This document shows positions 1 to 62,795 of a stretch of DNA of 62,795 bases, piece by piece. The position numbers and the translations under genes are program-made. The DNA lies in the NCBI GenBank assembly GCA_964491155.1, contig CAZBFG010000002.1, forward strand, positions 1 through 62,795, read 5' to 3'. Below the pieces are notes generated by a model. It made no database searches. It was not told where the DNA came from and worked only from the letters and a program-made list of their open reading frames with translations. Each line of letters begins with the position of its first letter. Positions within the stretch are counted from its first letter, which is position 1. Source of the DNA: an uncultured Bdellovibrionales bacterium (GTDB lineage: Bacteria; Patescibacteriota; Minisyncoccia; Moranbacterales; UBA1568).

Positions 1-210
1 GAGCCCGCACGGGCACGGTTTTTTCTGAAAGAAAAAGAGTGCGGGCATAAGGGTAGGGCGCTTCGCCGCGCTGGGGCGAGCGACCGGTACTTTGGAAGGT
101 TGCTTGCTTGGGGAGTTTCTACATTTTATAAAGGAAAGCTCTTTTTGAAGAAACACAAGATAAAGAGGTTTGGTTGAAAAGTTTCTCTGCTTAAAAATAT
201 CTAAAAACTT

Positions 211-3012
211 TTACAAATATTTTGCAGTGAAGCTCCGTTTGCAAGATTTGAGCTTTTCTGGTGGGCCGGCAAAGATGAGTTCGCCACCTTTGGCACCACC
301 ATCAGGACCGAGTTCTAGTACCCAGTCAGCTGAAGCGATGACATCGATATTGTGTTCTACCACTAAGACGCTGTTCCCCTTGTCAACAAGCGCCTCGAGC
401 ACCTCGAGCAACCGTCGCACATCTTCAAAGTGCAGTCCAATAGTTGGTTCATCGAGAATATAGAGCGTCTTGCCGGTCGATTTGCGCGCCAATTCAGTAG
501 CCAACTTGATACGCTGCGCCTCGCCTCCCGACAAATTGGTGGCACTTTGCCCGAGTACCAAGTAGCCGAGTCCTACTTCTTCCAGCACACGCAATTTTTC
601 CTCGATCATCGGCTGATCCAAGAAAAATCGTCGAGCCTCAGTGACGGTCATCTGCAGCACGTGGGCGATATTCTTCCCACGATATTCAATAGAAAGTGTC
701 TTTTGATTGTAACGTGTCCCCTGACATACTTCACACGGGATATAGACATCAGGGAGCAAGTACATCTCGATTTTCTTGAGTCCGCCACCCTGGCAGGTTT
801 CACAGCGACCACCTCGCATGTTGAAGCTAAAGTGACTGGCCGAGTATTTTTCACGCTCTGCTTCGGCTGTCCCGGCAAACAAATCGCGAATCAAGGTAAA
901 CACTCCGGTGTAGGTGGCCGCGTTCGAACGCGGAGTTCGCCCGATCGGATCCTGCGTCACGGCAATCACCTTGTCGATATTCGAGAGGCCTTCAATTTTC
1001 TTGTGGGCACCAGGAATAGCCTTGGCATGATAAAAATACTGAGACAAGGCCCGCGACAAAATATCATGCACCAACGATGACTTGCCCGACCCAGACACGC
1101 CGGACACGGCCACTAGCATCCCGAGAGGAATACTGACATCGACATTTTTCAAATTATGCTCAGTCGCCCCGACAATGGTGATGCTCTCCTTCGAAAGCTT
1201 TCGTTTCTTTTCTTTGGTCGACACCTGACGCTTTCCCGACAAATACTGCCCAGTCAACAGCTTGGACTTGATGAGTTTGTCCGGTGTCCCGGCAAAAATA
1301 ACCTCGCCGCCCTCCACGCCGGCGCCCGGTCCCATATCAATGATGTAATCCGCTCGCTTCATAATAGCGACATCGTGTTCCACTACCACGAGCGAATTGT
1401 TGGCGGTGCGTAGATCCTCGAGAGCATTGATCAGTCGTTCGGTATCGCGACTATGCAGTCCCACAGACGGTTCATCGAGGACATAAATAATACCCGAGAG
1501 TCCAGACTTCATCTGCACCGACAAACGGATACGCTGGGCCTCGCCACCCGAGAGTGTATCAGCGCTTCGTGACAATTCCAGGTAGCCCAGTCCTACTTTT
1601 TCTACCGCTCGCAAACGCGTCTCCATCTCACGAAACAATGGCTCGATGACTCCGCGTTCGCCGGTTTTTCCTAAGGTCTCGCGAAATGCTTTGATCCCCG
1701 ACAAAAAGTTTTCTACGCTCTGTCCCACGATATCGTCTATTGACTGATCGTTTACGTACACCGCCAAACTGGTTTGTTTGAGACGCTTCCCCGCACAAAG
1801 CGGACAGGTTTTTGTCAGCATGTAGGCTTCGATCTCGGTCCGTAGGTGTTCGGATTTCGTATCCCGATACTTTTGATCCAAAAGTGCCAGTACTCCCAAG
1901 AACCGACCCTTTTCTTCGGATTTTTCTCCATACAAAATCACGGCAAAATGTTTGGCTGAAAGTTTTTTCAGTGGCGTATCAAGAGAAAAACGTTCTCGCT
2001 TGGCACATTCCCGGAGAGACTGCATCGGGCTATTGGTCCCCACATGACGATCACTGTTCATTTTGCTCCACGGACGAATCGCTCCCTCAGCAAGAGACAG
2101 CCCCTTGTTCGGGATGACGAGCGTCGGATCAAATTCGAGGGTCACCCCCAGACCGGAACACTTTTCACAGGCTCCTTCTGGGCTATTAAACGAAAAATGA
2201 CTCGGGGTAAATTCTGGCAAATGAATACCGCACTCTTCACAGCGATACTCTTCATTGTAAACATGTTCTTCACCGAGACCATTGAGACACAGCGTAAACG
2301 TCCCCTGACCGACACGAAAAGCCGTCTGAATATCATCCAAGATACGCTCCTTGTCGGGTCGAGTTCGAGAGAGCACCAAACGATCGATCACCACACCGAT
2401 AGAAGATCCATCTTCGGTCGATGCCTGCTCCAGTGCCTGAGCCAGTGACACCACTTCACCACGAAATCGCACCCGCACGTATCCCCACCCATTCACGATA
2501 TGAAGCGCTTCTCGTTCTGTTTTTCCGGCAAACTGGCTACTCTGTGCCAAAAAAACGATTGCCATGCCATCAGGCAAAGCCAATATCTCATCCAAAATAT
2601 CGCGGGCTCCTTTGCGAGAAAGCGCTTTGCCACAGGTCGGACAATGCGGCACACCCATCTTGGCATACAGAATACGCAGATAGTCATAGACTTCCGTCAT
2701 TGTTCCTACGGTTGAACGCGGGGAACGAGAGACACTCTTTTGATCGATAGAAATAGCAGGAGAAAGATTGCGGATAGCATCCACATCAGGTTTGTCAAAG
2801 CCATCGAGAAACGTACGAGCATACGAAGACAGCGACTCGACATAGCGGCGATTGGCCTCGGCAAACAATGTATCAAAAGCCAGTGATGATTTTCCTGAAC
2901 CCGATAAACCCGTGATAACCACGAGCGAATCACGCGGAATATCGACATCGATATTCTTCAAATTATTGACTCGTGCACCCCGAACTTCAATCACTGATTT
3001 TTTTACTCCCAT
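211..3012 (-). CDS. uvrA: excinuclease ABC subunit A (UvrA), full-length type
   Basis: ORF 211-3054; two ABC modules (GLSGSGKSS and GVSGSGKSS Walker A, two LSGGE signatures); Cys pairs CPTC/CEEC/CEKC/CPLC of the two zinc modules; start placed at MGVKK (ATG ending 3012), ORF opens 14 codons earlier. Confidence 0.95.
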
Positions 3013-3098
3013 AGGGCGTGAGCGTGTGAGAAATAGAGACAGAATTGTTTTCAATGCTATCAGATTTTCGAGCGATGGTCAATTCTGTGTATAACTTA

Positions 3099-4373
3099 TC
3101 AGGAATTGCTCAAAAACTCTTTGCCACGCCGCTTTCTATGAAACGTCAAAGCAAAGCGGTGCGCCTCGCTATTAACCAAAAGGATCTCCTTCTCAAATCG
3201 CTTGATAAGCGCCTCGGGTCCGATCAGGCGCTCAGGTTGATGTTTGGCGTTTTTGACCACCCCAACCAAAGGAATCGTCAGTCCCGCTTCTCGCAGCACG
3301 CTTTCTGCCGCCCCAAACTGAAGCAATGAACCATCAACCACTATCATCTCTGGGAGTGGCCATTCACTATGTTTCAGCCGACGAGTCAGGATCTCACCGA
3401 GAGCCGAGAGATCATTGCCACCATGAGCATCACGCAGTTTGAACTGCCGATACTCCTGTTTATTCGGGCGACTCTCTTCCACTACCGTCATCACCCCTAC
3501 GGTTGACTGCCCCATAAGATGAGCCACATCATAGCCCTCGATACGATGGGCGTGACGTTCACGAATATCATCCTTGATCAGTGCCATATCCTGGATATGC
3601 CCCAATGCAAACAGCGTCTTTTTGATCTCACCCGCCCGCTCAAAACGTAGTTCTTTGGCAGCCGTCTTCATCTCACGCTTCAATCGGCTGACAATAGTCT
3701 TCTTGTGTCCTTCAAAAAAAAGTCGGATATGATTGATGACTCGTCCGTATTCACGAGCTGTTATCTGTCCGGAACACACCCCGGGACACAGGCCAATTTG
3801 TGCTGAAAAACACGGTACAGCCGTTCGTTGTTTGTTTTCAGACAATTCATCATACGGGGTGCACTTGTCACGGAAAGGAAATAAGTGACGTACGATTTTC
3901 ACCGCTTCGCGCAAAGCACCACCCTCTGGAAATGGTCCAAACAAATACTTGACCGGTTCCGTAAATTTTTTCTGTTCAATATCACGACCACGCACTACTA
4001 GTACCCGCGGGAAACGCTCTTTGGTAATAACCACATGATTGTAACTCTTGTCATCCTTCTGGTCGGTATTATAGGGTGGCTGCTCCGCTTTGATCAGATT
4101 GGTTTCCAGGATGAGTGCCTCGAGCACCGACTCAGTTTCGCGATACCCAATCACTGCAATAAGCGGCCGCATCAGCTCAATCTTTGGTCCCCGGGTTTCA
4201 TTCAGATCCTGTATGAAATAGCTCTTGACCCGATCACGGAGCGACGTCGCTTTGCCGATGTACAAAAGCGTCCCATCTGTAGCCAAAAAGAAGTACACTC
4301 CCGGATTTTCCGGCAATTCATTTTTCTTCTGAAACGCCTCAAGCGTTACTTTTTTCTCCCACAGTGCTGGCAT
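3099..4373 (-). CDS. uvrC: excinuclease ABC subunit C (UvrC), short form without C-terminal (HhH)2 region
   Basis: GIY-YIG N-terminus (PGVYFF..LLYIGKATSLRDRVKSYF), UVR-type helical segment (ELRFERAGEIKK), endonuclease region (IEGYDVAH); ATG at 4373 (MPALW) lies downstream of a promoter-like element; track ORF opens with TTG at 4421. Confidence 0.9.
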   Translation of the reverse strand: MPALWEKKVTLEAFQKKNELPENPGVYFFLATDGTLLYIGKATSLRDRVKSYFIQDLNETRGPKIELMRPLIAVIGYRETESVLEALILETNLIKAEQPPYNTDQKDDKSYNHVVITKERFPRVLVVRGRDIEQKKFTEPVKYLFGPFPEGGALREAVKIVRHLFPFRDKCTPYDELSENKQRTAVPCFSAQIGLCPGVCSGQITAREYGRVINHIRLFFEGHKKTIVSRLKREMKTAAKELRFERAGEIKKTLFALGHIQDMALIKDDIRERHAHRIEGYDVAHLMGQSTVGVMTVVEESRPNKQEYRQFKLRDAHGGNDLSALGEILTRRLKHSEWPLPEMIVVDGSLLQFGAAESVLREAGLTIPLVGVVKNAKHQPERLIGPEALIKRFEKEILLVNSEAHRFALTFHRKRRGKEFLSNS

Positions 4374-4409
4374 ATTTTTTGATTGGGGTTGACTTTTATG
4401 GTAAATTAG

Positions 4410-4438
4410 AGTATAATACAAGGTTACTTCTTTGACAA
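4410..4438 (-). promoter_or_regulatory. sigma70-like promoter upstream of uvrC
   Basis: minus strand reads TTGTCA (4438-4433), 17-nt spacer, TATACT (4415-4410), about 35 nt upstream of the uvrC ATG. Confidence 0.4.
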
Positions 4439-4476
4439 CCCGCCCCTCAACCCACCGCTACCACGAGGAGACATCT

Positions 4477-4719
4477 GTGGGCAAAAGGATTCACCCAAAC
4501 TACTACTACATCATCCGCGACACTATCGTCGCCAAGATGGGTCCCGAGTTTGACCAGAACGTTTTCGAGCGTCTCTTTCCGAGAGTCGCTCAAGAATACA
4601 GGGTCATCCCCTGGACCGACGGGTACCTGGCGCACCGTCGCATCATCGGCGGACTGGTCAAATCCGCTATGAAAGAGCGCTTCGCGGCCGCGCCAAAAAC
4701 CCAGACCTCTCTCATTTGA
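4477..4719 (+). CDS. hypothetical small protein (about 80 aa)
   Basis: ORF 4432-4719 opens with TTG; GTG at 4477 is preceded by GAGGAG 6 nt upstream; intrinsic terminator follows; no recognisable domain. Confidence 0.5.
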   Translation: MGKRIHPNYYYIIRDTIVAKMGPEFDQNVFERLFPRVAQEYRVIPWTDGYLAHRRIIGGLVKSAMKERFAAAPKTQTSLI

Positions 4720-4740
4720 GCGAGGTCACCCTCTACTTGA

Positions 4741-4778
4741 GACGCCCGTGTCAGCTGACACCCAGGCGTCTTTTTTTT
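4741..4778 (+). terminator. intrinsic terminator
   Basis: GACGCC..(TGTCAG/CTGACA inner palindrome)..GGCGTC stem followed by T8 (4771-4778). Confidence 0.6.
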
Positions 4779-4816
4779 ATTCAAAAATCCTAGAAAAAAA
4801 GGAGAAGATGCATGCA

Positions 4817-5296
4817 TCACTCTCCTTCAAGAATACTCGTGACAGCAGTACTCATGAGCTGGTACACCGTCAGATACACCTTGTTCGGGTTTTCCGTAAA
4901 AAAACATATTTCTTCAAAGCTTATCCGTGTAGTCACCGGTGGCGACCTTCTCTGAAACGGTCTTTTTTTCGGCAGGACCAATCGGTAGGGACCATGACTA
5001 TCGATGCCATACTGCACCAGACCAGCCTTTTCTTCCCGCTGCTCAACCACAAAGTGATGCTCTTTCAGAAAACCAAGCACAACAGTTAACCGACGGCCGT
5101 CTTCACCGGAAAACAACTGGCGCAGCTGGTGTGATATGAGTCGCATCCTTGGAGTGAATCCATGACTCATGACACTCTCAGGAGCAGCTACGAGCGTCAG
5201 TCCCGGAAGCGAAGCCACCTCAGGAAACCTATCGAGCACCTTCGTGTACGCCACAGTAACCCGCTCCTTCATGTGAGACTCTACCCATCCGGACAT
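4817..5296 (-). CDS. hypothetical protein (159 aa)
   Basis: longest ORF in region, protein-like composition, no motif recognised. Confidence 0.5.
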   Translation of the reverse strand: MSGWVESHMKERVTVAYTKVLDRFPEVASLPGLTLVAAPESVMSHGFTPRMRLISHQLRQLFSGEDGRRLTVVLGFLKEHHFVVEQREEKAGLVQYGIDSHGPYRLVLPKKRPFQRRSPPVTTRISFEEICFFTENPNKVYLTVYQLMSTAVTSILEGE

Positions 5297-5645
5297 ACAT
5301 CCACCTTTCTTTTTTTAAACTGCTACGATACCCCACTCTACGCCAAAAATTATCCACCGTCAATTGTCCCTTTCAAGGGGTGGACGCGTTACGAATTTTC
5401 ATGTATTATAAAAGCCCGAGTGACGTCGCTCGGACACAGTTCTTTCGCTCTATCGATAATCGGAACAGTAGAAGTTCGAGAATCTGTCCGCTGGGGAGCT
5501 ATGTGATGAGCCTTGTGAGGCTCTTGTCCCATCTGAGAACCTATTCCCGACCAAGTACTTTCCAACAATGATACGAAACACTCTTGATCGACGCAGAACC
5601 CTGCTGCTAAAGATATTGTTACTCTCATTGTCTCGAGAAAGCATC

Positions 5646-5682
5646 AAAAAACCACCCTTCGATAAACTCGGGGTGGTTTTTT
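5646..5682. terminator. bidirectional-looking intrinsic terminator downstream of the cold-shock gene
   Basis: CCACCC (5652-5657) / GGGTGG (5671-5676) stem flanked by an A-run and a T-run. Confidence 0.6.
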
Positions 5683-5711
5683 GTTTCCTTCTGGACCTTA
5701 GTCCTCGGCAA

Positions 5712-5909
5712 TTACGCGCGAGATACGTTAGTCGCAGCAGGACCCTTCTGGCCTTCTGTGATTTCAAAGGTGACCATATCGCCAACCTTGAGCTCATCGA
5801 AAGTAACGCCTACGAGGTCCTTGGAGTGGAAGAAAAGATCCTTCACTTCGCCTTCGCGAGCAATGAATCCAAATCCACGGTCCGTAAGGGTCTTGATAGT
5901 TCCGTTCAT
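5712..5909 (-). CDS. cold-shock protein, CspA family
   Basis: MNGTIKTLTDRGFGFIAREG..DLFFH: RNP1/RNP2-like motifs of the cold-shock domain; ATG at 5909 inside the longer track ORF. Confidence 0.9.
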   Translation of the reverse strand: MNGTIKTLTDRGFGFIAREGEVKDLFFHSKDLVGVTFDELKVGDMVTFEITEGQKGPAATNVSRA

Positions 5910-6203
5910 ATTTGATGTATTTGGTGAATTATATCGTGAAACTCGACTCTGTTTCCGCATCTACCCTGTGAGTATAGCACGAAATCACAGGGAGCGCAAG
6001 CCCTACAGACATTTCTCACAATGCCTGTAATTTTTGTCTTATCTGAGCCAAAAACGAAAAGTCCTCAATTCGGAAGAGCGGCTGAATCCCGAAAAATGAG
6101 TTAACGGAAAAAATTACATTTTTCCCTGAAAATCCAGGTGGGTTTCAATTTTTCGCATCTTCTTTCTGAAGACTTTTCAATTCGAGTATATCATCGTATA
6201 CCA

Positions 6204-6692
6204 CTAAAACCAAATCTTTGCGATAAAAACAAAAACCAGAATCAATCCCAAAAGAAACTTAAGTAATGTTCCTGCCAAAAAACCAAGCACACTTCCCAGT
6301 CCCACTTTCAAAGCTTCCTCCCCGTTCTTCTTCGCAAGAAAATACTCCCCTGATACCGCCCCAAGAAACATCCCGAGAAACAAACCAGGCAGACTCAGCA
6401 CAACAAATCCGACTATTCCTCCCACGACAGAACCAATGATACCCGATCGTGTTGCCCCAAAACGCTTCGCTCCGTAGAGCCCGGCTAGTAAATCCAAAAT
6501 AAATGACAGCGCCGTCGCTGCTCCCAGAAATATAAGGGTCGTCATACCCACGGACTCAACACCGAAATACAAAGCGTACAGCAGTATGCCACCAAAAATA
6601 AGCCCCACTCCGGGCAATCCAGGAATGATAGTGCCCGCCAGTCCGATGATGATGAGCACCCAGGTTATGAAGACGATAAGCGCCGGTTCCAT
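6204..6692 (-). CDS. DUF456-family membrane protein
   Basis: four predicted TM helices, GxIPGLPG motif typical of DUF456; start at MEPAL (ATG 6692). Confidence 0.7.
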   Translation of the reverse strand: MEPALIVFITWVLIIIGLAGTIIPGLPGVGLIFGGILLYALYFGVESVGMTTLIFLGAATALSFILDLLAGLYGAKRFGATRSGIIGSVVGGIVGFVVLSLPGLFLGMFLGAVSGEYFLAKKNGEEALKVGLGSVLGFLAGTLLKFLLGLILVFVFIAKIWF

Positions 6693-6726
6693 ATATTTAA
6701 AAACGTGAATAATAAGAAAGCTGGGT

Positions 6727-7497
6727 CTATTTTTTTTTCTTTTTTCCGACGGACAGATCCCACAACATATCAAACTGGGCTCGCATGAGATCGGCAAAAT
6801 CCCTACTCTGCACCGTAAAACCGAAAACCTCTGCGCTCGAACTCACGAACAACACCTTGTCTCCATAAATAGTATATCCCATCCGAGGAGAAAAGCCATG
6901 AGGAGCAAACCGGCGTTCCACTCCTTCGTCCTCTCCACTGTACATATGCGTCTTCAAATTAGCCTCTCCACTTGACCAAATAGACTGTAGCCGGACACGT
7001 TGGCGGATGCGTTTCTTATTGAAGTCAACTAAGGATTCCTTTCCGAGTGTTTTTACCATTTCCCGATACGGCCACACTACTTTTAGACATTCCGAATCAT
7101 CCCAGAGCATGTCGTGCATACTTCCTACAATACCTTCGCGCCCGGAAACAAATCGGATTTTCGGTTCGACGCTCCTGGTCTGGTGAGCCAGTGTTTCCCG
7201 TGCATCTCCAAACTCCTTTTCCAAAGACTCGATGTGCTCTCGTTCTTTTTCCAAGAAACGTCCGAGGTCGGCGATATCGCGAAGTACAAACAGTGTCTTG
7301 CCGTCACTTCCTCGCTCCACCACCAGACCACGACTCATCAGTTCATTCAATTGATCGTACACCGATGGTCGCGTCATCGAGAGACGCATGGCAATGAGAC
7401 GGGCCGGCGACGCACCATGCTCCACCAGATCACTATACACCAGTCGGGCGCTTTTTCCGACGTGCAGCTGCTCCAGTATTTTTCCTACTATATCCAT
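6727..7497 (-). CDS. TrmB-like winged-helix transcriptional regulator
   Basis: N-terminal wHTH (ARLVYSDLVEHGASPARLIAMRLSMTRPSVYDQLNELMSRGLV) plus C-terminal TrmB-type domain length. Confidence 0.7.
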   Translation of the reverse strand: MDIVGKILEQLHVGKSARLVYSDLVEHGASPARLIAMRLSMTRPSVYDQLNELMSRGLVVERGSDGKTLFVLRDIADLGRFLEKEREHIESLEKEFGDARETLAHQTRSVEPKIRFVSGREGIVGSMHDMLWDDSECLKVVWPYREMVKTLGKESLVDFNKKRIRQRVRLQSIWSSGEANLKTHMYSGEDEGVERRFAPHGFSPRMGYTIYGDKVLFVSSSAEVFGFTVQSRDFADLMRAQFDMLWDLSVGKKKKK

Positions 7498-7598
7498 ACT
7501 TCGTTTATTTGTCGGATTTCGTCGACATTATAACAGATTCGTTAGAATGTGGCAAACTCGTATCAGTTCCTTCCCACCGTGCAACCACAGGAGTCACC

Positions 7599-8138
7599 AT
7601 GGCACGCAAATCCCGCACTTCGTTTTCCCTGCCCGTTCCGGCCGATCTCACCGAGGCCAATGCCGTTCTCTTCCGTCTGGACGCTCTTGCACGCTCAGTC
7701 GAAGCCATCGAGAATGACTACGCCGAAGCGGTCGCCAAGCTACGCAAGCAGGCCGACCTTGCTATCGCTCCGCTGGCTGGAGAAGGCGTCGCCCTGGAAA
7801 AGGGTCTGGCAGTCTTTGCCAACGACAATCGTACCACCCTGCTCACGGGAGATGAAAAGTCCGTGAAGCTCTCCGGCGGCACCTTTGGCTGGAGGTGGAC
7901 GCCGCTCAAAGTCTACACCGGCAAGGGTGGCGATACCAAGGCACTCGCCACCGTAAAGGGCATGAACCTCATGACCTATGTCCGGACTATCGAGTCCCTC
8001 GACAAAGAGGCCCTGCTCCGTGACCAACCGGTCATTCCTGGTATCAAGTACACCCAGGTCGAGAACTTTTTCGTCACTCCGGAACCAGTGGTGAACGACC
8101 AAGAAGCCAGCCTGAATGTGATCCGCCTGGTCGGCTGA
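7599..8138 (+). CDS. phage Mu Gam-like host-nuclease inhibitor / DNA-end binding protein
   Basis: coiled-coil N-terminus then KLSGGTFGWRWTPLKV..VRTIESLDKEALL..IPGIKYTQVENFFVTPE, the pattern of the Mu Gam family; AGGAG 6 nt upstream of ATG 7599. Confidence 0.7.
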   Translation: MARKSRTSFSLPVPADLTEANAVLFRLDALARSVEAIENDYAEAVAKLRKQADLAIAPLAGEGVALEKGLAVFANDNRTTLLTGDEKSVKLSGGTFGWRWTPLKVYTGKGGDTKALATVKGMNLMTYVRTIESLDKEALLRDQPVIPGIKYTQVENFFVTPEPVVNDQEASLNVIRLVG

Positions 8139-8154
8139 CCGCACGAACACAAAA

Positions 8155-8187
8155 GGCCCGAGAGGTAACGTCTCCCGGGCCTTTTTT
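8155..8187 (+). terminator. intrinsic terminator after the Gam-like gene
   Basis: GGCCCG.GAG / CTC.CGGGCC stem followed by T6. Confidence 0.65.
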
Positions 8188-8238
8188 CTGAGTAACCACT
8201 CAAATTCTCACCGCTACAATTGATGAAAACAAAAAAAC

Positions 8239-8538
8239 TCATGGCGAATCGATGTGCGGACTGATGGGCTGATTCCAATCGGGGGCCATTTTTACATCAT
8301 CCAAGCCACCGATATTTGTCACGTCAGTGAAACCGAGATCAAGCAGAGACATTCGTGCCCGCTCCGACCGCGCACCGGAACGGCAGTACAGTCCGATTCG
8401 CTCATTCTTCGCTGTTTGTGCCAAGATACCAATATTGCCACAAGTGATAGCTACAAGAGGGAGGTGGACGGCCCCGGGCGCATGGTATTCTGTGTATTCA
8501 TCAGTATCACGGACATCGATAAGTAGTCCCTGACTCAT
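8239..8538 (-). CDS. single-domain rhodanese-like sulfurtransferase
   Basis: LIDVRDTDEY..GAVHLP..YCRSGARS active-site loop. Confidence 0.8.
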   Translation of the reverse strand: MSQGLLIDVRDTDEYTEYHAPGAVHLPLVAITCGNIGILAQTAKNERIGLYCRSGARSERARMSLLDLGFTDVTNIGGLDDVKMAPDWNQPISPHIDSP

Positions 8539-8921
8539 AGAACTTCGCGGACATAGTCCACTGCCTGCTGCGGCGTGGTCAGGGATTTGATCAGATAAAA
8601 ACGCGTTTCAAATTTCCCCACTTCTTTGAAGGCTTCTTCATTGTCAATATTCGTAAGAACAATCACCGGAATCTTGGAAAGCACTTCATCGGTATCCAAT
8701 TCCTGCAGTACCTCGATACCATTTTTAACCGGCATCTGCAGATCGAGGAGCACGATATCCGGTCGAGTCTCTCGAATACTCTTCAGTCCCTCTTCTCCAT
8801 CTACGGCCACCACCACCTGAAATCCTTCCTGGGTAAATTTCGTAAAATAAATCTCTCGCAAATGCGGATCATCGTCAATGATACACACTTTCTTTTTTTC
8901 CCAAATTTTTTGTTCGTTCAT
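8535..8921 (-). CDS. stand-alone response-regulator receiver (CheY-like)
   Basis: IIDDD..DIVLLDLQMP..VIVLTN..K motifs; 4-nt overlap with the rhodanese gene. Confidence 0.85.
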   Translation of the reverse strand: MNEQKIWEKKKVCIIDDDPHLREIYFTKFTQEGFQVVVAVDGEEGLKSIRETRPDIVLLDLQMPVKNGIEVLQELDTDEVLSKIPVIVLTNIDNEEAFKEVGKFETRFYLIKSLTTPQQAVDYVREVL

Positions 8922-8946
8922 ACGTGTATAAAAAAATTTTACTCAA

Positions 8947-9333
8947 TTACCCCAAAAAATCTTGATCTTTTTCAAAACGCGCGCGCCAAGCAATCAGATT
9001 GATAAACCCATAGAGGAGTGTCGTAATCGTCAGTAACCCCAAATGACGGTCATGATTGAGAGCTGCCTGATCCACCAAAAGATACGTCACCACAAAAGCA
9101 AGCAGTGGCAACACGACGTCTACCCAACCATTCCCTGGCGCTTCAGATAAACGCACATATTTTTCCAATAATTCCCACAAAAGCGCCAGAATCAGCATAA
9201 CGACAAACACCAAAAAAGCCGGCCACGAAAAAGAAATGGCGGCGAGTGCCATAACGATACCAAACATAAAATGCGGCACGGACCACCAGTCAAAGAGCTT
9301 TGCCGGATCAAAAATACTTTTTTTCTTTCTCAT
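8947..9333 (-). CDS. hypothetical membrane protein
   Basis: four hydrophobic segments; no motif recognised. Confidence 0.55.
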   Translation of the reverse strand: MRKKKSIFDPAKLFDWWSVPHFMFGIVMALAAISFSWPAFLVFVVMLILALLWELLEKYVRLSEAPGNGWVDVVLPLLAFVVTYLLVDQAALNHDRHLGLLTITTLLYGFINLIAWRARFEKDQDFLG

Positions 9334-9372
9334 ACGCTTTTTCTATTCTAACACACCTGTCCACCCTCATCC

Positions 9373-9594
9373 TTACTTTTCACATCGAAAAACTTTGTTT
9401 TTTCCGGTGGCGCCAGAAAGAAGTGTTAGCCGTGAGACGGATACTCCCACATGACGAGCAAGTATCCTGGCTACTGCCATATTGGCTTTACCATCAACAG
9501 GGGGCACCTTCACCGAAAGGGAGAAGTGCGTTTCATCCTTCTGTTCCAGTTGCTCTCTGCGAGCTCCCGCCTTTACCGTAACAAACAAACGCAT
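9373..9594 (-). CDS. DUF167 (YggU-like) protein
   Basis: MRLFVTVKAGAR...VPPVDGKAN...LLSGATGKNKVF, the DUF167 signature; ATG at 9594 inside a longer track ORF. Confidence 0.75.
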   Translation of the reverse strand: MRLFVTVKAGARREQLEQKDETHFSLSVKVPPVDGKANMAVARILARHVGVSVSRLTLLSGATGKNKVFRCEK

Positions 9595-9598
9595 ACCG

Positions 9599-10024
9599 TT
9601 ATTCCTGTTCCGGTGACAATGATTCAGCCGCGGCCTTTTCATCCATAAAAAATATTTCCCAAATATGACCATCCGGGTCTTCAAAGGACCGAGCGTACAT
9701 AAAGCCATGGTCTTGTGCTTCACGCGCCTCCTCGGCACCAGCTTCCAGTGCCAGCATCAACAGTGAATCCACTGCCTCACGCGAATCAACTGAGAGCGCC
9801 GTCAATACTTCGGTTACCTTGGTCGCATCGGCAATTTCTTTTTTCGTAAAGGTCCGAAAAAATCCTTCCACCAAGAGCATGACAAAGATACTTTCGCTCA
9901 CTACCATACAGGCGCCACTCTCATTGGTGAATTCGGGATTACACTCGAAACCAAGCTTGCTAAAAAAATCCATCGACACTGCCAAATCCTTCACCGGAAG
10001 ATTAATGAATATTTTCTGAGCCAT
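9599..10024 (-). CDS. VOC (glyoxalase/bleomycin-resistance fold) protein
   Basis: MAQKIFINLPVKDL..SMDFFSKLGF...FEDPDGHIWE; ATG at 10024; 4-nt gap to the DUF167 gene. Confidence 0.75.
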   Translation of the reverse strand: MAQKIFINLPVKDLAVSMDFFSKLGFECNPEFTNESGACMVVSESIFVMLLVEGFFRTFTKKEIADATKVTEVLTALSVDSREAVDSLLMLALEAGAEEAREAQDHGFMYARSFEDPDGHIWEIFFMDEKAAAESLSPEQE

Positions 10025-10089
10025 ATGATGTGATAAAAAATTATCTACCGTGATTGTACCATACTGCGAGAACCTATCCGAACACTCTC

Positions 10090-10377
10090 CTAAAGACCCT
10101 TGAACACCCGAAGCAGAGCGATATTTTGAGCAATAAGAAGCGGGATGCCGAGGATAAAATACCACTTGCGCGTCTTGTGACGAAAAGCAAACATCCCCAA
10201 GAGCACTCCGAGGCTTCCGAAACATGCTGCCAAGAAAAACAACATGCCCTCCGAAACCCGATCGGCCCCACTCTTTCTTGACTGCGCCTTGTCCCACCAC
10301 ATGATGAAAAATGATAGCAGACTCATGAACGCAAACACTGCCCATCCCAGAAACGAAAGTAACTCAGTATCGATCAT
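10090..10377 (-). CDS. DUF1294 membrane protein
   Basis: WWDKAQS..RVSEGMLFFLAACFGSLGVLLGMFAFRHKTRKWYF; start MIDTE (ATG 10377). Confidence 0.7.
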   Translation of the reverse strand: MIDTELLSFLGWAVFAFMSLLSFFIMWWDKAQSRKSGADRVSEGMLFFLAACFGSLGVLLGMFAFRHKTRKWYFILGIPLLIAQNIALLRVFKGL

Positions 10378-10379
10378 AC

Positions 10380-11558
10380 TTATCGGATCATTACCGAACC
10401 AGGCACAGCAGGAGTAGTGATTTGAGCCGTAACCGTCTGACACACTCGCCCGGCACCATGGGCATACCAGATATCAGCTTGTCCGTAGCGGGCAGTCATC
10501 TCAGTCGAATCAGTAGCTGCCAGCGCAAACGTCGCACACAGTTCAAACTCTCCGACCTGTGCCGTACCCTGGAGCTTCTGCGGTGTCACCACCCGATACT
10601 CGTATGCGCTGCCTGTTTCTGGATCCTTCATATAGCTGACACAGTAACTATACTGGCTTAATTGCTTCAAATCACTGAGTGATGCCGGGAGCATACCAAT
10701 ATTCAGAGCGTATTGTTCGATACAGCCAGCCAAAGAACTGAGGTGTCCGGCGCGTGTCTGATCCAGTGTAATGCTCCGCTGGGTGGCAGGTGACCCCCCG
10801 GCAAAAAATCCCAACACAATTCCCAGAGCCACCACCGCGCTCACACCACGACCAAAATTTTGAAAGAGGCTCCGTGAAATATCGACATGGTACTGGATTT
10901 TCCGACGTTCCAAATAGTAGAATCCAAAAATCGCCCCGGCAATGACCAGAATAACCAATGCTTTCAAAAAGAATCGAGTCGTAATCTCGCCCTGAAGCAT
11001 AGCAAAGACGATAGCAATCAAATCACCCACTACTGTCACGGCCGCCACGAGCAAAACGAGATAAGTGAGCCACCTGGACAGTTTCGATTCCATTCGTCCT
11101 TCGTCCTCGCGAAACTTGCGAAACCAAAGGCGCATGGCAAAATAATACAGCGGAAATCCGATGAGGAGCGCAGCGATAGAATAGTGAATCGAGCTGGTCG
11201 CCTGAGTGGCACTGTACCAATTGGCAGCATCGAGAGCATCAGGAAAATAGCGATTGATGATACCAAAAAACAATGTCCCCAGAGCAGTAGCTATGATACC
11301 GAGCAAAATAAACGAAAAGAAATTGATGACCACATCCACGGTCGATGCCTTGCGTGACAATGTCGCCCGATTCCCAGTATTGGGTACCGGTGCCCCAAGA
11401 GCGATAACCGCCTCCCGATAGGCTGATTCCATTTCATCTTCCGTCCAACCGAGTGCCGACAATTCCTCTTTCAATTCTGCCTTGGCAACACCGGAACGAA
11501 TACGCCCCACCACATACTCAGCCAATGATTGTCCGTCCATAAGATTATCTTCAAACAA
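10380..11558 (-). CDS. multi-pass membrane protein, DUF5671-like
   Basis: soluble N-terminus, about six TM helices, Cys-containing C-terminal domain; family name is a recollection, not a search. Confidence 0.5.
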   Translation of the reverse strand: MFEDNLMDGQSLAEYVVGRIRSGVAKAELKEELSALGWTEDEMESAYREAVIALGAPVPNTGNRATLSRKASTVDVVINFFSFILLGIIATALGTLFFGIINRYFPDALDAANWYSATQATSSIHYSIAALLIGFPLYYFAMRLWFRKFREDEGRMESKLSRWLTYLVLLVAAVTVVGDLIAIVFAMLQGEITTRFFLKALVILVIAGAIFGFYYLERRKIQYHVDISRSLFQNFGRGVSAVVALGIVLGFFAGGSPATQRSITLDQTRAGHLSSLAGCIEQYALNIGMLPASLSDLKQLSQYSYCVSYMKDPETGSAYEYRVVTPQKLQGTAQVGEFELCATFALAATDSTEMTARYGQADIWYAHGAGRVCQTVTAQITTPAVPGSVMIR

Positions 11559-11600
11559 TTTATATGCCTCCAGTATACCACTCTTTACTACCGGCTGTTT

Positions 11601-11855
11601 TCATGGCTTTTCCCATGCTTTGATGAGGGATTTTTTGGCAGAACGGGGAAGCGTTTTGATACGCGCTTCCTCGCATGAAGCAAGCGAACGATCACGAAAT
11701 TTCTCTGCATACACCAGTCGCACTGGTCGACGTCCCCGTGTATATTTGGCACCCAGTGCGGACGTATTGTGCTCCATAACACGCCGCTTCACATCGGTCG
11801 TAATGCCGGTATACAGCGTTCCATCAGCGCACTCGAGGATATAGAGTGTGTACAT
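11601..11855 (-). CDS. GIY-YIG nuclease-family small protein (YhbQ/UPF0213-like)
   Basis: MYTLYILECADGTLYTGITTDVKRRVMEHN. Confidence 0.85.
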   Translation of the reverse strand: MYTLYILECADGTLYTGITTDVKRRVMEHNTSALGAKYTRGRRPVRLVYAEKFRDRSLASCEEARIKTLPRSAKKSLIKAWEKP

Positions 11856-11857
11856 AC

Positions 11858-13072
11858 CTACACGACACGGATAGCCTCATCAAGAGTAGTGACACCTCTC
11901 ATAACCAGATCAATAGCATTCTGTCGCAGGGTCGCCATGCCAGTTTTTTCAGCATAGGCCTGCAACTCGCTCATCGATGCCTTGTCGACAATCATGGCAC
12001 GGAGTTCATCATCAAAGATAAGGACTTCGAAAACACCTGTTCGGCCCCGATACCCAGTTCCTCCGCATTCCTGACAGCCGGCTCCTCGATGGTACTTAAC
12101 TGACGCACCCTGGAGTCCCAATAGATTGATATACTCGGCACGTGGCGTCGTATCCGGCGCAGTGCAAGATGGACAAATCTTGCGTACCAAACGCTGAGCG
12201 ATAACTCCACGGAGAGCATAAGCAATCATACCGCGCTCGATATTAAGATCGATCAAACGAGCAACGGCGCCAATAGTAGTGTTGGCATGGAGTGTCGAAT
12301 ACACCATCCGTCCCGTGAGCGATGCCTGCAGCGCATGGTCAGCCGTCTCGGCATCACGAATCTCACCGATCATCATCACATCAGGATCCTGACGCAAGAT
12401 ACTCTTCATGCCCTTGGCAAACGTAAATCCGATTTCTGGTAGTATCTGGCTCTGACGCATATCATCGATAAACACCTCGACCGGGTCTTCGAGCGTCATG
12501 ATATTGCGCTCTTTGCGATTGATCTCCATGAGCATCGAGTAGAGCGTTGTCGTTTTGCCCGATCCGGTTGGTCCGGTCGTCAGGATCATGCCATAGCTTG
12601 CGAGTGTCAACTGACGCACACGCAAACGAATATCTTCATCAAAACCAATTTCATCAAGCGAAATAAGCATGTCGGAACGGTTGAGCAGTCGCAACACCGC
12701 TGTCGGGCCGTTGACCGTCGGAAACATGGAAACACGCACATCGACTGTCCGCTCAGGACCACCGGCATTATCCTGATAACGCACCGCAAAGTGCCCATCC
12801 TCCGGTAAACGCACTGGCCCAATCTCCATATTAGCCAAGACCTTCAAACGATTGATGACATGCTCATGATCGATTTTTGACAGATGTTCATACACCTGCA
12901 AAACGCCATCGACACGAAACCGAACCAAGACTTCTTCCGGCATAGCCTCTATATGAACATCAGAAGTCCCCTGCAGTGCCGCGGCACGCACCATCGGACT
13001 GACCAGATCTGCTCCGGTAGCATCACGCAAAACAATACTATCCTCCAAGACTGCGGGTTCTTCGGCGCTCAT
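11858..13072 (-). CDS. GspE/PilB-family type II/IV secretion ATPase (short, no N-terminal domain)
   Basis: Walker A GPTGSGKTTT, Asp/His boxes, tetracysteine CPSC..CQEC motif. Confidence 0.85.
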   Translation of the reverse strand: MSAEEPAVLEDSIVLRDATGADLVSPMVRAAALQGTSDVHIEAMPEEVLVRFRVDGVLQVYEHLSKIDHEHVINRLKVLANMEIGPVRLPEDGHFAVRYQDNAGGPERTVDVRVSMFPTVNGPTAVLRLLNRSDMLISLDEIGFDEDIRLRVRQLTLASYGMILTTGPTGSGKTTTLYSMLMEINRKERNIMTLEDPVEVFIDDMRQSQILPEIGFTFAKGMKSILRQDPDVMMIGEIRDAETADHALQASLTGRMVYSTLHANTTIGAVARLIDLNIERGMIAYALRGVIAQRLVRKICPSCTAPDTTPRAEYINLLGLQGASVKYHRGAGCQECGGTGYRGRTGVFEVLIFDDELRAMIVDKASMSELQAYAEKTGMATLRQNAIDLVMRGVTTLDEAIRVV

Positions 13073-13111
13073 AGGGAGATGTTACTACATATTTAGTACC
13101 TACAGTATATC

Positions 13112-13882
13112 ATGTCAAAAACCTTCTGGTTTGTTCTTGTAACAAAAAACGATGTATACTGGAGAAAACAAATATTTTCTCCTGAATCTATGGCTCTCCC
13201 GGTCTCAATCTCACCTACCGCACTCTGGTGGCGAAATTCTCTGTATGTTGCCCTGGGAGCCAGTCTCTTCTACACCTGGTATGTCATCACGGCGGACGGA
13301 TATTTCAACCTGGTCTCTTTTGCCAAAGTCATGGCTGGCGCCGCCAACTTTCTCTTCGCTGCCTCATTTTCACTATCAAGCCTCGGCTACTATTTCAATT
13401 TTCTCGATACCAAAGTCATCTACCGTAAATACCTCGGACTCCTAGGATTCTTTGCGGCACTCATCTACACTCTGCTCCTGCCAATAGTACGCCCCGATTA
13501 CTACTTCTATGGATTTTTCGATCACCTCTGGTCGAGCGATGTCCTCCTCGGAACAGGTGCCATGGCTATTTTCACCATAATGGCACTCATATCAAACAAT
13601 GGCGCCATGCAAACAATAGGGCCAGTACGCTGGCGACAGCTTCTGCGGCTAGGCTATGTAGCCTTTTTTCTCCTCGTCATTCGCGCCGTACTCAATAACG
13701 AAAATCCTATCGGGGCCGATGCCCGACCGGAAATGTGGCAAGTATACCTCAATAACCCCGAGGGACTCCCGCCCGTTCGCCTGGTCTTTTCTATCATCGC
13801 TATGGCTGTTATCTTTTTCCGTTTGTCTGTTGAATTCGACAAATGGTGGGGACGGAAACATCCCAAGCCATCACTACCCTAA
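13112..13882 (+). CDS. integral membrane protein, function unknown
   Basis: six hydrophobic segments; alternative ATG at 13190. Confidence 0.6.
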   Translation: MSKTFWFVLVTKNDVYWRKQIFSPESMALPVSISPTALWWRNSLYVALGASLFYTWYVITADGYFNLVSFAKVMAGAANFLFAASFSLSSLGYYFNFLDTKVIYRKYLGLLGFFAALIYTLLLPIVRPDYYFYGFFDHLWSSDVLLGTGAMAIFTIMALISNNGAMQTIGPVRWRQLLRLGYVAFFLLVIRAVLNNENPIGADARPEMWQVYLNNPEGLPPVRLVFSIIAMAVIFFRLSVEFDKWWGRKHPKPSLP

Positions 13883-13946
13883 ACTTCGTAACAAAAAACA
13901 GAGGTCATATGATCTCTGTTTTTTAAGCTTTGTACGTTTTCGCAGA

Positions 13947-14159
13947 CTAAGGAGTCTTGGCATCCGTTCCTGTATCAAGTTTGCAAGTAGAAAAACCGAT
14001 GAGTGAGTACAGAGCGCAGCGCCCCAGGACACCCGTCAAAAAAACCACCACTCCGACTGCCACGAGCCACCACATCATCGATGTGTATCCGTACCACGCG
14101 AGCCCTAGTCCCAGCACGATACGAATCCCCTTGTCGATACCTCCAACATTTTGCTTCAT
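13947..14159 (-). CDS. DUF2892 (YgaP C-terminal-like) small membrane protein
   Basis: NVGGIDKGIRIVLGLGL..two TM helices..C at C-terminus. Confidence 0.7.
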   Translation of the reverse strand: MKQNVGGIDKGIRIVLGLGLAWYGYTSMMWWLVAVGVVVFLTGVLGRCALYSLIGFSTCKLDTGTDAKTP

Positions 14160-14228
14160 ACAAAAAGTGTTACGATTTATACCGCCAGTATACCACTTTT
14201 TATCACCAGCACTCGCCTACTCTATGAC

Positions 14229-14624
14229 TCAACGGTTGAGATACGTAATGGTCAACTGTAACACCGTGGCAAAAGATACCCAGAGAAGATATGGGATCTG
14301 AGCATACGCGAGGATACGAGCATGTGGAAAAATAGCTATCATCGCCCAAATGATAGTTCCCAGTACCAGGAGAATATCGATTGACGCCAAATAGTTATTT
14401 TTCAAACCAAACTGAATCCACGTAAAGGAAAAGTTGAAAACGAGATTGAGAATAAACGGGAGCGCCACCAAAAATGATACTTGTCCCTGCCAAGCTAAAA
14501 AGAACACGCGGCCAAACGTCAGCGCGATGATGACATACAGGACAGACCACACGGGACCAAAGAGCCACCCTGGTGGCGACCACGTCGGCTTAATTAAAGC
14601 GGCGTATTCAACAAAGTTATTCAT
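14229..14624 (-). CDS. TspO/MBR-family tryptophan-rich sensory protein (short)
   Basis: WSPPGWLFGPVWSVLYVIIA and further Trp-rich TM helices. Confidence 0.75.
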   Translation of the reverse strand: MNNFVEYAALIKPTWSPPGWLFGPVWSVLYVIIALTFGRVFFLAWQGQVSFLVALPFILNLVFNFSFTWIQFGLKNNYLASIDILLVLGTIIWAMIAIFPHARILAYAQIPYLLWVSFATVLQLTITYLNR

Positions 14625-14661
14625 ACTGGTGGAGTGTTACCTAATCCCAGTATAGCACTGA

Positions 14662-14695
14662 AAAGAAAAAAGCCGGCGGGGATTTCCCTCCGGCT
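14662..14695 (-). terminator. intrinsic terminator (minus strand)
   Basis: AGCCGG..CCGGCT stem preceded on the plus strand by an A-run, i.e. a T-run on the minus strand. Confidence 0.6.
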
Positions 14696-14760
14696 TCGAG
14701 CTAACGATCACACGAGAGTGACCAAAATTGACCCTGGGCAACGCTGCCTAAACAGCAGGC

Positions 14761-15045
14761 TCAATCATGTTCTGCTCCCTTCTGCATTTTTGGAAGCGAC
14801 TTGAGCAGCTCAGCCAGGGCCAAGCGCGCTTGCCGCGCCGCCACCTCGAGGGTAACGAGCGCTTCGTGCGAAAATGCGCCGATGACACGGCCGGAACCGG
14901 GTCGGTACAGCACCGCGATACTGCCACGGGAATTACCCCGAGCAAACACCACGGCCTTCATCGGAAACTTGGTGCTGACCCCATCGGCTGTTTCTCCTTG
15001 GCAACGGAGTTTCTGACGCCGCTGAGCATTCTTCGAATAACCCAT
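14761..15045 (-). CDS. hypothetical protein (94 aa), GC-rich cassette
   Basis: ATG 15045 preceded by GAGGTG 6 nt upstream; own terminator downstream. Confidence 0.5.
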   Translation of the reverse strand: MGYSKNAQRRQKLRCQGETADGVSTKFPMKAVVFARGNSRGSIAVLYRPGSGRVIGAFSHEALVTLEVAARQARLALAELLKSLPKMQKGAEHD

Positions 15046-15153
15046 GTTGCACACCTCGTTGAGGTACGCCCAGGCCCGGGATGGGCCTGCTAGCGAAATC
15101 GACCCGGTTCGGAGTCGACTCAACAGCATGCTCTATTTTAGTGATTCCGTCAA

Positions 15154-15531
15154 CTAGAAATCAACCATCACTTCAAAACCGCCATATGCCATGCGCTTCA
15201 TATCAAACGGCATCGGTTTGTCTTTCCAGTTTTCCTCAGACATGAGCGGGTCGTTCATCACTTTGGCATTGACCTGATCGCGATGCTTGCGTGATTTGAA
15301 AACGATAAAAGAAAATATAATAACTTCTCCTTTCTTGAGATTGGTCATTTTAGGAAAGAGTGGTACAAAATCACCCATACCCTTGGGTCGAATGTCTTCG
15401 CTCACACACTCTTTATAGTCGAGCGCTCCATGCCTCTTCCATACCTTGGCACCTATGGTGGCCATCTTCTTATACTCCTTCAATTTTTTCTCCGAAACCA
15501 CGAGCACAAACCCATCAACATACTTTGCCAT
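15154..15531 (-). CDS. DUF1428 protein
   Basis: MAKYVDGFVLVV..KLKEYKKMA..VWKRHGALDY. Confidence 0.75.
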   Translation of the reverse strand: MAKYVDGFVLVVSEKKLKEYKKMATIGAKVWKRHGALDYKECVSEDIRPKGMGDFVPLFPKMTNLKKGEVIIFSFIVFKSRKHRDQVNAKVMNDPLMSEENWKDKPMPFDMKRMAYGGFEVMVDF

Positions 15532-15542
15532 AAGACATGATA

Positions 15543-16487
15543 TTAATTATGATTTTTTTCATTATACACCAACTGGAGTTTCGCTATATCAAATTTTTTC
15601 ATTTGCAAAAAGGCCTGAGTTACTTTGGCTATTTGCTCCGGACTCCCCTCTCCCATCATCACATCCATAGCGGTCGGCACAATCTGCCATGACACACCAT
15701 ACTTGTCTTTGAGCCACCCACACTGTTCTGCCTCCGGTACTGCCGAGAGTTCCTCCCAGTAGTAATCAGTTTCTTCTTGTGTATCACAACGGACAACGAA
15801 CGAGACAGCCTCATTGAAAGCAAAATCGTGCCTGTGAGCACTATCCATCGCCACCAGCCATCGATCATCCAACTTGAAATCAGTGAACATGACGGCATTC
15901 TCCGTATCTGGTTCTCTGCCAGCACCGTACCGAGCGAGCGTACCACGCTTTGTTTCATCCTGAGCCTGGTTGAAGGGACTCTTTTTGAATACCGAGATAT
16001 AAAAATCTGACGCTTCCTCCGCTTTGCCATAGACATCCCCGACAAAAAGGAGCGACGGAATAATAAGCGGTCGTTCTTCGCCCTCAGGCTTGGTCAAGAT
16101 GAGCTGCCACGAGACACCATATTTGTCCTCGATCCACCCATAGCGTTCACTGAACGGGTAGGTATCGAGTGGCATAAGCACCTTGCCACCCTCGGCGAGC
16201 GCCGCCCAAACCGTATCGATGCGCGACTTGGCATCTTTATCCTGCGATGGATCAAAATTGACCATGAAAGAAATAGACGGATTGAGCTTAAAGTATGGAC
16301 CGGCGCTAATAGCCTGAAAGTCACAGTCTAAGAGACGAAACGTCACCAGATCCACCGAGCCTGAAGGTGTTCCCTCGAGGGTATTGACGTGTTCTACCCG
16401 AGAACCCCGACCAAACGTTTCTACATAAAACTGGGCCGCCTCCTTGGCTTGTGTATCAAACCACAGATGCGAAATAATTTTCTGCAT
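15543..16487 (-). CDS. tandem PhnB-like / 3-demethylubiquinone-9 3-methyltransferase-domain (VOC fold) protein
   Basis: two repeats of the LWFD..A.EA..FY motif and DKYGVSWQ(I/L) motif. Confidence 0.75.
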   Translation of the reverse strand: MQKIISHLWFDTQAKEAAQFYVETFGRGSRVEHVNTLEGTPSGSVDLVTFRLLDCDFQAISAGPYFKLNPSISFMVNFDPSQDKDAKSRIDTVWAALAEGGKVLMPLDTYPFSERYGWIEDKYGVSWQLILTKPEGEERPLIIPSLLFVGDVYGKAEEASDFYISVFKKSPFNQAQDETKRGTLARYGAGREPDTENAVMFTDFKLDDRWLVAMDSAHRHDFAFNEAVSFVVRCDTQEETDYYWEELSAVPEAEQCGWLKDKYGVSWQIVPTAMDVMMGEGSPEQIAKVTQAFLQMKKFDIAKLQLVYNEKNHN

Positions 16488-16518
16488 ACACTGTAGGTAT
16501 TAAAAAAATAATAAATAC

Positions 16519-17622
16519 TTACTTTCCAAGGTGGGTACGGAAAAATGTCGTGGATTGCGTCATGAAATCATTCCACTTCGGACCAAACTCGTGAGCCTCC
16601 CCTTCATAAACGACATACTGAAGACTCTTGCCATGCTCTTCAAAGAGCTTGGCAGTCTTGTCGGACCAGGCCTTGGGCACACTATCGTCTCGTGTCCCCT
16701 GAAACAATATCGCTGGCACCGACCACCGATCGATATAGGTCTGGGGCGATATGGCCGACCACACCGGATTGTTTCCGGTTGGCTCACCGTAGCGCTCTAC
16801 GACACGTGCCGCCCGAACCCTATCGTCCTTCATATACTTGTCATACGAATCCCGATAATCCATCGATACTGGTGCATAGAGCGCCACCGCCTTGACCAGG
16901 TTCGGTACTGCTACCGCTATCGTCTGAGCGATGCCACCCCCCATCGAATGTCCGAGCATCCCGATATTCTCTTTGTCAAAATACGGTAGCTCCGAAGCGC
17001 GTACCGCATAAACAGCGTTGATGACATCCTCAACATATCCTACACGATTCTCGAGTTCGCCTAGATCGATGCGACTAGACTCGGCGTGATTGCGATAATC
17101 AGAATGGAGCACAACAAATCCCTGACGCGCCAGATAGTCCTGCTCTCGACGCAAGCCCCGACCGTTGGTATAAATAGCCGGGTCGATGTACCCATGATTC
17201 AGAATAAGGACTGGAAACGGCCCCGTCCCTACTGGCACGTTCATGATACCAGAGATGGTGAGCTCGCCACTACGATAGGTAATAGCATACCGGGTGTACG
17301 CATCATAACGTTCCAGTACCTTGCCGAGGGTCAGATCACGACCATCAAATGTTTGTTGAAAAAATTGCTCGATGGATGGTTTGGTGATTTCTTTGATCGG
17401 TGGCGCGAGATTCTCGATAACTGCCAGACTCGAGCATGGCGCAAACTCACAGTTCGGACCACTACGTCCGACAGCAGAACCATCCGGACAAATCCGTGCA
17501 TCCATACTACAACCCACCTCCGTGGCCGGCGCTTTCTCTTCTTTTTTTCCATCCCAAACGGTCGCCAGCACTCCTAGTGCCACTATCCCAATACCCAAAA
17601 AAATTACTTTTCCGTATTTCAT
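16519..17622 (-). CDS. secreted alpha/beta hydrolase (S9 prolyl-oligopeptidase-like)
   Basis: signal/anchor helix, nucleophile elbow GHSMGG, downstream D and H. Confidence 0.75.
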   Translation of the reverse strand: MKYGKVIFLGIGIVALGVLATVWDGKKEEKAPATEVGCSMDARICPDGSAVGRSGPNCEFAPCSSLAVIENLAPPIKEITKPSIEQFFQQTFDGRDLTLGKVLERYDAYTRYAITYRSGELTISGIMNVPVGTGPFPVLILNHGYIDPAIYTNGRGLRREQDYLARQGFVVLHSDYRNHAESSRIDLGELENRVGYVEDVINAVYAVRASELPYFDKENIGMLGHSMGGGIAQTIAVAVPNLVKAVALYAPVSMDYRDSYDKYMKDDRVRAARVVERYGEPTGNNPVWSAISPQTYIDRWSVPAILFQGTRDDSVPKAWSDKTAKLFEEHGKSLQYVVYEGEAHEFGPKWNDFMTQSTTFFRTHLGK

Positions 17623-17690
17623 ATGTTAACAGTGGGGGCTGAAAAGACTAGCCGTAGTATAACATTTCCAAAAATACTTCTCTACTCCTG

Positions 17691-18377
17691 TTACTGACAC
17701 ACAAAAAGACAGGGGTCCAACCATCGGGAGAGGTCACTCCGAAGAGAAACATAGCCCAAGATATTGGGCGCGGCACCACGATGAATACTCAAGTGGAGGT
17801 GCTTGCGTTCGCCATCGGTTTCACTACTGTTCCCGGTACCAAGCACTCCGATCTGATCGCCAGATTCCACGCGCTCTCCCACTACTCTCGCGATACTGGT
17901 TAACCGCAGATGTCCATAGGTTACTGTCACTTCTTGACCATCGAGAGTACAACTTGTCACGAGGACTCCGCCGTATCCACTGGCTCTTCGCTTTGCCAAC
18001 ACTTCGCCACTGCAGATTGCCCGCACTGGCACATCCGTCATCGCCTCAGAAGCAAATGTTTCAAAATCAACCCCTGTATGATAACCAGAGAAACGCTCGG
18101 GCTGCACCGGCGATGTCGCCTGATCAATCCGGATACCAAATGGCTTTTTGGTCACCCGCTCTTTTGCTTGGTCGAGCGGTACTCCGATACTCGGCGTTTC
18201 TGGTACATCTTCCTCTTGTATCATTTCCTCTTTCTGAACACTTTTTTCTTCTGGAGCATCTGCTTCCAAAACAACGATATCATTCTCTTTATCATCCAAA
18301 TTGAAATATACAAACCCCACCATGACAAAAGCCAACCCTACCAACACACTCAAAAAAGTTTTAGAAAAATGTATCAT
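17691..18377 (-). CDS. M23-family metallopeptidase
   Basis: HTGVDF..HLHLSI motifs; N-terminal anchor; start at MIHFSK (ATG 18377) avoids overlap with the next gene. Confidence 0.8.
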   Translation of the reverse strand: MIHFSKTFLSVLVGLAFVMVGFVYFNLDDKENDIVVLEADAPEEKSVQKEEMIQEEDVPETPSIGVPLDQAKERVTKKPFGIRIDQATSPVQPERFSGYHTGVDFETFASEAMTDVPVRAICSGEVLAKRRASGYGGVLVTSCTLDGQEVTVTYGHLRLTSIARVVGERVESGDQIGVLGTGNSSETDGERKHLHLSIHRGAAPNILGYVSLRSDLSRWLDPCLFVCQ

Positions 18378-18485
18378 AAAACATACGTACCAGTAGTATA
18401 CCATCTCGTCCAAGGACCAAAGCACTGACAAAACTCTCCCGAAAAGGGTAGATTGTTGACACCTACCACCACAGAGGAGATTGCG

Positions 18486-18689
18486 ATGACTGACCAAGTT
18501 TGCCCGCGCTGCAAAGGCGACGGGGAAGTTCCTCTCTCAGCAAGTTTTGCCGGTGGAAAGAGCAAAATGTGCGGCGAATGCAAAGGCACCGGCAAGGTCT
18601 CGTCGAAACCCACCGCGCCGCCCACTCCGGTCGACACCGTCGAGGAGGCGTTCCTGCGTAAACGAGGCGCAGGATTCAACGGCTACTGA
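18486..18689 (+). CDS. small DnaJ-type zinc-finger-like protein
   Basis: two CxxCxGxG repeats (CPRCKGDG, CGECKGTG); hairpin plus T-run follows. Confidence 0.55.
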   Translation: MTDQVCPRCKGDGEVPLSASFAGGKSKMCGECKGTGKVSSKPTAPPTPVDTVEEAFLRKRGAGFNGY

Positions 18690-18841
18690 CTCACGCTGAA
18701 ACGTAACGCCGCCACCCACAGCGATTCACATATCGCTAGCCCAGGACATCGTCCGGGCTTTTTTCTTTACTTCAAAAAAACCATAAAAAAAAGCTGCTGG
18801 TCGTAGCCAGACAGCGATAGATGCAGAGTCTGCATCCTGAT

Positions 18842-19351
18842 TTACGTAAGCCGAGCTCGAAAGCGCTGAAAAGCCATCCATTCATTCTCGGCCTTTCCAC
18901 GAGCACCATTCAATACTCGCTCGAGCGCTTCAAATCCGCATGCCACCTCGTTGTAGAAACGACCCCGTTCAAATGTCGATCCGGACTCCAAGTAGGCCGC
19001 CAGACTTCCATAGAACGATTGCCCCATCATGCGGAAATAGGCAGAGCTCACATTGAGGCGGAGCGCCCGTTCCGGAAACAAGCCGGCCAAAATGAGACTG
19101 GCATCGCCGGAACGGCGTAGTATAGCCACGAGGCTCGCACCAGTCTTGTGGCTCGATTCCAGAAAATTGAGTGCCAACACCTGATGCACAATTGCCGGAT
19201 CACTCAAATGTTCGACCAAACAACTCACCAGAAAGTTCCGCAAACTGATGGGTAGCGTAGTGTGTGATCGCGCTTCACCCACCGCAACCAAATCAGAAAA
19301 GAGCGCCGTTTCCCCAGAAACGAAGTTTCTTTCTTGGGCAGGAAGCAACAT
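18842..19351 (-). CDS. hypothetical protein (169 aa)
   Basis: long helical ORF, no motif recognised. Confidence 0.5.
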   Translation of the reverse strand: MLLPAQERNFVSGETALFSDLVAVGEARSHTTLPISLRNFLVSCLVEHLSDPAIVHQVLALNFLESSHKTGASLVAILRRSGDASLILAGLFPERALRLNVSSAYFRMMGQSFYGSLAAYLESGSTFERGRFYNEVACGFEALERVLNGARGKAENEWMAFQRFRARLT

Positions 19352-19454
19352 GCCGTTCTCCTTGATTTTGGTTCAGGGACACGAGGCCATCATGGAACGC
19401 TTCCGTTCCTTTGTCAAATACTTACAACCTAAGTTCATTCGCTCTGTTCGATAA

Positions 19455-19901
19455 TCAGAAGCGAATGGGAATCCGCACTTCGGCATCATTTTCCGGCAAG
19501 CCAGAAGGATTGTCTTTGTGGAGAACCAAGAATCCGGTCGCTGTACTAGGGATATTAAAACTGGCCGTCGTCTGAAACGGCACGAACTCGGTAGTCATCC
19601 ATTCCCCTTGTGCCTGAGCCGCACCGGTTCCGAGCACCTGGTCGTTCGCGTCACGCACCGTCACAGGAAAACTGGCTTCAAAATACCACGTGCCCCGTGC
19701 TTCACCAGTCACCATGAGCGGACTCATCACGACACTCCCTGGTAGCGGCGTTGTCACGCGGACAGTGTCATTCTGAAAAGGAGCATTAGGACGTGGTTGG
19801 TCATCATTCTTCCGTCCGATATCGCTACCACTTCGTTCAAAAACCATCACGAGCGCTGTCGTCACCACGAACCCTATGATTACTGCAAAAAATATTTTCA
19901 T
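19455..19901 (-). CDS. Gmad2 immunoglobulin-like domain protein, membrane anchored
   Basis: N-terminal TM; VMSPLMVTGEARGTWYFEASFPVTVRDAN..FLVLHKDNPSGLPE. Confidence 0.7.
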   Translation of the reverse strand: MKIFFAVIIGFVVTTALVMVFERSGSDIGRKNDDQPRPNAPFQNDTVRVTTPLPGSVVMSPLMVTGEARGTWYFEASFPVTVRDANDQVLGTGAAQAQGEWMTTEFVPFQTTASFNIPSTATGFLVLHKDNPSGLPENDAEVRIPIRF

Positions 19902-19921
19902 ACTCGTGTGTTCAGATATCT

Positions 19922-20344
19922 TTAGTATACACCCGGGATGAGACGCTTGGTTTTCTTGGCGTAAGCCTCATACTCCGGAAACTTTTCCCGCAATGCTGAT
20001 TCTTCATACTGGAGCTTGGCCAAGAGGTCGGCCAAGAGCATTCCCCAAACAATGAGCGAGACACCATCGGTCCGGTGCTGAACCCAGGCAAGCGTAATAA
20101 GGAGAACTGCCGTGTACATTGGGTGACGCATGAGCCGATAGGGGCCAGCGATCATGAGCGCCTGTCCTGCTCTCACTTCCGGAAGAATGTTCACCCGAAA
20201 ATGCATCGTTACCACGGCCCACAGCCCGAGCAGTATACCAACGGCGAGTACCGCATTGGAAAGCCAGTCGCCAAACACTCCCCCATACCAGGCGAGAAAA
20301 GCAATGAGCGTAAATTGCACCCCCACGAGAAAATATGATTTCAT
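19922..20344 (-). CDS. isoprenylcysteine carboxyl / phospholipid methyltransferase-family membrane protein
   Basis: GPYRLMRHPMYTAVLL motif. Confidence 0.75.
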   Translation of the reverse strand: MKSYFLVGVQFTLIAFLAWYGGVFGDWLSNAVLAVGILLGLWAVVTMHFRVNILPEVRAGQALMIAGPYRLMRHPMYTAVLLITLAWVQHRTDGVSLIVWGMLLADLLAKLQYEESALREKFPEYEAYAKKTKRLIPGVY

Positions 20345-20357
20345 ATACCGGTCTCTT

Positions 20358-20960
20358 TTACTTTGGTTTTCGAATCACGAAAAAGAGTACCATCGCGCTG
20401 AGAGCCCCGAGGGTATCGGCGAGCATATCCTTCTGTGCGTCCCAGATATCGCCTTGGCTGCCGAGGTAGGCCATGGCATCGGCCGCATTCGACTGCGCCG
20501 CATAGTACCACTCGACGAGCTCGTAGCTCATGGCAATAGTGGCAATAACAAAGACCGGATAGGTAAAAAGGAGAAACTTGTTTGCTACCAACTTCTTATT
20601 CCACAACCATTCAGCAACAGCAAAGGCATAGAACCCGACCGAGAAATGCGCTATCCGATCATAGTGGTTGCGTTCAAATCCAAAAAGATCAGAAACCCAA
20701 TCAAACGGCACGAGTGCGAACGTATAGTGGCCGCCGATGGTGTGGAGATAAATAAGGACAAACATAAGTGCGTACGCCAGCTTTGAGAATCGCACTCCCC
20801 AAAAATACAAACCGACCAGGATTACCAAAATAATCCACACCGTCAGATTCTCCGCAAACCACGTGGTCCGATCAATCGGATTGATGGCACACACCGTAAA
20901 CAACACCGCATATACTGCAAGCAACCCTGAAAGAAATTTGTTCTGTAAAAGATCCATCAT
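20358..20960 (-). CDS. DUF2238 (YjdF-like) membrane protein
   Basis: HTIGGHYTFALVPF..FGFERNHYDRIAHFSVGF. Confidence 0.75.
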   Translation of the reverse strand: MMDLLQNKFLSGLLAVYAVLFTVCAINPIDRTTWFAENLTVWIILVILVGLYFWGVRFSKLAYALMFVLIYLHTIGGHYTFALVPFDWVSDLFGFERNHYDRIAHFSVGFYAFAVAEWLWNKKLVANKFLLFTYPVFVIATIAMSYELVEWYYAAQSNAADAMAYLGSQGDIWDAQKDMLADTLGALSAMVLFFVIRKPK

Positions 20961-20968
20961 TTGTGTTA

Positions 20969-21358
20969 CTACTTTTTTGTCTTAAGCTTTTTGACCTTGG
21001 CATAGTCAAACCACACCGCCTCGATATTGTTGCCATCGCTATCGAGAATAAAGGCGGCATAGTACCCAGGCCAATAATCAGGGCGATACCCAGGCTTACC
21101 ATTGTCTTTGGCGCCGTTTTTCATGGCCACTCGGTAAAAACTATCTACTTCTTTTTTGTTCTTGGCTTCAAAAGCAATATGACCGGGTGCCATCTTCTTC
21201 TGAGCTACCATCCAAAAACTCGTATTCCCACCTTCTGCAAATCCCGCTGCCTCACCAAACTCCATAGCGAGTTTGTACCCAACGCTCTTCAGTACTTTGG
21301 TATAGAACACTTTGGCCGACTGATACTTTTTTACATACACCCCTGCATGAGCAATCAT
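20969..21358 (-). CDS. VOC/glyoxalase-family protein
   Basis: HIAFEA..FYRVAMKNGAKDNG.PG.R..YYAAFILDSDGNNIEAV. Confidence 0.8.
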   Translation of the reverse strand: MIAHAGVYVKKYQSAKVFYTKVLKSVGYKLAMEFGEAAGFAEGGNTSFWMVAQKKMAPGHIAFEAKNKKEVDSFYRVAMKNGAKDNGKPGYRPDYWPGYYAAFILDSDGNNIEAVWFDYAKVKKLKTKK

Positions 21359-21398
21359 ACGAAAAAGTTACTGTTTACAATTCTATTATAACACCAAA

Positions 21399-21430
21399 GA
21401 AAAAAGCCGCATGGGTGATTACCCCGCGGC
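21399..21430 (-). terminator. intrinsic terminator (minus strand)
   Basis: A-run then GCCGC..GGGT/ACCC..GCGGC stem. Confidence 0.55.
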
Positions 21431-21463
21431 GTCAGCTACCATACCACAAGCGAAAACCATGGG

Positions 21464-22117
21464 TCACACGACGTCTTGCCCCGCCACGCAATTCTTGTGA
21501 TCATCGTAAGCACGGAAAACGTCTTCCGTACTCAGTGCTCGCTCCGCATTGCGCTGATTGACTGTTGCAATCACCTGCTCACGGTTATCCGAGTCTTCCT
21601 CCAGAAAGTACAGGCCAAAGATCTGGTTTACCCGGAGCACCCTGGTCATTCCTTCTGGAGCCTTGAATATTCTTGAATTGACAGGGTTGTGCCGGTGCCT
21701 CTCCTGGTAGGCAGACACGCAATTTGCACACAGTTGCCGGAGGCGAGGGGGCCGCTGACCGAAAAAAAATCCAGCGGAATCATCACCGCGGCAATACACG
21801 CGATAGCCCCAGTCTGCCGCTCCCGACGCCCGCTCCTCGCCCCACGCGATCCCTGAAATGATGTGGGCCCGATCCTCACTTGTTGGATCTACCCCTTTCG
21901 GCGTATCACGCCAGAGGTACAGGTCTGTCGTTTCCCACTCGACTCGACTTGTGCTGGCTGTCTGTGGACACGAATCAGACCATTGTGTTCCTGGTGGTTG
22001 GCCCCCTTGGCCACAGATGCAGAGAGGAAAGATGCCATCTCGGCCATCTCGTTCAGCTCCGCACCAACCACACTGCATAACTGATTTGCATACGTACATC
22101 TCATCTCTCCAATTCAA
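21464..22117 (-). CDS. hypothetical Cys-rich protein (217 aa), GC-rich cassette
   Basis: CGWCG..CICG..C cluster at the N-terminus; no family recognised. Confidence 0.5.
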   Translation of the reverse strand: MNWRDEMYVCKSVMQCGWCGAERDGRDGIFPLCICGQGGQPPGTQWSDSCPQTASTSRVEWETTDLYLWRDTPKGVDPTSEDRAHIISGIAWGEERASGAADWGYRVYCRGDDSAGFFFGQRPPRLRQLCANCVSAYQERHRHNPVNSRIFKAPEGMTRVLRVNQIFGLYFLEEDSDNREQVIATVNQRNAERALSTEDVFRAYDDHKNCVAGQDVV

Positions 22118-22236
22118 GCTCCTGGTTCTGCCAGGCCAGGTAAAGACCGAGAAATTCTTGTTATCTCAAAGAACACTCCATTATCCTCTTTTGATTATTT
22201 TTGTAAAGACGGCACAAAAAAACCAATCTTTCAGGG

Positions 22237-22560
22237 TCATTTTTTCTTTTTCAATTTTGGAAGCACCTCTATATCAAAAGTAATTTTGTCGCCCTGACGG
22301 ATACGCTCTTTTTCCCGGACAGTGGCTTTGAGTGGCAACAAGTAACCACCGGAATGTTTATCCGGAAAAATTGAAGTCTTCCACGTCGTGGTCCCGAGAG
22401 TCACCCGTACTGGCAAGGACCCCCAACCCGGAGACTGACCGCTGTACGTCGCTTTGATACTTTCCGATTCTTTCTTCGGAAGCGTGACAAAGTGCCAGCT
22501 GGCCACATCACTCGGATACACCCACACTTCACCTTGAAGCGTAAAAATATTTTTCGACAT
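22237..22560 (-). CDS. DUF1905 protein
   Basis: WHFVTLPK..GWGSLPVRVTLG.TTWKTSIFP. Confidence 0.75.
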   Translation of the reverse strand: MSKNIFTLQGEVWVYPSDVASWHFVTLPKKESESIKATYSGQSPGWGSLPVRVTLGTTTWKTSIFPDKHSGGYLLPLKATVREKERIRQGDKITFDIEVLPKLKKKK

Positions 22561-22698
22561 ATACGTAATGAATTACGTAATTTTATTATGCTCACCCCGG
22601 CTAAAAATACAACCTAACAACATAGGCCTCCCTAAAACACATAAAAAACTACACGTTCTTCTCCGGGTAGATATCCGACTGTGTCGGTACTTTGTAAT

Positions 22699-23049
22699 CT
22701 ACATGGATAAACCATCGAACCTGCCGGATTGGAGAGTTGTGAGGTCGACGTCCTTGAGGCAACGGGCATTGATCATGACAGTAGGATTGCCGGCTTGATC
22801 GGCGCCGCGGCCAAAAGACTGGACCCCACAGACTTTGCAAAAAAGATGGGTGATTTTCTTTTTGTTGAAACGATACTCGGTGAGCGCGTCCTCGCCCGAA
22901 AGAAGTGTAAAGCTCGCACCCGGGACAAAGGCCATGATGAACCCCTTGGCTTCACAAAACGAACAATTGCAGGTAAACGTTTTGGCGAGATCTACCTCGA
23001 CCTCGTACTGCACTGCCTTGCAATGACATCCACCAGTATACTTTTGCAT
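22699..23049 (-). CDS. GFA (glutathione-dependent formaldehyde-activating / CENP-V) family protein
   Basis: GGCHCKAV..CNCSFC..CKVCG cysteine pattern. Confidence 0.8.
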   Translation of the reverse strand: MQKYTGGCHCKAVQYEVEVDLAKTFTCNCSFCEAKGFIMAFVPGASFTLLSGEDALTEYRFNKKKITHLFCKVCGVQSFGRGADQAGNPTVMINARCLKDVDLTTLQSGRFDGLSM

Positions 23050-23094
23050 AGTTATTTCCTAGATTATTAGTTCCTCTATTCTACACCGCTTAGC

Positions 23095-23273
23095 ATCTAT
23101 CTCAAATCTCACCGCTAAAATATGGCAGAAACAGGCGCTTGTCTCATAAAATGTCCAGATTTCGGCTGCAAACTTCTCAAAACTCGTCGGGTTATCTCGA
23201 TAGCCCTTCTCCTTTTTCAAAGTTTTCGCTCGAAATCTAAACATTTTCTAAAGACATGAGATTTGAGATAGAT
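23095..23273. repeat. 17-bp perfect inverted repeat pair bracketing 145 nt
   Basis: ATCTATCTCAAATCTCA at 23095-23111 and its exact reverse complement at 23257-23273. Confidence 0.6.
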
Positions 23274-23313
23274 ACTTCATCTTTAAACCAAAAATCAGCC
23301 CATGCGCTACGAA

Positions 23314-23349
23314 TAAAAAAAGCCGAGCTGGAGAACTCTCCAATCGGCT
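23314..23349 (-). terminator. intrinsic terminator (minus strand)
   Basis: A7 then AGCCGA..TCGGCT stem. Confidence 0.55.
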
Positions 23350-23384
23350 ACTACAGGCGCAGGGCCAAGAACGCACAGGCTCAT

Positions 23385-23801
23385 TCAATGAAGGTGTTGC
23401 CCCCGTGAAGTGAGAAGGAACTCGTGCACCGCAGCCGCGATATCGGAAGTACTGACAAAGATGCGTCGTGGGCCGCCGTCCTCGCTCTTTGAAAAGCGAG
23501 CAGTCCAGGATTCGGTCTCAAAAAACTGACGGATCCGTTCCACTACATCTGGCGGGCGATACTTGGGCAACCCGGAGTTCACAACCTGCTTGGCAAGTGC
23601 ATCGACATGATCCATCGACACACGGTCCGACATCACGAGCAAACACAACTCCTGCTGTGCCTCCATTTGGGAAAAGACTTCGGGTTGCGCTCCAAATGAT
23701 GAAACAACGAAATGACCATGGCCCATGCAACGAGCACACCCAGAGAAGTACGTCCCCGCATTTTGAGCCTGCATCATCCTCAAGACTTTCCTTGTTCTCA
23801 T
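23385..23801 (-). CDS. hypothetical protein (138 aa), GC-rich cassette
   Basis: GGAGG 4-5 nt upstream of ATG 23801; own terminator. Confidence 0.5.
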   Translation of the reverse strand: MRTRKVLRMMQAQNAGTYFSGCARCMGHGHFVVSSFGAQPEVFSQMEAQQELCLLVMSDRVSMDHVDALAKQVVNSGLPKYRPPDVVERIRQFFETESWTARFSKSEDGGPRRIFVSTSDIAAAVHEFLLTSRGQHLH

Positions 23802-23925
23802 GCTGCCTCCATTGTAAACGACATGACCGTGTTACCCCCTAGCTTACTCCCTTTTCTCTTTTTTTCAAGTAAAACCAGAAATCTGCATTAGAGCAGATTC
23901 AAGTATACTTCAAAACAAGGAGTGT

Positions 23926-24987
23926 CTAATACCTACTCCACAGGCGAGTGAAGAACCAACAGTGAAAAGAAGATACCTCTGTAAGAGGCTCTGCGTGTTT
24001 GAGATCCTGTTCAAACACGGCTTCGAGTTCCGCGACAAAGTCAGGCTGGCTGCTCAAAACATTGAGCTCATAATTCAGACGAAAACTGAGCCAGTCAAAA
24101 TTGCAGCTCCCTACCGAGGCCCAGTTCGTATCGATGGTAATACTCTTGGCATGGAGAAAGCGACCCGAATACTGAAAAATCTGAATCCCCCGGCGCAACA
24201 AACGTCGATGGTACCATCGCGAAAGAACGTCAGCCAAAAAATTATCCGAACATCTGGGCAAAAGAATCCGTACATGCACCCCTCGTTTGACCGCATAGTA
24301 GAGCGCGCGCTTGATGTCTCTGGTGAGAGAAAAGTATGGCGTCGTGATCATGATGGATTTCTTTGCCGACACAATGTGGTGAATGATAGTGCGATACAGA
24401 TCCTTATCTCGCAGATGAAAGGAATTGCCAGCCAGAGAAAAACGATCCCTTCCTTCTTTGGAAAGCACCCGGCCTATCGGCTGCATACTCCGGGTATGTT
24501 CCCAGGCAATAGTAAACGCCTGCTCCGCGTCCGTCACCACTGCCCCGACCAAACGCACGCTCGTGTCACGCCAGTGCCTGGCCATCTCGTCGAGGATTAC
24601 CCCACCGATATACATCTCACGACTATCGACGATGAGCAGCTTGCGATGATCACGCAGGATAAGAGGCAAAAATCGTTTGAAATTGGGAGGAATGATGGCG
24701 CGATGAAATCGCATCTCTACTCCGGCCATCAGAAAATCCCTCCAACGCTGGGATTCATAAAAAGAGAAACTGCCAACTGCATCGAGAAGTAGACGCACTC
24801 GTACTCCCGCGCGCGCCCGGGCGATGAGCAGCTCGCGAAAGTCGTCAGCGATCTTTCCGGTTGCCCCAAAAATATACTGTTCAAGATCGATACTGTGCCG
24901 TGCTTCCCGACATGACTGCAACATATCCTGCCAGGCCTCGGCCGAAGTCGTTGAAATCTTCCACTTCGTAGCATCTGTTTCTTGCAT
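23926..24987 (-). CDS. cls: phospholipase-D-type cardiolipin synthase (soluble, ClsB-like)
   Basis: two HKD motifs (HRKLLIVD.., LHAKSITID..); start at MQETD (ATG 24987) or MSCTNM (25002); the longer track ORF would overlap the next gene. Confidence 0.85.
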   Translation of the reverse strand: MQETDATKWKISTTSAEAWQDMLQSCREARHSIDLEQYIFGATGKIADDFRELLIARARAGVRVRLLLDAVGSFSFYESQRWRDFLMAGVEMRFHRAIIPPNFKRFLPLILRDHRKLLIVDSREMYIGGVILDEMARHWRDTSVRLVGAVVTDAEQAFTIAWEHTRSMQPIGRVLSKEGRDRFSLAGNSFHLRDKDLYRTIIHHIVSAKKSIMITTPYFSLTRDIKRALYYAVKRGVHVRILLPRCSDNFLADVLSRWYHRRLLRRGIQIFQYSGRFLHAKSITIDTNWASVGSCNFDWLSFRLNYELNVLSSQPDFVAELEAVFEQDLKHAEPLTEVSSFHCWFFTRLWSRY

Positions 24988-25130
24988 ATTTGTACATGAC
25001 ATTGGCGACCTCAGTGTATCACCTCCCCTCCACGAAAGCCAAAGCCCTGTTTTGTTGGTAAAAAAAATGGGCAGCGACCATTGGTCACCACCCTGCTCGT
25101 TACTATCCTGTGTTCCGCGCTTAGCCCGAA

Positions 25131-26309
25131 TCAGTAGCTGAACGATCCGTATTCCGTCGTCAACCGGACTGCGTTCTTGTCCGGGTTCGCGTACGCCTCG
25201 CAATGCCCGAGGTCGAGAAGCGCCACGTTGGTTTCCGCTTCGACTGCCGCCAAGTACGGAGCCAGCGCCTGATCTCCGACGACGTCAAGTCCGACGCCAC
25301 AGTTGAAGTTCCTGAACATGCGCTCCGGGGATTCTCCAGACTCCTCCTGAATCAACTGGAAGATGGGGTCCATCGGAGGCATGTCCTTGCAAAAGACGAT
25401 GCCGCCCGTACCGAGGTTGCGCACCTTGGTGGCACCCCCGCCGGTGTTCATGCTGATGCCATGAAGCAAGTCGAGCTCGCGTTCATCCTTGAGCTTCTCG
25501 ACCAGTGCCCTGATGAGTATAGCCCAATGCCGGGTCGGCGAAGTGAGCGCGGTCCCAACGTCCATCTCACCAAGCACTTTGGGCTTGTCCTCGATGCAGT
25601 ATCGCCCGGTGTACTCGACACCAGGCAAGAGAAGTTGCGGAAACATGGGGCCATAGATGCGATGCAGGAGACATACCCGCGCCAGCGTCAGACCGTTCGA
25701 CATAATGCCGGAATTCGGCTCCGTCTCCCACGCCGCCTGACCACCACTCCGAAAGCCCCAGATCCGGTCGCCCGGCTGAACGTTCCCCCGAATGATGTTG
25801 TGTTCGTACGCTTGTGCAAAGACCGAGACATCAAAGGTCTGCGTCTGCACCTGATGTGGCAAGTCAGCTGTCTCGCCGCCGAGGAAATAGACCGGGATAC
25901 CGTAGCGCTGGTACAGAGCACGCAGTTCGCAGAAGCGCTGCCCGATGCGCTCGAGAACCTGCGCCTTGTACGGGATTTTGAGCCCGTTGATGTTGAGGAC
26001 ATCCGCCCACATCTGCATGTCGGTAAATCCAGCAGCAGCGATGTCCCCCGTGTTCATGGAGATCCCGTCATCGACCGCGCCATCGAGGATGGCGATATTT
26101 CCAGTCAACAGGTAAATGAGAAGACGGGTGAGCCCCTTGCTCCCGTCGCCATCTACGTGCATGGTCAGCACCTCGCCCGGGTGCCAAGGGTCACGAATGA
26201 TGTTGACCCAGGCCCCCGGAAAATCGTTGTCAATAGCACGGGAAAACGCCGCGCGGACGCCTTGCTTGCCAGCGTCCACACCCAGCTTCTCATACAGATC
26301 ATCGCTCAT
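25131..26309 (-). CDS. PurM-like (AIR synthase-related) protein, divergent
   Basis: HVDGDGSKG (cf. DGVGTK), LGGETADLP (cf. GGETAEMP), overall PurM N/C domain length; GAGGTG upstream of the ATG. Confidence 0.65.
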   Translation of the reverse strand: MSDDLYEKLGVDAGKQGVRAAFSRAIDNDFPGAWVNIIRDPWHPGEVLTMHVDGDGSKGLTRLLIYLLTGNIAILDGAVDDGISMNTGDIAAAGFTDMQMWADVLNINGLKIPYKAQVLERIGQRFCELRALYQRYGIPVYFLGGETADLPHQVQTQTFDVSVFAQAYEHNIIRGNVQPGDRIWGFRSGGQAAWETEPNSGIMSNGLTLARVCLLHRIYGPMFPQLLLPGVEYTGRYCIEDKPKVLGEMDVGTALTSPTRHWAILIRALVEKLKDERELDLLHGISMNTGGGATKVRNLGTGGIVFCKDMPPMDPIFQLIQEESGESPERMFRNFNCGVGLDVVGDQALAPYLAAVEAETNVALLDLGHCEAYANPDKNAVRLTTEYGSFSY

Positions 26310-26561
26310 TTCATCACCTCATTGGTAAGAGTACTCAAAAAGGCTGGGCGTTTGCCCAACCACCTGCCCGGTTAAACTACCCGATAACACTGATTCTGGC
26401 AAGCACTTTGATTTCTATAACAAAAAAAATGCGTTTCAAACACAAAGAGACCGAAAGCGTCCTTTTCGATATATCATTGCCTCTTTCGTAAAGAAGCGTA
26501 TACTAGAGGCGAGCAAAAATTTGCCCACAGTTCTTCATTCCCGTGTCAGAAAGGACACATC

Positions 26562-27377
26562 ATGTATGCAATCGCACTGCCTTTCCCGTCTCCGATGGCA
26601 GATTTCTTTGCCACTATCACCCAGATTTTTCCACGCCCCATTGAGTACCGGCGCGAACAGTCCGAGATCGAATTCACTGACGAGCAACGAGGACTTCTCG
26701 CAGAGCTGGTCAGGCCGGTTCAGCCGGATGGGCGCTCTGGAATTTTCCGTGGTGCCTGCATGACCCTCCAGCACACAAAGTTGGCGATGTGCATGTCGGG
26801 CGACTGGAATCCCGTGCACTGCGATCCGAATCGGCCACATCCCATGTTTGGCAAGCTCGTGGCGCACGGAGTAGATGGCGTCTCTCAGGGCTTGGTGGCC
26901 GCACATCAAGTCATCGGCCGCCTGGAATTGGTACCGTACCAAGTAGAGATCATGTTTCAAAAACCGGTCTTTCTCGGTGAGGACCGCCTCTTGATTCATG
27001 TCCTCGAGAAGACGATGACAGAGTACGAGGTCACTATCCGCGCCATCACCGATGATCCTGACGTCCCCGAACGGGACGTGACCAAGATGCGCTTAATCTG
27101 CCGGCAAGGATCTTGGTCGGGAGAAGAGTGGTTCCGGGCGCTCATGTCGCTCTGGAGGATCTCGGCACTCCTGGCCGAAACCTGGGATGGCTGTTTGTAC
27201 GCCAAGCAGACCATCCAATTCCAGCGACCAATCCATGGCGATGTTTTAGCGGCGCTGGTGCGCGGCACAGGACGGAACAGTCGAGGTCACTGCACGGTGC
27301 ACACACAAGTGCACGACCCCAGGTACCCCCTGCTCCCAGCCGTCACAGGGACAGCCACTATCGTGCTCCCCAGCTAG
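26562..27377 (+). CDS. MaoC-like (hotdog fold) dehydratase-family protein
   Basis: SGDWNPVHCDP..FGKLVAHG motif; AAGGA upstream of the ATG; competing antisense ORF is shorter. Confidence 0.55.
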   Translation: MYAIALPFPSPMADFFATITQIFPRPIEYRREQSEIEFTDEQRGLLAELVRPVQPDGRSGIFRGACMTLQHTKLAMCMSGDWNPVHCDPNRPHPMFGKLVAHGVDGVSQGLVAAHQVIGRLELVPYQVEIMFQKPVFLGEDRLLIHVLEKTMTEYEVTIRAITDDPDVPERDVTKMRLICRQGSWSGEEWFRALMSLWRISALLAETWDGCLYAKQTIQFQRPIHGDVLAALVRGTGRNSRGHCTVHTQVHDPRYPLLPAVTGTATIVLPS

Positions 27378-27539
27378 CATTGACTGCCTGGAGCACGCAC
27401 CACCACCGGACGACGCGTCACACGCGTTGCCCGGTTTTTTCTTTCTCGCCTTATACCATCAAAGCCTCCGGCGATATCACGATTGAAAAGTCCACGCCTA
27501 TCACATCCACCAAAGAATACACCACGATATTTCGCATCA

Positions 27540-28880
27540 TTATTCTCGTACCGATTTTTCTGGTTCAAAAAGCATAACAGTCGCAAGTATCTGATCGACG
27601 ATATTCTGAAAGCCGACGCCCGTAGGATCTGCGGCCATAGTAGAAATTTCGAGTATGCTGTTGTCTGACAGCGGGACAAAGATCAGGGTGAAGTCGCCGA
27701 GTGCCGAAACACTGAGCGTCTTGGCTGCGCGACCATTCAAATCATAGTCCGAGAGAGGTCGTGTGATCGTACCAACTTCTTGAAACTCTTTCGTTCTTCG
27801 ATCCAAGTATTCTTCGAACGTTTTCTCGAGTATCACTCGCCGAAAATCAACCAGCACTCCATCGTACATTTCCGTTTGTCCTCTTTGTGTCGGTCCCCAC
27901 TTGTAGAAACGCACCTGTTCCGGAGTATCCTCACTTATGGTAAATGTCGGATCATACCGAAGACTCATACCGAGTGTTTCGTTTGCATACGCTTTCCAAT
28001 CCACGGAAGTAACCGGCAGAGGAGAAGTGGGTGGCACGGCCACATCTCGAGGAGGAACGGCGCCGCGCAGTTCTTGGCTGAAACGACCACCACGCGGATC
28101 GACAGTCGCATTGTCAATGAGGCGAGCAACCTTGGTATCAGTAAAACTGCCTGCTTTTTGAATCAAACCCATTTCATAGAGCACTTCATCAAAGTATCCC
28201 GGGAGGAGCGTTTTCCACGTAAATGGAAAATTAAGGCTCGACATGTCTTCCACGCGACGCGTCAACTCGTTGGTACAGTTGTGCGCCAGAGTATTGTAAA
28301 ACTTGGGTTCGGCCGCCACCGAGTTGATATCCTCACCCAGGAAAAGGAGTAGACGTCGGACTTGTTCGGGCGTGGCCACGGTCGGATAGCGATACACGCG
28401 CTCACCACGATAGGCCGTGCGGGCGCCGACGATATCTTCTTCCGAACCAACGACATAGATGATTTCATACTGACGGAGTATACCGAGAAACGGTGAAAAA
28501 TCTTCCCCTACTTCACGCCGTGATTCGAGCGACACCACCAGCCTCTCACCGCCGGAAAATCCAAAAGAAAGAAAGATATGGGCTAGTCCTTCAAAGTCAT
28601 CAAAGTGTGAAATGAAGACGTCGAGGTCGGTCACCTTGGCCAGATTGAACTGACGTGATTCATAGACAGGTTCGGCTGTCAATTCGCCGGTCCAGATAAA
28701 GTTGCGATAGTTCTCGACTTTCAGTACATCGCCATAAATCTGAAACGTCGGCAGTTGTTCCTGACCCAGTTCCCACATTCGATCATGCGAAGGCTGTATC
28801 ATCAATACAAACACTGCTCCAGCCAAAGCGAGAACCACAAAAACAACAGCGATTTTTTTCCACGTCAAAAAGCGAGACAT
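27540..28880 (-). CDS. DUF4105 (Lnb N-terminal-like) domain protein with extra C-terminal domain
   Basis: N-terminal anchor; GLAHIFLSFGF..YIVGSEEDI..YNTLAHNCTN pattern. Confidence 0.7.
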   Translation of the reverse strand: MSRFLTWKKIAVVFVVLALAGAVFVLMIQPSHDRMWELGQEQLPTFQIYGDVLKVENYRNFIWTGELTAEPVYESRQFNLAKVTDLDVFISHFDDFEGLAHIFLSFGFSGGERLVVSLESRREVGEDFSPFLGILRQYEIIYVVGSEEDIVGARTAYRGERVYRYPTVATPEQVRRLLLFLGEDINSVAAEPKFYNTLAHNCTNELTRRVEDMSSLNFPFTWKTLLPGYFDEVLYEMGLIQKAGSFTDTKVARLIDNATVDPRGGRFSQELRGAVPPRDVAVPPTSPLPVTSVDWKAYANETLGMSLRYDPTFTISEDTPEQVRFYKWGPTQRGQTEMYDGVLVDFRRVILEKTFEEYLDRRTKEFQEVGTITRPLSDYDLNGRAAKTLSVSALGDFTLIFVPLSDNSILEISTMAADPTGVGFQNIVDQILATVMLFEPEKSVRE

Positions 28881-28898
28881 GAGATAGTGAACAGTGAT

Positions 28899-29117
28899 TT
28901 AGAGTTTTTCCAGTTCCTTGAGGTCTTTGTCAGGGAAGTAGAGAATAGCCAGACCAATGAAGATCCCAGCAATCGCCGTATAGAACGGGTTACCTTCAAA
29001 AAAGAAATAGTCCACAGCATCCAACAACTGCCAGATACCGCGCCAGACCAGCACAATACCGAGCACGATGGCGATGTTCTTGGCAAAATACGCAGCGATG
29101 TTTCTTTTTCCAAACAT
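28899..29117 (-). CDS. small two-TM membrane protein
   Basis: 72-aa ORF with two hydrophobic helices. Confidence 0.45.
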   Translation of the reverse strand: MFGKRNIAAYFAKNIAIVLGIVLVWRGIWQLLDAVDYFFFEGNPFYTAIAGIFIGLAILYFPDKDLKELEKL

Positions 29118-29159
29118 AGGATAATGACTTAGGAATAACGTTTCTAGTATATCACGCCT

Positions 29160-29708
29160 CTACCGGGTGAAAAGCCAGTAGCAAAATGCGATGACTACTG
29201 ATACCAAAACACCTACAGACACTGAAAATCGAAAGATATTCCTCGGGGTACCCTCTTTCCAATCAGTCCAGTGCGCAGTCCCGTGGGTGATGGCCAGTTC
29301 ACGTTGCTCCGCTCGATCACGGATATACCATTTGGGACTATACGGTACCAACGTGAAATATCCGAGATACAGAGGATACAACCACTGGATGCCCCACCCG
29401 CCTGCCAATGTATCGTGAACGAAATGAGTTGTTGTCCCGAGAAACCAGACAAGTCCATAGAGCGGATCGATGAGCGCTATCAAACACGCGCCTCCGATAC
29501 TGATAGGCAGCGGCAAATGGAAAATGTCACGATGCTCATGCGCAAACTGATTAATCTGCCATTTGTTGCGAGCGAGCCAGATGATAAAGTCGAGATCCGG
29601 AGCCAGTGTCGCAAAAATTCCAAAGAATATGAGGGGCACTTGTGGTTCGCCGGAAAGAACAGAAACGAGCCAACCGATAAGGAGTCCGGCTGCGATATCG
29701 ATATACAT
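29160..29708 (-). CDS. membrane-bound metal-dependent hydrolase (YdjM/DUF457-like)
   Basis: LAPDLDF..HRDIFH..HFVHD histidine motifs in a TM scaffold. Confidence 0.7.
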   Translation of the reverse strand: MYIDIAAGLLIGWLVSVLSGEPQVPLIFFGIFATLAPDLDFIIWLARNKWQINQFAHEHRDIFHLPLPISIGGACLIALIDPLYGLVWFLGTTTHFVHDTLAGGWGIQWLYPLYLGYFTLVPYSPKWYIRDRAEQRELAITHGTAHWTDWKEGTPRNIFRFSVSVGVLVSVVIAFCYWLFTR

Positions 29709-29718
29709 ACTCTTTTAT

Positions 29719-31311
29719 TTAAACTGCTACCAGCCCCAACTTTTTCAATCGGGAGCGGATGCCTCCGGGCTGACGGCCGAGTTTTTCGCACAGTTCTTTC
29801 ATCTGCTTACCCCGCTCAAACATTTTCTTCAGCTTCTCTTCCTCTTCATCAGTCCAGGGTCGATAGGCCTGCGGGTGCTTTTCTCGGAGAACAGCAAAAC
29901 CATCTGGCTCGGTCGGAGCCGTCTTTTTTACCTTTTTCACTTTTTTCTCTTTTTTTATACGCTTTTGTTTGCCATCACAGATAATGATAAAGTTGCGCTC
30001 CATCTCGGCAATGCGCTCGGGAGAAAGACAAGCATACTCCGCTTCCGCTCGTTCCGAAGCCGTCCGAAAACGTTCATCCTCGGCGAGGACAATCGGATGT
30101 ACCTGAAAGGCCCTTGCATTGGCTCCGAGGAGATGAACCCCCGAAAGCGTGCGTACCCGAGAGAGGGCCACATAGCCCTGCCCGTATTCAAACGTCTGCG
30201 ACAGATCCATGACCGCCGCATCAAGCGATACTCCCTGACTCTTGTGAATCGTCATCGCCCACGCCAGACGAAGCGGGATCTGAGTAATCTTGGCAAAGAC
30301 TTCATCTCCTTCGGCAATCGTCCATTCAGCTGGTTCTGTTTCAATCTTCAAGCCGTCCGTTGTTTTGACGATTGGATATTTTTTGTCACTCGTAAAACCA
30401 ATGACGGTACCCAGTGTCCCATTGACGTACCCGCCTCCGGCATTGTTTTTGGTAAACATCACCGCCGCCCCAATTTTCAGTTCCAAGCGCTCCGGTGAAA
30501 GACAGCCCCGGACCAACGCACTGGTCAGCGCCTCCGGACCGCGCAGTGCCATAGTATAGGCATGGGTCTTGCTGGAAAGTTTCTTGAGTTCCGTATTGTT
30601 AAGCGTATCGACATTGGCGTTGTGTGAATACAACCGCGTCATATCATCCGGCAATTCGGCTGGTGTGATGAAGCGTTCGCGAATACTTTCAAAATGGGTT
30701 TCGTCAAATTCATTACGACGTATCGCTGAGAGGATAGAAAGAAACACGCTGTCTTCCTGACGGTGCTGTTCGGTCAGGTAGCACACCGTCGGCCGCAGGA
30801 CATTCCAGATCTCGGCATCAAAAGCAAATTCTGAAACGGCATTGGCCGCTTGATTTTTTTTTCCAGAAACCGGTGGGAGCTGAAAGAAATCCCCAACCAA
30901 CACCACCTGCAGTCCACCAAACGGCAATTGCACTTTCCGCACTTTGCGACACACCCGCTCCACCAGTGTCAGTATGCGACCATCGAGCATCGACACTTCA
31001 TCGATGATGAGCACTTTGGCTTTTTTGATACGCTTACTCACGTAACGGTTTTCTGCGATGTGTTTCAGGGCCTGGTCATCCAATTCGGACTGCACACCGA
31101 TCCCGCTCCACGAATGAATGGTCATCCCATGAATATGGGTAGCAGCGATACCCGTCGATGCAGTCACAGCAAAGTCTATCTCATGGGCGCGGAGATAGTC
31201 GGTGTACTGATTGATAGTGTAGGTCTTGCCCGAACCGGCCTCGCCCGTGAGAAATACGTGCGCCCCGGTCTTCAAAATGGCAACGGCTTGGTCTTGAGTC
31301 ATATTCCTCAT
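29719..31311 (-). CDS. Pif1/RecD-like SF1B DNA helicase with basic C-terminal tail
   Basis: Walker A GEAGSGKTY, LIIDEVSM, VGDFFQLPPV, TIHKSQG, YVALSRVR. Confidence 0.85.
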   Translation of the reverse strand: MRNMTQDQAVAILKTGAHVFLTGEAGSGKTYTINQYTDYLRAHEIDFAVTASTGIAATHIHGMTIHSWSGIGVQSELDDQALKHIAENRYVSKRIKKAKVLIIDEVSMLDGRILTLVERVCRKVRKVQLPFGGLQVVLVGDFFQLPPVSGKKNQAANAVSEFAFDAEIWNVLRPTVCYLTEQHRQEDSVFLSILSAIRRNEFDETHFESIRERFITPAELPDDMTRLYSHNANVDTLNNTELKKLSSKTHAYTMALRGPEALTSALVRGCLSPERLELKIGAAVMFTKNNAGGGYVNGTLGTVIGFTSDKKYPIVKTTDGLKIETEPAEWTIAEGDEVFAKITQIPLRLAWAMTIHKSQGVSLDAAVMDLSQTFEYGQGYVALSRVRTLSGVHLLGANARAFQVHPIVLAEDERFRTASERAEAEYACLSPERIAEMERNFIIICDGKQKRIKKEKKVKKVKKTAPTEPDGFAVLREKHPQAYRPWTDEEEEKLKKMFERGKQMKELCEKLGRQPGGIRSRLKKLGLVAV

Positions 31312-31393
31312 CCTACCATTTCCTGTGGGGAAGTATCAAAAAAAAGAACGGACGAGGGCTCATGAGCCTCCGTCCGTGAATTGTGCCGACTTC

Positions 31394-31981
31394 CTAGCGG
31401 TAGGTCATGTACTCTGCGGCGTAACCCACTTCCTCGATGGTCAAATACCCGTGCGAATAAGTGATGTGCCGCTTCTCCCAGACCGCCTCATGGGGATGTG
31501 GAACGTACATTTCCACCCGGCGCTGGCATCCCGTTACATAAAAGTCCCGGAATCCCAGCAGCATTGCCGTCAAATCGACCGCTTCCTCCTGCTGCCGTAG
31601 CGGATGCGACGTGGCATTCAGCACGACATGGCACAGCTCATGCGCCATCGCGAGCACCACTTGTTCAAACAGGCTTTCCTCGATGAAGCTCTTCCGGATG
31701 TACACGGGCACGGTAAGCGCCCGAAAAGCCGGTGTGCCAACCAGCGGCATGAGGCTCGGCATTTCTACCCACGCGGGTGCATTCTTCGGCCCCCCGCTGT
31801 TCACAAGTCCGAGCGCCAGCTTGATATCGAGATGAAGCGTGCTCTTGACCTGATAGAGCATCCGCCCGTAGTCCCGCTCTTTGTACAACTCATCCAGCCG
31901 GGTTTCCGCGACCGGAGTCCTCACTGGGCCGAATGAAGCCCGGAGCGTCTTGATCCATGATTCAATTTGCGCTTGGCGCAC
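31394..31981 (-). CDS. hypothetical protein with HExxH zinc-peptidase-like motif
   Basis: AMAHELCHVVL; no further family assignment. Confidence 0.5.
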   Translation of the reverse strand: MRQAQIESWIKTLRASFGPVRTPVAETRLDELYKERDYGRMLYQVKSTLHLDIKLALGLVNSGGPKNAPAWVEMPSLMPLVGTPAFRALTVPVYIRKSFIEESLFEQVVLAMAHELCHVVLNATSHPLRQQEEAVDLTAMLLGFRDFYVTGCQRRVEMYVPHPHEAVWEKRHITYSHGYLTIEEVGYAAEYMTYR

Positions 31982-32101
31982 TGTCTTCTCCTCTGTTGAA
32001 ATATACCCTCAAACACCCCGCGTGTCTGAAGTAAATATTATACACATTTTTCATAAAAAGTCAAGATGGCGTGAGATTTAACACTCTCAATATATAACAA
32101 A

Positions 32102-32131
32102 GAAAAAAAGCCGCAGGATATTACCCTACGG
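32102..32131 (-). terminator. intrinsic terminator (minus strand) after purC
   Basis: A-run then GCCG.AGG / CCT.CGGC stem; a second hairpin GGTCAG/CTGACC at 32139-32154. Confidence 0.55.
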
Positions 32132-32169
32132 CAAAGTTGGTCAGCCTGCTGACCTATCTGCAAACGAAA

Positions 32170-33120
32170 TCATGGATAGCGTGTCGCCTGGAACGTCTCA
32201 AGTGCTACTCCAGTCAGCGCTTCGACGATTTGTTCATAGCGAAGCGTGGTCTCCTCGATAACGGCCGGACTGAACGCAATCGGTGACTTCTTACCACTCG
32301 CCCAGACGTGCTCCGCTTCTTCGCGAAGGTACTGCTTGTCGAGCCAGGCAGGCTCTTGTCCGACAGTGAGACCATCGGCTCTGACAAAGCGGCACGAGTC
32401 CGGCGTCAGGCACTCGTCCCCCAACACCACTTGTCCCATCGAATCAATACCGACTTCGAATTTGCCGTCGATAATCTCGATACCACACCGCGCAGCAAAG
32501 GCGAGGCCCGTCTCGTAGGTCCTCAGCGCAAGCCGATAAGCCTCTGGGTACCGCTCTGCTGTTGCAACCGCATCAAGCGGATCATCGGTCTCTGACTTGT
32601 CCGTTGGTGTGAACACTGTGTGCTCAAATGGCGACATCAGCTGCAATCCCGACGGCAATCCCAGACCATAAGGATTTGACAACCCCTTTTGATAGTAGTC
32701 CTTCCACAGACTGCCCGCCATGCGACTCCGGAAGATGAACTCTACCGGGATCATGGTAAGTCTCCGGATGACCAAAGCTCGAAACAAGAGGTCATCGGGA
32801 GACGCTTGGCGCGGGATGTAGTTCCAGATACGGCTCCCGGACGCTACCAGGTGCGTCATGATGCCCGGAAGTTGTTCCCTCATCCAGAACACCGTCAGCG
32901 CCGTCAGGGCGTAGCCTTTTTTCGGAATGACACTTTCATGAACGATGTTGTGAGTACTCACCCGGTCAGTGGCCACCGTGAGCAGAAACTCTGGATGACC
33001 AGGAATGGCGAAGGTGTCCCGCACCTTACCCTGGTGGACACACTCGAGTCCGGGAACTGCCGGTTCGAATTTTAAGCTATTCACGTTGCTCTCCTGCGAA
33101 AGATTCTTGGAATCTGCCAA
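32170..33120 (-). CDS. purC: SAICAR synthetase (PurC), long form
   Basis: GKVRDTF..LTVATDRVSTHN..and C-terminal DGKFEVG motif. Confidence 0.8.
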   Translation of the reverse strand: MADSKNLSQESNVNSLKFEPAVPGLECVHQGKVRDTFAIPGHPEFLLTVATDRVSTHNIVHESVIPKKGYALTALTVFWMREQLPGIMTHLVASGSRIWNYIPRQASPDDLLFRALVIRRLTMIPVEFIFRSRMAGSLWKDYYQKGLSNPYGLGLPSGLQLMSPFEHTVFTPTDKSETDDPLDAVATAERYPEAYRLALRTYETGLAFAARCGIEIIDGKFEVGIDSMGQVVLGDECLTPDSCRFVRADGLTVGQEPAWLDKQYLREEAEHVWASGKKSPIAFSPAVIEETTLRYEQIVEALTGVALETFQATRYP

Positions 33121-33222
33121 GCCAGAATGAAACCTTTGCCCGTGTCGTTAACGGACATTTCAGTATTACCTTTTTATACTTTCTTGTAAAGAAGTGTAGA
33201 AAATCGTGAACATTTAGAAAAG

Positions 33223-33660
33223 CTACAGAGAGAGATGTCTCGTTGGTTTCAGTACTGCCTTGGGGTCAGTCTTCCACTCGTCGGAAACATCGGCATAGAG
33301 CTCGAGCTCGTTGCCATCGGGATCGAGAATATAGAGACTGTGGGTGACGTGATGGTCAGCGGATCCGACGATAGTCACACCCTTTCCCTGCAGTTCTTGA
33401 TGCACGGCTTTCAGCGCCTCCGGTCCGTCACCGATCTTGAACCCGATGTGATAGAGCCCCGGTTCCGGCGTGTGGCGTTCACGCGGGAGGCCACCGATCT
33501 CGATCAACAGCAACTCGTGATGGGTGCGACCCGAAGAAAAAAGGGCCATGCCGGGACGCCGGTCGATTTCGCGGAAGCCCAAAATATCACGATAAAAGTT
33601 GGCCAACTTTTCGGCGTTGGTGACGTAGAGGACGAGATGTCCGAGTTCTTTGATTTCCAT
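33223..33660 (-). CDS. VOC-family dioxygenase/glyoxalase
   Basis: LGHLVLYV.N..FY.D.LGF...HHEL..LYHIGF..SLYILDPDGNELELY. Confidence 0.8.
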   Translation of the reverse strand: MEIKELGHLVLYVTNAEKLANFYRDILGFREIDRRPGMALFSSGRTHHELLLIEIGGLPRERHTPEPGLYHIGFKIGDGPEALKAVHQELQGKGVTIVGSADHHVTHSLYILDPDGNELELYADVSDEWKTDPKAVLKPTRHLSL

Positions 33661-33681
33661 AAGTATCTTTGATTCTTACTC

Positions 33682-34188
33682 TTAAAACTTTCGACTATCG
33701 TAGGCCCAGTGGAGAAGCGCCTGGCGCTGACGTGGCCGACAAGAGAGGCCTCCAGGCCGACAGTTGTGTACCACCTGCGCGATATGTCGACTGATAGCCT
33801 TCCATCGTTTAATCTGCCGTTCGTCCTCCCCTTTCAAACGACGCCCCATGTAGTAACGACAGTACCACTGAAACCAGCCACGTGGGTCATCCGGAAATAT
33901 CCAGTCCTTGGCCTGCCAAACCGAGAGTGACTGAGAAGCCCGTACACCAAAAAAATTCAAGTCTTTATTGTAACGTTCCGGCGAAAGCTTGGCATTTTTG
34001 AACCAGCTCTTGGGAAACTCATTCTGACAATCCGTCATGTACTTGCCGCCAAATACTCCGAGTGCCAGCATCTCCTGCGGCGTCAAATCCGGCTTGAAGT
34101 CAGGGTGAAAATTTTTCCCTATCGGTTCAGTACACGTATACCGATACTGTTTCTGCATGGTATCATTGACCGCTACTTGTCTTGTCAT
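33682..34188 (-). CDS. conserved hypothetical protein (Trp-rich)
   Basis: FGGKYMTD..PDDPRGWFQWYCRYYMGRR..DERQIKRW looks like a conserved family I cannot name; start at MTRQV (ATG 34188). Confidence 0.55.
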   Translation of the reverse strand: MTRQVAVNDTMQKQYRYTCTEPIGKNFHPDFKPDLTPQEMLALGVFGGKYMTDCQNEFPKSWFKNAKLSPERYNKDLNFFGVRASQSLSVWQAKDWIFPDDPRGWFQWYCRYYMGRRLKGEDERQIKRWKAISRHIAQVVHNCRPGGLSCRPRQRQALLHWAYDSRKF

Positions 34189-34271
34189 AAAAAATTTCTT
34201 CGGGTAGAAAGCGTAAGCGGACCGACAAAGAAATATTGTATCGATCCGCTCCGAGGGCACCATGCCCTTGG

Positions 34272-34652
34272 TTACTTGGCGCGATTGCGCCGCACCGGGT
34301 GATGAAAAACATGTCCATTGAAGTTGTCCTCGGAACTCCGTACGTAGCGGAACGAAACCGTCCGCCGATACTCACCGCGACCAAAGTGCAGTCGGACGAT
34401 GTAGTACCCGAGCAACTGACGCCCCCAGAAACGGCGAGGTGCTTTTTTCACCGAAAACTCTTCCATCGGAACCATCTGCCCCCTGGCATTGACACGTTCC
34501 TGTGGAGAGAGCAGTGCCAAGATTTTTTCCACCAACTTTTGGTGGAGGAGTTCGACAGAAAATCTCCCGTCGCTCCAAAATCCCAGCCCTTCTTGGTGTG
34601 TGAACACGAGTAGCACTCCGCCACTCTCTAGTTTACTGACAGGCTTCAGCAT
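34272..34652 (-). CDS. hypothetical protein (126 aa)
   Basis: ORF only. Confidence 0.45.
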   Translation of the reverse strand: MLKPVSKLESGGVLLVFTHQEGLGFWSDGRFSVELLHQKLVEKILALLSPQERVNARGQMVPMEEFSVKKAPRRFWGRQLLGYYIVRLHFGRGEYRRTVSFRYVRSSEDNFNGHVFHHPVRRNRAK

Positions 34653-34718
34653 GATGACCTCCTTTCAAGGGTCAGGGTTGAAGAACTATCTTCAGTCTAG
34701 GCCTCCTCACACAAGACG

Positions 34719-37295
34719 TCAAACACCTTTTTTCAAGACCTTCTTCAAATAGTGGCCCGTATAGGACGCGCTGTTGTGCGCTACTTCTTCCGGCGTACCG
34801 GTGGCGACAATCTGACCACCACCGACACCACCTTCAGGGCCGATGTCGATGACATGATCGGCACTCTTGATGAGGTCCATATTGTGCTCGATGACCATGA
34901 CCGTGTTTCCCTTCACGACTAATCGCTCCAAAATCTCGATCAGTTTCTTGACGTCCTCATAGTGCAGTCCGATAGTCGGTTCATCGAGGAGGTAGATAGT
35001 GCGCTCAATATGCTGCCGATACAGTTCGCTCGATATTTTGACACGCTGCGCTTCACCGCCGGACAGAGTGGTGGCCGACTGACCGAGTCGCAAATACCCC
35101 AGTCCCACTTCGTTCAATGTCTTCAGCCGATCGGCAATGGCTGGAATATCAGCAAAAAAAGAAAAGGCTTCCTCGATCGTCATTTCAAGGACATCGTGGA
35201 TACTCTTGTGTTTGTATTTGACCTCGAGCGTCTCCTTGGTAAAGCGTTTACCATCACACACATCACACTGTACATAGACGGTCGGGAGAAAGTGCATCTC
35301 CACCGCGATAAAGCCGTTGCCCTCGCAGGTTTCACAGCGCCCACCGGGACGATTGAATGAGAAGCGCCCAGCTTTCCAGCCACGGACACGTGCCTCTTCA
35401 CTGGCGGCAAACAAATCACGAATATGACCAAAGGCACCCGTGTAGGTAGCCGGATTGGAACGGGGCGTTCGACCGATCGGACTCTGGTCAATCAGCACAA
35501 CACGCGACAGATACTCGGTTCCGGAAAGAGACGTACAATTGAAGACTTCATTTGATTTGTAGCGACGATCAAAACGCGCCTGCAGATTCTTGTGCAAAAT
35601 TTCATAAAGAAAGGTCGACTTGCCGGAGCCAGACACGCCGGTCACCACGTTCAGCCGACCAAGCGGAATATCAACATTCATGTTCTTGATATTGAACAGA
35701 TTGCCACCGCGAATTTTGATCAGACCTTTTTCTTTACTTCGTCTCGTCTTGGGAATCGGGACGGACTCTTCGCCACGTAAGTACGCAAGCGTCAGTGATC
35801 CGGATGTATTTTTCTTGGCCATGAGCAAATCCTCGAGATAACCCGAGACGACGACTTCACCACCATGCACTCCCGCCCGCGGTCCGATGTCGACTATAAA
35901 GTCAGAGGCAAAAATCGTGTCTTCGTCGTGCTCGACGATGATGATAGTATTACCCAAATTCTTCAGTGCCTTGAGCGTTTCGATCAATCGCTCATTGTCG
36001 CGCTGATGTAAACCAATAGTCGGCTCATCAAGGACATAGAGTGCTCCAACTAGTTTGCTCCCGAGCTGGCTCGCCAATCGGATACGCTGCGCCTCGCCGC
36101 CGGACAGCGTGTTGGCGCGTCGATCAAGTGTCAGATAGTTGAGGCCGACGTTGAGCAAAAACTGCAACCGTCCCCCGACTTCACGGAGTACCACTGAAGC
36201 AATCTGACGTTCACGTTCGGAGAGCTGCAAATCATCGAAAAAGTGCTTGGCTTCTTCCGTCATCATCTTGGTCACTTCGACAATATTTTTTCCGCCAATC
36301 ATGATATGAAGGGCTTCTTCACGCAACCTCGTCCCATGACAGACATCACAGGGATCATCACCAAAAAAGTGTTTGGTCCCCAAGCCATTACATGCCTCAC
36401 AGGCACCATACGGAGAGTTAAACGAAAACAATCGCGGCTCCACCTCTGGATAGGAAAAGCCATCGTACGGACACGAGAATTTCGAGGAAAGTACCAATTT
36501 TTCTTTGCCGATATGAACCTGTACCAAGCCATCACTTTCCTCGAGCGCGCGCTGCACCGCTTCTGACAGGCGTTCCTCGGAAGTTTCTGGAAACTTGGTG
36601 AACTCTTCGAGCGGCAACTCGTCGACAATAAAGTCGATGTCGTGCTTTTTGTTTTTGGAGAGGATTACCTGTTCACGCAAACTCTTGCGCACGCCATCAA
36701 GAAAAATTTCCGAAAAACCTTTGTTCAAGGCATTGTAGAGCAACTGATAGTATTCGCCCTTACGACCTCGCACGACCGGTGACGTAATAATAAGCGTTTC
36801 CTTTTTTTTCTTGGCACTCTTCAAGGCGTCCTGTACTTTTTCTGAAACGAGCAAGAGCATTTCTTCCGGCGCCAATTTCTGAATCTCGCGATTACAGAGG
36901 AGACAGTGCGGCCGACCCAGACGAGCATAGAGGACACGGAGATAGTCATAAATTTCTGTCACGGTTGCGACGGTCGATCGAGGATTGCGGCTGGCAGATT
37001 TCTGATCAATAGAGATAGCCGGCGACAAGCCGATGATCTCATCGACGTCCGGTTTCTGCATCGTGTTCAAAAACTGCCGCGCATACGCAGAAAGCGACTC
37101 GACATAGCGGCGCTGACCCTCGGCAAAAATCGTATCAAATGCCAGCGATGATTTACCGGATCCGGACAAACCGGTAAACACCACCATGGCGTTCCGTGGC
37201 ATCTCGACGGTAATATTTTTCAAATTATGCGTACGAGCGCCCTTGACGATAATAGAGCCGCTCGGTTCCGGATTGTGGTGTTTCTTGAGAGTCAT
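34719..37295 (-). CDS. UvrA paralogue lacking the insertion domain
   Basis: same ABC modules and LSGGE signatures as uvrA; only 9 residues between CEACNGLG and CDVCHGTRL, where the first UvrA has 113. Confidence 0.9.
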
Positions 37296-37314
37296 AAGTA
37301 ATTTCAGAACAAAT

Positions 37315-38013
37315 CTAGAAGTGCTCGAGCATCATACGATAATCTTCTTCGCGTTCCAAATGAACGACTAGCTCAACGGTACCGCTCGGCATCTCGCGAC
37401 TAAACGACGCAAAATCAGACAACCAATCCAAACTCACCAAATACTCTGATGTTTGAAATGTCTCGTTTTGATACAGATGCACTGTTCGTCCCCACAAAAA
37501 AGATAGTACTTTGCCAATCAGATTAAAATTCTGCGAAAGCAGCATCCCGCGACGACTGAAACGGACATACTGTACGCCATGCCGCTTGGCGAGTGCCACA
37601 AACACTCGGGAGAAATCCGGAAAAAAATGCAGATGTTCGTGCGAATTGAGCCCGTCCGGTAAGCGACCGAACAATTCCTGAAACCGTCTAATCTGATCGC
37701 TCCACTCATCTTCGACCTGCTCTGCGGTCAAAAGTCCGGTAATATAGCGCATGAAAAAATTCACTCCCCGTGACACCGCACTTTCTCGAACCTTGTCGCC
37801 TGTTTTGAGCACACCGATCAGTTCAAGATGCAAATCAATCTTGGCTCCGGATTCCAAAAGTGCCTTGGCCTGATCAAGCGACACGTAGTGAATGAGTACC
37901 GCTACCCGATCTACCTTGCCCTCGTGCACCAAACGCAAAATAGGCTCCGCCGTCTGGCGAATCCCATAGTCATCGGCAGTCACGATAAATCGGTCTCGAA
38001 TATCTTGGGTCAT
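37315..38013 (-). CDS. ChbG/YdjC-family carbohydrate deacetylase
   Basis: [18 protein letters not shown] motifs. Confidence 0.75.
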
Positions 38014-38075
38014 GATGAAGACATACTCTCAAGCGGTCGTGTTATTGTGTCAGAAAATTGCATTTCTGGCAAGGG

Positions 38076-38381
38076 TTAATTTTCATCATTTATTACCCGG
38101 CCGTTCCGAATACAGACCCCTTCTGTCTCTAAAATTCGCCCCTTAGCTTTTGTTCCACGGTTGTACTGCCCCAGCATTCCATCGGATCGTACTACTCGAT
38201 GACAGGGTCGAGCCGGGTCAAAGTTCTGCCTCATGAGGTTCCCAACGGCTCGAGCCGCCCCAAGAAATCCAGCCCGCTTTGCCACTTCGGCGTAGGTCAG
38301 CACCTGTCCTTTTGGGATAGCACAAACCACTTCCCACACTTTTTGGGAAAAAGAGCCCTGCTTATTTTTCATGGTGACCAT
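38076..38381 (-). CDS. ogt: methylated-DNA-protein-cysteine methyltransferase, C-terminal domain only
   Basis: IPKGQVLTYAEVA..PCHRVV active-site motif; only 101 aa. Confidence 0.85.
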   Translation of the reverse strand: MVTMKNKQGSFSQKVWEVVCAIPKGQVLTYAEVAKRAGFLGAARAVGNLMRQNFDPARPCHRVVRSDGMLGQYNRGTKAKGRILETEGVCIRNGRVINDEN

Positions 38382-38385
38382 GATA

Positions 38386-39240
38386 CTAATCGCCCAACGT
38401 CTTTTTTAGTTCGTCCTTGGCAGTCTCCACGGATGTTTTGAAAGTTTCCATGGCTGTCTTGATTGCTCCTCGTCTTGTTTCAGCCAAAGCTTTTACTTGA
38501 GTTTTGATTTTCTCAGAAGCGGTCTTGTCTTCTTTCAAAGACCCTCGTGCTGCCTCGAGTGCCGAACGAAAATTGCTTCGTACCGTTTCCTGGTTTGCTC
38601 CACCGTCACAATCACTCTTGGCCTTGGCCACAGCTGCCTTTACATCGGATTCAAATTCATCGGCAGCATTTTTCATATCATCTGCGCGCGAAGCCATAGC
38701 AGCATCGACGCCCGTTCGGAAAGCCTCGATAGCATCATCAACATCCTCTTGCCGGTCATTCACTGCCTTTTCCACTGCTGACTTGAAGTCTTTGACGGCT
38801 TCTTTTTTTGCATCAGTATCAGCCCGTGCTTCGAGCTTTTGGTACATTTCACTTCGTTTTTGATCAGCACCCGAGCGGTTGTCTTCAAGCTTGGCAGTTC
38901 GACCATCACGACTCTCTTCCATTCGATCCGAGCGATTTCCTTTTCGATCCTCCAATTTTCCACGACGCTCAGTCATGTTAGTAGCAATCTTTTCTGCCTG
39001 CTCAGCAAAGCGACTACAGAATGCTTCCTGACGCTTTTCCTGCATCTCTTCTTTCTTGGCTTCGCGATCAGCCTCGCGTTCTTCCATCTTTTCAGTACGG
39101 GCAGCTTGGCGTTCTTCCATCTTGGCGGTACGAGCAGCCTCGCGATCCTCTGCAGGTGTCGCTGCAGAGAGCGAGAGCGGCATGAGGAGCATAGCAACAC
39201 CAAACAAGGAAGCTGTTTTTTTACAGGTTATTTTCATCAT
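38386..39240 (-). CDS. secreted Glu/Lys/Arg/Ala-rich coiled-coil repeat protein
   Basis: signal peptide, then repeats such as AARTAKMEERQAARTEKMEEREADREAKKEE. Confidence 0.6.
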   Translation of the reverse strand: MMKITCKKTASLFGVAMLLMPLSLSAATPAEDREAARTAKMEERQAARTEKMEEREADREAKKEEMQEKRQEAFCSRFAEQAEKIATNMTERRGKLEDRKGNRSDRMEESRDGRTAKLEDNRSGADQKRSEMYQKLEARADTDAKKEAVKDFKSAVEKAVNDRQEDVDDAIEAFRTGVDAAMASRADDMKNAADEFESDVKAAVAKAKSDCDGGANQETVRSNFRSALEAARGSLKEDKTASEKIKTQVKALAETRRGAIKTAMETFKTSVETAKDELKKTLGD

Positions 39241-39568
39241 AAGAAGTTCCTAAATTATTTACGCTTTCACTGTCCTCATCAACATCGCTAAGCGAAGAAG
39301 CTTCTTCTTCATCAAGCGCCGAAAAATCAACCGAGGATTCTTCGACGATACTCTCTGTGATACCATCAATCGTATCAGGAATCGGTGCTTCCGCCACTTG
39401 TCCCTTATCAGACACTGTTGTTTTTTTCTCACTCGGCATAGATGACTGAACAGTCACGGCCTTTTCTGTACTCCCCGTGTCGCTCGTATACTGCTGGTAC
39501 ACCAAGGTACAGACGAGTACTATCGCCGCAACACCGACAATCACTCCCACAATTTGTTTTTGTGTCAT
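39221..39568 (-). CDS. membrane-anchored acidic protein
   Basis: N-terminal TM helix, D/E/S-rich tail; 20-nt overlap with the downstream gene. Confidence 0.5.
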   Translation of the reverse strand: MTQKQIVGVIVGVAAIVLVCTLVYQQYTSDTGSTEKAVTVQSSMPSEKKTTVSDKGQVAEAPIPDTIDGITESIVEESSVDFSALDEEEASSLSDVDEDSESVNNLGTSYDENNL

Positions 39569-39709
39569 AGATTAGAATTTATAATATGCTTCTATTATAC
39601 CGAGCCTCGCTCCGAATAGCAACGCTCTCCCACATACTTGTAATAATAGAGTGGTGATGCTACGTTTGAGGAAACTTCTTTACCAACTTACCAACCTGGG
39701 AGAAAAATC

Positions 39710-40195
39710 ATGGCTCCATGGAATGATTCGTCCCAGGACCGGGACAACCAACTCATTCTCGCCGGAAAGATAACCGTTCACAAACCAACCGACCTCATCC
39801 TTACGCTTACTGGCGTTATTAACCGGAGCATACACGTCGTCTGGGCACCAAGCAAAAATCCCATATTTGCAGAAATCTATTGCGCGCCGGACAACCTCAA
39901 AACAAGCGACGCCATCAAGGATGCCCGGCTCCACTTGGCTACTCTTTTTCTGGAAGAAGAGCTCTGCCAAATCTTTGCCCATGTAGGCGTCTCTGCATCA
40001 CCTGCTTCCATCCGGAAACTCGTGGCGTGCTACATAGAAATCTATCCAAACAATAACCTCCTGCCTGCTGGACTTGTTTTGGACATCGACCAGGTCTTAC
40101 CTGAAACAACGCGTCGTCATGACTGGGGCGAACGAAGAAAATCTATTCTGACGCTCAACCCACTCGAACGAATGCGACTCAAAGGCCGCAAATAA
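39710..40195 (+). CDS. hypothetical protein (161 aa); strand uncertain
   Basis: GGGAGA 7 nt upstream of the ATG and hairpin GCGGATGCA/TGCATCCGC after the stop; a 100-aa antisense ORF (39680-39982) competes. Confidence 0.35.
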   Translation: MAPWNDSSQDRDNQLILAGKITVHKPTDLILTLTGVINRSIHVVWAPSKNPIFAEIYCAPDNLKTSDAIKDARLHLATLFLEEELCQIFAHVGVSASPASIRKLVACYIEIYPNNNLLPAGLVLDIDQVLPETTRRHDWGERRKSILTLNPLERMRLKGRK

Positions 40196-40247
40196 TACTC
40201 GGCACCCAGCGGATGCAATGCATCCGCGTTTTCATTGCCTGAGTTCT

Positions 40248-42299
40248 TTAGAACAATCGCGAACGAATCGCGCGTTTCTTTTTCTTGCCACCTATAGATT
40301 CTTCGAGTGCTTGGATTTCATCGCGCAAGATGGCTGCCGTCTCGAAGTCGAGCACTTTGACCGCTGCCTGCATTTCCTTTTCCTTCAAACGAATCAACTT
40401 CTCTGGGTCCTTGGCGAACACTTCCTGATCAATCTGGACATTGGCTAGCACTGCTTTGTCATGCTCACTCTCCATGGCCTCGGTAATATCGTGAATATTT
40501 TTCTTGATCGTTTGCGGCGTCATACCGTGTTCAGTGTTGTAAGCAATCTGAATGACTCGTCTGCGATTGGTTTCACTCATAGAACGCCGCATCGATTCGG
40601 TTATCACTTCGGCATAGAGCACCACCCGGCCAGCCGCATTGCGCGCCGCCCGTCCGATAATCTGAATGAGTGATGTTTCGGAGCGGAGAAATCCCTCTTT
40701 GTCAGCATCGAGCACTCCGATGAAGGTCACTTCCGGCAAATCCAATCCTTCCCGAAGTAAATTGACTCCCACGATACAGTCAAACTCTCCTTTCCGAAAG
40801 GCCGTCAAAATTTTGATACGATCAATCGTTTTGACATCACTGTGCAGGTACTCAGCTTTCACCTTTTTTTCTTTCAAATACGTCGACAAATCCTCAGCCA
40901 TCTTTTTGGTCAGCGTCGTAGCGATCACACGTCCGCCTTTTTTGATTTCCGCTATCGCCTGCTCGATGAAATGACCGATCTGACCGGGATAAGTACCCTT
41001 CTCGTGAATCGGCAAGACCTCTACTTCCGGATCCAAGAGTCCGGTCGGCCGGATCACCTGCTCGACAATTTGTTCGCTCATCTCACGTTCGGTGTCGGCC
41101 GGCGTCGCTGACGTAAAGAGCACGGGGCCCACTCGCTCCATGAATTCTTCATAACGAAGCGGCCTATTATCGAGCGCGCTCGGCAGACGAAATCCATACT
41201 CCACCAGTGTTTTTTTGCGCGATTGGTCACCCGCATACATACCCCGGAGCTGTGGCAACGTCACATGCGACTCATCGATAACCGTGAGAAAGTCAGGGGC
41301 ACCATCGGCCGTATGAGGAAAATAAGATAGGAGCGTCTCCGGCGGCTCACCCGGTTGCTTTCCCGATAGATGACGTGAATAATTTTCGATGCCATTGCAA
41401 TAGCCGATTTCTTCCATCATGGCCAAATCATAATTGGTCCGTCGTTTCAAACGCTCGACCTCGATGACCTTGCCCTGTTTTTCCAAGACCTTCAAACGAT
41501 CTGCCAGTTCCGCGCGAATAGACTGCAGTGCCTGATCTTTTTGATCCTTGTCCGTGATAAAGTGTTTAGCTGGAAACAAAAATGTCTGTTCGAGTGTCCC
41601 GAGAATTTTCTGCGAGACCGGATCAATTTTGGTCAGCATACTAATCTTGCCCCCGATGATCTCGATCAGGTAAATAAATTTTTCCGATACCGGCATGATC
41701 TCGACGCGATTGCCCATACTGCGAAATTGTCCCGGGGCGAGATCAGCATTGGTGCGCTCAAAAAAGATAGCTACCAAACGATGGAGGAGTTCGGTTCGTG
41801 TCATGGCCATACCCACTTCGAGCCGCATGTGCTCTTTTTCGTATTCTTCCGGACTCCCCAAACCATAGATGCACGAGACTGACGCCACGATGATAACATC
41901 TTTCCGTGTCAGGAGCGCTTGGGTCGTTGCATGACGCAGTCGATCGATCTCGGCATTGATCTGGGCATCCTTTTCAATATAGGTATCAGAGGCCGGCATA
42001 TAGGCTTCTGGCTGGTAGTAGTCATAGTACGACACAAAATAGTGCACGGCGTGATCAGGAAAAAACTGCTGGTACTCCTGGGCCAGCTGTGCCGCCAGGG
42101 TCTTGTTGTGAGCGATGACGAGCGTGGGCTTCTCCAGCTGCGCAATGACATTGGCCATAGTAAACGTCTTGCCGGAACCGGTTACACCGAGCAGGGTCTG
42201 AAAACGTTTTTTGTCTTTCAGTCCGTCAACCAGCGCCGTGATCGCTTTAGGCTGATCGCCGGCCGGGAGCCAATTGGATTTGAGCTTGAAAATTGACAT
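40248..42299 (-). CDS. uvrB: excinuclease ABC subunit B (UvrB)
   Basis: GVTGSGKTFT, DESH, helicase motifs, C-terminal UVR domain (FETAAILRDEI). Confidence 0.95.
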   Translation of the reverse strand: MSIFKLKSNWLPAGDQPKAITALVDGLKDKKRFQTLLGVTGSGKTFTMANVIAQLEKPTLVIAHNKTLAAQLAQEYQQFFPDHAVHYFVSYYDYYQPEAYMPASDTYIEKDAQINAEIDRLRHATTQALLTRKDVIIVASVSCIYGLGSPEEYEKEHMRLEVGMAMTRTELLHRLVAIFFERTNADLAPGQFRSMGNRVEIMPVSEKFIYLIEIIGGKISMLTKIDPVSQKILGTLEQTFLFPAKHFITDKDQKDQALQSIRAELADRLKVLEKQGKVIEVERLKRRTNYDLAMMEEIGYCNGIENYSRHLSGKQPGEPPETLLSYFPHTADGAPDFLTVIDESHVTLPQLRGMYAGDQSRKKTLVEYGFRLPSALDNRPLRYEEFMERVGPVLFTSATPADTEREMSEQIVEQVIRPTGLLDPEVEVLPIHEKGTYPGQIGHFIEQAIAEIKKGGRVIATTLTKKMAEDLSTYLKEKKVKAEYLHSDVKTIDRIKILTAFRKGEFDCIVGVNLLREGLDLPEVTFIGVLDADKEGFLRSETSLIQIIGRAARNAAGRVVLYAEVITESMRRSMSETNRRRVIQIAYNTEHGMTPQTIKKNIHDITEAMESEHDKAVLANVQIDQEVFAKDPEKLIRLKEKEMQAAVKVLDFETAAILRDEIQALEESIGGKKKKRAIRSRLF

Positions 42300-42303
42300 A
42301 TAT

Positions 42304-43005
42304 TTATCGCTTCCGAAACCAGTGTGCCACCCGCTGGCAAAAATGATGGTAGAGTTCCCTGCCTCGCCCCCGTTCGGTATAGAGAATGAACAAGAGTATC
42401 ACAAAACCAATCACCACGGCAATATCAAACAAAATCTTGACGCTCTCCACGTGGCGCCACAGGGTATGGAGCTTGGCAATCCCGGCATACCCAATATATA
42501 AGTAGAGCAAATCCTTGAAAAAATTGCCAGCATAGGTCGCCACGAGAAACACCCGGATATCCATCTTGATAATACCGGCGACAATCGAGACTGGCGTGGT
42601 CGGAAATGGCGGCAAGAGTCGGAGGAGAAACAGTACGCCGCCATCCTTCCAGTGGTGTCCGACAAAGCGTTTTCCGATACTCTCCAGGTCTTCATGGCGA
42701 ATACCAAACCACTTGGTCGCCTTGGGGATAAACAGGTCTTCCAGCTTGTCTCCTAAGAGATAGTAACACCAGGCGCCCAGTGTTTTTCCGAGGTTGCCCA
42801 CTGCCGCAAGGAGCAACAAATACCACAGCGTTTCACCCTGCATCAGCGCCAACGATCCAGCCGTTCCCATGATGAGTGCCGAAGGAATCGGACTGATGAC
42901 CTCTTCTAAAAACGAACCAAAAAACACGAACACCTCGAGCGGCATATGAAAGGCATAGTATTTGACCGTCTGTTCAAAAAAAGAAAAAATCTGATACATA
43001 CACAA
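42304..43005 (-). CDS. DedA/VTT-domain membrane protein
   Basis: LRLLPPFPTTPVSIVAGI and DedA-type topology. Confidence 0.8.
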   Translation of the reverse strand: MCMYQIFSFFEQTVKYYAFHMPLEVFVFFGSFLEEVISPIPSALIMGTAGSLALMQGETLWYLLLLAAVGNLGKTLGAWCYYLLGDKLEDLFIPKATKWFGIRHEDLESIGKRFVGHHWKDGGVLFLLRLLPPFPTTPVSIVAGIIKMDIRVFLVATYAGNFFKDLLYLYIGYAGIAKLHTLWRHVESVKILFDIAVVIGFVILLFILYTERGRGRELYHHFCQRVAHWFRKR

Positions 43006-43087
43006 ACAAAAAAGAAGCGTCTAAATGACGCTTCTTTAGTATACCATTTTCACAGGAATGGCGAGACCACACAATCGGGTCGCTTCT

Positions 43088-44296
43088 TTACCCGATAAAG
43101 GTGAGGGCATGCCCCTTCTTGTCACCGCGGCCGGTACGACCGATACGGTGAATATAGTCCTCGTAGTTTTCGGGAAGTTCATAGTTGATGACGTGGGTGA
43201 CATCAGGGATATCGAGTCCACGAGCCGCCACATCGGTGGCCACAAGAATAGTAATTTCATCCTTGCTGAAACGACGCAGTGCCCGCTGACGCTGTGGCTG
43301 TGACTTGTCACCATGGATAGAATCGGCTTTGAAACCGCGTTCCTCCAAACGGTGCGCCAGTTTGTCCACCCCATGTTTGGTTCGTCCAAAAATAAGGACT
43401 TTTTGAAACTCCGGCTTCACCAACAAGTTGTGCAGGGTTTCAATTTTTTCTTCTTTGGGGGTGACATGTATCACATCCTGATCAACATTTTCTGATGTCG
43501 CGCGGGACTTGATAGCAATGGTAACCGGATCATTCAGAAACTTTTTGGCCAGCTCTGCGATTTCTCGTGGCATAGTCGCCGAGAAAAAGAGTGACTGCCT
43601 GGGAGAACGCATGAGCGCTACCAAGTACTTGATATCGTTGATAAATCCCATATCGAGCATACGATCTACTTCATCAAGCACAATATTGCTGAAACCGGAC
43701 AGGTCGAGCTTTTTGCGCTCAATCAAATCCTTGAGACGGCCCGGCGTCCCGATCACAAAGCTCGGGTTACGTGCCAGACTGCGCATCTGCTCCATGATAT
43801 GAGCACCACCGATACAGAGGGCCGAGTTCAGTCCTGAACCACGAGAAAAAACCCGCAGTTCATCTTCGATCTGCAGAGCGAGCTCGCGGGTCGGCACGAT
43901 GATCAAAACCTTTTCTGTCTTGTGCTTGAACGTCTTGTGAATGAGCGGCAGCAAAAAAGCAGCCGTCTTGCCAGTACCAGTATTGGCGATACCAATCACA
44001 TCACGACCCTCGAGGATATGAGGGATAGCACCGTCCTGAATAGGTGTCGGGTGCACATAGCCCTTTTCCGCCACATTGGCCTTGAGCTTCGAGTGTATCT
44101 CAAAATCAGCAAAGCGATGCTTGGGATTGTAGACTTCTGTCTCGGTTACCTGGATGGCTTTCTTCACAAACTGGGTGAAGTCGAGCTCGCGCTCGGCTGG
44201 GCGGCGTTTGCGGCTCCGTGTCGTCGGGCGACCAAAGCGGTTGACCGAAGGACGTGCCGAAGAGGAACGCCCTCCTCTTGGGTTTCTACTGAACAT
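43088..44296 (-). CDS. DEAD-box RNA helicase with Arg-rich N-terminus
   Basis: Q motif PTPIQ, ANTGTGKT, DEVD, SAT, HRIGRTGR. Confidence 0.9.
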   Translation of the reverse strand: MFSRNPRGGRSSSARPSVNRFGRPTTRSRKRRPAERELDFTQFVKKAIQVTETEVYNPKHRFADFEIHSKLKANVAEKGYVHPTPIQDGAIPHILEGRDVIGIANTGTGKTAAFLLPLIHKTFKHKTEKVLIIVPTRELALQIEDELRVFSRGSGLNSALCIGGAHIMEQMRSLARNPSFVIGTPGRLKDLIERKKLDLSGFSNIVLDEVDRMLDMGFINDIKYLVALMRSPRQSLFFSATMPREIAELAKKFLNDPVTIAIKSRATSENVDQDVIHVTPKEEKIETLHNLLVKPEFQKVLIFGRTKHGVDKLAHRLEERGFKADSIHGDKSQPQRQRALRRFSKDEITILVATDVAARGLDIPDVTHVINYELPENYEDYIHRIGRTGRGDKKGHALTFIG

Positions 44297-44425
44297 TCTT
44301 TTGAATGTTATGAAATTAGGATCTTAGCTCTTCCCCTCGAAGAGCAAAGACTCCCAAAGGAATGTAGAGCCACTATTGCAGGCTCTAGAGTAAGAACCTT
44401 ATTAAAGCAGGAAAAAGTTCTCTTG

Positions 44426-44980
44426 TCAATGGTTTGGACGAGAAAAGGCTTGGAGCTCACGTTTTCGCACCTGATAGTCAGGAATTTGCCGGGCGACCAA
44501 TGCCCAAAAGCGCGGCGAGTGATTCATCTCGCGTATATGACAGACTTCGTGTACTATCACATAGTCCAAGAGTACTGATGGCAAAAATATGAGTCGGTAA
44601 TTGAACGACAGATGGCCCCTCGATGAGCAACTGCCAAACCGGGAGCGTTGATTGCGAATCGAGATCCCACTCGAGGTCACGTCGTATTTTTTTTGAAAAA
44701 ATTCCACCCGCTCGGTGACACGACGACGGACTTCTTCTTTGTATTGCTTATACTCATCCGCTCCGCCCTGATTGAGCAGGCGCGGCGGTACGGCAGCCAT
44801 ACGCTGACGCGCTGCTGCTATCCAGTCCTCTTTGGTGGCAAGAAATTGATGTGCTGCTTTGAGCGAAAGAAACCGTGGTACCGTCAACGTCACGCTGCCA
44901 TCGTCTCGCACCCGTAGTCGCATCCCTCTCGTCCCCCGCCGTTTTTTGATGGTGACTGAAGAATTCACGTTGTCAGCCAT
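44426..44980 (-). CDS. YgjP-like (DUF45/M48-related) metal-dependent hydrolase
   Basis: HEVCHIREMNHSPRFW. Confidence 0.8.
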   Translation of the reverse strand: MADNVNSSVTIKKRRGTRGMRLRVRDDGSVTLTVPRFLSLKAAHQFLATKEDWIAAARQRMAAVPPRLLNQGGADEYKQYKEEVRRRVTERVEFFQKKYDVTSSGISIRNQRSRFGSCSSRGHLSFNYRLIFLPSVLLDYVIVHEVCHIREMNHSPRFWALVARQIPDYQVRKRELQAFSRPNH

Positions 44981-45015
44981 AAAGAAACCTCTATAACTAC
45001 TGTAATCATAGAGAA

Positions 45016-45390
45016 CTAGATGAGATGATCTTTCAAGATATCCCGTACTTTATCCCCATCACCCTTTGAAAAAATTTTATCTACGTCTCCTGCAATACTC
45101 TCTGCTTCCTTTTCATCAATGACACCTCGGCTGTTCCGGCGGCTATTATCCATTTCATTATGAAGCAATTCATTGATGGCTTTTCTTTTTGTACCAGAAA
45201 ATTGATCATGAATCTTATGTTCTATTCCACCCAGCTCTCTCTTGTTTATTTCTCCATGGTACGATCCATGCTGATTAGTATAATGGCTATGTTCATCATT
45301 AGCAGCATGTTCTCCATGATGTCTCAAGTCTTGTTTTGAAGGTGCTGGCGTAGTCGGCTTTGGCGCTGTATAAAAAAGTCCCATAAACAA
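45016..45390 (-). CDS. hypothetical His-rich protein
   Basis: ORF only; H-rich N-terminal half. Confidence 0.5.
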   Translation of the reverse strand: MFMGLFYTAPKPTTPAPSKQDLRHHGEHAANDEHSHYTNQHGSYHGEINKRELGGIEHKIHDQFSGTKRKAINELLHNEMDNSRRNSRGVIDEKEAESIAGDVDKIFSKGDGDKVRDILKDHLI

Positions 45391-45429
45391 TAAGGTTACG
45401 ACTTACCCACTTAGTATATCATTTCTTGG

Positions 45430-45470
45430 AAAAAAGAAGAGGGGCACAACCGATGTTCCGGTCGTGCCCC
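45430..45470 (-). terminator. intrinsic terminator (minus strand)
   Basis: GGGGCAC.ACCG..CGGT.GTGCCCC stem preceded on the plus strand by an A-rich run. Confidence 0.6.
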
Positions 45471-45504
45471 TGGGGACGAAAAAAGTGCGTGTCGGCGGCG
45501 CAGA

Positions 45505-45756
45505 CTACGCCATGCCGGCCTGCCAGCGCTGGTGGTTCATCGCGCGGCGGGCGCGGCTCACTGGCGGCGGTTCAGCCAACGTGGCACGACCGCTCTCCAC
45601 AACCGGCTGGCGGCAGCCTTGCCGAACCAACTCCGGTTCCTTGCCCCCCTCCAAACCGGGGTGAGAAATGTCGACCTCCGACTGGCGCGAACCGCTGCGC
45701 ACCTCCTTGGGGCGCGGAGCAACACGAGACAGGCGGGGCGACTGAATCATCTTCAT
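45505..45756 (-). CDS. small Arg/Pro-rich protein (83 aa), GC-rich cassette
   Basis: AGGAGA 5 nt upstream of the ATG; strong terminator downstream; composition leaves coding status uncertain. Confidence 0.45.
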   Translation of the reverse strand: MKMIQSPRLSRVAPRPKEVRSGSRQSEVDISHPGLEGGKEPELVRQGCRQPVVESGRATLAEPPPVSRARRAMNHQRWQAGMA

Positions 45757-45981
45757 AGAAGTCTCCTAGATCTGCTCACAATTCTTCCATCCTCCTGACA
45801 GATGAACCGAGCCTTTCACAAAGAAAGCAAACAAAAAAGTCTTCCGTAAGAAAGGCTCGATTCATCGAAAATGCAATTTTTTCAGCTGTTAAGTTGCTCT
45901 CCCATTATACTCCTTTTTGACCACAAAGTCAACCCTGCCCCGTAATTATTACTTAGCGGCCGGGTTGCTAAGTAATAATTA

Positions 45982-46761
45982 CTACTGCCCCACTACTATC
46001 ATCACCTTGTCCGTGCTCGGTGCATCGGCGTGCTTACCGGTGGGATAATCGAGGATAGCATCAAAAAGTACAGGCTGAGCATACCGGTACCCCTCCCCTT
46101 TGCGCGTGCCAGGATCATTGACGATAAATTCTTCGGTCGTATCATCATACCCTGTGACAACCAGCATATGCCGCGGTGGTCCAGGCTGGGTAAAGTTCGG
46201 ATTTTTGAGCGCGCGTCCATCAGTCGGCACAATAAGAATCTTGCTTGTGGCCAACACCGCTTTCATACGCTCAATCGTTACTTTCCGTTCTACTACAGCA
46301 CTTCCTTCCACAGAAAATTCTTTGAATAACCACGCCGTATCCTGTATCGAAGTATCAACAGAGTGACCAAATTTTTTCTTTTGCAACGCGGCCAGCGCTT
46401 CGATATCATTTTTTGCCGACTCTTGGGTCAGTTTTGTTCCGTTCACCCAGGCACTCGCCATCACCACTGAGGCTTCTTCACAGGCATCCTGAAAAATAGG
46501 GTTGCTCCACTCGCCATACGGAGCCTGCACCGTAAACGGCACTCCCGCGATCGATACCGTATCCGGAAGCTTTTCTACTACGACCGGTGCCTGCGCCGGA
46601 GTAGACGTCTCCACCACTCTCTCTTCGATCACAGACATTTCTTGAGGGAACGGGACCACTGTCTCCTTTTGGTCAAATGTTTCACCTCGCCAGTAAAAAA
46701 ACATTCCCAGCATACCGCCGAGAACGAGAGAGGTCACTATAATGAAGAAAAATCGTTTCAT
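45982..46761 (-). CDS. C39-like (BtrH-type) cysteine peptidase-family protein, membrane anchored
   Basis: VQAPYGEW..QDACEEASVVMA (Cys) and HMLVVTGYDD (His). Confidence 0.7.
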   Translation of the reverse strand: MKRFFFIIVTSLVLGGMLGMFFYWRGETFDQKETVVPFPQEMSVIEERVVETSTPAQAPVVVEKLPDTVSIAGVPFTVQAPYGEWSNPIFQDACEEASVVMASAWVNGTKLTQESAKNDIEALAALQKKKFGHSVDTSIQDTAWLFKEFSVEGSAVVERKVTIERMKAVLATSKILIVPTDGRALKNPNFTQPGPPRHMLVVTGYDDTTEEFIVNDPGTRKGEGYRYAQPVLFDAILDYPTGKHADAPSTDKVMIVVGQ

Positions 46762-47138
46762 AGGTTGTTCTTTTTTCGTCGTTCGGCTTTCTCGCGAATC
46801 GCCTGGAATTGCACGTGCAGCCGTTCCATTTCTGCGTCAGACAATTCTTCGAGATCGATCAGCTGGTTACGTGATGATTTGTGGGCTCGGATCAGTTCAT
46901 CGAGTTTCAGTTGCATGGCGCGGCCATCGCGATTTTGTGTATTCTGCACAAGAAACACCATGAGGAACGTCAGGATCGTGGTACCAGTATTGATAACCAA
47001 CTGCCAGGTATCAGAATAGCCAAAATACGATCCGGACAAAGCCCAACACAGCACAATAATCACTGCTACAACAAAAGCAATCGGGGATCCCACCAAAAGA
47101 GAGGCGCGATGTGCTATCTTGCGAAAAAGTTCATTCAT
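46758..47138 (-). CDS. low-affinity iron permease-family (Fet4-like) small membrane protein
   Basis: SDTWQLVINTGTTILTFLMVFLVQNTQNRD..KLDELIRA; 4-nt overlap with the upstream gene. Confidence 0.7.
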   Translation of the reverse strand: MNELFRKIAHRASLLVGSPIAFVVAVIIVLCWALSGSYFGYSDTWQLVINTGTTILTFLMVFLVQNTQNRDGRAMQLKLDELIRAHKSSRNQLIDLEELSDAEMERLHVQFQAIREKAERRKKNNL

Positions 47139-47185
47139 ATTTTTTTGTTTGTATTCCCATCATACCCCGAGAAAGAGAGAAAGTA

Positions 47186-47222
47186 AAAAGAAAAAAGGCT
47201 ACCTGGTCGAAACCGGGCAGCC
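47186..47222 (-). terminator. intrinsic terminator (minus strand)
   Basis: A-run then an 11-bp imperfect stem GGCTACCTGGT/ACCGGGCAGCC. Confidence 0.5.
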
Positions 47223-47256
47223 AATAAGGTGCGGGAATCCCGCGGTGGTCACAGGA

Positions 47257-47883
47257 TCACTGGTTGGGCGGATTGCCCTCGGCCGGATCACCAACGATAT
47301 CCCCGATCGAGATCAGCGCGATCTGCACATCGGACTTCGCCACCGTGCGGAGCAAGTGCCAGGCCACGCCGACGAGCTGTTCCTTGGTATGGGCGACGCC
47401 CATCAGGTCGAGCACGAGCGACAGTTGGTTGGCCGGATTGCCGACCTCACCATTCGCGCTGATGCCAGCAATCGTCCGGAAGCGCGGATCGTTCTCGAAC
47501 GCCTCCATGTCGGCTCGCGTGAGCTGGTGGCGCAGATGCTCGGCCCGGGGAACGGTGGCGTATTCGAGCGCTGCCTTCTTGGCGCCGCCACGCTCGAGCG
47601 CGATATCGATGGTGTACCAGCGCGGAACGTCGCCGTCGCAGTCGACCAAGGTGCCCTTGTCGTCGCTCCAGCGGAACGGATTGCAGGGCGCATTGGCCAC
47701 GGAAACGGGATGGTCGTCCGAGAACCGGGACAGGTAGAGCCCGCCTTGGTCATCGACGCGCAGCACCGTCACGAAGCAGGTCCTCTCTTTCTCCTTCTTG
47801 TCGATGAGTGGGGGCCTGATGGGCACCATGAGCATGTCGCCCGCAACGAGGGAAATGAACAGGGTCTTGGGATCAATTGTCAT
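47257..47883 (-). CDS. hypothetical protein (208 aa), GC-rich cassette next to the island border
   Basis: GAGGAG 6 nt upstream of the ATG; protein-like composition, unlike the Arg-rich antisense ORF. Confidence 0.55.
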   Translation of the reverse strand: MTIDPKTLFISLVAGDMLMVPIRPPLIDKKEKERTCFVTVLRVDDQGGLYLSRFSDDHPVSVANAPCNPFRWSDDKGTLVDCDGDVPRWYTIDIALERGGAKKAALEYATVPRAEHLRHQLTRADMEAFENDPRFRTIAGISANGEVGNPANQLSLVLDLMGVAHTKEQLVGVAWHLLRTVAKSDVQIALISIGDIVGDPAEGNPPNQ

Positions 47884-48023
47884 CGAAAACTCCTCGGGTT
47901 GTGGCCGAATTGGCCATTAGGATGCCGCGTGTCCACCTAAATGGAACACCTTACTTTATAGTACATGTTATTAATTCTGTCAATGGCAATTTTCGCAAGT
48001 TTGAAGGTTCCGCTGTCCCATAC

Positions 48024-48052
48024 AAAAAAGAGGCTTCAGAAAGCCTCTTTTC
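48024..48052. terminator. orphan hairpin terminator next to attL (probably the original tRNA-Asp terminator)
   Basis: AAGAGGCTT CAGA AAGCCTCTT flanked by an A-run and a T-run. Confidence 0.6.
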
Positions 48053-48057
48053 CTTGT

Positions 48058-48073
48058 GCGGGAGCGACCGGAC
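48058..48073. repeat. left direct repeat (attL core), displaced tRNA-Asp 3' fragment
   Basis: GCGGGAGCGACCGGAC identical to 62033-62048; similarity continues (TCGAAC) after a 2-nt indel. Confidence 0.65.
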
Positions 48074-48186
48074 AATCGAACAGCTTCGCTCTGAGAACGC
48101 CTCCGTTCTCAGCGGACAAAAGTCCTGCTCTCCGTCCACGGGAAAACTCCCGATTTTCCCGACCCCTTTCCCGTTCTCGTCCGTCG

Positions 48187-48226
48187 TCCCAAAAGAAAAG
48201 CTCCGTCCACAAGGATAGAGCTTTTC
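48187..48226 (-). terminator. intrinsic terminator closing the island operon
   Basis: GAAAAGCTC (48195-48203) / GAGCTTTTC (48218-48226); minus strand continues TTTTGGG. Confidence 0.55.
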
Positions 48227-48374
48227 TTTGATGCGGGGACGACGGTACGCAATTGGGAACGATTACCGACCGGTTATTCTCGTGAAATGGCTCCAAAATA
48301 TCGGGAGGTTTGACTTACTAATCAGACGAATCGAAAAGCTCATGGCGTGCTAATTTCTGACTTTTGGGAGTAAT

Positions 48375-49193
48375 CTATAGCGAGTTGTAATCGTGACATT
48401 GAATCACACCCGGCGTATCTTTAATTTTCCCCCACTCAAAGTCATACCTTTTGTCATTAATCCAATCAGGGTACTTCACTCTAAAGTAACTTCCAACGGC
48501 TGGATCCATACCATCACCAATCCCTTCGACTATGAGGGACCCTTCTTGGTAAGAAAAATCTTCATTAAGGAATTGTGCTGACAGTAAAGCAACTAAACCA
48601 GAGGTTGCTTCAACTAAGTTTTTTAGATTTGCATGTTCAAACTTTGAGTGTATGTCATGCTTGGTTTCATTGTAATATTGGTACCAACTTTTGATTTCAC
48701 TTTTATCTTCACCTTTGTACTCACGGTAGTATTGATACCAATTAAGATCCGCTTTACCCCAGTTTTTAAATGGACAATAACGATCAAGTCCCAAGTGCTC
48801 GTTCGTATCCCATCTTGGCAATGAAACTTCATAACTAGACAACTGATGGGTTTTCTCTATAAGGCAGTAATCATGCATGTTCCAATCCTTCTCTTGTTTT
48901 TTTGAATAACCATTCTCTCGCAATATAGCCTTGCAATTAGCTTCTACTTCAATACAAACTCTAATAAATAGTTCATGAATTCTATATGAGTATGTTCTTT
49001 TATTTTTATCACTTGGTTCTACATACTCAAAGATTTTTTGTAAGTCATTTTGTATGATAAGGAAAGAGCGGATGTATTTTTCTGGTGAGTTCGCATACTC
49101 TGGGTGCTTTATGTACCTCGAGTTGCCACTGCTACTGTACGATCCATCCTTAAGTTGTCTAGCAGTTCTTCTGTACGGCTGTTCTATTGCCAT
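48375..49193 (-). CDS. hypothetical Trp/Tyr-rich protein (272 aa), last gene of the island operon
   Basis: long ORF in AT-rich DNA; internal duplicated WYQYY motif; possible HEPN-like helical core is speculation only. Confidence 0.65.
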   Translation of the reverse strand: MAIEQPYRRTARQLKDGSYSSSGNSRYIKHPEYANSPEKYIRSFLIIQNDLQKIFEYVEPSDKNKRTYSYRIHELFIRVCIEVEANCKAILRENGYSKKQEKDWNMHDYCLIEKTHQLSSYEVSLPRWDTNEHLGLDRYCPFKNWGKADLNWYQYYREYKGEDKSEIKSWYQYYNETKHDIHSKFEHANLKNLVEATSGLVALLSAQFLNEDFSYQEGSLIVEGIGDGMDPAVGSYFRVKYPDWINDKRYDFEWGKIKDTPGVIQCHDYNSL

Positions 49194-49277
49194 AGATTTT
49201 TATTGATGAGTGAAAACAAATCGACCCTCCCCTTTATTCTGCAATAATCGAATCTAAAAAAATATTTTTCGCGTTTC

Positions 49278-51731
49278 CTAATCTTCAAAACTTATTTTCC
49301 GCAACTGACTGTCTTCTGCGACTCGCTTTCGTTCTTCCATTTCACTGCTTTGGAGGTAGCCAATCATTTCTGTAACAAATTTCTTTACGCGTCTATTCTT
49401 TGATTCCTTGTATTTCTGAAGAATTTCTACCTTCCCCTTGTAGGCATCCGCAATCCCATATTCTCCAGATACCACGCCAGTAGCATACATAGTTGCACCA
49501 ATCTTTTTGTGAATCTTATCATTGTCTGTCCGCGCAATAATCTGCATACCGAGTTCAAAGTCTGCTTCGCCTATGCCCTCAATCACATACGCTACTCGAA
49601 GCAAGTCCTTATCATCACCTCTTGCTACGATGTCGGATAAAACTTGCCGCCTATCTACATTGATACTCTCCAAGAATCGACTAACTTCCCAGTTGTAAAG
49701 AGACCAGCCTAGAGTCATTTTTAGCACCCAACTTTTTACAGTAGCTGCAAGTCTTTTTTGATCCTCAGTCAACAATTTCTGAAGGTCCGGATTAAGATGA
49801 TAGGGTATTGCCTCAAACTCTTTCCGCTTCATTAATCGCTTTATGCCATGCGACTTGTCTTTTTTCTGGAGAAAAATAGTCCGTGAAATTCTTTTTTTAA
49901 AAAGATTCATTATGCAATCAAAGTCTTTCTCACAAAGCTCAATCAAAAATTCCTGTAGATGCCAATCTAAGTTAGGGGCCTCCACAACTTTGTTCAAAAG
50001 GTATTTCTTAAACGCCTTGCTCGCTAAAGAAAGATCAATCCACTTCCAGACTGTCGCAATGAACTGTAACGCTTGATAATGAATAGCGGCGTATTCTGCA
50101 TTATTTTGTATTTCTTCTCTTATAAGCCACTCTATCTTTCGTTTTTGTGGCTTAAAGTTAAAAGCAAGGGCGTGAAAAAGACGGTCATGCAAGTACCATA
50201 GTGAAGCATCTTTTCTCTTTGACTTCAGGAAACTAAATCTCTTTTTTTTGAAAACAATCTCCTCAAGAATATTCAACTCATTAAAGCGGAGCTTTCTTGG
50301 AACCTGTTCCTGTGCATGAGCAACAAGAGAATTACATATCCCACCCATAAGATAGATGGCTTGCTTCCTAATAATCAACTCAGAATATTTGTCCCACAGG
50401 TCCGATTTCTGCGTAACTTGAAAACCAATCAAAAAACTCTCAGCAAAGTTAATCAGGGGCTTATCTCGTTTAAATGCGTCACCTAACAACCCGTCGGCAA
50501 CTTCTGACGTTTCGGATGACAACATCTCAAGAAATCTCTTGAAATCACCCAATTTCCATTCCTCAATAACATCTTTCTGTTTTGCAAGAATATTTAATAC
50601 TTCTGTCCACTCTAATAGACCCTCATCTGATATTTTCGCAATAAGATCTCGCTGATCTTTTTCTCTTCGCTGTTTTGATTCTTCATATCCCTCTTCGCCT
50701 CGATATGCAGCACGACCGCCAATCATAGGTCGAACTTTTTCATAAAAAGAATCTTTCAGTATGTCTTCTCGTAGTTCTACTAGGTCAGATGGACGCCCTC
50801 TATCTGGCTTAGCAAGGTAATAAAACCTTTCTTCAATTTCTTCTACAACAGCAATATTTTCTCTAATGATATTTCCTGATTTATCAAAAATCATTTTCCG
50901 ATATATATTTGATAAATACTTTGCATCATCATCTAACATTCCTCTCAAACTGTCGGAATATTTAACATTACCTGGGCTACGAAACGCCTCTTCTAAAGCA
51001 GAAGAGAGTCGAAGCCTGACTTTTAAATCTGATGTTCTAGTGTATAGATCGTAGACAAAGTCTATAGTCTCCCTTCGTATTTTTTTAAGAAAATTAGTCG
51101 GATCAACTTGTGCAAAGTTCATTGTTAATGTCTTTTCATCCGACCAAGAAGAGCCCTCGACGGAAGAGTTCAGAAGCTCTTTTACAACTGCAAAAATAAA
51201 ATCAAGATTGGTTAAGCGTTTCTTCATGGGCCACTTCAAGATATAATCCAAAACTATTCTTTGGACACTATACCCAATCTTTGAATTAAACAAAACTGCA
51301 TAATCATACTTTGTAAGTTTTTTAAGTACCTCTAAAGCTTTTTCCTTAATCAACTCCTCCTCATTTGTGATAACCACCTCAAGTAGAGGTAAGACTTTCT
51401 TTGGAAGAATATACCGAATCTTAGATAGCAAACTAAGACCCTTAAGAACTATATCTGTTCTTGACTTACCTTCAAGCACTCCAAACTTTGATCTTGATTT
51501 TAGAACGGGAAAGGACGTCTGTAGAATATACTTAAAAATTTCAATAGTCTGTTCAGAGCCTTTATAGACAAATTCCTCTAATAGATCGAGTTTTTCATAA
51601 ATAACATCATTATTCTTTGGAGATTTGAGAATTTCATCCCTAAGTTCATCGGCAAACACAGACAGTTGTTTATCTGCCTTTTCATTTCCAAGAGCCATCA
51701 GTTGACACAATATTTGCTTTTGTATGCTCAT
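49278..51731 (-). CDS. large all-helical protein of unknown function (817 aa)
   Basis: 2.4-kb ORF in roughly 36% GC DNA; Leu/Lys/Glu-rich, repeat-like helices; no catalytic motif seen; ATGA overlap with the HNH gene. Confidence 0.8.
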   Translation of the reverse strand: MSIQKQILCQLMALGNEKADKQLSVFADELRDEILKSPKNNDVIYEKLDLLEEFVYKGSEQTIEIFKYILQTSFPVLKSRSKFGVLEGKSRTDIVLKGLSLLSKIRYILPKKVLPLLEVVITNEEELIKEKALEVLKKLTKYDYAVLFNSKIGYSVQRIVLDYILKWPMKKRLTNLDFIFAVVKELLNSSVEGSSWSDEKTLTMNFAQVDPTNFLKKIRRETIDFVYDLYTRTSDLKVRLRLSSALEEAFRSPGNVKYSDSLRGMLDDDAKYLSNIYRKMIFDKSGNIIRENIAVVEEIEERFYYLAKPDRGRPSDLVELREDILKDSFYEKVRPMIGGRAAYRGEEGYEESKQRREKDQRDLIAKISDEGLLEWTEVLNILAKQKDVIEEWKLGDFKRFLEMLSSETSEVADGLLGDAFKRDKPLINFAESFLIGFQVTQKSDLWDKYSELIIRKQAIYLMGGICNSLVAHAQEQVPRKLRFNELNILEEIVFKKKRFSFLKSKRKDASLWYLHDRLFHALAFNFKPQKRKIEWLIREEIQNNAEYAAIHYQALQFIATVWKWIDLSLASKAFKKYLLNKVVEAPNLDWHLQEFLIELCEKDFDCIMNLFKKRISRTIFLQKKDKSHGIKRLMKRKEFEAIPYHLNPDLQKLLTEDQKRLAATVKSWVLKMTLGWSLYNWEVSRFLESINVDRRQVLSDIVARGDDKDLLRVAYVIEGIGEADFELGMQIIARTDNDKIHKKIGATMYATGVVSGEYGIADAYKGKVEILQKYKESKNRRVKKFVTEMIGYLQSSEMEERKRVAEDSQLRKISFED

Positions 51732-52390
51732 ATCCGAGTAAACTTTTCGATTATTTCTTTGATATCCAACTTTCCAGATGTAATGAGTTCACTTAAGGCA
51801 ACTTTCGCATCAGACTTATCCTTAAGAGAAACCAGCCCTCCCGTAACGTCTACTAGTCCTAGTTGAATAAGTTGATTTAGTATTGCTTCCTCTTCTTCAG
51901 AGGTAGCGTCTAACAATATACGCACCGTTTGTCTGACGGATTCACCGCGCTGGTCTATATAAAACTCCGGAATTAAGTAAATAAAACATTGATAAAAAAT
52001 AATCTTGTCTGAGTTTCTAGTAAGCATCTCATGATACTTTAACTGCAATGTTGCAAAGTCACTCGACACAGTAATTTTTTCTGAATTCGTTAAATAAAAA
52101 ACGACTTTTTGCAATTTTAGCAGCTCTTCACTTGCTTGCTTAGCACGATTTTTATACTCACGAAAATCATTGGGGGATATCTTGCCATCATGAGCCATTC
52201 CATGACAGTTACTACAAATACACACAATATTGTCGGAGACATTATTCTCCCTATTACCATCAATATGGTGCAACGTTAGAGAGATCCTTTCTTTGCAAAC
52301 TAGACAAGAGTGGTTCGCCTCAACCTTAATTTCCCTTTGTAAAGTTGATGGGATTTTCTTCCTTGGTTTCGTGTATTTCTTTGGTGACAT
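51728..52390 (-). CDS. HNH endonuclease with C-terminal helical (wHTH-like) extension
   Basis: CLVC..HHIDGNRENN..N..CSNCHGMAH (aa 29-67). Confidence 0.8.
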   Translation of the reverse strand: MSPKKYTKPRKKIPSTLQREIKVEANHSCLVCKERISLTLHHIDGNRENNVSDNIVCICSNCHGMAHDGKISPNDFREYKNRAKQASEELLKLQKVVFYLTNSEKITVSSDFATLQLKYHEMLTRNSDKIIFYQCFIYLIPEFYIDQRGESVRQTVRILLDATSEEEEAILNQLIQLGLVDVTGGLVSLKDKSDAKVALSELITSGKLDIKEIIEKFTRI

Positions 52391-52415
52391 ATAAGCTGAC
52401 GCTCATTCTATAAAA

Positions 52416-55400
52416 CTAACGTGTACTTTCCGAGACATGTTTCTTTATTATGAAAAAAATCTCCATCAAAATATTCTGCTTTCGGTGCCTTAAGTCCTCC
52501 CGGTTAGTTGCTAAATCCAAATCTGTACTCGCATCGGTGTCAGTAGATTTCTTTAAGTAATCCGAGGAGAAATGTATCGCCCCAAACTTTACCGTGGCTT
52601 GATTGGCTAAATTATATAGTGCAACAGCACGGGCAATCTTGGAGGATTCAATATCTATAGTATCGATTTTTTTCTTGGAAAAGCTTTCGCGTTGAGCAAA
52701 AGTTTCTTCCATTGTTGTAGATACAGAAACATGAGCTAAAGAAGAGTATTCCTTAATATATTCCATGGAGTTACTTATTTTGGAACCTATACTCATAATT
52801 TCGTTCCTTCTTCCTACGACAAATGATTTTGGTATGTATATTCTTTTATATACCTCGCGAGGAGATTTTAAAGTGCCAACCTTGCCTATGTGTAAAACTT
52901 CAGATGCATTTAGCTGGCATATTTTCTGCGCTAAAAAATCACTTATATCACCCCAGTGGCCGTAGTTTGCCTCAAGACAGTTTATTACCTTGCCATTTTT
53001 AGAAATAAATCTCGTAGCCGAGTAATACTTATTTTGGTGAGTACTCAGCACGGAAAAATCAGGATCTTTCTCAAGCTGGTTTTTAAAGAAGGTGCTATAA
53101 CCAAGAATCACTACGTCATTCTTGATAATCATTCTATCATCCAAGCCTGTCCATTTATCTATCTTTTTTTCAGCTAATGGATAAGCGTAGGCGCTCACTG
53201 AGACTGATAGATTTCTTAAATAATACTTCAGCATGGAAGCGTAGTGGATCAGCAGATCCCGACCCGGAGTAACACAACAAACAAGAAGCTTTTTCGAACC
53301 TCTCTCTGCTACCAAGAACATCGGCCTCAAACTGTTGCTATTATCGGTTTTCCCCTTACTAAAGTGAATTACTTCCACTATATTGAATCCTAGACTCAAC
53401 TCGTTTAGAACTTTAAGATCTGGATATATGCCATGAACCTCAACACTATCTATCTCCTTAACCCTGCTCTCTATTAGTTCTATCGGCAGTTTAGACTGTA
53501 TGTATTTTTCCAGTGAAATGGTCATCGTATGATCGCTCACGTAGGGCGTATCGAAATTCTTATCTGGAACTCTGATTACCTTGCTGTATATATCCAGACG
53601 TTCTAGTGAAAAGTACTTATTAATAAAGTTAGTTATCGAATCCGTAAATTCAAAATTTGGTATCTGATCTTTTGTGATCCACTTAAAAGAGAGCGATTCT
53701 TCATTGATTCTTATTTTCTTGTCTTCTACAACAGTCGAGGTATAGTCATAAAAATGATAGTGGTTACCGCTCTTCGCAGTATAGTCACGCACTCCCAAAA
53801 GATTGATATGCTCAACCATTAGCCCGGTTTCCTCAAAAACCTCACGTACAAATGCTTCAATAGGAGCTTCATTCATACCGAGCTTGCCGCCAGGTACGAC
53901 CCATTTCCCATGGTCTTTGCCCTTGCTTGTCTGGAGTATTAAAAATTGTCCCGTTGAGTTGTAGATGAGCCCTCCTGAGGCAAGAATTTTATAGGTCTCC
54001 TTAGGATTGAAAAGTCTTCTGTAATATGACAAAAAAGCACGGAAGTTTTTTGTATCGGTCGGGATTTGAAAACTTATTTTTGACTTAATGGCAAATCTTT
54101 TTCGATAAGATTCTCGAACCGTTTCGAAACCATCCTGACCGTTGCAGTAGTCTGGCAAATCACTATTGCTTCTCATTAGTAACCAGGCACTTATAACTTT
54201 TGCGATTCTACCACAACCATCAACAAAAACATGTCCACAAAAATCAATATTCCATTCAATCCAGGCGGCCAAATCCGTTGGTGCAGTTTCGGGATTTTTA
54301 ATCTTCTTATGGAACTGATTAATAAATGATTTGTAGAATTTTTTTACGTACTGAGTATCGACATAGAAATATTTATGCGAGTTGCTCCCACTCCTTATCA
54401 TCAACTTTTCGTTAGTCACAATCCCCCGATTGACCATCTTTGCTATCTGATCGATGAAATCTTGAAGCACCTGGGGTGATAGCAAGTGCAGGCTCTTATT
54501 ATCGTATGCAAAGTCAAAAGCCTGGATTACATTACTTCTCGTAATATCGGCGAGGTCCTTCTTTGGCACGAGCAAATTAACAAGCATCGGCTTGTCCTTC
54601 GAGGCAGAAACGTTCAGTTCTCCTCCAAATGTTCTGCTTGTATTTTCAATATTACGCAAGAGCCTGTTTAGGTATTCCTCCTTAGAAAAGCGTGGTGTGT
54701 AACTTCTGCGCGAATGCTTATCAAGAGCAGACTGAAGCGTCTCTTTATTAGAGAGTACGGTATCCTTTAGACTTTCAGCGTTTGCTATATATCGAACCTC
54801 AGATTCCTGCGCTATATTTTTCTTATTACTTTTGTAATCCCTTTTAAGACTGACAACAACTGGGTGCCCATTGCTATTGATAAGTACGGTAGAGTAATCT
54901 TTCACCCATCTTGAGTCGATTGATTTTTCCAAAAAAGACAGTCGCCCCTCTTCAATCGCCCTATAACTTTTATAGAGGGCCGAGAAGTCTGGGGTGGGAT
55001 CACTCGGGTATACTCCAGTTCTCTCAAGGACTCGTAGTGCCGATGTTATGAAATCAACTTTCAAGTCAAAGATAGTAACGGGCAGCTTTCTCTGAGCAGC
55101 ATCAACTAATAGATCATCAAGATCAGAAGGATCTTGCATTCTCTTATCAATGACGTATCCCAAGTTAGATTCCCTGACAAGCTTAAGAATTTTCTCGCCA
55201 ATAACAGACGCCTCCTCATGAAAGAGGTATCCGGAAAATGCGTGTCCCGTTACATTGTGGGTATTTAAAAGCAGTTGTCTTTTTACAGCATCGGTATTTA
55301 ACACGCCATCAAAAGCCTCCAACGTCTTTATATTTTGACGGAGAAGACTTTGGATAAAAGAGGATTTCCCAGACGCCACAGATCCTCTCACACAGTAGAT

Positions 55401-55961
55401 TCCTCTTCCTAGTTTTTTTGATCGCACTACTTTCTGTGACAGAATCTCGGCACTTTTATAACAATGGCGTATCAGTTCGTCGTGAACCCGAACTCTCTCA
55501 CTGATCCAATTTTTCTCATCATTGAGGCATCTTCGTAGGGTGACCTTGTCTATGTTATGAGTATCAAAGTTTGTAAAAACATCATAGGACTTTAACTCTG
55601 ATTTTGCTACCGAAAGCAGTAAGCACCTTAAGGAAACACTGTGGGTCTTACCCTGATGGCTCTCATTATCGTGTAGCTTGATCTGATTCAGGACTCTTTT
55701 TAGACTGACAATATCCATGCCTGTCACCTCAACCTCGAGAGAGGAGTTAATGAACACCAGATACTTTTCACTCACTTTCAGCGCCTGCAATACAAGTGGC
55801 TTCAAAAACTTTCTATCAGCATGCGCGTTTATAGAACGCACGGCACTTTCTATATCAAGACTGTCAGTGCTCAACAAACTTACCAGTATACTGGCAGCGC
55901 CTTCCTGATTGAATTGCGAGAGCTTCTCTTTTACGATATTCGCGTTCATAAAAAACATCAA
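52416..55961 (-). CDS. 1181-aa multidomain protein: unknown N-domain + zeta-toxin-like P-loop kinase + Fic + Nudix + PNP/MTAN-like nucleosidase fold
   Basis: Walker A GSVASGKS (aa 193-200) with LNTD (221-224); Fic motif HVFVDGCGRIAK (577-588); exact Nudix box G692-x5-E-x7-REVFEETGL (to 714); HIGKVGT (1024-1030), DIESSKIA (1103-1110), HFSSD (1130-1134) as in PNP_UDP enzymes; track start is TTG 55961, ATG at 55958. Confidence 0.85.
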   Translation of the reverse strand: MMFFMNANIVKEKLSQFNQEGAASILVSLLSTDSLDIESAVRSINAHADRKFLKPLVLQALKVSEKYLVFINSSLEVEVTGMDIVSLKRVLNQIKLHDNESHQGKTHSVSLRCLLLSVAKSELKSYDVFTNFDTHNIDKVTLRRCLNDEKNWISERVRVHDELIRHCYKSAEILSQKVVRSKKLGRGIYCVRGSVASGKSSFIQSLLRQNIKTLEAFDGVLNTDAVKRQLLLNTHNVTGHAFSGYLFHEEASVIGEKILKLVRESNLGYVIDKRMQDPSDLDDLLVDAAQRKLPVTIFDLKVDFITSALRVLERTGVYPSDPTPDFSALYKSYRAIEEGRLSFLEKSIDSRWVKDYSTVLINSNGHPVVVSLKRDYKSNKKNIAQESEVRYIANAESLKDTVLSNKETLQSALDKHSRRSYTPRFSKEEYLNRLLRNIENTSRTFGGELNVSASKDKPMLVNLLVPKKDLADITRSNVIQAFDFAYDNKSLHLLSPQVLQDFIDQIAKMVNRGIVTNEKLMIRSGSNSHKYFYVDTQYVKKFYKSFINQFHKKIKNPETAPTDLAAWIEWNIDFCGHVFVDGCGRIAKVISAWLLMRSNSDLPDYCNGQDGFETVRESYRKRFAIKSKISFQIPTDTKNFRAFLSYYRRLFNPKETYKILASGGLIYNSTGQFLILQTSKGKDHGKWVVPGGKLGMNEAPIEAFVREVFEETGLMVEHINLLGVRDYTAKSGNHYHFYDYTSTVVEDKKIRINEESLSFKWITKDQIPNFEFTDSITNFINKYFSLERLDIYSKVIRVPDKNFDTPYVSDHTMTISLEKYIQSKLPIELIESRVKEIDSVEVHGIYPDLKVLNELSLGFNIVEVIHFSKGKTDNSNSLRPMFLVAERGSKKLLVCCVTPGRDLLIHYASMLKYYLRNLSVSVSAYAYPLAEKKIDKWTGLDDRMIIKNDVVILGYSTFFKNQLEKDPDFSVLSTHQNKYYSATRFISKNGKVINCLEANYGHWGDISDFLAQKICQLNASEVLHIGKVGTLKSPREVYKRIYIPKSFVVGRRNEIMSIGSKISNSMEYIKEYSSLAHVSVSTTMEETFAQRESFSKKKIDTIDIESSKIARAVALYNLANQATVKFGAIHFSSDYLKKSTDTDASTDLDLATNREDLRHRKQNILMEIFFIIKKHVSESTR

Positions 55962-56500
55962 GCCAGTATATCAAGCAGCTCATGAATTTCTTTGATCGAC
56001 TTTAGGTCTTGAGGAATCTCATCTGGCATTTTTGAAACGCTATTTTCTATGAAAAAAGCATCTATACCGATATTTTTTGCCGCGAGGTAGTCATAGAAGT
56101 AACTGTCCCCGACCATAAGAGCATCATTCTTACTGAGACCTAAAGAAGCCAGGATTTCTAGCATAATCGCGGCTTTCCCATTCGGATCGTCTCCACTAGA
56201 AGATCTGTGCGCGTAGAACAGACTGCTCAGCCCGAAGTACTCGAGCCTTTCTTTAATCTCTTTGATGGCAATTTCCTCAGCGTAGGGGTTGGCCGAAAGC
56301 ACTACAAGGTATATTCCCCTTTCCCTCAGAGCCTCCAGGGTTTCTTTGGTCCGCGGCGTCAACTCCAAATGCTCCAAATAATTATCTTTCGTTTCTGGAT
56401 CATGGTAAATCCAGTGGGGTTTTTGCGTGCGCTTTGTCGCCTTGGGATACCAAAGTGTTCCGTCACCATCGAGAAACACTATTTTCTTCTTCGTTTTCAT
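55958..56500 (-). CDS. HAD-superfamily phosphatase (IIIA-like)
   Basis: motif I FLDGDGT (D11, D13), motif II LSAN, Lys109, motif IV GDSYFYD. Confidence 0.8.
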   Translation of the reverse strand: MKTKKKIVFLDGDGTLWYPKATKRTQKPHWIYHDPETKDNYLEHLELTPRTKETLEALRERGIYLVVLSANPYAEEIAIKEIKERLEYFGLSSLFYAHRSSSGDDPNGKAAIMLEILASLGLSKNDALMVGDSYFYDYLAAKNIGIDAFFIENSVSKMPDEIPQDLKSIKEIHELLDILA

Positions 56501-56523
56501 ACGCTTACTCTTGTTCAGATAGT

Positions 56524-57129
56524 TTAAAAAATCTCCAACTCCTCAACTATTTTTCCTTCCGATTTCAATCTTTCCAAATCAGCTTCAAGATTATTCTTTA
56601 TTGCCCTCACTCTTTCGAGTTGAGTAAGTCGGTAAGTATTCGTATTGCGAGACTCGATTCTTTTCTTGAGTTCTTCCTCAGAAATCTTTAGATAAATAAC
56701 GACATCAGAGTCTACGAGTGTACTTCCAAAAGCAGGGCGTCCAGCTTCGATACTTATTTGGCTCTGAGTATACCCCGTTAACAGTTCGGTCGTTTCTCTC
56801 AGGTAAGCTTGGTGTTCATCGCTGGCTGGATCGAACTCTTTTTCAGAATATTTCACAGTCTTTCTATCGCCATCAATGAACATGAACGGGTGCTCATGGT
56901 GCAGTACATGTCTTTTAAAATCCTCTGGCATACCATCAAACACCGCGTCTAAATCGACGCCTGCCTTGATGTGTTGGAGGATAGTACTCTTTCCGACGCT
57001 TGGTGGCGCAAGCACCAACACCCTCTTATCTTTATATTTTTCTAGTAGTGATTCAAGAGTCTCTGCGTGTCCTTTTCCCTCCTTTGGGTTTAGGTGCATG
57101 TCTCTAAAATCTTTTTTCTCAAACGACAT
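56524..57129 (-). CDS. P-loop nucleotide/nucleoside kinase-like protein
   Basis: Walker A APPSVGKST (aa 41-49); VVIYLKISEEELKKRIESR lid-like segment typical of NMP kinases. Confidence 0.7.
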   Translation of the reverse strand: MSFEKKDFRDMHLNPKEGKGHAETLESLLEKYKDKRVLVLAPPSVGKSTILQHIKAGVDLDAVFDGMPEDFKRHVLHHEHPFMFIDGDRKTVKYSEKEFDPASDEHQAYLRETTELLTGYTQSQISIEAGRPAFGSTLVDSDVVIYLKISEEELKKRIESRNTNTYRLTQLERVRAIKNNLEADLERLKSEGKIVEELEIF

Positions 57130-57132
57130 ATA

Positions 57133-57333
57133 TCATTTCTCATTGTTAAGAATTTTCTCGAGATCTTCTTTTCGATACCGTCGATCCTTTCTCGTTCCAA
57201 AACGAATGGCCTTTAGAATTCCCTTATTGTCCCAATTCCTTAAAGTGTTGGGATGGCAATGTAAAAGCGTACAGGCCTCAGCAAGAGTGAGAATATCGGG
57301 TATTTCCTTTGTTTTCACGGATTGTTTTTTCAT
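57133..57333 (-). CDS. MerR/excisionase-family helix-turn-helix protein
   Basis: LTLAEACTLLHCHPNTLRNWDNKGILKAIRFG..RRYRKEDLEKIL. Confidence 0.75.
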   Translation of the reverse strand: MKKQSVKTKEIPDILTLAEACTLLHCHPNTLRNWDNKGILKAIRFGTRKDRRYRKEDLEKILNNEK

Positions 57334-57381
57334 AAAATATGACTTACCATGAGTTTACAACTTCCAAGAGAATAAGCAAGT

Positions 57382-58392
57382 ATGCCTAGAGTCATTGATC
57401 GGCATGTCCAGCTCATCGTTCAATCGAATGATTGTTGTTTACTGACTTTTTCTGAAATGAAAACACAATTTGCACGCGCATGGGACTGCATGGAGTTTAC
57501 TCGAAACCCAGAGGATTTTCTCTATCTCCACCCCGATAGAACCGTGTTTACTAAAAGAGAGCCGTGGACCAAGTACTACTCATACGCCGATAATACGCCC
57601 CTCTACCACCAAAAGGTTCGACTTCTCCATATTCACAAAGATGGTCGTGTTTATAACGACCCTCTCTTCCTGTTCTCCTTAAAAAATAAACCTCTTTTTT
57701 TGCGGCTTATCAATTCCAAAAATAGAAGCTCCCTCAAAAATCTTGTCGGGCTGGTAAAGGATTTCTGTATTTTTCCAAACGATCAAGATAAGGCATGGTT
57801 AGCACAGCAATATAAAAACACTATCGGTGCAGAAAACTATAGTTTTCTTTTTCCCATGCATACCCCACTTCCTCAAGAAAAAAAACAGGAAGAGGACCGT
57901 ATCATGGAGACAATTAACAAAGTAAACCTAGACTATCTCTGGGAGAAAAAGCTCTACCTTCAAAAATTTGTCCGGTCTTACCGCAAAGGAGAAATGAAAA
58001 TGCGTGACCTCTCGACGCTCTATCAACACATGACTCAAGTTTCTGAAGTATTTCTCGACGAGCAAAACTTCAATCTCAAAAAGATTCACAAAGACCTAGA
58101 TGCTGAGGGTGATGGCACAATTTCAGATACAAGAAACTTTAACGATATTATCGGTGAGAAAAAAGTACAGAATGTAAAAACACTGGTCACAGCGTATCGG
58201 GTATATGGCCATTTTGCGCTTTGCTGCCTTGAATTGTTCCTTACGATAAAAAATGAAAGGGGTATCGCCCAATGCAAGGCATGTAAGGAATACTACGAAA
58301 AAAGCCACGGCAGTCAGGAATATTGCGATCCCGAATGCCAAAAAAATGGCGCCGCAGAAAGAAGCCGGAGATATAGGGCAAGCATAAAATAA
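57382..58392 (+). CDS. hypothetical island protein with C-terminal Cys cluster
   Basis: CKACKEYY..YCDPEC zinc-ribbon-like end; divergent from the HTH gene; terminator follows. Confidence 0.65.
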   Translation: MPRVIDRHVQLIVQSNDCCLLTFSEMKTQFARAWDCMEFTRNPEDFLYLHPDRTVFTKREPWTKYYSYADNTPLYHQKVRLLHIHKDGRVYNDPLFLFSLKNKPLFLRLINSKNRSSLKNLVGLVKDFCIFPNDQDKAWLAQQYKNTIGAENYSFLFPMHTPLPQEKKQEEDRIMETINKVNLDYLWEKKLYLQKFVRSYRKGEMKMRDLSTLYQHMTQVSEVFLDEQNFNLKKIHKDLDAEGDGTISDTRNFNDIIGEKKVQNVKTLVTAYRVYGHFALCCLELFLTIKNERGIAQCKACKEYYEKSHGSQEYCDPECQKNGAAERSRRYRASIK

Positions 58393-58424
58393 ACACTCTG
58401 ACCCGAGACCGTCACGAGAAAAAT

Positions 58425-58444
58425 CACGCGAAAGCGTGTTTTTT
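58425..58444 (+). terminator. intrinsic terminator
   Basis: CACGC GAAA GCGTG followed by T6. Confidence 0.7.
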
Positions 58445-58481
58445 AATTTTGCCTCAGTATCTATGTATACGATTTACTGTC

Positions 58482-58673
58482 ATGCAAAATTCTTTCTCTC
58501 CAAGTCTGGTAGCGCGAGCACAACGGATTTTTGAAAAAAGGTCTGGGCGTGTTGTGAGTGAGGAAGAGACAGAAATATATCTAGCCACCCTAGCCAAGCT
58601 CGGGCTCCTCGCCCTGCGGGTTATAGAAACAGCTCAGTCCAAAAAAAATGCCAAGAATAGTACCCATCGATAA
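58482..58673 (+). CDS. hypothetical small protein
   Basis: ORF only; start at MQNSF. Confidence 0.4.
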   Translation: MQNSFSPSLVARAQRIFEKRSGRVVSEEETEIYLATLAKLGLLALRVIETAQSKKNAKNSTHR

Positions 58674-58911
58674 AAATGCGCGGATAGTGGTCGAGCCGCT
58701 CAATTTCACCCTGCAATTTCGCAGAAAATCTAAAACGCGAAATTCGTGGCGTACGGATGGATATTTCCCAGATCTGATATCTCTCATCGCTTATTACATA
58801 AACATGTCCCCACAACGCGCTGACAACGCAATGAAAAGCATTGATGGTCTCGTTCAGACCATCAAAAACGCTGAAGAAAATATAATACGCATGATTAATT
58901 CTCAAAAATAA
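58648..58911 (+). CDS. hypothetical small protein
   Basis: ORF only. Confidence 0.45.
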   Translation: MPRIVPIDKNARIVVEPLNFTLQFRRKSKTRNSWRTDGYFPDLISLIAYYINMSPQRADNAMKSIDGLVQTIKNAEENIIRMINSQK

Positions 58912-58913
58912 CT

Positions 58914-59246
58914 ATGGAACCACTAACAGGAATGCTCTCAAAAAGAGTCCAACAAATAAGCGAACGAGACGAAGCGGTACGGAAAATCCTAGAACAGTAC
59001 CCGAAAGAATTAGTCGATGAAGCCCTAAGGCGGATAGACAAAACACTAGCACAAGAAATTCTCGGGATGAAGAAGTGTCCGCTCATCAAAAATGCTAGCT
59101 GGGATTGCGGATCTGGCCTACGAAAAGGTGAAGAGACCTGGTGTACCAATATCCAATACATCAATTGCGGTGCCTTTGATAAATATCTCATCTGGTATAT
59201 GACCAAAAAAACAAAAGAAAAAAGAACCAAAAAAGAAAAGATATAG
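58914..59246 (+). CDS. hypothetical small protein with Lys-rich tail
   Basis: ORF only; starts 2 nt after the previous stop. Confidence 0.5.
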   Translation: MEPLTGMLSKRVQQISERDEAVRKILEQYPKELVDEALRRIDKTLAQEILGMKKCPLIKNASWDCGSGLRKGEETWCTNIQYINCGAFDKYLIWYMTKKTKEKRTKKEKI

Positions 59247-59359
59247 TACCTATACCTATCTACCTTCTCTCTTCTCTTTTCTTCAGAGTACTTATATATA
59301 TGTATATACCTGAAAATGAAAATCATTGAAAAAATTGGAAAATACGGAACCAAAGAAAG

Positions 59360-59389
59360 TTGTCGCACGACAGGCACGACCAATAAAAT
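59360..59389 (+). promoter_or_regulatory. sigma70-like promoter in front of the GC-rich non-coding segment
   Basis: TTGTCG (59360-59365), 18-nt spacer, TAAAAT (59384-59389). Confidence 0.3.
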
Positions 59390-59394
59390 GAGAA

Positions 59395-60377
59395 CTTGAA
59401 AAATCGTGAAAGGGAAAATCGCAGAGAATCGCCCTATCAGTCCTTTAGAGAGAGTGTTCGAGCGGCGCCCGCAAGGAGCCACCCTACCAACAGTCGAGGC
59501 AGGGGCCGGCCCGACGCGCAGAGGAAGCGGCTCCGGCATGGGGCGCGGAAAGAAATCCAAAGAGCATGACACTCCCCCGACCCGCCACCGCCTCTCCACC
59601 ACGCGTCTGCATAATCTGTTATTAGGCGATGTCTCGCCTCGAGAAGGTCGCCTAATAATGGTCCTGATTATGCGATGCTTGGTGAGAGTGCGGCTTTGCC
59701 CTCGTTTATCAGGGAAGGGTGGCCGGGGGGTATCCACCCTGATATCTACGAGGGCACGGGTCGGAACAGAAAGAGTGTCATTCCCTTTTCCGCGCAATGA
59801 GAAAGAGTGACTTCGTCACACGATATGAAAAGCGTGCCGTGATGCAGGTGGGCCCGACGGTCTGTAATCGGATCCGGCGGGTCGCCCTGCAAGGCCACGG
59901 CACACCGTATTGGCTGCTCTACCGTTTGATAGCAGGAGTCGGCTGGTGGCCGGGTGGGTTTCGGTACCGGACGTGCCCACCGCTACGAGCCAGACAGTCC
60001 CGATTGCGGGTCTGTCTGGTGAGAGGGGCACGAGGTACAGAGATTCCGCACGGTGACCGGCTGTTCTTTGGGCAAAGCGTCGGGTGGCACTACGTTTGAG
60101 GAGGATGGAGCGTTTGTTTGGTAGGAGCCAAGCCCACACCGACCGAAGGGAGGCGAGCATAGCGAGAGAGGAGCGGAAGCGACGTGGGCGGTGAAGTTGC
60201 AGGAACGTTTGTTAGGAGCTATTTGGAAGAACCAAGAAATATGCAGTATACTGACTTTGGACACAATTTCAATGTTTCGGAAGAGGAGCAACTTTTATTA
60301 GTTGTTCCGGTGAAAGGACGACTTTCGCCACAGCTTCCGAAAGGGAATTGTGTCCAGGCGAGGTCGTCCTTTTATTT
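59395..60377 (+). ncRNA. candidate large structured RNA (family unknown)
   Basis: GC-rich segment (42 of 60 on line 59941) in AT-rich island; only Arg/Pro/Gly-rich junk ORFs on both strands; nested perfect hairpins at 59619-59658, 59699-59754 and 59990-60019; long-range pair 59834-59841/59895-59902; terminator-like two-tier stem plus T-tract at 60313-60377. Confidence 0.45.
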
Positions 60378-60384
60378 GGGCATT

Positions 60385-60516
60385 ATGAATCTTTCCAATC
60401 CAAAATTTCGATACAAGGGATCCAAGCCGTTCTGGTTGTGGACCACTGGTGAATGGTTTTTTTATACCACTATCTTTCTTATCGGCTGGATCATTATCAT
60501 TTTGAATGATCTATGA
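60385..60516 (+). CDS. small hydrophobic peptide overlapping the recombinase start
   Basis: MNLSNPKFRYKGSKPFWLWTTGEWFFYTTIFLIGWIIIILNDL; stop overlaps the recombinase ATG (ATGA); an upstream ATG at 60241 would cross the terminator-like hairpin. Confidence 0.35.
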   Translation: MNLSNPKFRYKGSKPFWLWTTGEWFFYTTIFLIGWIIIILNDL

Positions 60517-62072
60517 ACTACATCATTTACGCGAGAAAATCGACCGAGAGTGAAGACAGGCAATCTTTGTCTATCCAATCGCAGATTATTGAAATGCAAG
60601 AAATTGCTCAGCGCGAAGGCGTGCGTGTGGTGAAGATTTTTCAAGAATCAAAATCCGCCAAAGAACCAGGACGACCGGTCTTTGCGGAGATGATCAAATA
60701 TATTCAATCGGGAAAAGCACAGGGAGTACTGTGCTGGAAGATTGATCGACTGGCACGCAACCCTGTCGATGAAGGATTGGTGAAATGGCTCTTGCAAAAA
60801 GAGGTTATCAAACAAATCCGCACATCTGACCGGGAATATAATCCCGACGACAATGTGGTGATTGCGAGTATTGAGTTTAGCATGGCCAATCAGTACATCC
60901 GCGACTTGAGCAAAAACGTGAAGCGAGGATTAGCGGAAAAAGTTCGTCGTGGTGAATACCCGGGGTGCCAGTCACTCGGATATACTCGTGATCCAAAAAC
61001 AAAGATCCTTCAGATTGATCCGGCTACCGCTCCCTACGTCCGCACTGCCTTTGAACTCTACGCCACGCACCACTGGTCTATCCTCAGGCTTGCTGACAAA
61101 CTCTACGAGGATGGCTTACGTTCTCGAAGTGGCAGGAAACTGGGGAAATCACGCCTGCACCGCATTCTTTCCAATCCCCTCTACTGCGGACTCTTTGAAT
61201 GGAACGGACAAACACACAAAGGCGTCCACCCTCCTCTCGTTTCCAAAAGACTCTTCGACGAAGCCCAGCAGAAACTCTTTCCCGAACGCTACCTCACCCG
61301 CAAAACAAAGCGTTCATTTCTCTTCCGCGGATTAGCGATATGTGGCGAGTGTGGGTTGAAAATAACAGCGGAAATAAAAAAGGGACATACGTATTACCGC
61401 TGTACCAAATCCCATGGGACACAACACTGCTCACAGAAATACCTGCGAGAAGAAGAACTGATCAAGGCCATCGAGAAAGAATCCAAAAAAGTCCACTTTG
61501 ACGATGAGATACTCGACCTCATTTTCGAAGCATCCAAAGAACAGCTCGCCCAAATATCAGGCGAGACCACTGAACGCAAAGACGAGCTAGCCGCTTTGCT
61601 CATCACAGTACAAAAGCGAAGGGAATCGCTTATCGAGAAGTTTATCGATAACGCTATCCCAAAAGAAATTTACGATCGGAAGTACTCGGAATCTATCGAA
61701 GAAGAAGCAAGTATAGAAGAGAGGCTCCAACAATTCGACCACGACAACGGAGATCCTCTCACAGACTTGAAGACTATCATCGGCTTTGTCAGAACAGCGC
61801 ACGATATCTTCAATAAAGGCGACGATTCTATCAAAAAAGAAATAGCCTCTCTTTTATCTTCGAACTTCGCTCTCAAGGACCAAGAAATCGCTTATTTCAA
61901 CCTCAATGAGCCTTTCTCTTGGTTGGCAGAAGATGCCAGCGTCCTGTTGTCCCAAAAAACCACCTTCGAACCACTACTAACCCGCATGGATAAAAGAAAA
62001 ACAGCCTCCCATGAGACTGTATTTTCCAATTGGCGGGAGCGACCGGACTCGAACCGGCGACCTACTGCGTGA
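60513..62072 (+). CDS. large serine recombinase / integrase
   Basis: resolvase catalytic domain (IIYARKSTESEDRQSLSIQSQ, DRLARN), recombinase domain, zinc ribbon CGECG..YYRC, coiled-coil; last 14 codons read into the tRNA-Asp gene. Confidence 0.9.
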   Translation: MNYIIYARKSTESEDRQSLSIQSQIIEMQEIAQREGVRVVKIFQESKSAKEPGRPVFAEMIKYIQSGKAQGVLCWKIDRLARNPVDEGLVKWLLQKEVIKQIRTSDREYNPDDNVVIASIEFSMANQYIRDLSKNVKRGLAEKVRRGEYPGCQSLGYTRDPKTKILQIDPATAPYVRTAFELYATHHWSILRLADKLYEDGLRSRSGRKLGKSRLHRILSNPLYCGLFEWNGQTHKGVHPPLVSKRLFDEAQQKLFPERYLTRKTKRSFLFRGLAICGECGLKITAEIKKGHTYYRCTKSHGTQHCSQKYLREEELIKAIEKESKKVHFDDEILDLIFEASKEQLAQISGETTERKDELAALLITVQKRRESLIEKFIDNAIPKEIYDRKYSESIEEEASIEERLQQFDHDNGDPLTDLKTIIGFVRTAHDIFNKGDDSIKKEIASLLSSNFALKDQEIAYFNLNEPFSWLAEDASVLLSQKTTFEPLLTRMDKRKTASHETVFSNWRERPDSNRRPTA

Positions 62073-62107
62073 CAGGCAGTCGCTCTAACCAGCTGAGCTA
62101 CGCCCCC
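62031..62107 (-). tRNA. tRNA-Asp (anticodon GTC), CCA encoded
   Basis: hand-folded cloverleaf: acceptor GGGGGCG/CGCTCCC, D stem GCTC/GAGC, anticodon stem ACTGC/GCAGT with loop CTGTCAC, T arm GCCGG TTCGAGT CCGGT. Confidence 0.9.
62033..62048. repeat. right direct repeat (attR core) inside tRNA-Asp
   Basis: GCGGGAGCGACCGGAC identical to 48058-48073. Confidence 0.65.
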
Positions 62108-62122
62108 GTATGTCACTCTTTT

Positions 62123-62563
62123 TTACTGAATACCCCCTCGAACCAAACTTTGGAGCTCTGCACGCATCTCGTCTTTTCTTTTAGCTCGTTCGGTAGCACT
62201 ACCGTCAGTCGTTCTCCAAAACTCTAGGTACCTTTTCGTAACTACCTTAATAGCATTTTTTGCTTCACTTTTGACACTCTTTAATTCTTCCCAAGATACA
62301 GCGCTTTCTTCCACTAAAGCTCCAAAGGCTGCACGAAGATTTATATCTTCGGTATCCGCATCCTCTCTTGGAAAAAATTTATCTGTGATCTCCTCTTCCG
62401 TTATTTTTTCCGCCTGAACAATTCTTTTATCTGATCTAATCTCCTGTTTTTTTCCATCATACGACTGAACGCTACCAGCTTCCATCAGTCCCCTTCTCAG
62501 TTCTGGCGAAGCAATCTTTTTTGGCGCTGACTCCTGATTCTGCTGTAATCCCTCAAATGTCAT
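62123..62563 (-). CDS. hypothetical acidic protein between tRNA genes
   Basis: ORF only. Confidence 0.45.
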   Translation of the reverse strand: MTFEGLQQNQESAPKKIASPELRRGLMEAGSVQSYDGKKQEIRSDKRIVQAEKITEEEITDKFFPREDADTEDINLRAAFGALVEESAVSWEELKSVKSEAKNAIKVVTKRYLEFWRTTDGSATERAKRKDEMRAELQSLVRGGIQ

Positions 62564-62579
62564 ATATCGCTTCCTTATG

Positions 62580-62653
62580 TAGCAGGGGCGAGACTCGAAC
62601 TCGCGACCTCAGCGTTATGAGTGCTGCGTTCTAGCCAGCTGAACTACCCTGCC
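62580..62653 (-). tRNA. tRNA with CAT anticodon (Met, or Ile2 if lysidinylated)
   Basis: cloverleaf: D stem GTTC/GAAC, loop CTCATAA, T arm GCGAG TTCGAGT CTCGC; no encoded CCA; no GGG/CCC initiator signature. Confidence 0.8.
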
Positions 62654-62741
62654 GTTTTAATTTCGTGTCACTCTATTGCACGGATTTGTACAGAGAGCAG
62701 TTCATGTGCTCCCCGACCCACGTGTCACTTCGTTCCACTTG

Positions 62742-62795
62742 TTGCGGGGGGTGGATTCGAACCACCGACCTCTTGGTTATGAGCCAAGCGAGCTG
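62742..62795 (-). tRNA. partial tRNA with CAT anticodon, cut by the window end
   Basis: anticodon stem CTTGG/CCAAG, loop CTCATAA, T arm GGTGG TTCGAAT CCACC, acceptor 3' strand CCCCGCA. Confidence 0.7.

Follow-up and report, generated by a model that had tools for sequence, protein, structure and literature searches.

Seven cargo genes on an island in tRNA-Asp

The window, by which we mean the whole 62,795-nt stretch of DNA analysed, comes from a Patescibacteria (CPR) genome and carries, as cargo on a ~14-kb low-G+C mobile island in tRNA-Asp, all seven of the head-to-tail minus-strand ORFs (7/7) described in the first-pass annotation. At the left island end, 16 nt of the tRNA-Asp 3′ end recur as a direct repeat, GCGGGAGCGACCGGAC (48058–48073), which a repeat search matched exactly to 62033–62048, and beyond these 16 nt the likeness runs on, with gaps, through TCGAAC. 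The right copy is contained in the integration target itself, the minus-strand tRNA-Asp(GTC) gene (62031–62107; ARAGORN, Rfam and the repeat search), which is overlapped from the opposite strand by the 3′ end of a large serine recombinase gene (60513–62072, plus strand; Pfam Resolvase, Recombinase and Zn_ribbon_recom; E = 2e-81 to the phrog_95 integrase). G+C content at 48–59 kb is 35–43%, compared to ~50% in the backbone. Because the low G+C coincides with a serine recombinase and with direct repetition of the tRNA 3′ end, we read the segment as a mobile island, and the tRNA integration and lowered G+C proposed earlier both hold.

Going from the first gene to the last, gaps of 3 and 23 nt are followed by a 25-nt gap with a 4-nt overlap on either side of it, and finally by a gap of 84 nt. 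All six junctions are as previously given, and this spacing makes a seven-gene operon plausible. Direct reading also recovered the 9-bp hairpin and T-tract said to end the run: on the minus strand 3′ of the last gene (~48187–48229), a stem formed by GAAAAGCTC/GAGCTTTTC is followed by TTTT. It likely serves to terminate the cargo transcription unit, and it was missed by a generic terminator scan because its loop exceeds 8 nt.

The first gene of the unit (57133–57333, minus strand) encodes a 66-aa protein of the MerR/excisionase type, as first annotated (Pfam HTH_17, E = 1e-11). Homologues 72–73% identical to it head cargo operons of other composition in two loci (L018 and L020), and the gene was not found in the 12 non-redundant loci that contain the triad described below. 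It is thus a putative regulator, or else a recombination directionality factor, that belongs to the element rather than to the triad.

Three modules in other genomes

The first-pass annotation had treated the seven genes as a candidate single system. Comparative genomics instead gives three modules. When all island proteins were compared by tblastn with 17, and later 20, loci, only a triad, the 201-aa, 180-aa and 1181-aa genes (module A), recurred alongside the 1181-aa gene; like the HTH gene, those for the HNH, 817-aa and 272-aa proteins were present in none of the 12 non-redundant loci with the 1181-aa protein, and clustering of all flanking ORFs from these 12 found no gene beyond the triad common to more than two. 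The HNH and 817-aa genes form a conserved pair of their own (module B) in unrelated, triad-free loci, and the 272-aa gene (module C) is solitary as cargo in other elements. That homologues might never be co-localised elsewhere, raised earlier as an argument against a system, is therefore true between modules and false within them, since triad, pair and 272-aa gene occur separately. Given the tight intergene spacing, all seven genes may nonetheless share a transcript here, and they could interact. PADLOC-DB v2 (2023) contains no model matching any module, and PADLOC, Pfam and NCBIfam yielded generic domain matches but no named system, in keeping with the original judgement that none fits.

Module A appears from its distribution to be a self-contained, horizontally mobile three-gene cassette. 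The order kinase-like protein (201 aa), HAD protein (180 aa) and 1181-aa enzyme is fixed in 12/12 non-redundant loci, with the HAD and large genes fused in frame in two (L009 and L015). Triad G+C is 2–13 points below that of the flanks in 8/8 loci, and the triad proteins are 66–82% identical where flanking RecG is only 40% identical. In other genomes a conserved TGTATAAT promoter-like box and 3′ palindromes belong to the triad itself, and its contexts include type IV secretion/relaxase (conjugative) elements, a ParB-methylase/Schlafen-like island and plain chromosome of Patescibacteria. Module A could alternatively have a stable metabolic role, for the triad lies among housekeeping genes in some genomes and its flanking genes are common to three. 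No small antitoxin-like gene was found beside the zeta-type kinase of the cassette.

Domains of the triad proteins

The 201-aa P-loop kinase-like protein (56524–57129, minus strand) has a Walker A motif, APPSVGKST, at residues 41–49. Its match to AAA_18 (E = 2.6e-6, 28.3 bits) falls under the cut-off of 29.4, and matches to dNK and adenylate kinase models are likewise sub-threshold, leaving its designation as NMP-kinase-like tentative. The protein is kept in 12/12 triad loci at 47–86% identity, and no phage relative was found. More firmly identified is the 180-aa HAD phosphatase (55958–56500, minus strand), small-cap IIIA-like with DxDxT at residues 11–15, as called before (Pfam Hydrolase, E = 8e-14; HAD_2, E = 1.5e-12; HAD-IIIA, E = 2.4e-9); in every triad locus its gene immediately precedes the large one.

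The 1181-aa protein (52416–55961, minus strand, TTG start) was divided into five domains. Residues 1–~143 (55533–55961) form an α+β domain (AlphaFold2 pLDDT ~85–92) that is kept in all homologues and has no family match in Pfam or NCBIfam. The zeta-toxin-like kinase reported earlier is more exactly an AvrRxo1-type domain (residues ~144–403; 54753–55532), which matches NCBIfam XopAJ/AvrRxo1 with E = 4.8e-29 at 101.6 bits (far under the cut-off of 300), PDB 4z8q with E = 8e-16 (family profile) and, in Foldseek, 4z8v with E = 1.9e-12, TM 0.74 and rmsd 3.3. Walker A residues K199/S200 align with AvrRxo1 K166/T167, and D224 with its catalytic D193, so that the catalytic Asp is conserved. AvrRxo1 converts NAD to 3′-NADP and needs D193 to do so (PMC5087710, PMC5491322), the D193N variant being inactive and non-toxic (PMC5087710).

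A Fic-like helical domain follows (residues ~404–655; 53997–54752). Its motif, H577-x-F-x-D-G-C-G-R585-x-x-K588, is invariant in 24 homologues and departs from the canonical one by GCG for GNG and K for the final R; with a Foldseek match to BT_2513, itself a Fic protein (3cuc; E = 1.2e-3, TM 0.54), and weak Pfam Fic matches in 7/24 members (best E = 0.034), the Fic assignment stands as that of a variant Fic. The Nudix domain (residues ~656–790; 53592–53996) is confirmed by Pfam NUDIX (E = 5.9e-17, over the gathering score) and by the box G692-x5-E698-x7-R706-E707-x2-E710-E711, invariant in the 24 homologues.

The C-terminal domain, here termed X (residues ~791–1181; 52419–53591), belongs to an unnamed ~390-aa family and is nucleosidase-like by motif order only. 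Searches of Pfam, NCBIfam, PADLOC and PDB profiles gave no significant match, and hhalign to E. coli DeoD and MTAN was collinear but not significant (probability <1%); the AlphaFold2 model is poor in the Nudix and C-terminal regions, with pLDDT <50 at residues 1030–1104. The PNP/MTAN-like fold assigned earlier is thus unproven: the conserved multi-enzyme fusion is real, as are its kinase, Fic and Nudix parts, and the comparison with Cap17 and Detocs, which would need a PNP fold in the 1181-aa protein, could not be sustained. The X family comprises 378 representative proteins at E ≤ 1e-3, mostly stand-alone and ~400 aa long; elsewhere the domain is fused to squalene-cyclase/TED-like toroids, DUF4062 or Nudix, or lies N-terminal to a NACHT NTPase. 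One relative and a NUDIX gene lie in the same operon on a Klebsiella plasmid, and X and Nudix are hence associated in three independent arrangements (the 1181-aa family, P0249 and the Klebsiella operon).

Modules B and C, and what the run may do

The 220-aa protein of module B (51728–52390, minus strand) comprises an HNH nuclease effector domain (residues ~1–95; 52106–52390) and a C-terminal adaptor of ~115 aa (residues ~106–220; 51731–52075). Its match to the phrog_1271 HNH endonuclease (E = 3e-10) and the motif HHIDGN...N...CxxCH, read from the sequence, bear out the annotated HNH nuclease with C-terminal extension; Pfam HNH stayed under threshold, and ZorE and homing-endonuclease matches were weak and confined to the HNH core. 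Its stop overlaps by 4 nt the start of the 817-aa gene (49278–51731, minus strand), whose product, previously called all-helical, is modelled by AlphaFold2 as helices almost throughout, an α-solenoid (HEAT/ARM-like; pLDDT 88.2, pTM 0.76). Foldseek matched it only to generic solenoids (CAND1, karyopherins, condensin HEAT subunits; TM 0.2–0.37), and Pfam, NCBIfam, PADLOC and PDB sequence searches gave no match. Its 39 relatives are ~805–817 aa alone or ~1010 aa where RelA/SpoT is fused at the N-terminus, an arrangement seen in ~12 clusters; remoter ones occur on Sphingobium and Rhizobium plasmids, and no module B relative was found in IMG/VR.

An adaptor profile built from three copies matched in four settings: behind HNH in L019 (50% identity across the whole protein), adjoining a solenoid with the same 4-nt overlap; behind a DUF4365 nuclease in L018 (tblastn, E = 3e-11) and behind a 320-aa domain without known family in L030 (E = 5.5e-12), each with a solenoid; and fused to the solenoid itself in P0066 (E = 1.3e-13). 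DUF4365 and HNH are also alternative nuclease effectors in short-Argonaute SPARDA (PMC10810196), and module B relatives swap the same two on the adaptor. Neighbouring genes encode restriction-modification enzymes, GmrSD, DEAD/ResIII, PD-(D/E)xK and SIR2 proteins, and module B itself has no NTPase or recognisable sensor domain. Architecture and neighbourhood, in only six loci, suggest a two-gene candidate defence system in which the adaptor would dock an exchangeable effector, here the HNH nuclease, partnering the solenoid, a proposed sensor or scaffold, and a trigger would release or activate the nuclease. Septu, invoked earlier, pairs HNH with a P-loop ATPase, whereas the conserved partner here is the solenoid rather than the kinase, and that comparison fails.

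The 272-aa Trp/Tyr-rich protein (48375–49193, minus strand), module C, is one of a large family whose genes stand alone as cargo of mobile elements. None of its 503 relatives at E ≤ 1e-3 has a Pfam domain or name; it matches phrog_19461 (E = 5e-13), a PHROG family without assigned function, and nothing in PADLOC. Relatives are solitary in a Burkholderia P4-like satellite and a Patescibacteria serine-recombinase element; in the P2-like Salmonella phage SEN8 one is gene 1, with cos on one side and the portal gene on the other, and conjugative plasmids carry others, all of which points to a single-gene cargo protein.

The 9-kb run is, in our view, probably best explained as an HTH regulator followed by three unrelated, independent accessory modules on the island. 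Module A would act on NAD+ or another adenine nucleotide: the AvrRxo1-type domain would phosphorylate the nucleotide, Nudix and the C-terminal domain would then cleave it at its pyrophosphate bond and possibly also at its glycosidic bond, and the HAD phosphatase would take off a phosphate, either to continue the pathway or as a built-in reversal. A nucleotide pool would thereby be remodelled or depleted in conflict between mobile element and cell, and the role of module A could be defence, counter-defence or addiction.

The gene run on the island and its three modules

The seven co-directional minus-strand ORFs reported between 57333 and 48375 in the first-pass annotation are all present, with junctions, as claimed, of 3 nt, 23 nt, a 4-nt overlap, 25 nt, a 4-nt ATGA overlap and 84 nt, and the run does end in a 9-bp hairpin followed by a T-tract (about 48187–48229). 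The low G+C content of the region (35–43% over 48–59 kb versus about 50% in the backbone) and its integration at a tRNA gene were also borne out. The element is delimited by a large serine recombinase gene (60513–62072, plus strand) adjoining tRNA-Asp (62031–62107, minus strand), the integration site, and by a second copy, located in a repeat search at 48058–48073, of the 16-nt repeat GCGGGAGCGACCGGAC from the tRNA-Asp 3′ end. Because this repeat bounds the island, the element is about 14 kb in size. A third tRNA gene (62742–62795, incomplete at the end of the window) lies downstream of tRNA-Asp and tRNA-Met, and the island therefore borders a cluster of tRNA genes. Further island content comprises a divergent 336-aa gene and a small replication-initiator-like gene (phrog_154, E 2e-7), with no virion genes detected among the ORFs in the PHROG search and no methyltransferase gene by Pfam, PADLOC or NCBIfam. 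A scan for promoters and terminators along the seven-gene run gave counts at chance level. Directly upstream of the serine recombinase gene, and co-directional with it, a G+C-rich (55–70%) stretch of ~0.8 kb (59390–60210) lies inside the AT-rich island; it contains no credible ORF and has no Rfam match, and its predicted RNA folding is much more stable than that of shuffled controls (plus strand, z = −5.9, MFE −381 kcal/mol; minus strand, z = −5.5). The element may encode a large structured RNA here.

The seven genes had been read as one defence or toxin system, in which the 817-aa protein would be the sensor, the HNH nuclease the executing component, and a signal would be produced or degraded by the nucleotide enzymes. 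Their shared direction, junctions of at most 84 nt and single terminal hairpin speak for this, as does the fact that no named system accounts for them: searches of all island proteins with PADLOC, Pfam, NCBIfam and PHROGs returned no system-level assignment, in agreement with the first-pass annotation. We compared all island proteins with every reachable locus containing relatives of the 1181-aa protein, retrieved from GTDB genomes, JGI metagenomes and exact-protein look-ups. The genes for the 201-aa kinase-like and 180-aa HAD proteins precede that for the 1181-aa (large) protein in the same order in 12 of 12 non-redundant loci, and this triad constitutes module A. Relatives of the HTH, HNH, 817-aa, 272-aa and 336-aa proteins are absent from all 12, and clustering of the flanking ORFs revealed no other gene common to more than two loci. 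Conversely, the triad is absent from all six loci with relatives of the 817-aa protein, an α-solenoid that together with the 220-aa HNH-adaptor protein forms module B, and the gene for the Trp/Tyr-rich 272-aa protein (module C) is solitary in other elements. Moreover, the triad elsewhere has a promoter-like box and a 3′ element of its own. The refuting outcome named in the first-pass annotation, homologues that never co-localise elsewhere, thus applies between modules in the compared loci but not within modules. The run is thus three modules and the single-system claim is wrong; already contradicted by the comparative data, a system of all seven genes is extremely improbable. For genome scans, the lesson is that tight co-directional spacing on an island does not amount to a system, and that comparative synteny splits such runs quickly.

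The 66-aa protein at the head of the run is HTH_17/MerR-like by domain search, and homologues with 72–73% identity head cargo operons in two loci from other genomes (L018 and L020). Since those operons differ in content, the HTH protein belongs with the element, or with expression of its cargo, rather than with the triad.

The module A cassette and its enzymes

In its presumed mode of action, module A most resembles a polyvalent effector that targets nucleotides and is built on an AvrRxo1-type kinase. The cassette would act on NAD+ or another adenine nucleotide by phosphorylation, pyrophosphate cleavage and perhaps deglycosylation, with the HAD phosphatase performing the next step or the reversal, and conflict between elements and cells would be the likely setting. 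Defence, counter-defence, addiction and salvage are each weighed as possible roles for this chemistry.

The cassette behaves as an autonomous mobile unit. Its G+C content is 2–13 points below that of the flanks in 8 of 8 loci tested, and its proteins are 66–82% identical between genomes in which the flanking RecG is 40% identical; both features argue for transfer of the triad, while leaving room for vertical inheritance, which we considered, as three genomes share flanks, and set aside. The named carriers are Candidatus Moranbacteria and Gracilibacteria. Contexts include conjugative elements with VirB4, TrbL, coupling protein and Replic_Relax genes (loci L002 and L003), an island with a ParB-methylase and a Schlafen/AlbA_2 gene, and sites without a mobility gene within 10 kb. 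Elsewhere, the triad is accompanied by a conserved TGTATAAT promoter-like box and by a conserved 3′ segment of ~180 nt, in which one or two palindromes, GAGACA-N(6–12)-TGTCTC, are found 30–110 nt after the large-gene stop (for example, at 13593–13616 in L001, 13560–13614 in L007 and 13614–13637 in L025). These palindromes occur in eight loci at that site only, nowhere else in 37 loci and not in the window (chance expectation 0.02), and could be a terminator, operator or recombination site of the cassette. No small conserved ORF that might encode an antitoxin was found in this 3′ region in the other loci. In the window, both flanks of the triad have been replaced, with the HTH gene now upstream and the HNH gene downstream. 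In the Moranbacteria locus L001, a bAvd accessory gene beside a reverse transcriptase (17994–19402) suggests that a diversity-generating retroelement lies ~4.5 kb downstream of the triad.

The type IV secretion and coupling-protein genes that the cassette adjoins in L002 and L003 would suit a role in counter-defence, with a polyvalent protein, possibly transferred with the DNA, that destroys or modifies the host's immune nucleotides or replenishes depleted NAD+. Its multi-enzyme build recalls the polyvalent proteins that phages and conjugative elements encode (PMC5512222). The structural neighbours of the 1181-aa protein in BFVD are large phage proteins that combine several domains, zeta-toxin domains included, and one of these neighbours is annotated with anti-CBASS Acb1. 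We nonetheless consider counter-defence somewhat unlikely, given that the cassette also occupies chromosomal sites lacking mobility genes within 10 kb, that no secretion signal was found, and that zeta, Fic and this architecture do not figure in the survey of polyvalent proteins (PMC5512222). Moreover, a profile scan of the 2.9 million viral contigs of IMG/VR for the 1181-aa family yielded nothing, and tblastn against 50,697 phage genomes gave only a Nudix match for the large protein and none for the 201-aa protein.

The reading of module A as a nucleotide-targeting effector draws on the domains of the 1181-aa protein. Four catalytic domains are recognisable in it, in line with the two or more unrelated effector-type domains that define a polyvalent protein. 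Its 24 full-length homologues (45–84% identity, all about 1175 aa) align collinearly, and an AlphaFold2 model (mean pLDDT 73.8) was good over residues 1–650 but poor in the Nudix region and over residues 1030–1104. The kinase domain, first described as zeta-toxin-like, maps to residues ~144–403 and is more exactly AvrRxo1-like: profile searches matched NCBIfam XopAJ (E 5e-29) and PDB 4z8q (E 8e-16), and Foldseek matched 4z8v_A (E 1.9e-12, target TM 0.74, rmsd 3.3 Å) as well as the zeta toxin 1gvn (E 1.5e-5) and PezT 2p5t (E 1.2e-4). The Walker A sequence GSVASGKSS (193–201) and D224 are invariant across the 24 homologues, with K199/S200 and D224 aligning with K166/T167 and the catalytic D193 of AvrRxo1 (D67 of zeta). 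In AvrRxo1, the D193N mutation abolishes both NAD 3′-kinase activity and toxicity (PMC5087710; also PMC5491322). The domain scores below the curated threshold for XopAJ (NF041405; 101.6 bits versus a cut-off of 300) and below that of Pfam Zeta_toxin (13.5 versus 22.3 bits for the window protein; best E 1.4e-5 among the homologues).

Kinases of the zeta and AvrRxo1 types act as toxins that a linked partner neutralises (PMC5087710, PMC10532202), and module A, being carried on mobile elements, might likewise be an addiction module that stabilises the element and resembles toxin–antitoxin pairs, in which the HAD phosphatase would enzymatically reverse the product of the kinase toxin. The HAD gene always adjoins the large gene, and in L009 (3128–7195) and L015 (9446–13510), the two most divergent triad lineages, the HAD protein and the large enzyme form one reading frame of ~1354 aa, a natural fusion that argues for a direct functional link. 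Differential stability is, however, impossible for a fused toxin and antidote, and addiction would leave three more catalytic domains and a second kinase unexplained. No linked epsilon-, PezA- or Arc1-like antitoxin was detected, the only conserved neighbours of the large gene being those for the 201-aa and 180-aa proteins, and we regard addiction as distinctly unlikely.

As to the other enzymes of the proposed nucleotide-targeting effector, the Fic assignment is tentative. A variant motif (H577-V-F-V-D-G-C-G-R-I-A-K588, that is, HxFxDGCGRxxK) is invariant in the 24 homologues, and Foldseek gave a weak fold match to 3cuc (E 1.2e-3, TM 0.54), but canonical residues differ: relative to the core HxFx(D/E)GNGRxxR, Asn is replaced by Cys and the final Arg by Lys, and Pfam Fic matches only 7 of the 24 homologues, weakly (best E 0.034). 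The Fic inhibitory helix motif [ST]xxxE[GN] was not found in the large protein. The Nudix assignment is unambiguous (Pfam, 62.4 bits versus a gathering score of 21.1), with invariant residues in the GX5EX7REUXEEXGU box, and the HAD assignment of the 180-aa protein was confirmed, with its DxDxT motif as D11-G-D-G-T15 and 52.9 versus 26.4 bits for Pfam Hydrolase. The 201-aa protein, annotated as a P-loop protein like NMP kinases, does have a Walker A motif, but its NMP-kinase matches are sub-threshold. The best PDB match of its family profile was to the SAM-dependent methyltransferase 1ve3 (E 8e-5); the alignment covers the Gly loop together with the β-strand before it and the two strands after it. 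We rejected the methyltransferase reading, since kinases are what the Walker A GKST and the NMP-kinase-type region 'DVVIYL...R..SR' at the C-terminus match, and judged the 1ve3 match to be probably a chance resemblance to the Rossmann-like core.

A kinase followed by a HAD-IIIA-type phosphatase is also the order in T4 Pnkp, and the two smaller proteins might then be a split Pnkp-like kinase-phosphatase that heals damaged RNA or DNA ends, for instance after anticodon-nuclease attack. Matches of the HAD protein to phrog_415 'polynucleotide kinase' (E 0.018) and HAD-IIIA (E 2.4e-9), and the bacterial and phage polynucleotide kinases among the Foldseek P-loop neighbours of the large protein, would agree with this, yet all of these matches are weak and of a kind that P-loop kinases and HAD phosphatases give in general. 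With no ligase domain found, and no phage relative of the 201-aa protein among the 50,697 genomes searched, end healing is very unlikely.

The C-terminal ~390 residues of the large protein (791–1181; window 52419–53591), here termed the X domain, had been assigned a PNP/MTAN-like nucleosidase fold, for which we found no significant profile or structure match. The domain has no Pfam, NCBIfam, PADLOC or PDB profile match, PNP_UDP_1 of Pfam matches none of the 24 members at E ≤ 10, PDB searches with two X-domain family profiles gave nothing significant, and the PNP fold is not within the top 50 Foldseek matches of the 1181-aa protein. Because hhalign of the X-domain family to E. coli DeoD, MTAN and the AMP nucleosidase Amn was also non-significant (probability 0.6% or less), we do not file it as PNP/MTAN. 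An L-asparaginase-like stretch in the PDB profile searches with the solenoid and X domain (E 0.17) was dismissed. The motifs HIGKVGT, T-I-D-I-E (D1103/E1105) and S-S-D1134-Y occur in that order, with the motif Asp and Glu invariant over the wide X-domain family and a spacing from D-x-E to Asp of 29 residues versus 23 in PNP/MTAN. As the non-significant hhalign alignments to DeoD and MTAN are collinear and mutually agree on the β5 strand, D-x-E and S/T-D, a very divergent PNP-like core behind an extra lobe of ~160 residues is possible.

A whole-library profile search expanded the X-domain family to 378 representative proteins, unannotated and mostly stand-alone proteins of ~400 aa; the family, to which the proteins P0203–P0350 belong, has the conserved motifs HTM, GIYP, PGxDYxxHY, FWG, GKLGTL, SIDNE and HFATDYLR. 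Fusions are to squalene-cyclase/TED-like toroids, DUF4062, GFO_IDH_MocA, Nudix and NACHT. The N-terminal position in NLR-like proteins is the usual effector position, and in one protein the X domain lies N-terminal to a NACHT NTPase, which by analogy can be read as an effector position. A stand-alone relative on a Klebsiella plasmid is in an operon with transporter, NUDIX and DegT aminotransferase genes; with the 1181-aa family and the Nudix fusion P0249, this makes three independent linkages of Nudix and X domain. Another Klebsiella annotation, of an X-domain relative as 'RHS repeat-associated core domain-containing protein', was not used as evidence for a polymorphic toxin because the annotated protein is a fragment of 296 aa flanked by IS elements.

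De novo synthesis of nucleotides is missing in Patescibacteria, and module A might be a salvage or housekeeping pathway that recycles scavenged nucleotides, its carriage on mobile elements being incidental. All of its parts are enzymes of nucleotide-metabolism type, the Klebsiella operon would fit such a role, and some triad loci are found amid housekeeping genes, with flanking RecG/ClpB common to three genomes and, in L002, genes for a thymidylate-kinase-like and a His_Phos_1 protein immediately downstream. On the other hand, the 1181-aa family is very rare (~30 clusters among 5.8 billion proteins) and patchy, and the cassette is carried on conjugative and integrative elements, is compositionally foreign in every locus and is better conserved than the flanking RecG. 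With AvrRxo1/zeta kinases and Fic domains being typically toxins or effectors (PMC5087710), and an X domain occurring N-terminal to a NACHT NTPase, we hold salvage to be unlikely.

The HNH-adaptor and solenoid pair and the 272-aa gene

In module B, the HNH core of the 220-aa protein was confirmed, and the 817-aa protein, described as all-helical, was modelled by AlphaFold2 as an α-solenoid (pLDDT 88) with only generic HEAT/ARM neighbours in Foldseek. It has no sequence family match in Pfam, PADLOC, NCBIfam or the PDB profile search, and a profile scan of IMG/VR for its family gave nothing. Its 39 relatives are either ~810 aa alone or ~1010 aa with an N-terminal RelA/SpoT domain, the latter present on about a third of them and matching the PADLOC candidate PDC-S33 (E 6e-12 to 2e-9); no PADLOC model covers the ~800-aa solenoid region. 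More distant fused solenoid forms are encoded on Sphingobium and Rhizobium plasmids. Where the solenoid gene is separate, the gene just upstream encodes a protein that varies at its N-terminus but always ends in the adaptor formed by the C-terminal ~115 aa of the window's 220-aa protein. Thus, the partner is HNH plus adaptor in L019 (50% identical to the 220-aa protein, with the same 4-nt overlap), DUF4365 plus adaptor in L018, and a 320-aa domain without a named family plus adaptor in L030, and in the homologue P0066 adaptor and solenoid form a single protein. The pair or fusion, with HNH, DUF4365, RelA/SpoT or unnamed-domain effectors, was found in seven loci, and genes neighbouring the solenoid encode type IIG and type I restriction enzymes, GmrSD, DEAD/ResIII plus methylase, PD-(D/E)xK and SIR2 proteins.

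Set against general criteria for defence systems, module B shows a conserved pair, exchangeable effectors and recurrent defence-gene neighbours, the features that typically mark out defence systems with plug-in effectors. It works most like immunity based on a sensor and a swappable effector, and by this analogy the solenoid would hold or activate the nuclease through the adaptor. A Cys-rich (zinc-ribbon-like) protein of ~360 aa is conserved downstream of the solenoid gene in L018 (7385–8476) and L020 (11660–12742) but has no counterpart in the window; in some lineages this protein may serve module B as an additional partner.

The 272-aa protein of module C has more than 500 relatives across phyla, none of them annotated. 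One is encoded by a cargo gene between the replication genes and integrase of a Burkholderia P4-like satellite, another by the last gene before the serine recombinase in a Patescibacteria element, and others are found on conjugative plasmids. In the P2-like Salmonella phage SEN8 (L032), the relative is gene 1, between cos and the portal gene, a typical accessory-gene position, and adjoins a putative HNH endonuclease gene (128–1126 and 1183–2142 for the two). Such positions in P2/P4 elements are hotspots for anti-phage genes.

Relation to known systems and significance

No module belongs to Septu, Zorya, MADS, CBASS/Detocs, SPARDA or a classical epsilon/zeta pair, and we rate modules A and B as uncharacterised families that resemble known kinds rather than as categorically new. 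With AvrRxo1 (XopAJ) and zeta–PezT, residues ~144–403 of the large protein share the fold, Walker A and catalytic Asp, and are nearer to AvrRxo1 than to zeta/PezT. Nevertheless, they score far below the NCBIfam cut-off, have neither a type III secretion context nor an Arc1/epsilon-type antitoxin, and form part of a five-domain protein whose gene has two fixed partners. Like polyvalent proteins (PMC5512222), the large protein joins several unrelated catalytic domains in one polypeptide carried by mobile elements, both those with type IV secretion and relaxase genes (L002, L003) and the window island. It differs in its set of zeta-type kinase, Fic, Nudix and X domains, not mentioned in that survey (PMC5512222), in an architecture that is rigid rather than shuffled (24 collinear homologues, 45–84% identity), in two obligate partner genes and in its occurrence also outside recognisable elements.

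The comparison drawn in the first-pass annotation with Cap17 (CBASS) and with Detocs, whose effector is DtcC, rests on the PNP fold, which neither profiles nor structures confirmed. What likeness there is lies in the ordered motifs hIGKxG ... D-x-E ... S/T-D-Y, which hhalign (non-significantly) places on β5, the ribose-binding E-M-E and the catalytic Asp of DeoD/MTAN, and in the domain N-terminal to a NACHT NTPase, but the X domain is ~160 residues longer than PNP/MTAN and has no CD-NTase or two-component partner. The run does combine an HNH nuclease and a P-loop protein, as in Septu, type II Zorya and MADS. The Septu parallel was not sustained, there being no PtuA or PtuB match at E ≤ 0.1 in PADLOC and the conserved partner of the HNH protein being the solenoid; for Zorya, ZorE weakly matches the HNH core of the 220-aa protein and ZorA/B are missing. 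MADS gave weak matches to mad1 (HTH) and mad8 (P-loop, E 9e-4), without its methyltransferase or other genes, and the mad1 match scores 34 bits in PADLOC but 16.6 bits against a cut-off of 80 for NCBIfam MAD1.

The RelA/SpoT–solenoid relatives in module B resemble CapRel-type fused toxSAS and PDC-S33 as single chains with an effector and a C-terminal regulatory or sensor region; however, the 817-aa copy in the window lacks the RelA/SpoT domain, and the solenoid is far larger than the CapRel C-terminal region. With its exchangeable effector on a constant adaptor beside a large constant partner, module B is also reminiscent of short-Argonaute systems (SPARDA/SPARTA), and HNH and DUF4365 are the alternative nuclease effectors of SPARDA (PMC10810196). 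Here, by contrast, the partner is an α-solenoid according to AlphaFold2 and Foldseek, not an Argonaute, and has no guide-binding domain; no Ago or APAZ model matched module B in Pfam or PADLOC, with no relation of the adaptor to APAZ detected, and the L018 DUF4365 protein matches the pAgo-associated REase model only at E 3e-4.

A joint reading of modules A and B, which we put forward tentatively, as possible rather than probable, is that the cassette is an unrecognised mobile nucleotide-conflict machine of Patescibacteria and the HNH-adaptor/solenoid pair a second new defence family with plug-in effectors. An AvrRxo1-type NAD(-like) 3′-kinase, non-canonical Fic, Nudix and a new effector domain would then form one fixed assembly line that turns an essential adenine nucleotide into a signal, or into a product that is toxic or of no use, with the HAD phosphatase as built-in reversal, and the new effector domain would also be deployed by NACHT (NLR-like) proteins and, stand-alone, in many bacteria.

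Because bacteria of the Candidate Phyla Radiation (CPR) are rarely cultivated, their defence and counter-defence systems are almost unexplored. The functions of all the modules are those that we infer; the candidates are concrete, cloneable and from a poorly explored phylum. If our reading holds, the island yields three of them, namely the module A cassette, the solenoid family and the ~390-aa X-domain family, for which 378 clusters and use by NACHT proteins would provide a testable effector role. The solenoid proteins would be a sensor family with swapping of HNH, DUF4365 and RelA/SpoT effectors as in proven immune systems, and the AvrRxo1-kinase cassette would extend the chemistry of NAD- and nucleotide-targeting conflict beyond NADases and nucleosidases.

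Follow-up and report, generated by a model that had tools for sequence, protein, structure and literature searches.

A four-enzyme fusion protein at the end of a mobile, low-GC three-gene cassette of uncultured bacteria

The window (the whole stretch of DNA analysed, 62,795 nucleotides) carries on its minus strand a cassette of three genes, of which the last encodes a giant protein with four enzyme-like domains. The genes, domains and motifs, with residue numbers counted from the ATG at 55958, are the following:

56524..57129, minus strand: small P-loop protein, NMP-kinase/AAA_18-like, 201 aa (Pfam AAA_18 E 2.6e-6, dNK E 3.6e-4)
55958..56500, minus strand: HAD-type (IIIA-like, capless) phosphatase, 180 aa (Pfam Hydrolase/HAD_2 E 1e-12 to 1e-14; TIGR01662 HAD-IIIA E 2e-9)
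52416..55958, minus strand: giant open reading frame, 1180 aa from ATG 55958, alternative start TTG 55961, stop codon 52416-52418
55539..55958, minus strand: N-terminal domain, aa 1-140, of no known family
54753..55538, minus strand: AvrRxo1/XopAJ-type zeta-like P-loop kinase, aa 141-402 (NCBIfam, PDB and Pfam matches)
55362-55385, minus strand: Walker A GSVASGKS of the kinase, aa 192-199
55281-55304, minus strand: catalytic-Asp segment VLNTDAVK of the kinase, aa 219-226
53994..54746, minus strand: Fic-fold domain, aa 405-655 (predicted structure and PDB profile search)
54198-54233, minus strand: variant Fic motif HVFVDGCGRIAK, aa 576-587, with Asn changed to Cys and the last Arg to Lys
53604..53990, minus strand: Nudix hydrolase domain, aa 657-785 (Pfam PF00293, MutT-like PDB matches)
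53820-53888, minus strand: Nudix box GKLGMNEAPIEAFVREVFEETGL, aa 691-713, which fits Gx5Ex7REUxEExGU at every position
52419..53603, minus strand: C-terminal module (C-module), aa 786-1180, a subdomain of roughly 100 aa followed by a nucleoside-phosphorylase (PNP/UDP) fold
52872-52892, minus strand: HIGKVGT of the C-module, aa 1023-1029
52632-52655, minus strand: DIESSKIA of the C-module, aa 1102-1109
52557-52574, minus strand: HFSSDY of the C-module, aa 1129-1134

The giant reading frame runs uninterrupted for 1181 codons (52416..55961) on the minus strand, and the plus-strand translation is rich in stops. The TTG at 55961 is immediately followed by the ATG at 55958, which is the start chosen by gene callers (P0001, 1180 aa) and which shares one base with the TGA that ends the HAD gene upstream (TGATG). 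Residue numbers are therefore one lower than those of the original prediction; the motif strings quoted there are all present, and the strand is refined to minus. An assembly chimera, raised there as a way in which the gene could prove unreal, is ruled out because two independent assemblies carry the identical protein; 30 further full-length homologue clusters (45-84% identity, about 1175 aa) are also found. The giant is very rare, with 31 clusters among 5.8 billion proteins. In an alignment of 26 sequences the motif residues listed earlier are invariant or nearly so. Taken with the Pfam Nudix and NCBIfam AvrRxo1 matches given below, this goes well past what chance would produce. The mean pairwise identity is 0.39 for the N-terminal domain, the least conserved part, and 0.55 for the kinase, 0.59 for Fic, 0.68 for Nudix and 0.71 for the PNP core; every domain is under constraint. 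The N-terminal profile is alignable from about position 27 onward also in distant kinase-Fic relatives. The giant is thus real: a cytoplasmic protein that combines several enzymes and is encoded by uncultured bacteria which are most likely Patescibacteria (CPR).

All four domain calls made from the sequence alone (kinase, Fic, Nudix and PNP/MTAN-like nucleosidase) survive, Fic and the C-terminus at the level of the fold only. The zeta-like kinase is more precisely of the AvrRxo1/XopAJ type, as it matches NCBIfam NF041405 (E 4.8e-29, 101.6 bits, cut-off 300) and PDB 4z8q, AvrRxo1-ORF1 (E 2.7e-16), besides a weak Pfam Zeta_toxin match. G192, G197, K198 and D223 are invariant in the 26-sequence alignment, and D223 is the equivalent of AvrRxo1 D193. 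Because 101.6 bits lies well under the NCBIfam cut-off, the substrate may differ from NAD; the close relative P0054 (802 aa) reaches 285 bits on the AvrRxo1 model. AvrRxo1 also uses ATP and ADP as substrates, more slowly than NAD+. It produces 3'-NADP and acts as a bacteriostatic toxin, and its D193 is essential (PMC5087710, PMC5491322, PMC4938570).

The Fic domain has no Pfam match, and its profile search of PDB sequences returned Fic/Fido proteins only (12 of 12, E 0.26-1.8). Its AlphaFold model (pLDDT 89) has Fic proteins as all of its best 45 Foldseek PDB matches, with a probability of about 1 and TM of 0.4-0.57. The two substitutions noted in its motif are real and hold throughout the family: in H-x-F-x-D-G-C-G-R/K the H, D, G, C and G are unchanged in all 33 diverse relatives. 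Inspection by eye for the conserved inhibitory motif (S/T)xxxE(G/N) revealed none. This Fic-fold domain is always tethered to the AvrRxo1-type kinase lineage, and the kinase-Fic block is also located at the C-terminal tip of proteins of 1.1-2.6 kaa. A SpoT-like HD_4 3'-pyrophosphohydrolase gene lies directly downstream in two independent kinase-Fic relatives; an Arc1-like partner was looked for at the locus of the giant and none was found. The canonical Nudix box is confirmed by its exact motif fit and by Pfam PF00293 (E 5.8e-17, 62 bits, cut-off 21), with MutT-like PDB matches; no signature specific for NADH or ADP-ribose was seen in the sequence.

Searches with the C-module sequence of the giant gave no PDB or Pfam match. 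Its model (pLDDT 72) has 185 PDB matches at E≤1e-3, with uridine and purine nucleoside phosphorylases first, and its top viral matches in BFVD are also nucleoside phosphorylases. A few relatives show a weak Pfam PNP_UDP_1 match, which covers the half of the module bearing the E-x-E and S-D motifs. K1026, D1102 and E1104 are invariant and D1133 is nearly so across 52 family members. The module belongs to a large unnamed family of its own, and it may act as a hydrolase, as a phosphorylase or merely as a binding domain. Members are commonly fused to alpha/alpha-toroid domains; one (P0078) is joined to a DUF4062/NIR NADase plus toroid and adjoins TIR_2 and adenosine deaminase genes, and another (P0131) is joined to PAS plus a LuxR-type HTH.

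The order AAA_18–HAD–giant is the same at each of the seven independent full-length loci, whose neighbourhoods are unrelated, and the cassette occurs at 6 loci among 185,579 species representatives. The small P-loop protein, the first gene, shows 50-84% identity across the seven loci and also gives weak adenylate-kinase matches. The HAD phosphatase is the most conserved member, with 67-91% identity per locus, always above the 41-84% of the giant. At one locus (L009) the giant is split into adjacent genes, following the HAD gene, for a 670-aa N-domain+kinase+Fic protein, a 136-aa Nudix protein and a 399-aa C-module, with breaks that coincide exactly with the domain borders; a second fission (790 aa + 406 aa) is found on one 947-kb contig. 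The C-module is a stand-alone gene in L009 and P0034. The cassette is horizontally mobile and low in GC (0.33-0.43 versus 0.45-0.51 in the flanks), and in the window it is located inside a 14-kb integrative island with a serine recombinase, bounded by a repeat of the tRNA-Asp 3'-end.

The reading that we prefer, tentatively and at somewhat short of even confidence, is that the cassette is a conflict-type module (toxin plus enzymatic antidote) that attacks an adenine dinucleotide or nucleotide bond by bond. By homology and from its intact catalytic residues, the kinase would phosphorylate the adenosine-ribose 3'-OH of NAD+, as AvrRxo1 does. The Nudix domain would then cut the diphosphate, e.g. 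3'-NADP to NMN and 3',5'-ADP, and the C-module, going by its fold and invariant acidic residues, would cleave the glycosidic bond of the mononucleotide or nucleoside, making the loss irreversible. The Fic-fold domain might perform an altered chemistry on a second (protein) target, or regulate the kinase. The HAD phosphatase, perhaps with the small kinase, would remove or drain the phosphorylated product and so shield the producer, in the role of Arc1 for AvrRxo1 or of the SpoT-like HD hydrolase beside the nearest kinase-Fic relatives; it is left as the candidate antidote because an Arc1-like partner is absent. The domain identities, the invariance of the catalytic motifs, the fissions at domain borders, the linkage and mobility of the cassette and the toxin pedigree of the kinase–Fic pair all speak for such a module. 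Metis sets a precedent, as its HAD_2 phosphatase guards an effector that destroys NAD (bioRxiv 10.1101/2025.11.05.686725), and one C-module relative is joined to a DUF4062/NIR NADase beside TIR and deaminase genes (bioRxiv 10.64898/2026.09.04.749371). Against it, the HAD and small kinase evolve at the pace of the giant or slower, unlike typical antitoxins, which fits co-enzymes of a pathway. The cassette loci lie mostly outside defence islands, PADLOC returned only a generic Nudix match and has no model that fits the C-module, and a search of viral contigs found nothing. Moreover, distant relatives of the C-module are encoded in operons together with Nudix, a GFO/IDH/MocA oxidoreductase, a DegT aminotransferase, a monophosphatase and an exporter, which look more like aminonucleoside biosynthesis than like toxins. 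The earlier suggestion that one nucleotide is processed sequentially or depleted by several routes would be compatible with all findings.

These operons lead to a serious rival, which we hold to be possible and somewhat unlikely, namely that the cassette makes a sugar-3'-modified purine nucleoside or nucleotide as an antimetabolite, chain terminator or signal. The kinase would add the 3' modification, the Nudix domain would trim the 5' polyphosphate like Pur7, the HAD would be a monophosphatase like Pur3/RifM, the PNP-fold module would swap or remove the base, and the small kinase would provide self-resistance or activation. The pairing of Nudix and C-module recurs in unrelated operons with sugar-modifying enzymes, both in L007 (C-module, GFO_IDH_MocA, Nudix, AAA_28, Inositol_P) and on two Klebsiella plasmids (C-module, DMT exporter, NUDIX, DegT aminotransferase), and GFO_IDH_MocA and HD genes are found beside three further C-module relatives (L012, L013, L008). 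Together they parallel the 3'-aminonucleoside core Pur10/Pur4/Pur7/Pur3 with an exporter added. The adg cluster of Photorhabdus, too, is a low-GC island of small size (PMC11641026; PMC9239236), and the high conservation of the HAD and small kinase suits pathway enzymes. However, the likeness to Pur enzymes is at family level only, the window cassette carries no exporter, oxidoreductase or aminotransferase, and we know of no Fic domain in small-molecule biosynthesis. The kinase-Fic relatives, whether characterised or judged by context, are all toxin-like (AvrRxo1; tips of giant proteins; HD_4 or Arc1 partners; PMC4938570).

It is unlikely that the C-module, possibly with Nudix, is instead a ligand sensor or processor that switches on an NAD-directed kinase-Fic immune effector, with the HAD and small kinase holding the basal ligand low as MisB does in Metis. 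The module is a promiscuous C-terminal partner, as its NADase, PAS–HTH and toroid fusions illustrate, and both a HAD guard and nucleotide-sensing NAD-depleting effectors have precedents (bioRxiv 10.1101/2025.11.05.686725; bioRxiv 10.64898/2026.09.04.749371). Yet the residues that occupy the PNP catalytic motif positions (Lys, Asp, Glu, Asp) are invariant across the family and suggest an active enzyme and not a degenerate sensor, a single NIR fusion was seen, and the PADLOC result and the scarcity of defence islands count here too. A housekeeping role is very unlikely, in which a nucleotide-auxotrophic CPR cell would scavenge NAD and adenine nucleotides and break them down, with the six activities as a metabolon, into bases and ribose phosphates that it re-uses or draws energy from. 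CPR bacteria do rely on salvage and the host lineage is probably CPR, the six predicted activities are all ordinary chemistries of nucleotide metabolism, and one neighbourhood, with pyruvate kinase and DXP synthase, has a housekeeping character; against this stand the great rarity of the cassette, its foreign GC and varying insertion sites, the integrative island, the toxin lineage of the kinase and a Fic domain that salvage would not need. Equally improbable is that an epibiont delivers the giant into a host bacterium, for instance through the type IV system of CPR, and so depletes or harvests the nucleotides of that host while the HAD and small kinase protect the producer: AvrRxo1 is itself secreted (PMC5491322), the kinase-Fic block caps giant proteins, T4SS genes adjoin L004 and, for a C-module relative, L007, and CPR T4SS are apparently non-conjugative (bioRxiv 10.1101/2025.01.22.634366), but searches of the giant revealed neither a signal peptide nor a transmembrane segment, nor a delivery domain that could be recognised, and the T4SS adjacency, at one of seven full-length cassette loci, may reflect an integrative element.

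One known system for comparison is AvrRxo1/XopAJ of Xanthomonas (a type III effector, the toxin of the pair AvrRxo1–Arc1 and a zeta-toxin-like NAD 3'-kinase, PDB 4z8q). It shares with the giant the kinase fold, a Walker A motif of the form GxxxxGK[ST] and the catalytic Asp, D193 in AvrRxo1, and both are found on low-GC mobile DNA (PMC4938570). In the giant, however, the kinase is part of an 1180-aa protein with three more enzyme domains and has no Arc1-like partner. Also known are the long AvrRxo1-like proteins with C-terminal Fic/Doc (742-893 aa) described from Ca. Saccharimonas and Parcubacteria by Triplett et al. in 2016 (PMC4938570), which have the same kinase-then-Fic order and come from the same broad bacterial group; kinase-Fic relatives found here, such as P0054, share the motif H-x-F-x-D-G-C-G-K/R. 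These proteins end after Fic and are partnered by an Arc1-like ORF (PMC4938570) or a SpoT-like HD_4 gene, whereas the giant has an extra N-domain, Nudix and C-module, and the HAD and small kinase as partners. With the Fic/Fido AMP-transferases (FICD/HYPE, IbpA Fic2, BT_2513 = PDB 3cuc) and Doc, the Fic domain shares the fold, the catalytic His, the Phe, the Asp and the G-x-G-R anion-binding loop; it differs in the invariant Cys at the motif Asn and the Lys at the last Arg, both Arg positions being Lys in most relatives.

The C-module shares its fold with the nucleoside phosphorylase-I superfamily (PNP_UDP_1: uridine phosphorylase, PNP, MTA/SAH nucleosidase, AMP nucleosidase; also the anti-phage ATP nucleosidases Cap17 and DtcC; bioRxiv 10.1101/2023.01.24.525353). 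Its G-K-x-G loop, D/E-x-E and late S/T-D mirror in order the ribose- and base-binding motifs, and like AMP nucleosidase it has an extra N-terminal subdomain, but it lacks membership at sequence level and belongs to a separate large unnamed family. Metis (MisA NAD+ diphosphatase and MisB HAD_2 phosphatase) offers an analogy only, in that a nucleotide-diphosphate cleaver is co-encoded with a HAD_2 phosphatase acting on a mononucleotide, and is a precedent for NAD diphosphate cleavage as toxic output (bioRxiv 10.1101/2025.11.05.686725); MisA, however, is not a Nudix enzyme but a phosphoesterase of the calcineurin-like kind that carries a PUA-like sensor. The 3'-aminonucleoside core pathway (Pur10/Pur4/Pur7/Pur3; AdgB-E) has a comparable Nudix step from NTP to NMP and a monophosphatase step, the substrates being purine nucleotides that carry a modification at 3' of the ribose, and its clusters are also small, low in GC and mobile (PMC11641026, PMC9239236), with the same enzyme families in the operons of distant C-module relatives. 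Its oxidoreductase, aminotransferase and exporter are missing from the window cassette, and the Pur and Adg clusters in turn have no PNP-fold module, AvrRxo1-type kinase or Fic domain. The claim that no characterised protein is known to combine the four domains holds for the four-enzyme fusion, while its kinase-Fic part was already noted in candidate-phyla bacteria in 2016 (PMC4938570). The fusion and its cassette were not previously described, and they suggest a mobile system, so far uncharacterised, for the stepwise modification or destruction of adenine nucleotides.

The giant, a 1180-aa protein composed of an N-domain, a kinase, a Fic and a Nudix domain and a C-terminal module (C-module), is encoded by an uninterrupted ORF of 1181 codons on the minus strand (52416..55961). 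A plus-strand reading of this interval was rejected, as its translation is full of stops, while every motif string quoted in the original prediction was found in the minus-strand translation. A TTG start stands directly before the ATG at 55958; gene callers take the ATG, yielding 1180 aa, and residues are numbered here from that ATG (the original numbering minus one). This ATG overlaps the TGA stop codon of the upstream gene by one base (TGATG). The full architecture is also found in 30 further clusters (45-84% identity, ~1175 aa), and an identical protein is present on two independent assemblies. Natural gene fissions coincide with the predicted domain borders. At one locus outside the window (L009), four adjacent genes encode a HAD protein, a 670-aa protein (41% identical to giant aa 6-650), a 136-aa Nudix protein (49% identical to aa 657-785) and a 399-aa C-module; in a second genome the giant is split as 790 aa and 406 aa. 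The homologue clusters, the two assemblies and the restriction of fissions to domain borders rule out an assembly chimera. All catalytic motifs are invariant in an alignment of 26 sequences, and mean pairwise identity increases from the N-domain (0.39) through the kinase (0.55), Fic (0.59) and Nudix (0.68) domains to the PNP core (0.71). Giant-type loci number only 6 among 185,579 species representatives, with labels including Ca. Moraniibacteriota and Patescibacteria group, although MAG labels disagree. A phage origin was rejected, since the search of viral contigs (IMG/VR) found no relative of the giant and phage records were matched through the Nudix part alone (query aa 648-798).

In an exhaustive profile search with the giant, 18,171 proteins passed E≤1e-3, of which 230 also passed E≤1e-30. 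These sequences divide the giant into two blocks of older origin: the N-domain, kinase and Fic domain make up block A, the C-module block B. Block A occurs as proteins of 600-900 aa or as the extreme C-terminus of proteins of 1.1-2.6 kaa. The N-terminal 140 aa match no known family. In Pfam, the kinase region (aa 141-402) gives a weak Zeta_toxin signal and nothing else. NCBIfam model NF041405 (XopAJ/AvrRxo1) matches the giant with 101.6 bits (E 4.8e-29, model positions 19-283 of 324), which does not reach the curated cut-off of 300 bits; the kinases of block-A relatives are strongly AvrRxo1-like, with 284.7 (rounded, 285) bits on this model for the relative P0054. The family profile matches AvrRxo1-ORF1 structures (PDB 4z8q, E 2.7e-16), placing GSVASGKS opposite AvrRxo1 GNTATGKT and VLNTD opposite VNPD. 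G192, G197, K198 and D223 are invariant, and a zeta-like P-loop core is present with its Walker A Lys/Ser-Thr and the catalytic Asp, which corresponds to AvrRxo1 D193, a residue reported to be essential (PMC5087710). The zeta-like kinase first proposed from motifs is thus upheld, and both the NCBIfam match and the 4z8q alignment assign it to the AvrRxo1/XopAJ type. AvrRxo1 adds a phosphate to the adenosine 3'-OH of NAD and NAAD, and is slow on ATP/ADP (PMC5087710; PMC5491322).

Long AvrRxo1 homologues with a predicted C-terminal Fic/Doc domain were described in Ca. Saccharimonas and Parcubacteria, beside Arc1-like ORFs (Triplett et al., PMC4938570). The Arc1-type antitoxin/chaperone motif KExFD…(Y/L)ExxYY does not occur in any of the six reading frames of the window, and an Arc1-like antitoxin was therefore rejected as the partner of the giant. 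In two independent relatives, a SpoT/RelA-type HD_4 hydrolase gene lies immediately downstream of the kinase–Fic gene (L020 3732-4730 and L022 3282-4112), adjacent to it in one and overlapping it in the other; these hydrolases are candidate enzymatic antidotes to a 3'-kinase toxin. The gene of a third such relative, P0124, stands at the very end of its contig. A small ORF upstream in relatives (L021, 212 aa) shows no similarity to the AAA_18 protein, and the idea that the two are homologous was rejected.

The Fic region (aa 405-655) has no match to Pfam Fic (PF02661) at E≤1. All 12 chains returned by a PDB profile search are Fic/Fido proteins, but at E 0.26-1.8 and with alignments centred on the helix and motif. 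The AlphaFold model of the region has a pLDDT of 89, and its top 45 Foldseek matches in the PDB are all Fic proteins (best 3cuc, E 8.4e-4); the predicted structure contains the Fic fold, with a helical core and a beta-hairpin flap. The motif, HVFVDGCGRIAK, retains H, F, D, G, G and the first R of HxFx(D/E)GNGRxxR. It departs from the canonical form by N→C and by the last R→K, both invariant in the family, so that the variant motif of the original prediction is real and family-wide in a domain that Foldseek identifies as Fic. Every block-A relative has the motif H-x-F-x-D-G-C-G-K/R, of which H, D, G, C and G are invariant in 33/33 sequences. An invariant Cys in the Fic phosphate-binding loop suggests altered chemistry. 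The Nudix domain (aa 657-785) scores 62.4 bits with Pfam NUDIX (PF00293), well over the gathering cut-off of 21.1 (E 5.8e-17). It carries an exact match to the box Gx5Ex7REUxEExGU at aa 691-713, as originally claimed, in which E697, R705, E706, E709 and E710 are invariant; its PDB matches are MutT-like enzymes.

The C-module (aa 786-1180) had been called a PNP/MTAN-like nucleosidase, a call that the fold supports and that sequence profiles do not. Its AlphaFold model is of moderate confidence (pLDDT 72). Foldseek with this model gave 185 PDB matches at E≤1e-3, the first 50 all UP or PNP (TM to target 0.40-0.51), and the top two matches in the viral structure library BFVD are nucleoside phosphorylases; the modelled C-module has the alpha/beta phosphorylase fold. 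PNP_UDP_1 (PF01048, gathering 25.1) does not match the giant, PDB profile searches with the C-module found no phosphorylase, and PNP membership at sequence level was rejected after three failed profile searches. PNP_UDP_1 is weakly matched by 3 of the 52 C-module family members (best E 0.017) and is the sole Pfam family recurring among relatives; the related protein P0118 matches it at E 0.0027 (17.6 bits) over the half of the model that holds the E-x-E and S-D motifs. Across the 52 members D1102-x-E1104 is invariant and D1133 nearly so, in the order expected for E-x-E then S/T-D, as read from a sequence alignment. K1026 is likewise invariant across the family. An L-asparaginase similarity of VTPGRDLLIHYASM (E 0.17-0.5) was attributed to chance, as it disappeared with a broader family profile and is at odds with the fold search.

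The C-module represents a large unnamed family, either stand-alone (~400 aa) or fused to alpha/alpha-toroid domains, a GFO_IDH_MocA oxidoreductase, PAS plus HTH, or a DUF4062/NIR NADase. Its operons repeatedly hold Nudix proteins, sugar-modifying enzymes and exporters, and include the following:

L007 operon: C-module, GFO_IDH_MocA, Nudix, AAA_28 and Inositol_P
L026 5995-9505 (NZ_CP103421.1) and L028 6019-9505 (NZ_CP055107.1), Klebsiella IncFIB plasmids: C-module (annotated 'hypothetical protein'), DMT transporter, NUDIX and DegT aminotransferase
L008, L012 and L013: GFO_IDH_MocA and HD

The Klebsiella four-gene operon is mobile, with IS elements on its flanks and, in L028, also TA genes. A plasmid match from Klebsiella oxytoca bears an 'RHS' label, which was considered as a sign of a polymorphic-toxin tip and dropped; the labelled CDS is a 296-aa fragment with IS elements next to it, and the same gene is 'hypothetical' in RefSeq. 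At L012 8001-10949, the 982-aa protein P0078 combines a DUF4062/NIR NADase, an alpha/alpha-toroid and a C-module, and is followed by a GFO_IDH_MocA gene. Within ~4 kb upstream lie genes for a TIR_2 protein of 1166 aa and for a member of the adenosine-deaminase family, and the surroundings of P0078 look like a defence island. The core pathway of 3'-aminonucleosides, Pur10/Pur4/Pur7/Pur3, shares enzyme families with the C-module operons (PMC11641026; PMC9239236), a likeness that holds at family level.

The giant is always preceded by two genes, for a 201-aa NMP-kinase-like P-loop protein (AAA_18) and a 180-aa capless HAD phosphatase (HAD_2, IIIA-like), both kept in 7/7 independent full-length loci. 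The HAD phosphatase is the most conserved member of this cassette, with 67-91% identity over the seven loci versus 43-84% for the giant. A PDB search with the small P-loop protein was uninformative. The genes flanking the cassette are wholly different from locus to locus, and its GC content is always below that of its flanks. In a Ca. Moraniibacteriota genome (L006 15994-17402), a diversity-generating retroelement (bAvd and RVT_1) lies ~4.5 kb downstream of the cassette.

Within the window, GCGGGAGCGACCGGAC occurs as a 16-nt exact direct repeat at 48058-48073 and 62033-62048 (~22 nt similar), one of the copies being the tRNA-Asp 3' end (tRNA at 62031-62107, minus strand). The repeats bracket a low-GC stretch of ~14 kb (~48.06-62.05 kb; GC 0.36-0.47 versus 0.50) that contains the cassette and has the appearance of an integrative element lodged in tRNA-Asp. 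Besides the cassette, it encodes:

48375-49193, minus strand: 272-aa protein with no family match
49278-51731, minus strand: 817-aa protein with no family match
51728-52390, minus strand: 220-aa HNH-like protein with weak ZorE/IscB-type HNH matches
57133-57333, minus strand: 66-aa HTH_17/MerR-like (excisionase-type) ORF, island-specific
57382-58392, plus strand: divergent 336-aa ORF with weak zinc-ribbon matches only, island-specific
60513-62072, plus strand: 519-aa large serine recombinase (Resolvase, Recombinase and Zn_ribbon_recom)

The serine recombinase is located at one end of the island, and its final ~14 codons overlap the tRNA-Asp gene in antisense; the end of this ORF is thus formed across the attachment site. 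The HTH_17 ORF is upstream of the cassette and ends 3 nt short of the small kinase gene. The HNH-like gene begins 25 nt past the stop codon of the giant and, with the genes for the 817-aa and 272-aa proteins, is tightly packed directly downstream of it. As these three genes are missing at every other cassette locus, they may be separate cargo, possibly a defence system. Genes are sparse in the region ~58400-60500, where the source contig has only one called ORF, of 110 aa; the AT skew there is unusual (+0.13 to +0.20) and the GC skew close to zero. Scans for Rfam families and tandem repeats over the island, this region included, detected nothing except tRNAs. Beside the island, tRNA-Asp forms a cluster with tRNA-Met (62580-62653, minus strand) and another tRNA cut by the window end (62742-62795, minus strand).

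Domain architecture, gene linkage and pedigree of the cassette are matters of observation, and the reading preferred here, plausible though short of probable, is that it constitutes a conflict-type module. For such a module we infer the substrates, the order of the steps and the target cell. The kinase would produce a 3'-phosphorylated NAD or adenine nucleotide, the Nudix domain would cleave the diphosphate, and the PNP-fold C-module would take the base off. The HAD phosphatase, possibly together with the small kinase, would serve as an enzymatic antidote, in place of the Arc1 protein or SpoT-like hydrolase of the relatives. What links the parts is the 3' position of the ribose in purine nucleotides. 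A precedent by analogy is Metis, in which a HAD_2 guard is placed next to an NAD-destroying effector (bioRxiv 10.1101/2025.11.05.686725). The main rival, a biosynthetic cassette that yields a 3'-modified nucleoside, is rather unlikely: the Pur-like operons of the C-module relatives and the slow evolution of the HAD phosphatase and small kinase speak for it, whereas block A has a toxin pedigree and the window cassette no exporter, both of which speak against it. The conflict-type reading in its fullest form is itself unlikely; it would comprise irreversible dismantling of NAD+/adenine nucleotides in three reactions by one chain, held in check by a HAD 3'-phosphatase, together with two enzyme families so far unrecognised, a catalytic-Cys Fic clade of non-AMPylation chemistry and a widespread C-module family that processes 3'-modified purine nucleotides with Nudix proteins. 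An immune effector, with the C-module as gating sensor, is distinctly improbable. A secreted effector and housekeeping salvage are both very improbable.

A known defence system was rejected, since PADLOC-DB v2 gave no system-specific model for the giant and yielded only the generic Nudix model PDC-S07 (135 positions, E 1.3e-12). With PADLOC, the neighbouring genes had generic matches only, and the C-module relatives and protein P0056 had none. In the literature, no description was found of the four-enzyme fusion or its obligate HAD and small-kinase partners, nor of the Cys-Fic signature as a clade or of the C-module family. The novelty originally claimed for the architecture holds for the four-enzyme fusion, but the kinase–Fic pair is already known (PMC4938570). 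If the conflict-type reading is right, the giant would be the first AvrRxo1-type NAD kinase joined in one chain to enzymes that finish off its product, and the first such toxin neutralised by a small-molecule phosphatase instead of a binding protein. Whatever its role, the Fic clade whose active-site Cys is invariant, and which is always tied to the AvrRxo1-type kinase lineage, is now testable. The same applies to an unnamed PNP-fold family that recurs with Nudix and sugar-modifying enzymes and extends from CPR to tractable Klebsiella plasmids. The cassette also enlarges the still very short list of candidate effector/toxin functions for ultra-small CPR bacteria, the probable source of the window. 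Compared with known systems, the kinase of the giant is of the AvrRxo1 type, yet it remains under the family cut-off and is not accompanied by an Arc1 partner. The Fic fold is present while the canonical motif is not, and the PNP/UDP fold is present without sequence-profile membership, whereas the Nudix domain is a bona fide member of its family.

Follow-up and report, generated by a model that had tools for sequence, protein, structure and literature searches.

A previously uncatalogued, probably structured RNA and a separate candidate attenuator leader precede the serine recombinase of a tRNA-Asp island in Patescibacteria

A G+C-rich segment directly upstream of the large serine recombinase gene of a Patescibacteria mobile element is non-coding and is probably a conserved structured RNA region of that element, transcribed from the plus strand. 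The region as a whole is best explained, with a probability of roughly 0.6, as two elements rather than one, namely RNA A, the product of an uncatalogued large RNA gene, and leader B, a separate leader with its own promoter, both borne by a serine-recombinase island in a tRNA-Asp gene. An earlier sequence-only reading of this DNA had proposed one transcribed structured RNA. Conserved helices with compensatory changes bear out the structure, whereas the notion of one RNA of one family gave way to two elements.

The window, i.e., the whole stretch of 62,795 nucleotides that was analysed, belongs to a Moranbacteria-like genome of the Patescibacteria. It contains a mobile-element island of about 14 kb (48074-62048) flanked by a 16-nt direct repeat, and G+C falls from about 50% to about 40% at its left end. 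The main features of the island are as follows.

48058-48073: attL core, left copy of the 16-nt direct repeat GCGGGAGCGACCGGAC (identical copy at 62033-62048), left island end
57382-59246, plus strand: upstream gene module (p336, p87, p110), conserved in the element family
60385-60516, plus strand: small hydrophobic ORF of 43 aa, conserved at the protein level in relatives
60513-62072, plus strand: large serine recombinase with Resolvase, Recombinase and Zn_ribbon_recom domains
62031-62107, minus strand: tRNA-Asp(GTC), the integration target, containing the right copy of the repeat (62033-62048)

The final 13 or so codons of the recombinase overlap tRNA-Asp, and its ATG overlaps the stop codon of the 43-aa ORF (ATGA). 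The RNA segment lies on the integrated island and adjoins tRNA-Asp/Met because the island has integrated into a tRNA gene. In the upstream module, p336 has a zinc ribbon at its C terminus, p87 belongs to a winged-helix 'replication initiation protein' family (phrog_154, E = 1.8e-7), and p110 is Cys-rich with a basic tail. The structure of the conserved 336-aa protein was modelled poorly from the single sequence and well from an alignment (pLDDT 81); in structure comparison, this protein matched a DUF1470 structure marginally and zinc ribbons locally. Phage structural genes were not found among the island proteins. Nothing relevant emerged when IMG/VR was scanned with the recombinase sequence, an alignment of it and an RNA pattern, and blastn of the DNA found no matching phage or plasmid record. 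The element was thus not recognised as viral.

The G+C content is 58.9% over positions 59390-60225, compared with 39.7% in the rest of the island and 50.1% in the host flank. This jump had been noted from the sequence alone and was reproduced here (42 of 60 at 59941-60000, 56.5% over 59395-60377), as was the observation that the only ORFs of the segment are overlapping and Arg/Pro/Gly-rich, on both strands. Its non-coding nature, also proposed earlier, was confirmed by comparison with homologues: substitutions are equally distributed across codon positions, frames are broken by indels, and stops occur in homologues in every frame. A protein-coding reading was rejected by the codon-position test and by the lack of a conserved ORF. 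The plus strand has a minimum free energy (MFE) of -458 kcal/mol, compared with -370 +/- 9 kcal/mol for dinucleotide shuffles (z = -9.7). A 34-nt long-range complementarity between 59355-59388 and 60293-60326 is not conserved in the related locus L081, and it was therefore treated as due to chance.

The more widely distributed of the two elements is leader B, made up of the following parts.

60223-60252, plus strand: promoter of leader B, TTGGAA-18-TATACT
about 60258-60377, plus strand: leader B, 118 nt, with its own conserved promoter
60259-60268 / 60346-60355, plus strand: helix P1
60275-60283 / 60334-60342, plus strand: helix P2
60285-60292 / 60301-60308, plus strand: helix P3
60309-60316 / 60322-60329, plus strand: helix P4
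60316-60329 / 60357-60369, plus strand: alternative terminator T, followed by UUUUAUUU at 60370-60377

We found leader B in 34 loci, in each case about 130 nt 5' of the recombinase and directly 5' of an ORF for a small membrane protein, which overlaps the start of the recombinase gene. The RNA A family is confined to about 11 loci. The -35 and -10 elements of leader B keep their positions in about 30 loci, as TTGGAA-17/18-TATAnT followed 6-7 nt on by GGACAC, and the predicted start, at about 60259, is the first base of P1. A closing two-tier stem at 60313-60372, previously ascribed to the large RNA, is present but is part of this separate and far more widely conserved leader.

The pairs of leader B are 91.4% paired across the loci, compared with 39-48% when the structure is slid along the alignment, and 23 of 40 show compensatory changes. 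P1 is 100% paired (5 of 10 pairs compensatory), and T is 95.8% paired (7 of 13), with a U-tract present. In a structure-blind alignment, P1, P2, P3 and T each covary. The terminator extension ACAG/UUGU covaries as well, and by comparative analysis both competing folds covary. P4 shares nucleotides with T, overlapping its 5' half, and P1/P2 cross T; as P1/P2 share no nucleotides with the terminator, their exclusion is topological only. In all 28 sequences compared, the junction fold is the MFE structure and the terminator fold is 4-26 kcal/mol less stable, and a simple equilibrium switch is therefore unlikely.

Leader B has the placement and the folds of an attenuator. It lies between a promoter (60223-60252) and the start of the small ORF at 60385, and it combines an intrinsic terminator with a mutually exclusive alternative fold, both conserved. 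It probably gates recombinase expression. It would fold either as a closed four-way junction, P1 to P4, in which the 5' half of the terminator is buried, or as an extended intrinsic terminator hairpin with its U-tract. We infer a transcription-attenuation switch that may sense a ligand, a protein or an RNA and would decide whether polymerase passes into the small ORF and the recombinase. A lysine riboswitch match in Rfam scored 16.7 bits (gathering threshold 30, E = 0.14), with 72 nt aligned to a 182-position model; this identity was rejected as the score is below the 30-bit criterion.

The upstream element, RNA A, has three domains.

59360-59389, plus strand: candidate promoter of RNA A, TTGTCG-18-TAAAAT
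about 59390-60225, plus strand favoured: RNA A, three-domain, about 840 nt, G+C-rich
59390-59542, plus strand: variable 5' region
59543-59795, plus strand: domain 1, closing helix GCGCGGAAAG / UUUUCCGCGC
59796-60062, plus strand: domain 2, optional, with a helix 59834-59841 / 59896-59903 and a hairpin 59990-60019
60083-60223, plus strand: domain 3, core junction 60128-60195

The promoter-like element pointed out in the sequence-only reading is indeed found at 59360-59389. Its -10 and spacing are conserved in L081 only, and the promoter is convincing in the window and L081 alone, so the call is tentative. It is overlapped by an operator-like palindrome, TGTCGCACGACA (59361-59372), which is kept in L081, L082, L084 and L001. 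The hairpins described earlier were all found where they had been placed, except that CACGGCAC is shifted rightward by one base, to 59896-59903. In L001, L082 and L084 the 5' region contains about 330 nt of extra structured sequence. Domain 1 holds a long hairpin (59597-59684) and a three-tier hairpin (59699-59754), and domain 2 is missing in L082 and different in L084. The core junction of domain 3 is closed by the stem GCCCAC/GUGGGC and holds two mini-hairpins that follow the pattern C/G-GA-GC[loop]GC-GA-G/C; a GNRA tetraloop (GGAA) caps the second one. A purine-rich strand of this domain, AGAGGAGCGGAAGCGAC, is conserved. The GCGGAAGC loop of RNA A was considered as a mimic of leader P2 and rejected, P2 covarying across loci while the loop is constant.

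Covariation in RNA A was assessed on 4-11 related sequences from about 4 lineages, with structures derived from those same sequences. The 94 pairs of domain 1 are 97% paired, compared with 34-47% when slid, and 12 of them show compensatory changes (0-1 in the slid controls). Compensatory changes affect 9 of the 32 pairs of the long hairpin in 8 sequences representing at least 4 lineages, 7 of the 90 pairs of domain 2 in 4 sequences, and 4 of the 6 pairs of the domain 3 closing stem, the junction being 96% paired in 11 sequences. These alignments indicate that, in about 11 related loci, compensatory change has preserved the predicted helices of RNA A.

No intrinsic terminator was found between RNA A and leader B, and RNA A transcripts would therefore most likely end at, or be gated by, the terminator of leader B. 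The same finding also fits a single RNA of about 1 kb initiated at 59360-59389, with the leader as its 3' domain and terminator and with 60223-60252 as RNA sequence only, and the leader fold is intact in the full-length MFE structure. However, the promoter motif and GGACAC of leader B are retained in about 30 loci that have unrelated sequences farther upstream, and the leader was found in 34 loci as against about 11 for the A family, which makes a single RNA improbable. The two readings are not exclusive, and overlapping long and short transcripts are likely.

Somewhat less probable still is that the hairpins act not as RNA but in single-stranded DNA or as a replication origin, of the ssi or sso type, near rep-like genes. 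The phrog_154 match of p87, the HTH_36 proteins found at the same position in relatives and the direct repeats that L082, L084 and L001 have in their AT-rich spacer are in keeping with such a role, as is the variation of the sequence families by clade, since origins vary likewise. Mini-hairpins of the GCGAAGC type are very stable DNA hairpins at phage origins. Nevertheless, neither HUH Rep nor relaxase domains were found among the island proteins, and the window has no iterons or tandem repeats of note. The structure spans about 840-1200 nt, with closing helices 250 nt apart, far above known sso/ssi sizes; RNA A alone is 3-5 times as long as a single-strand origin or ssi region (about 150-300 nt). 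The G-U-rich helices and the GNRA and tandem G-A motifs suit RNA better, and the adjoining leader proves rightward transcription signals.

Transcription of RNA A from the minus strand appears more doubtful again. It would start at a promoter-like site at 60272-60245, the best match of the region (10/12), and end at a terminator-like hairpin at 59380-59362, and this stem with its T-rich tail brackets RNA A. The minus strand also folds better than expected (-383 kcal/mol, z = -8.0) and still has 22-23 G-U cells per domain. Against this, its fold is 75 kcal/mol less stable than that of the plus strand, the putative terminator is unconserved even in L081, the -35 falls within a leader loop that varies, and the -10 is merely the palindromic TATA of the plus-strand promoter. 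RNAalifold consensus energies were better for the plus strand in every alignment, and G-U cells were more numerous (44 versus 23, 39 versus 22 and 24 versus 0 in the RNA A alignments, 109 versus 16 in leader B) in a comparison that is a symmetric G-U count, a test limited to Watson-Crick consensus pairs giving no discrimination. The plus strand is thus favoured for RNA A.

The sequence-only reading had also drawn an analogy to omega/HEARO guide RNAs. RNA A adjoins the recombinase, and clades differ in both their tRNA targets (Asp, Gln, Trp, Ser, Val) and their upstream RNAs, as might be expected of a guide or bridge RNA that steers the recombinase to its tRNA. Omega RNA/HEARO and the IS110 bridge RNA are likewise structured RNAs beside the enzyme that moves the element. 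But the island encodes no IscB, TnpB or IS110-type DEDD recombinase; its one HNH protein, of 220 aa (51728-52390), lies about 7 kb away and gave a weak local match of 22 bits (cut-off 175). HEARO or omega RNA identity was rejected, there being no IscB and no HEARO model match. A bridge RNA or seekRNA was rejected too, as the recombinase is of the serine type and, across 24 loci, complementarity to the target does not exceed the control level: the longest matches to the element's own tRNA/att are 6-11 nt, compared with means of 7-9 nt and maxima of up to 13 nt for unrelated tRNAs. In addition, the recombinase is complete in the protein architecture with which large serine integrases recognise DNA, and at least three upstream sequence families unrelated to one another occur among the loci that target tRNA-Asp. 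These comparisons largely refute a guide role, which we consider highly improbable. The least probable reading, a captured G+C-rich host gene fragment or decayed pseudogene with chance hairpins, would account for a G+C of 59% above that of the island and for the long overlapping ORFs, but it is refuted by the absence of codon-position bias and of a conserved frame, by the compensatory changes (domain 1, long hairpin) and the z-score, by the conserved position in many genomes and by the domain-wise modular architecture.

RNA A and leader B, then, have no counterpart in the catalogues searched. No known family had been recognised by eye, and none of the Rfam models, including GOLLD, ROOL, HEARO, introns, RNase P and tmRNA, matched. 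At gathering thresholds, Rfam returned tRNAs only in the window and 15 related loci, and permissive E-values added nothing but noise. The GOLLD, ROOL, OLE and raiA models were absent at E <= 10 (59100-60600) and at E <= 1 (L082), and neither covariance models for group I and group II introns and RNase P RNA nor ARAGORN, used for tmRNA, gave a match. Our literature searches turned up no description of either element. Judged by these searches, RNA A is a previously uncatalogued family and leader B has no Rfam class. Like RNA A, GOLLD and ROOL are at least 500 nt long, multi-domain with optional domains, borne by mobile elements and adjoining tRNA genes. GOLLD and ROOL are borne by phages or prophages. 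RNA A matches neither model and belongs to a Patescibacteria element not recognised as viral in the collections searched, and its proximity to tRNA stems from integration into a tRNA gene. Leader B resembles riboswitches and protein-dependent attenuators in its position from promoter to first ORF and in the sequestration of the terminator 5' half in a conserved multi-helix junction. It differs from known attenuators in its lack of an Rfam class, in a junction that is the MFE fold by 4-26 kcal/mol and in the gene controlled, a serine integrase. The short Rfam motifs int-alpA, Lacto-int and STAXI lie beside tyrosine integrases and share with this element a conserved structured RNA adjoining a mobile-element recombinase gene; none of them scored in our Rfam searches.

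In every clade, an ORF-poor structured gap of 0.8-1.5 kb occupies the same slot, and its sequence families differ by clade. Fold z-scores of the slot range from -3 to -22 in most of 20 loci, with 2-3 weaker ones, while controls are mostly around -1; AT-rich clades have a covarying structure of their own (27 of 50 pairs). The slot is thus constant in all relatives. A metagenome scan with the 22-nt pattern GCGGNAGCGANGNGGGCGGTGA gave 120 matches, all due to chance in GC-rich contigs and none homologous by nhmmer.

RNA A may be a stable, element-encoded RNA that serves the maintenance and recombination module of the element as a folded scaffold or a regulator, and not as a guide. A broader possibility, speculative and on balance unlikely, is that all members of the island family have, as a functional component, an ornate and rapidly evolving RNA of about 1 kb coupled to a new class of recombinase-gating switch. 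It could, for instance, be an RNA cofactor or scaffold that would act with the upstream Zn-finger and basic proteins to control excision, integration or copy number. If true, this would be a recombinase-associated large RNA system without a described counterpart.

Structured bacterial RNAs of more than about 500 nt are rare, and new classes have been informative, as with ribozymes, guides and RNA cages. A conserved non-coding kilobase is conspicuous in the genome-reduced, poorly studied Patescibacteria, and here the RNA holds a fixed slot in a family of mobile elements with integrases for different target tRNAs. Large serine integrases serve as tools in genome engineering. A conserved RNA switch preceding the gene of such an enzyme, or a large RNA always encoded next to it, would therefore offer a natural regulatory part that merits testing. 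The family is small and its sequences are known, which makes experimental study directly feasible.

We collected loci encoding relatives of the window recombinase, 80 from GTDB genomes and 11 more via nine exact-protein look-ups. Their comparison divides the GC-rich segment into two elements, a large RNA (RNA A) and a leader (leader B), both of which are conserved, structured and non-coding and occupy a fixed position in a mobile-element family. The sequence-only reading had proposed one large structured RNA; such an RNA is supported, but the segment also holds an independent leader. The features are as follows.

48058-48073 and 62033-62048: perfect 16-nt direct repeat GCGGGAGCGACCGGAC, bounding the island
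59390-60225 (approximate): RNA A; its 5′ region is variable, with ~330 nt more in L001, L082 and L084
59543-59795: RNA A domain 1, closed by GCGCGGAAAG/UUUUCCGCGC
59796-60062: RNA A domain 2, absent in L082 and different in L084
60083-60223: RNA A domain 3
60223-60252, + strand: predicted promoter of leader B, TTGGAA-18-TATACT
60258-60376, + strand: leader B
60385-60516: small ORF, 43 aa
60513-62072, + strand: large serine recombinase (Resolvase, Recombinase and Zn_ribbon_recom domains), the last island gene
62031-62107, - strand: tRNA-Asp(GTC), its 3′ end being the right copy of GCGGGAGCGACCGGAC

The G+C content is 58.9% over 59390-60225 versus 39.7% in the rest of the island, and the earlier count of 42 of 60 at 59941-60000 was exact. 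All hairpins picked out by eye were present, the sole shift being one base for CACGGCAC, which lies at 59896-59903. The + strand of a 991-nt stretch folded at -458 kcal/mol where dinucleotide shuffles gave -370 ± 9 (z = -9.7), and the - strand at -383 kcal/mol (z = -8.0). Only the overlapping Arg/Pro/Gly-rich ORFs described before were present. We compared the window with homologous DNA of L081, L001, L004, L082 and L084. Substitutions were spread equally across the three codon positions in every long ORF (e.g., 13/12/12 and 32/28/23), indels of 1, 2, 4 and 5 nt were frequent, and stops occurred in nearly every frame of the homologues. Judged from these comparisons the segment is non-coding; the codon-like substitution pattern that the sequence-only reading had named as a refutation was not seen.

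Leader B was found in 34 sequences by nhmmer and a covariance model, in every case ~130 nt before the recombinase start; three weaker matches occupy the corresponding position in loci that are more distant. Directly upstream, loci otherwise unrelated in sequence share a -35 box (TTGGAA/CTGGAAA), followed after 17-18 nt by a TATAnT box, often with a preceding TG, and 6-7 nt further by GGACAC. This conserved promoter makes leader B a promoter-proximal unit, its start predicted at the first base of P1, one of the helices (P1-P4) of its four-way junction. To test the helices, 28 sequences were aligned with MAFFT without structural information, and slid partners served as the control. P1, P2, P3 and T, an alternative intrinsic terminator hairpin, were 91.4% paired versus 39-48% when slid, and compensatory changes affected 23 of their 40 pairs. 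P1 was paired in 100% of cells (5/10 pairs compensatory) and T in 95.8% (7/13), and a conserved U-tract directly follows T. The 5′ half of T is enclosed by P1/P2 while its 3′ half sits 1-3 nt past P1, so that the folds cross topologically. The 5′ half of T is itself hairpin P4, GAAAGG[GNRA]CCUUUC; the terminator extension (ACAG/UUGU, UUCC/GGAA), which also covaries, draws on the P1 and P2 3′ strands. In constrained folding, the P1-P4 junction was the MFE structure in 28/28 sequences, 4 to 26 kcal/mol below the best terminator-containing fold. On sequence grounds, leader B has the anatomy of a terminator/antiterminator leader, and we infer that it serves as an attenuation switch controlling the operon of the small ORF and the recombinase. 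Read-through would be the default; T would form only through a kinetic effect or once something occupies the 5′ strands.

The small ORF downstream of leader B is conserved. Its product is hydrophobic with a single transmembrane-like segment, and its stop codon overlaps the ATG of the recombinase; it is unusual for an integrase to be translationally coupled to a membrane peptide. Small ORFs before the recombinase in most relatives are of two sequence types, RYKGxKPxW... and ...LSDSPADL...

Close homologues of RNA A were found in L081 (full length), L001, L004, L082/L083, L084 and part of L002, and divergent yet recognisable ones in the L014 clade (L014, L209, L210 and L211). The recombinases of L004 and the window are only 62% identical but their large RNAs 87%, which suggests that the RNA is more constrained than the protein or that the RNA module was exchanged by recombination. 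RNA A is modular. The covariation that the earlier reading had proposed to look for was found in every RNA A domain as in leader B, although in RNA A it comes from few, related sequences, with structures derived from those same sequences: in domain 1 (five sequences), 94 consensus pairs were 97% paired (34-47% slid) with 12 compensatory (0-1 slid); in the long hairpin at 59597-59684 (eight sequences, among them the L014 clade), compensatory changes affected 9 of 32 pairs; and in domain 2 (four sequences) there were seven compensatory pairs, including hairpin 59990-60019, where CCAGAC.../...GUCUGG changes to GCGAGC.../...GCUCGC. The domain 3 core (11 sequences) was 96% paired, its closing stem compensatory at 4/6 positions. 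Domain 3 contains an almost invariant purine-rich strand and two mini-hairpins of the pattern C/G-GA-GC[loop]GC-GA-G/C; a GNRA tetraloop closes the second. In other lineages ordinary Watson-Crick hairpins take the place of both. RNAs that adopt a defined tertiary structure typically show such features. In relatives, the AT-rich spacer separating p110 from RNA A carries iteron-like direct repeats of ~20 nt (GTATTGTATATATACTCTATCT twice and GAAAGATAAGTAAGTA twice; L082 2560-2650 and the L084/L001 upstream spacer); no such repeats occur in that of the window.

The promoter-like TTGTCG-18-TAAAAT noticed at 59360-59389 is present, but only L081 shares its -10 and spacing, and we therefore regard it as a tentative RNA A promoter. 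It overlaps a palindrome, TGTCGCACGACA (59361-59372; TGTCG-N2-CGACA), conserved at the RNA A 5′ edge in all close relatives, e.g., GCTGTCGTACGACAGC in L082 (~2695-2710), which resembles the operator of a DNA-binding protein that acts as a dimer. RNA A would probably be transcribed rightward from this operator-controlled promoter and end at, or be gated by, the leader B terminator. We found no intrinsic terminator between RNA A and leader B, and RNA A transcripts probably run into the leader. Such read-on partly rescues the ~1-kb RNA ending at CCUUUUAUUU proposed earlier, and one continuous transcript over both elements is a main rival to our reading, set against the independence of leader B.

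The clades keep one gene order, namely p336, p87, p110, gap, leader B, small ORF, recombinase. The C-terminal zinc ribbon of the conserved 336-aa p336 (57382-58392) has four invariant cysteines; no Pfam family was found for this protein, and its confident model (pLDDT 81) gave only a marginal match to a DUF1470 structure, besides zinc-ribbon matches. p110 is rich in Cys and has a basic tail, and p87 is assigned to a winged-helix 'replication initiation protein' family (phrog_154, E = 1.8e-7); relatives have HTH_36 proteins at the position of p87. These adjacent rep-like genes suggest another main rival, a single-stranded-DNA or origin role for the segment. The gap before leader B spans 0.8-1.5 kb and was ORF-poor in 20/20 loci examined. 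Fold z-scores, covering 20 of 28 loci, were -3 to -22 for its last 600 nt in most loci and weaker in two or three, whereas control regions 1.5 kb further upstream mostly gave about -1, a few being also clearly negative. In AT-rich Trp/Gln-targeting clades, the slot holds its own conserved nested structure, with 27/50 predicted pairs compensatory, ~350 nt upstream of leader B (L017, L024, L015, L021, L020, L013, L016, L022, L025 and L019). A conserved UUUGCCUGUCUGG...CCAGUCUGGCAAAU hairpin is part of this structure, which is likely another uncatalogued RNA family. The gap is common to the clades but the domain 3 model did not detect the slot families of other clades; the slot is therefore conserved and the RNA family clade-specific.

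For leader B, the + strand is settled by its U-tract terminator and promoter together with the number of G-U cells (109 on + versus 16 on -). For RNA A, the + strand is favoured by fold energy (75 kcal/mol more stable in the single sequence), by RNAalifold consensus energy in every alignment (-131 versus -119, -134 versus -102, -37 versus -28) and by G-U cells and conserved G-U pairs, about twofold more numerous on + (44 versus 23, 39 versus 22, 24 versus 0); a test on Watson-Crick consensus pairs alone did not discriminate. The - strand is a minor alternative: a promoter-like site, the best sigma-70-like match of the region (60245-60272, TTGAAA-16-TATACT, 10/12), and a terminator-like hairpin bracket RNA A there, but the -35 of the former is not conserved in relatives, nor is the latter, even in L081. 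That site overlaps the leader B promoter and P1 and would drive antisense transcription into RNA A.

In Rfam, tRNA alone reached threshold, in the window and 15 relatives, and none relevant appeared at E ≤ 10, matching the earlier failure to recognise a family by eye. A lysine riboswitch in leader B was rejected (16.7 bits versus a gathering score of 30). Phage and plasmid records showed no similarity, IMG/VR gave nothing, and our literature search found no description of either element. The suggested analogy with omega/HEARO-type guide RNAs was not supported: no IscB, TnpB or IS110-type protein is present, and upstream matches to a locus's own tRNA/att were no longer than those to unrelated tRNAs. 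Several unrelated upstream families among Asp-targeting loci likewise leave a guide or bridge RNA unsupported.

The island (48074-62048) has ~40% G+C within a ~50% G+C chromosome. The final codons of the window recombinase overlap tRNA-Asp, and the gene ends within an opposite-strand tRNA gene in 24/24 related loci with a callable downstream tRNA (Asp, Gln, Trp, Ser or Val, differing by clade). The tRNA neighbourhood noted earlier is real and is thus the integration site. The recombinase C-terminus is partly encoded by tRNA-derived sequence, e.g., ...RDSNRRP (L001-L031, L081-L087). A third repeat copy (75% identical) lies at 48233-48248, 175 nt inside the left end; because 48074-48250 is G+C-rich, this may be a scar left by a previous integration. 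Island cargo (52416-55961, 51728-52390 and 55958-57129, all - strand) includes a 1181-aa protein with a zeta-toxin/AvrRxo1-like kinase region (NF041405, E = 5e-29) and a NUDIX domain, besides an HNH endonuclease, a HAD phosphatase and a dNK/AAA-like kinase, and could represent a defence or toxin module directed at nucleotides. Named recombinase homologues are annotated Candidatus Moranbacteria/Patescibacteria.

RNA A and leader B each represent a new family within a kind already known, RNA A among the large ornate RNAs of mobile elements and leader B among terminator/antiterminator leaders. With low confidence, RNA A may be a stable element-encoded RNA that serves the maintenance and recombination module as a folded scaffold or regulator. 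The interest of the finding lies in the rarity of large bacterial RNAs, in a host lineage that has seen little study, and in the pairing with a large serine integrase.
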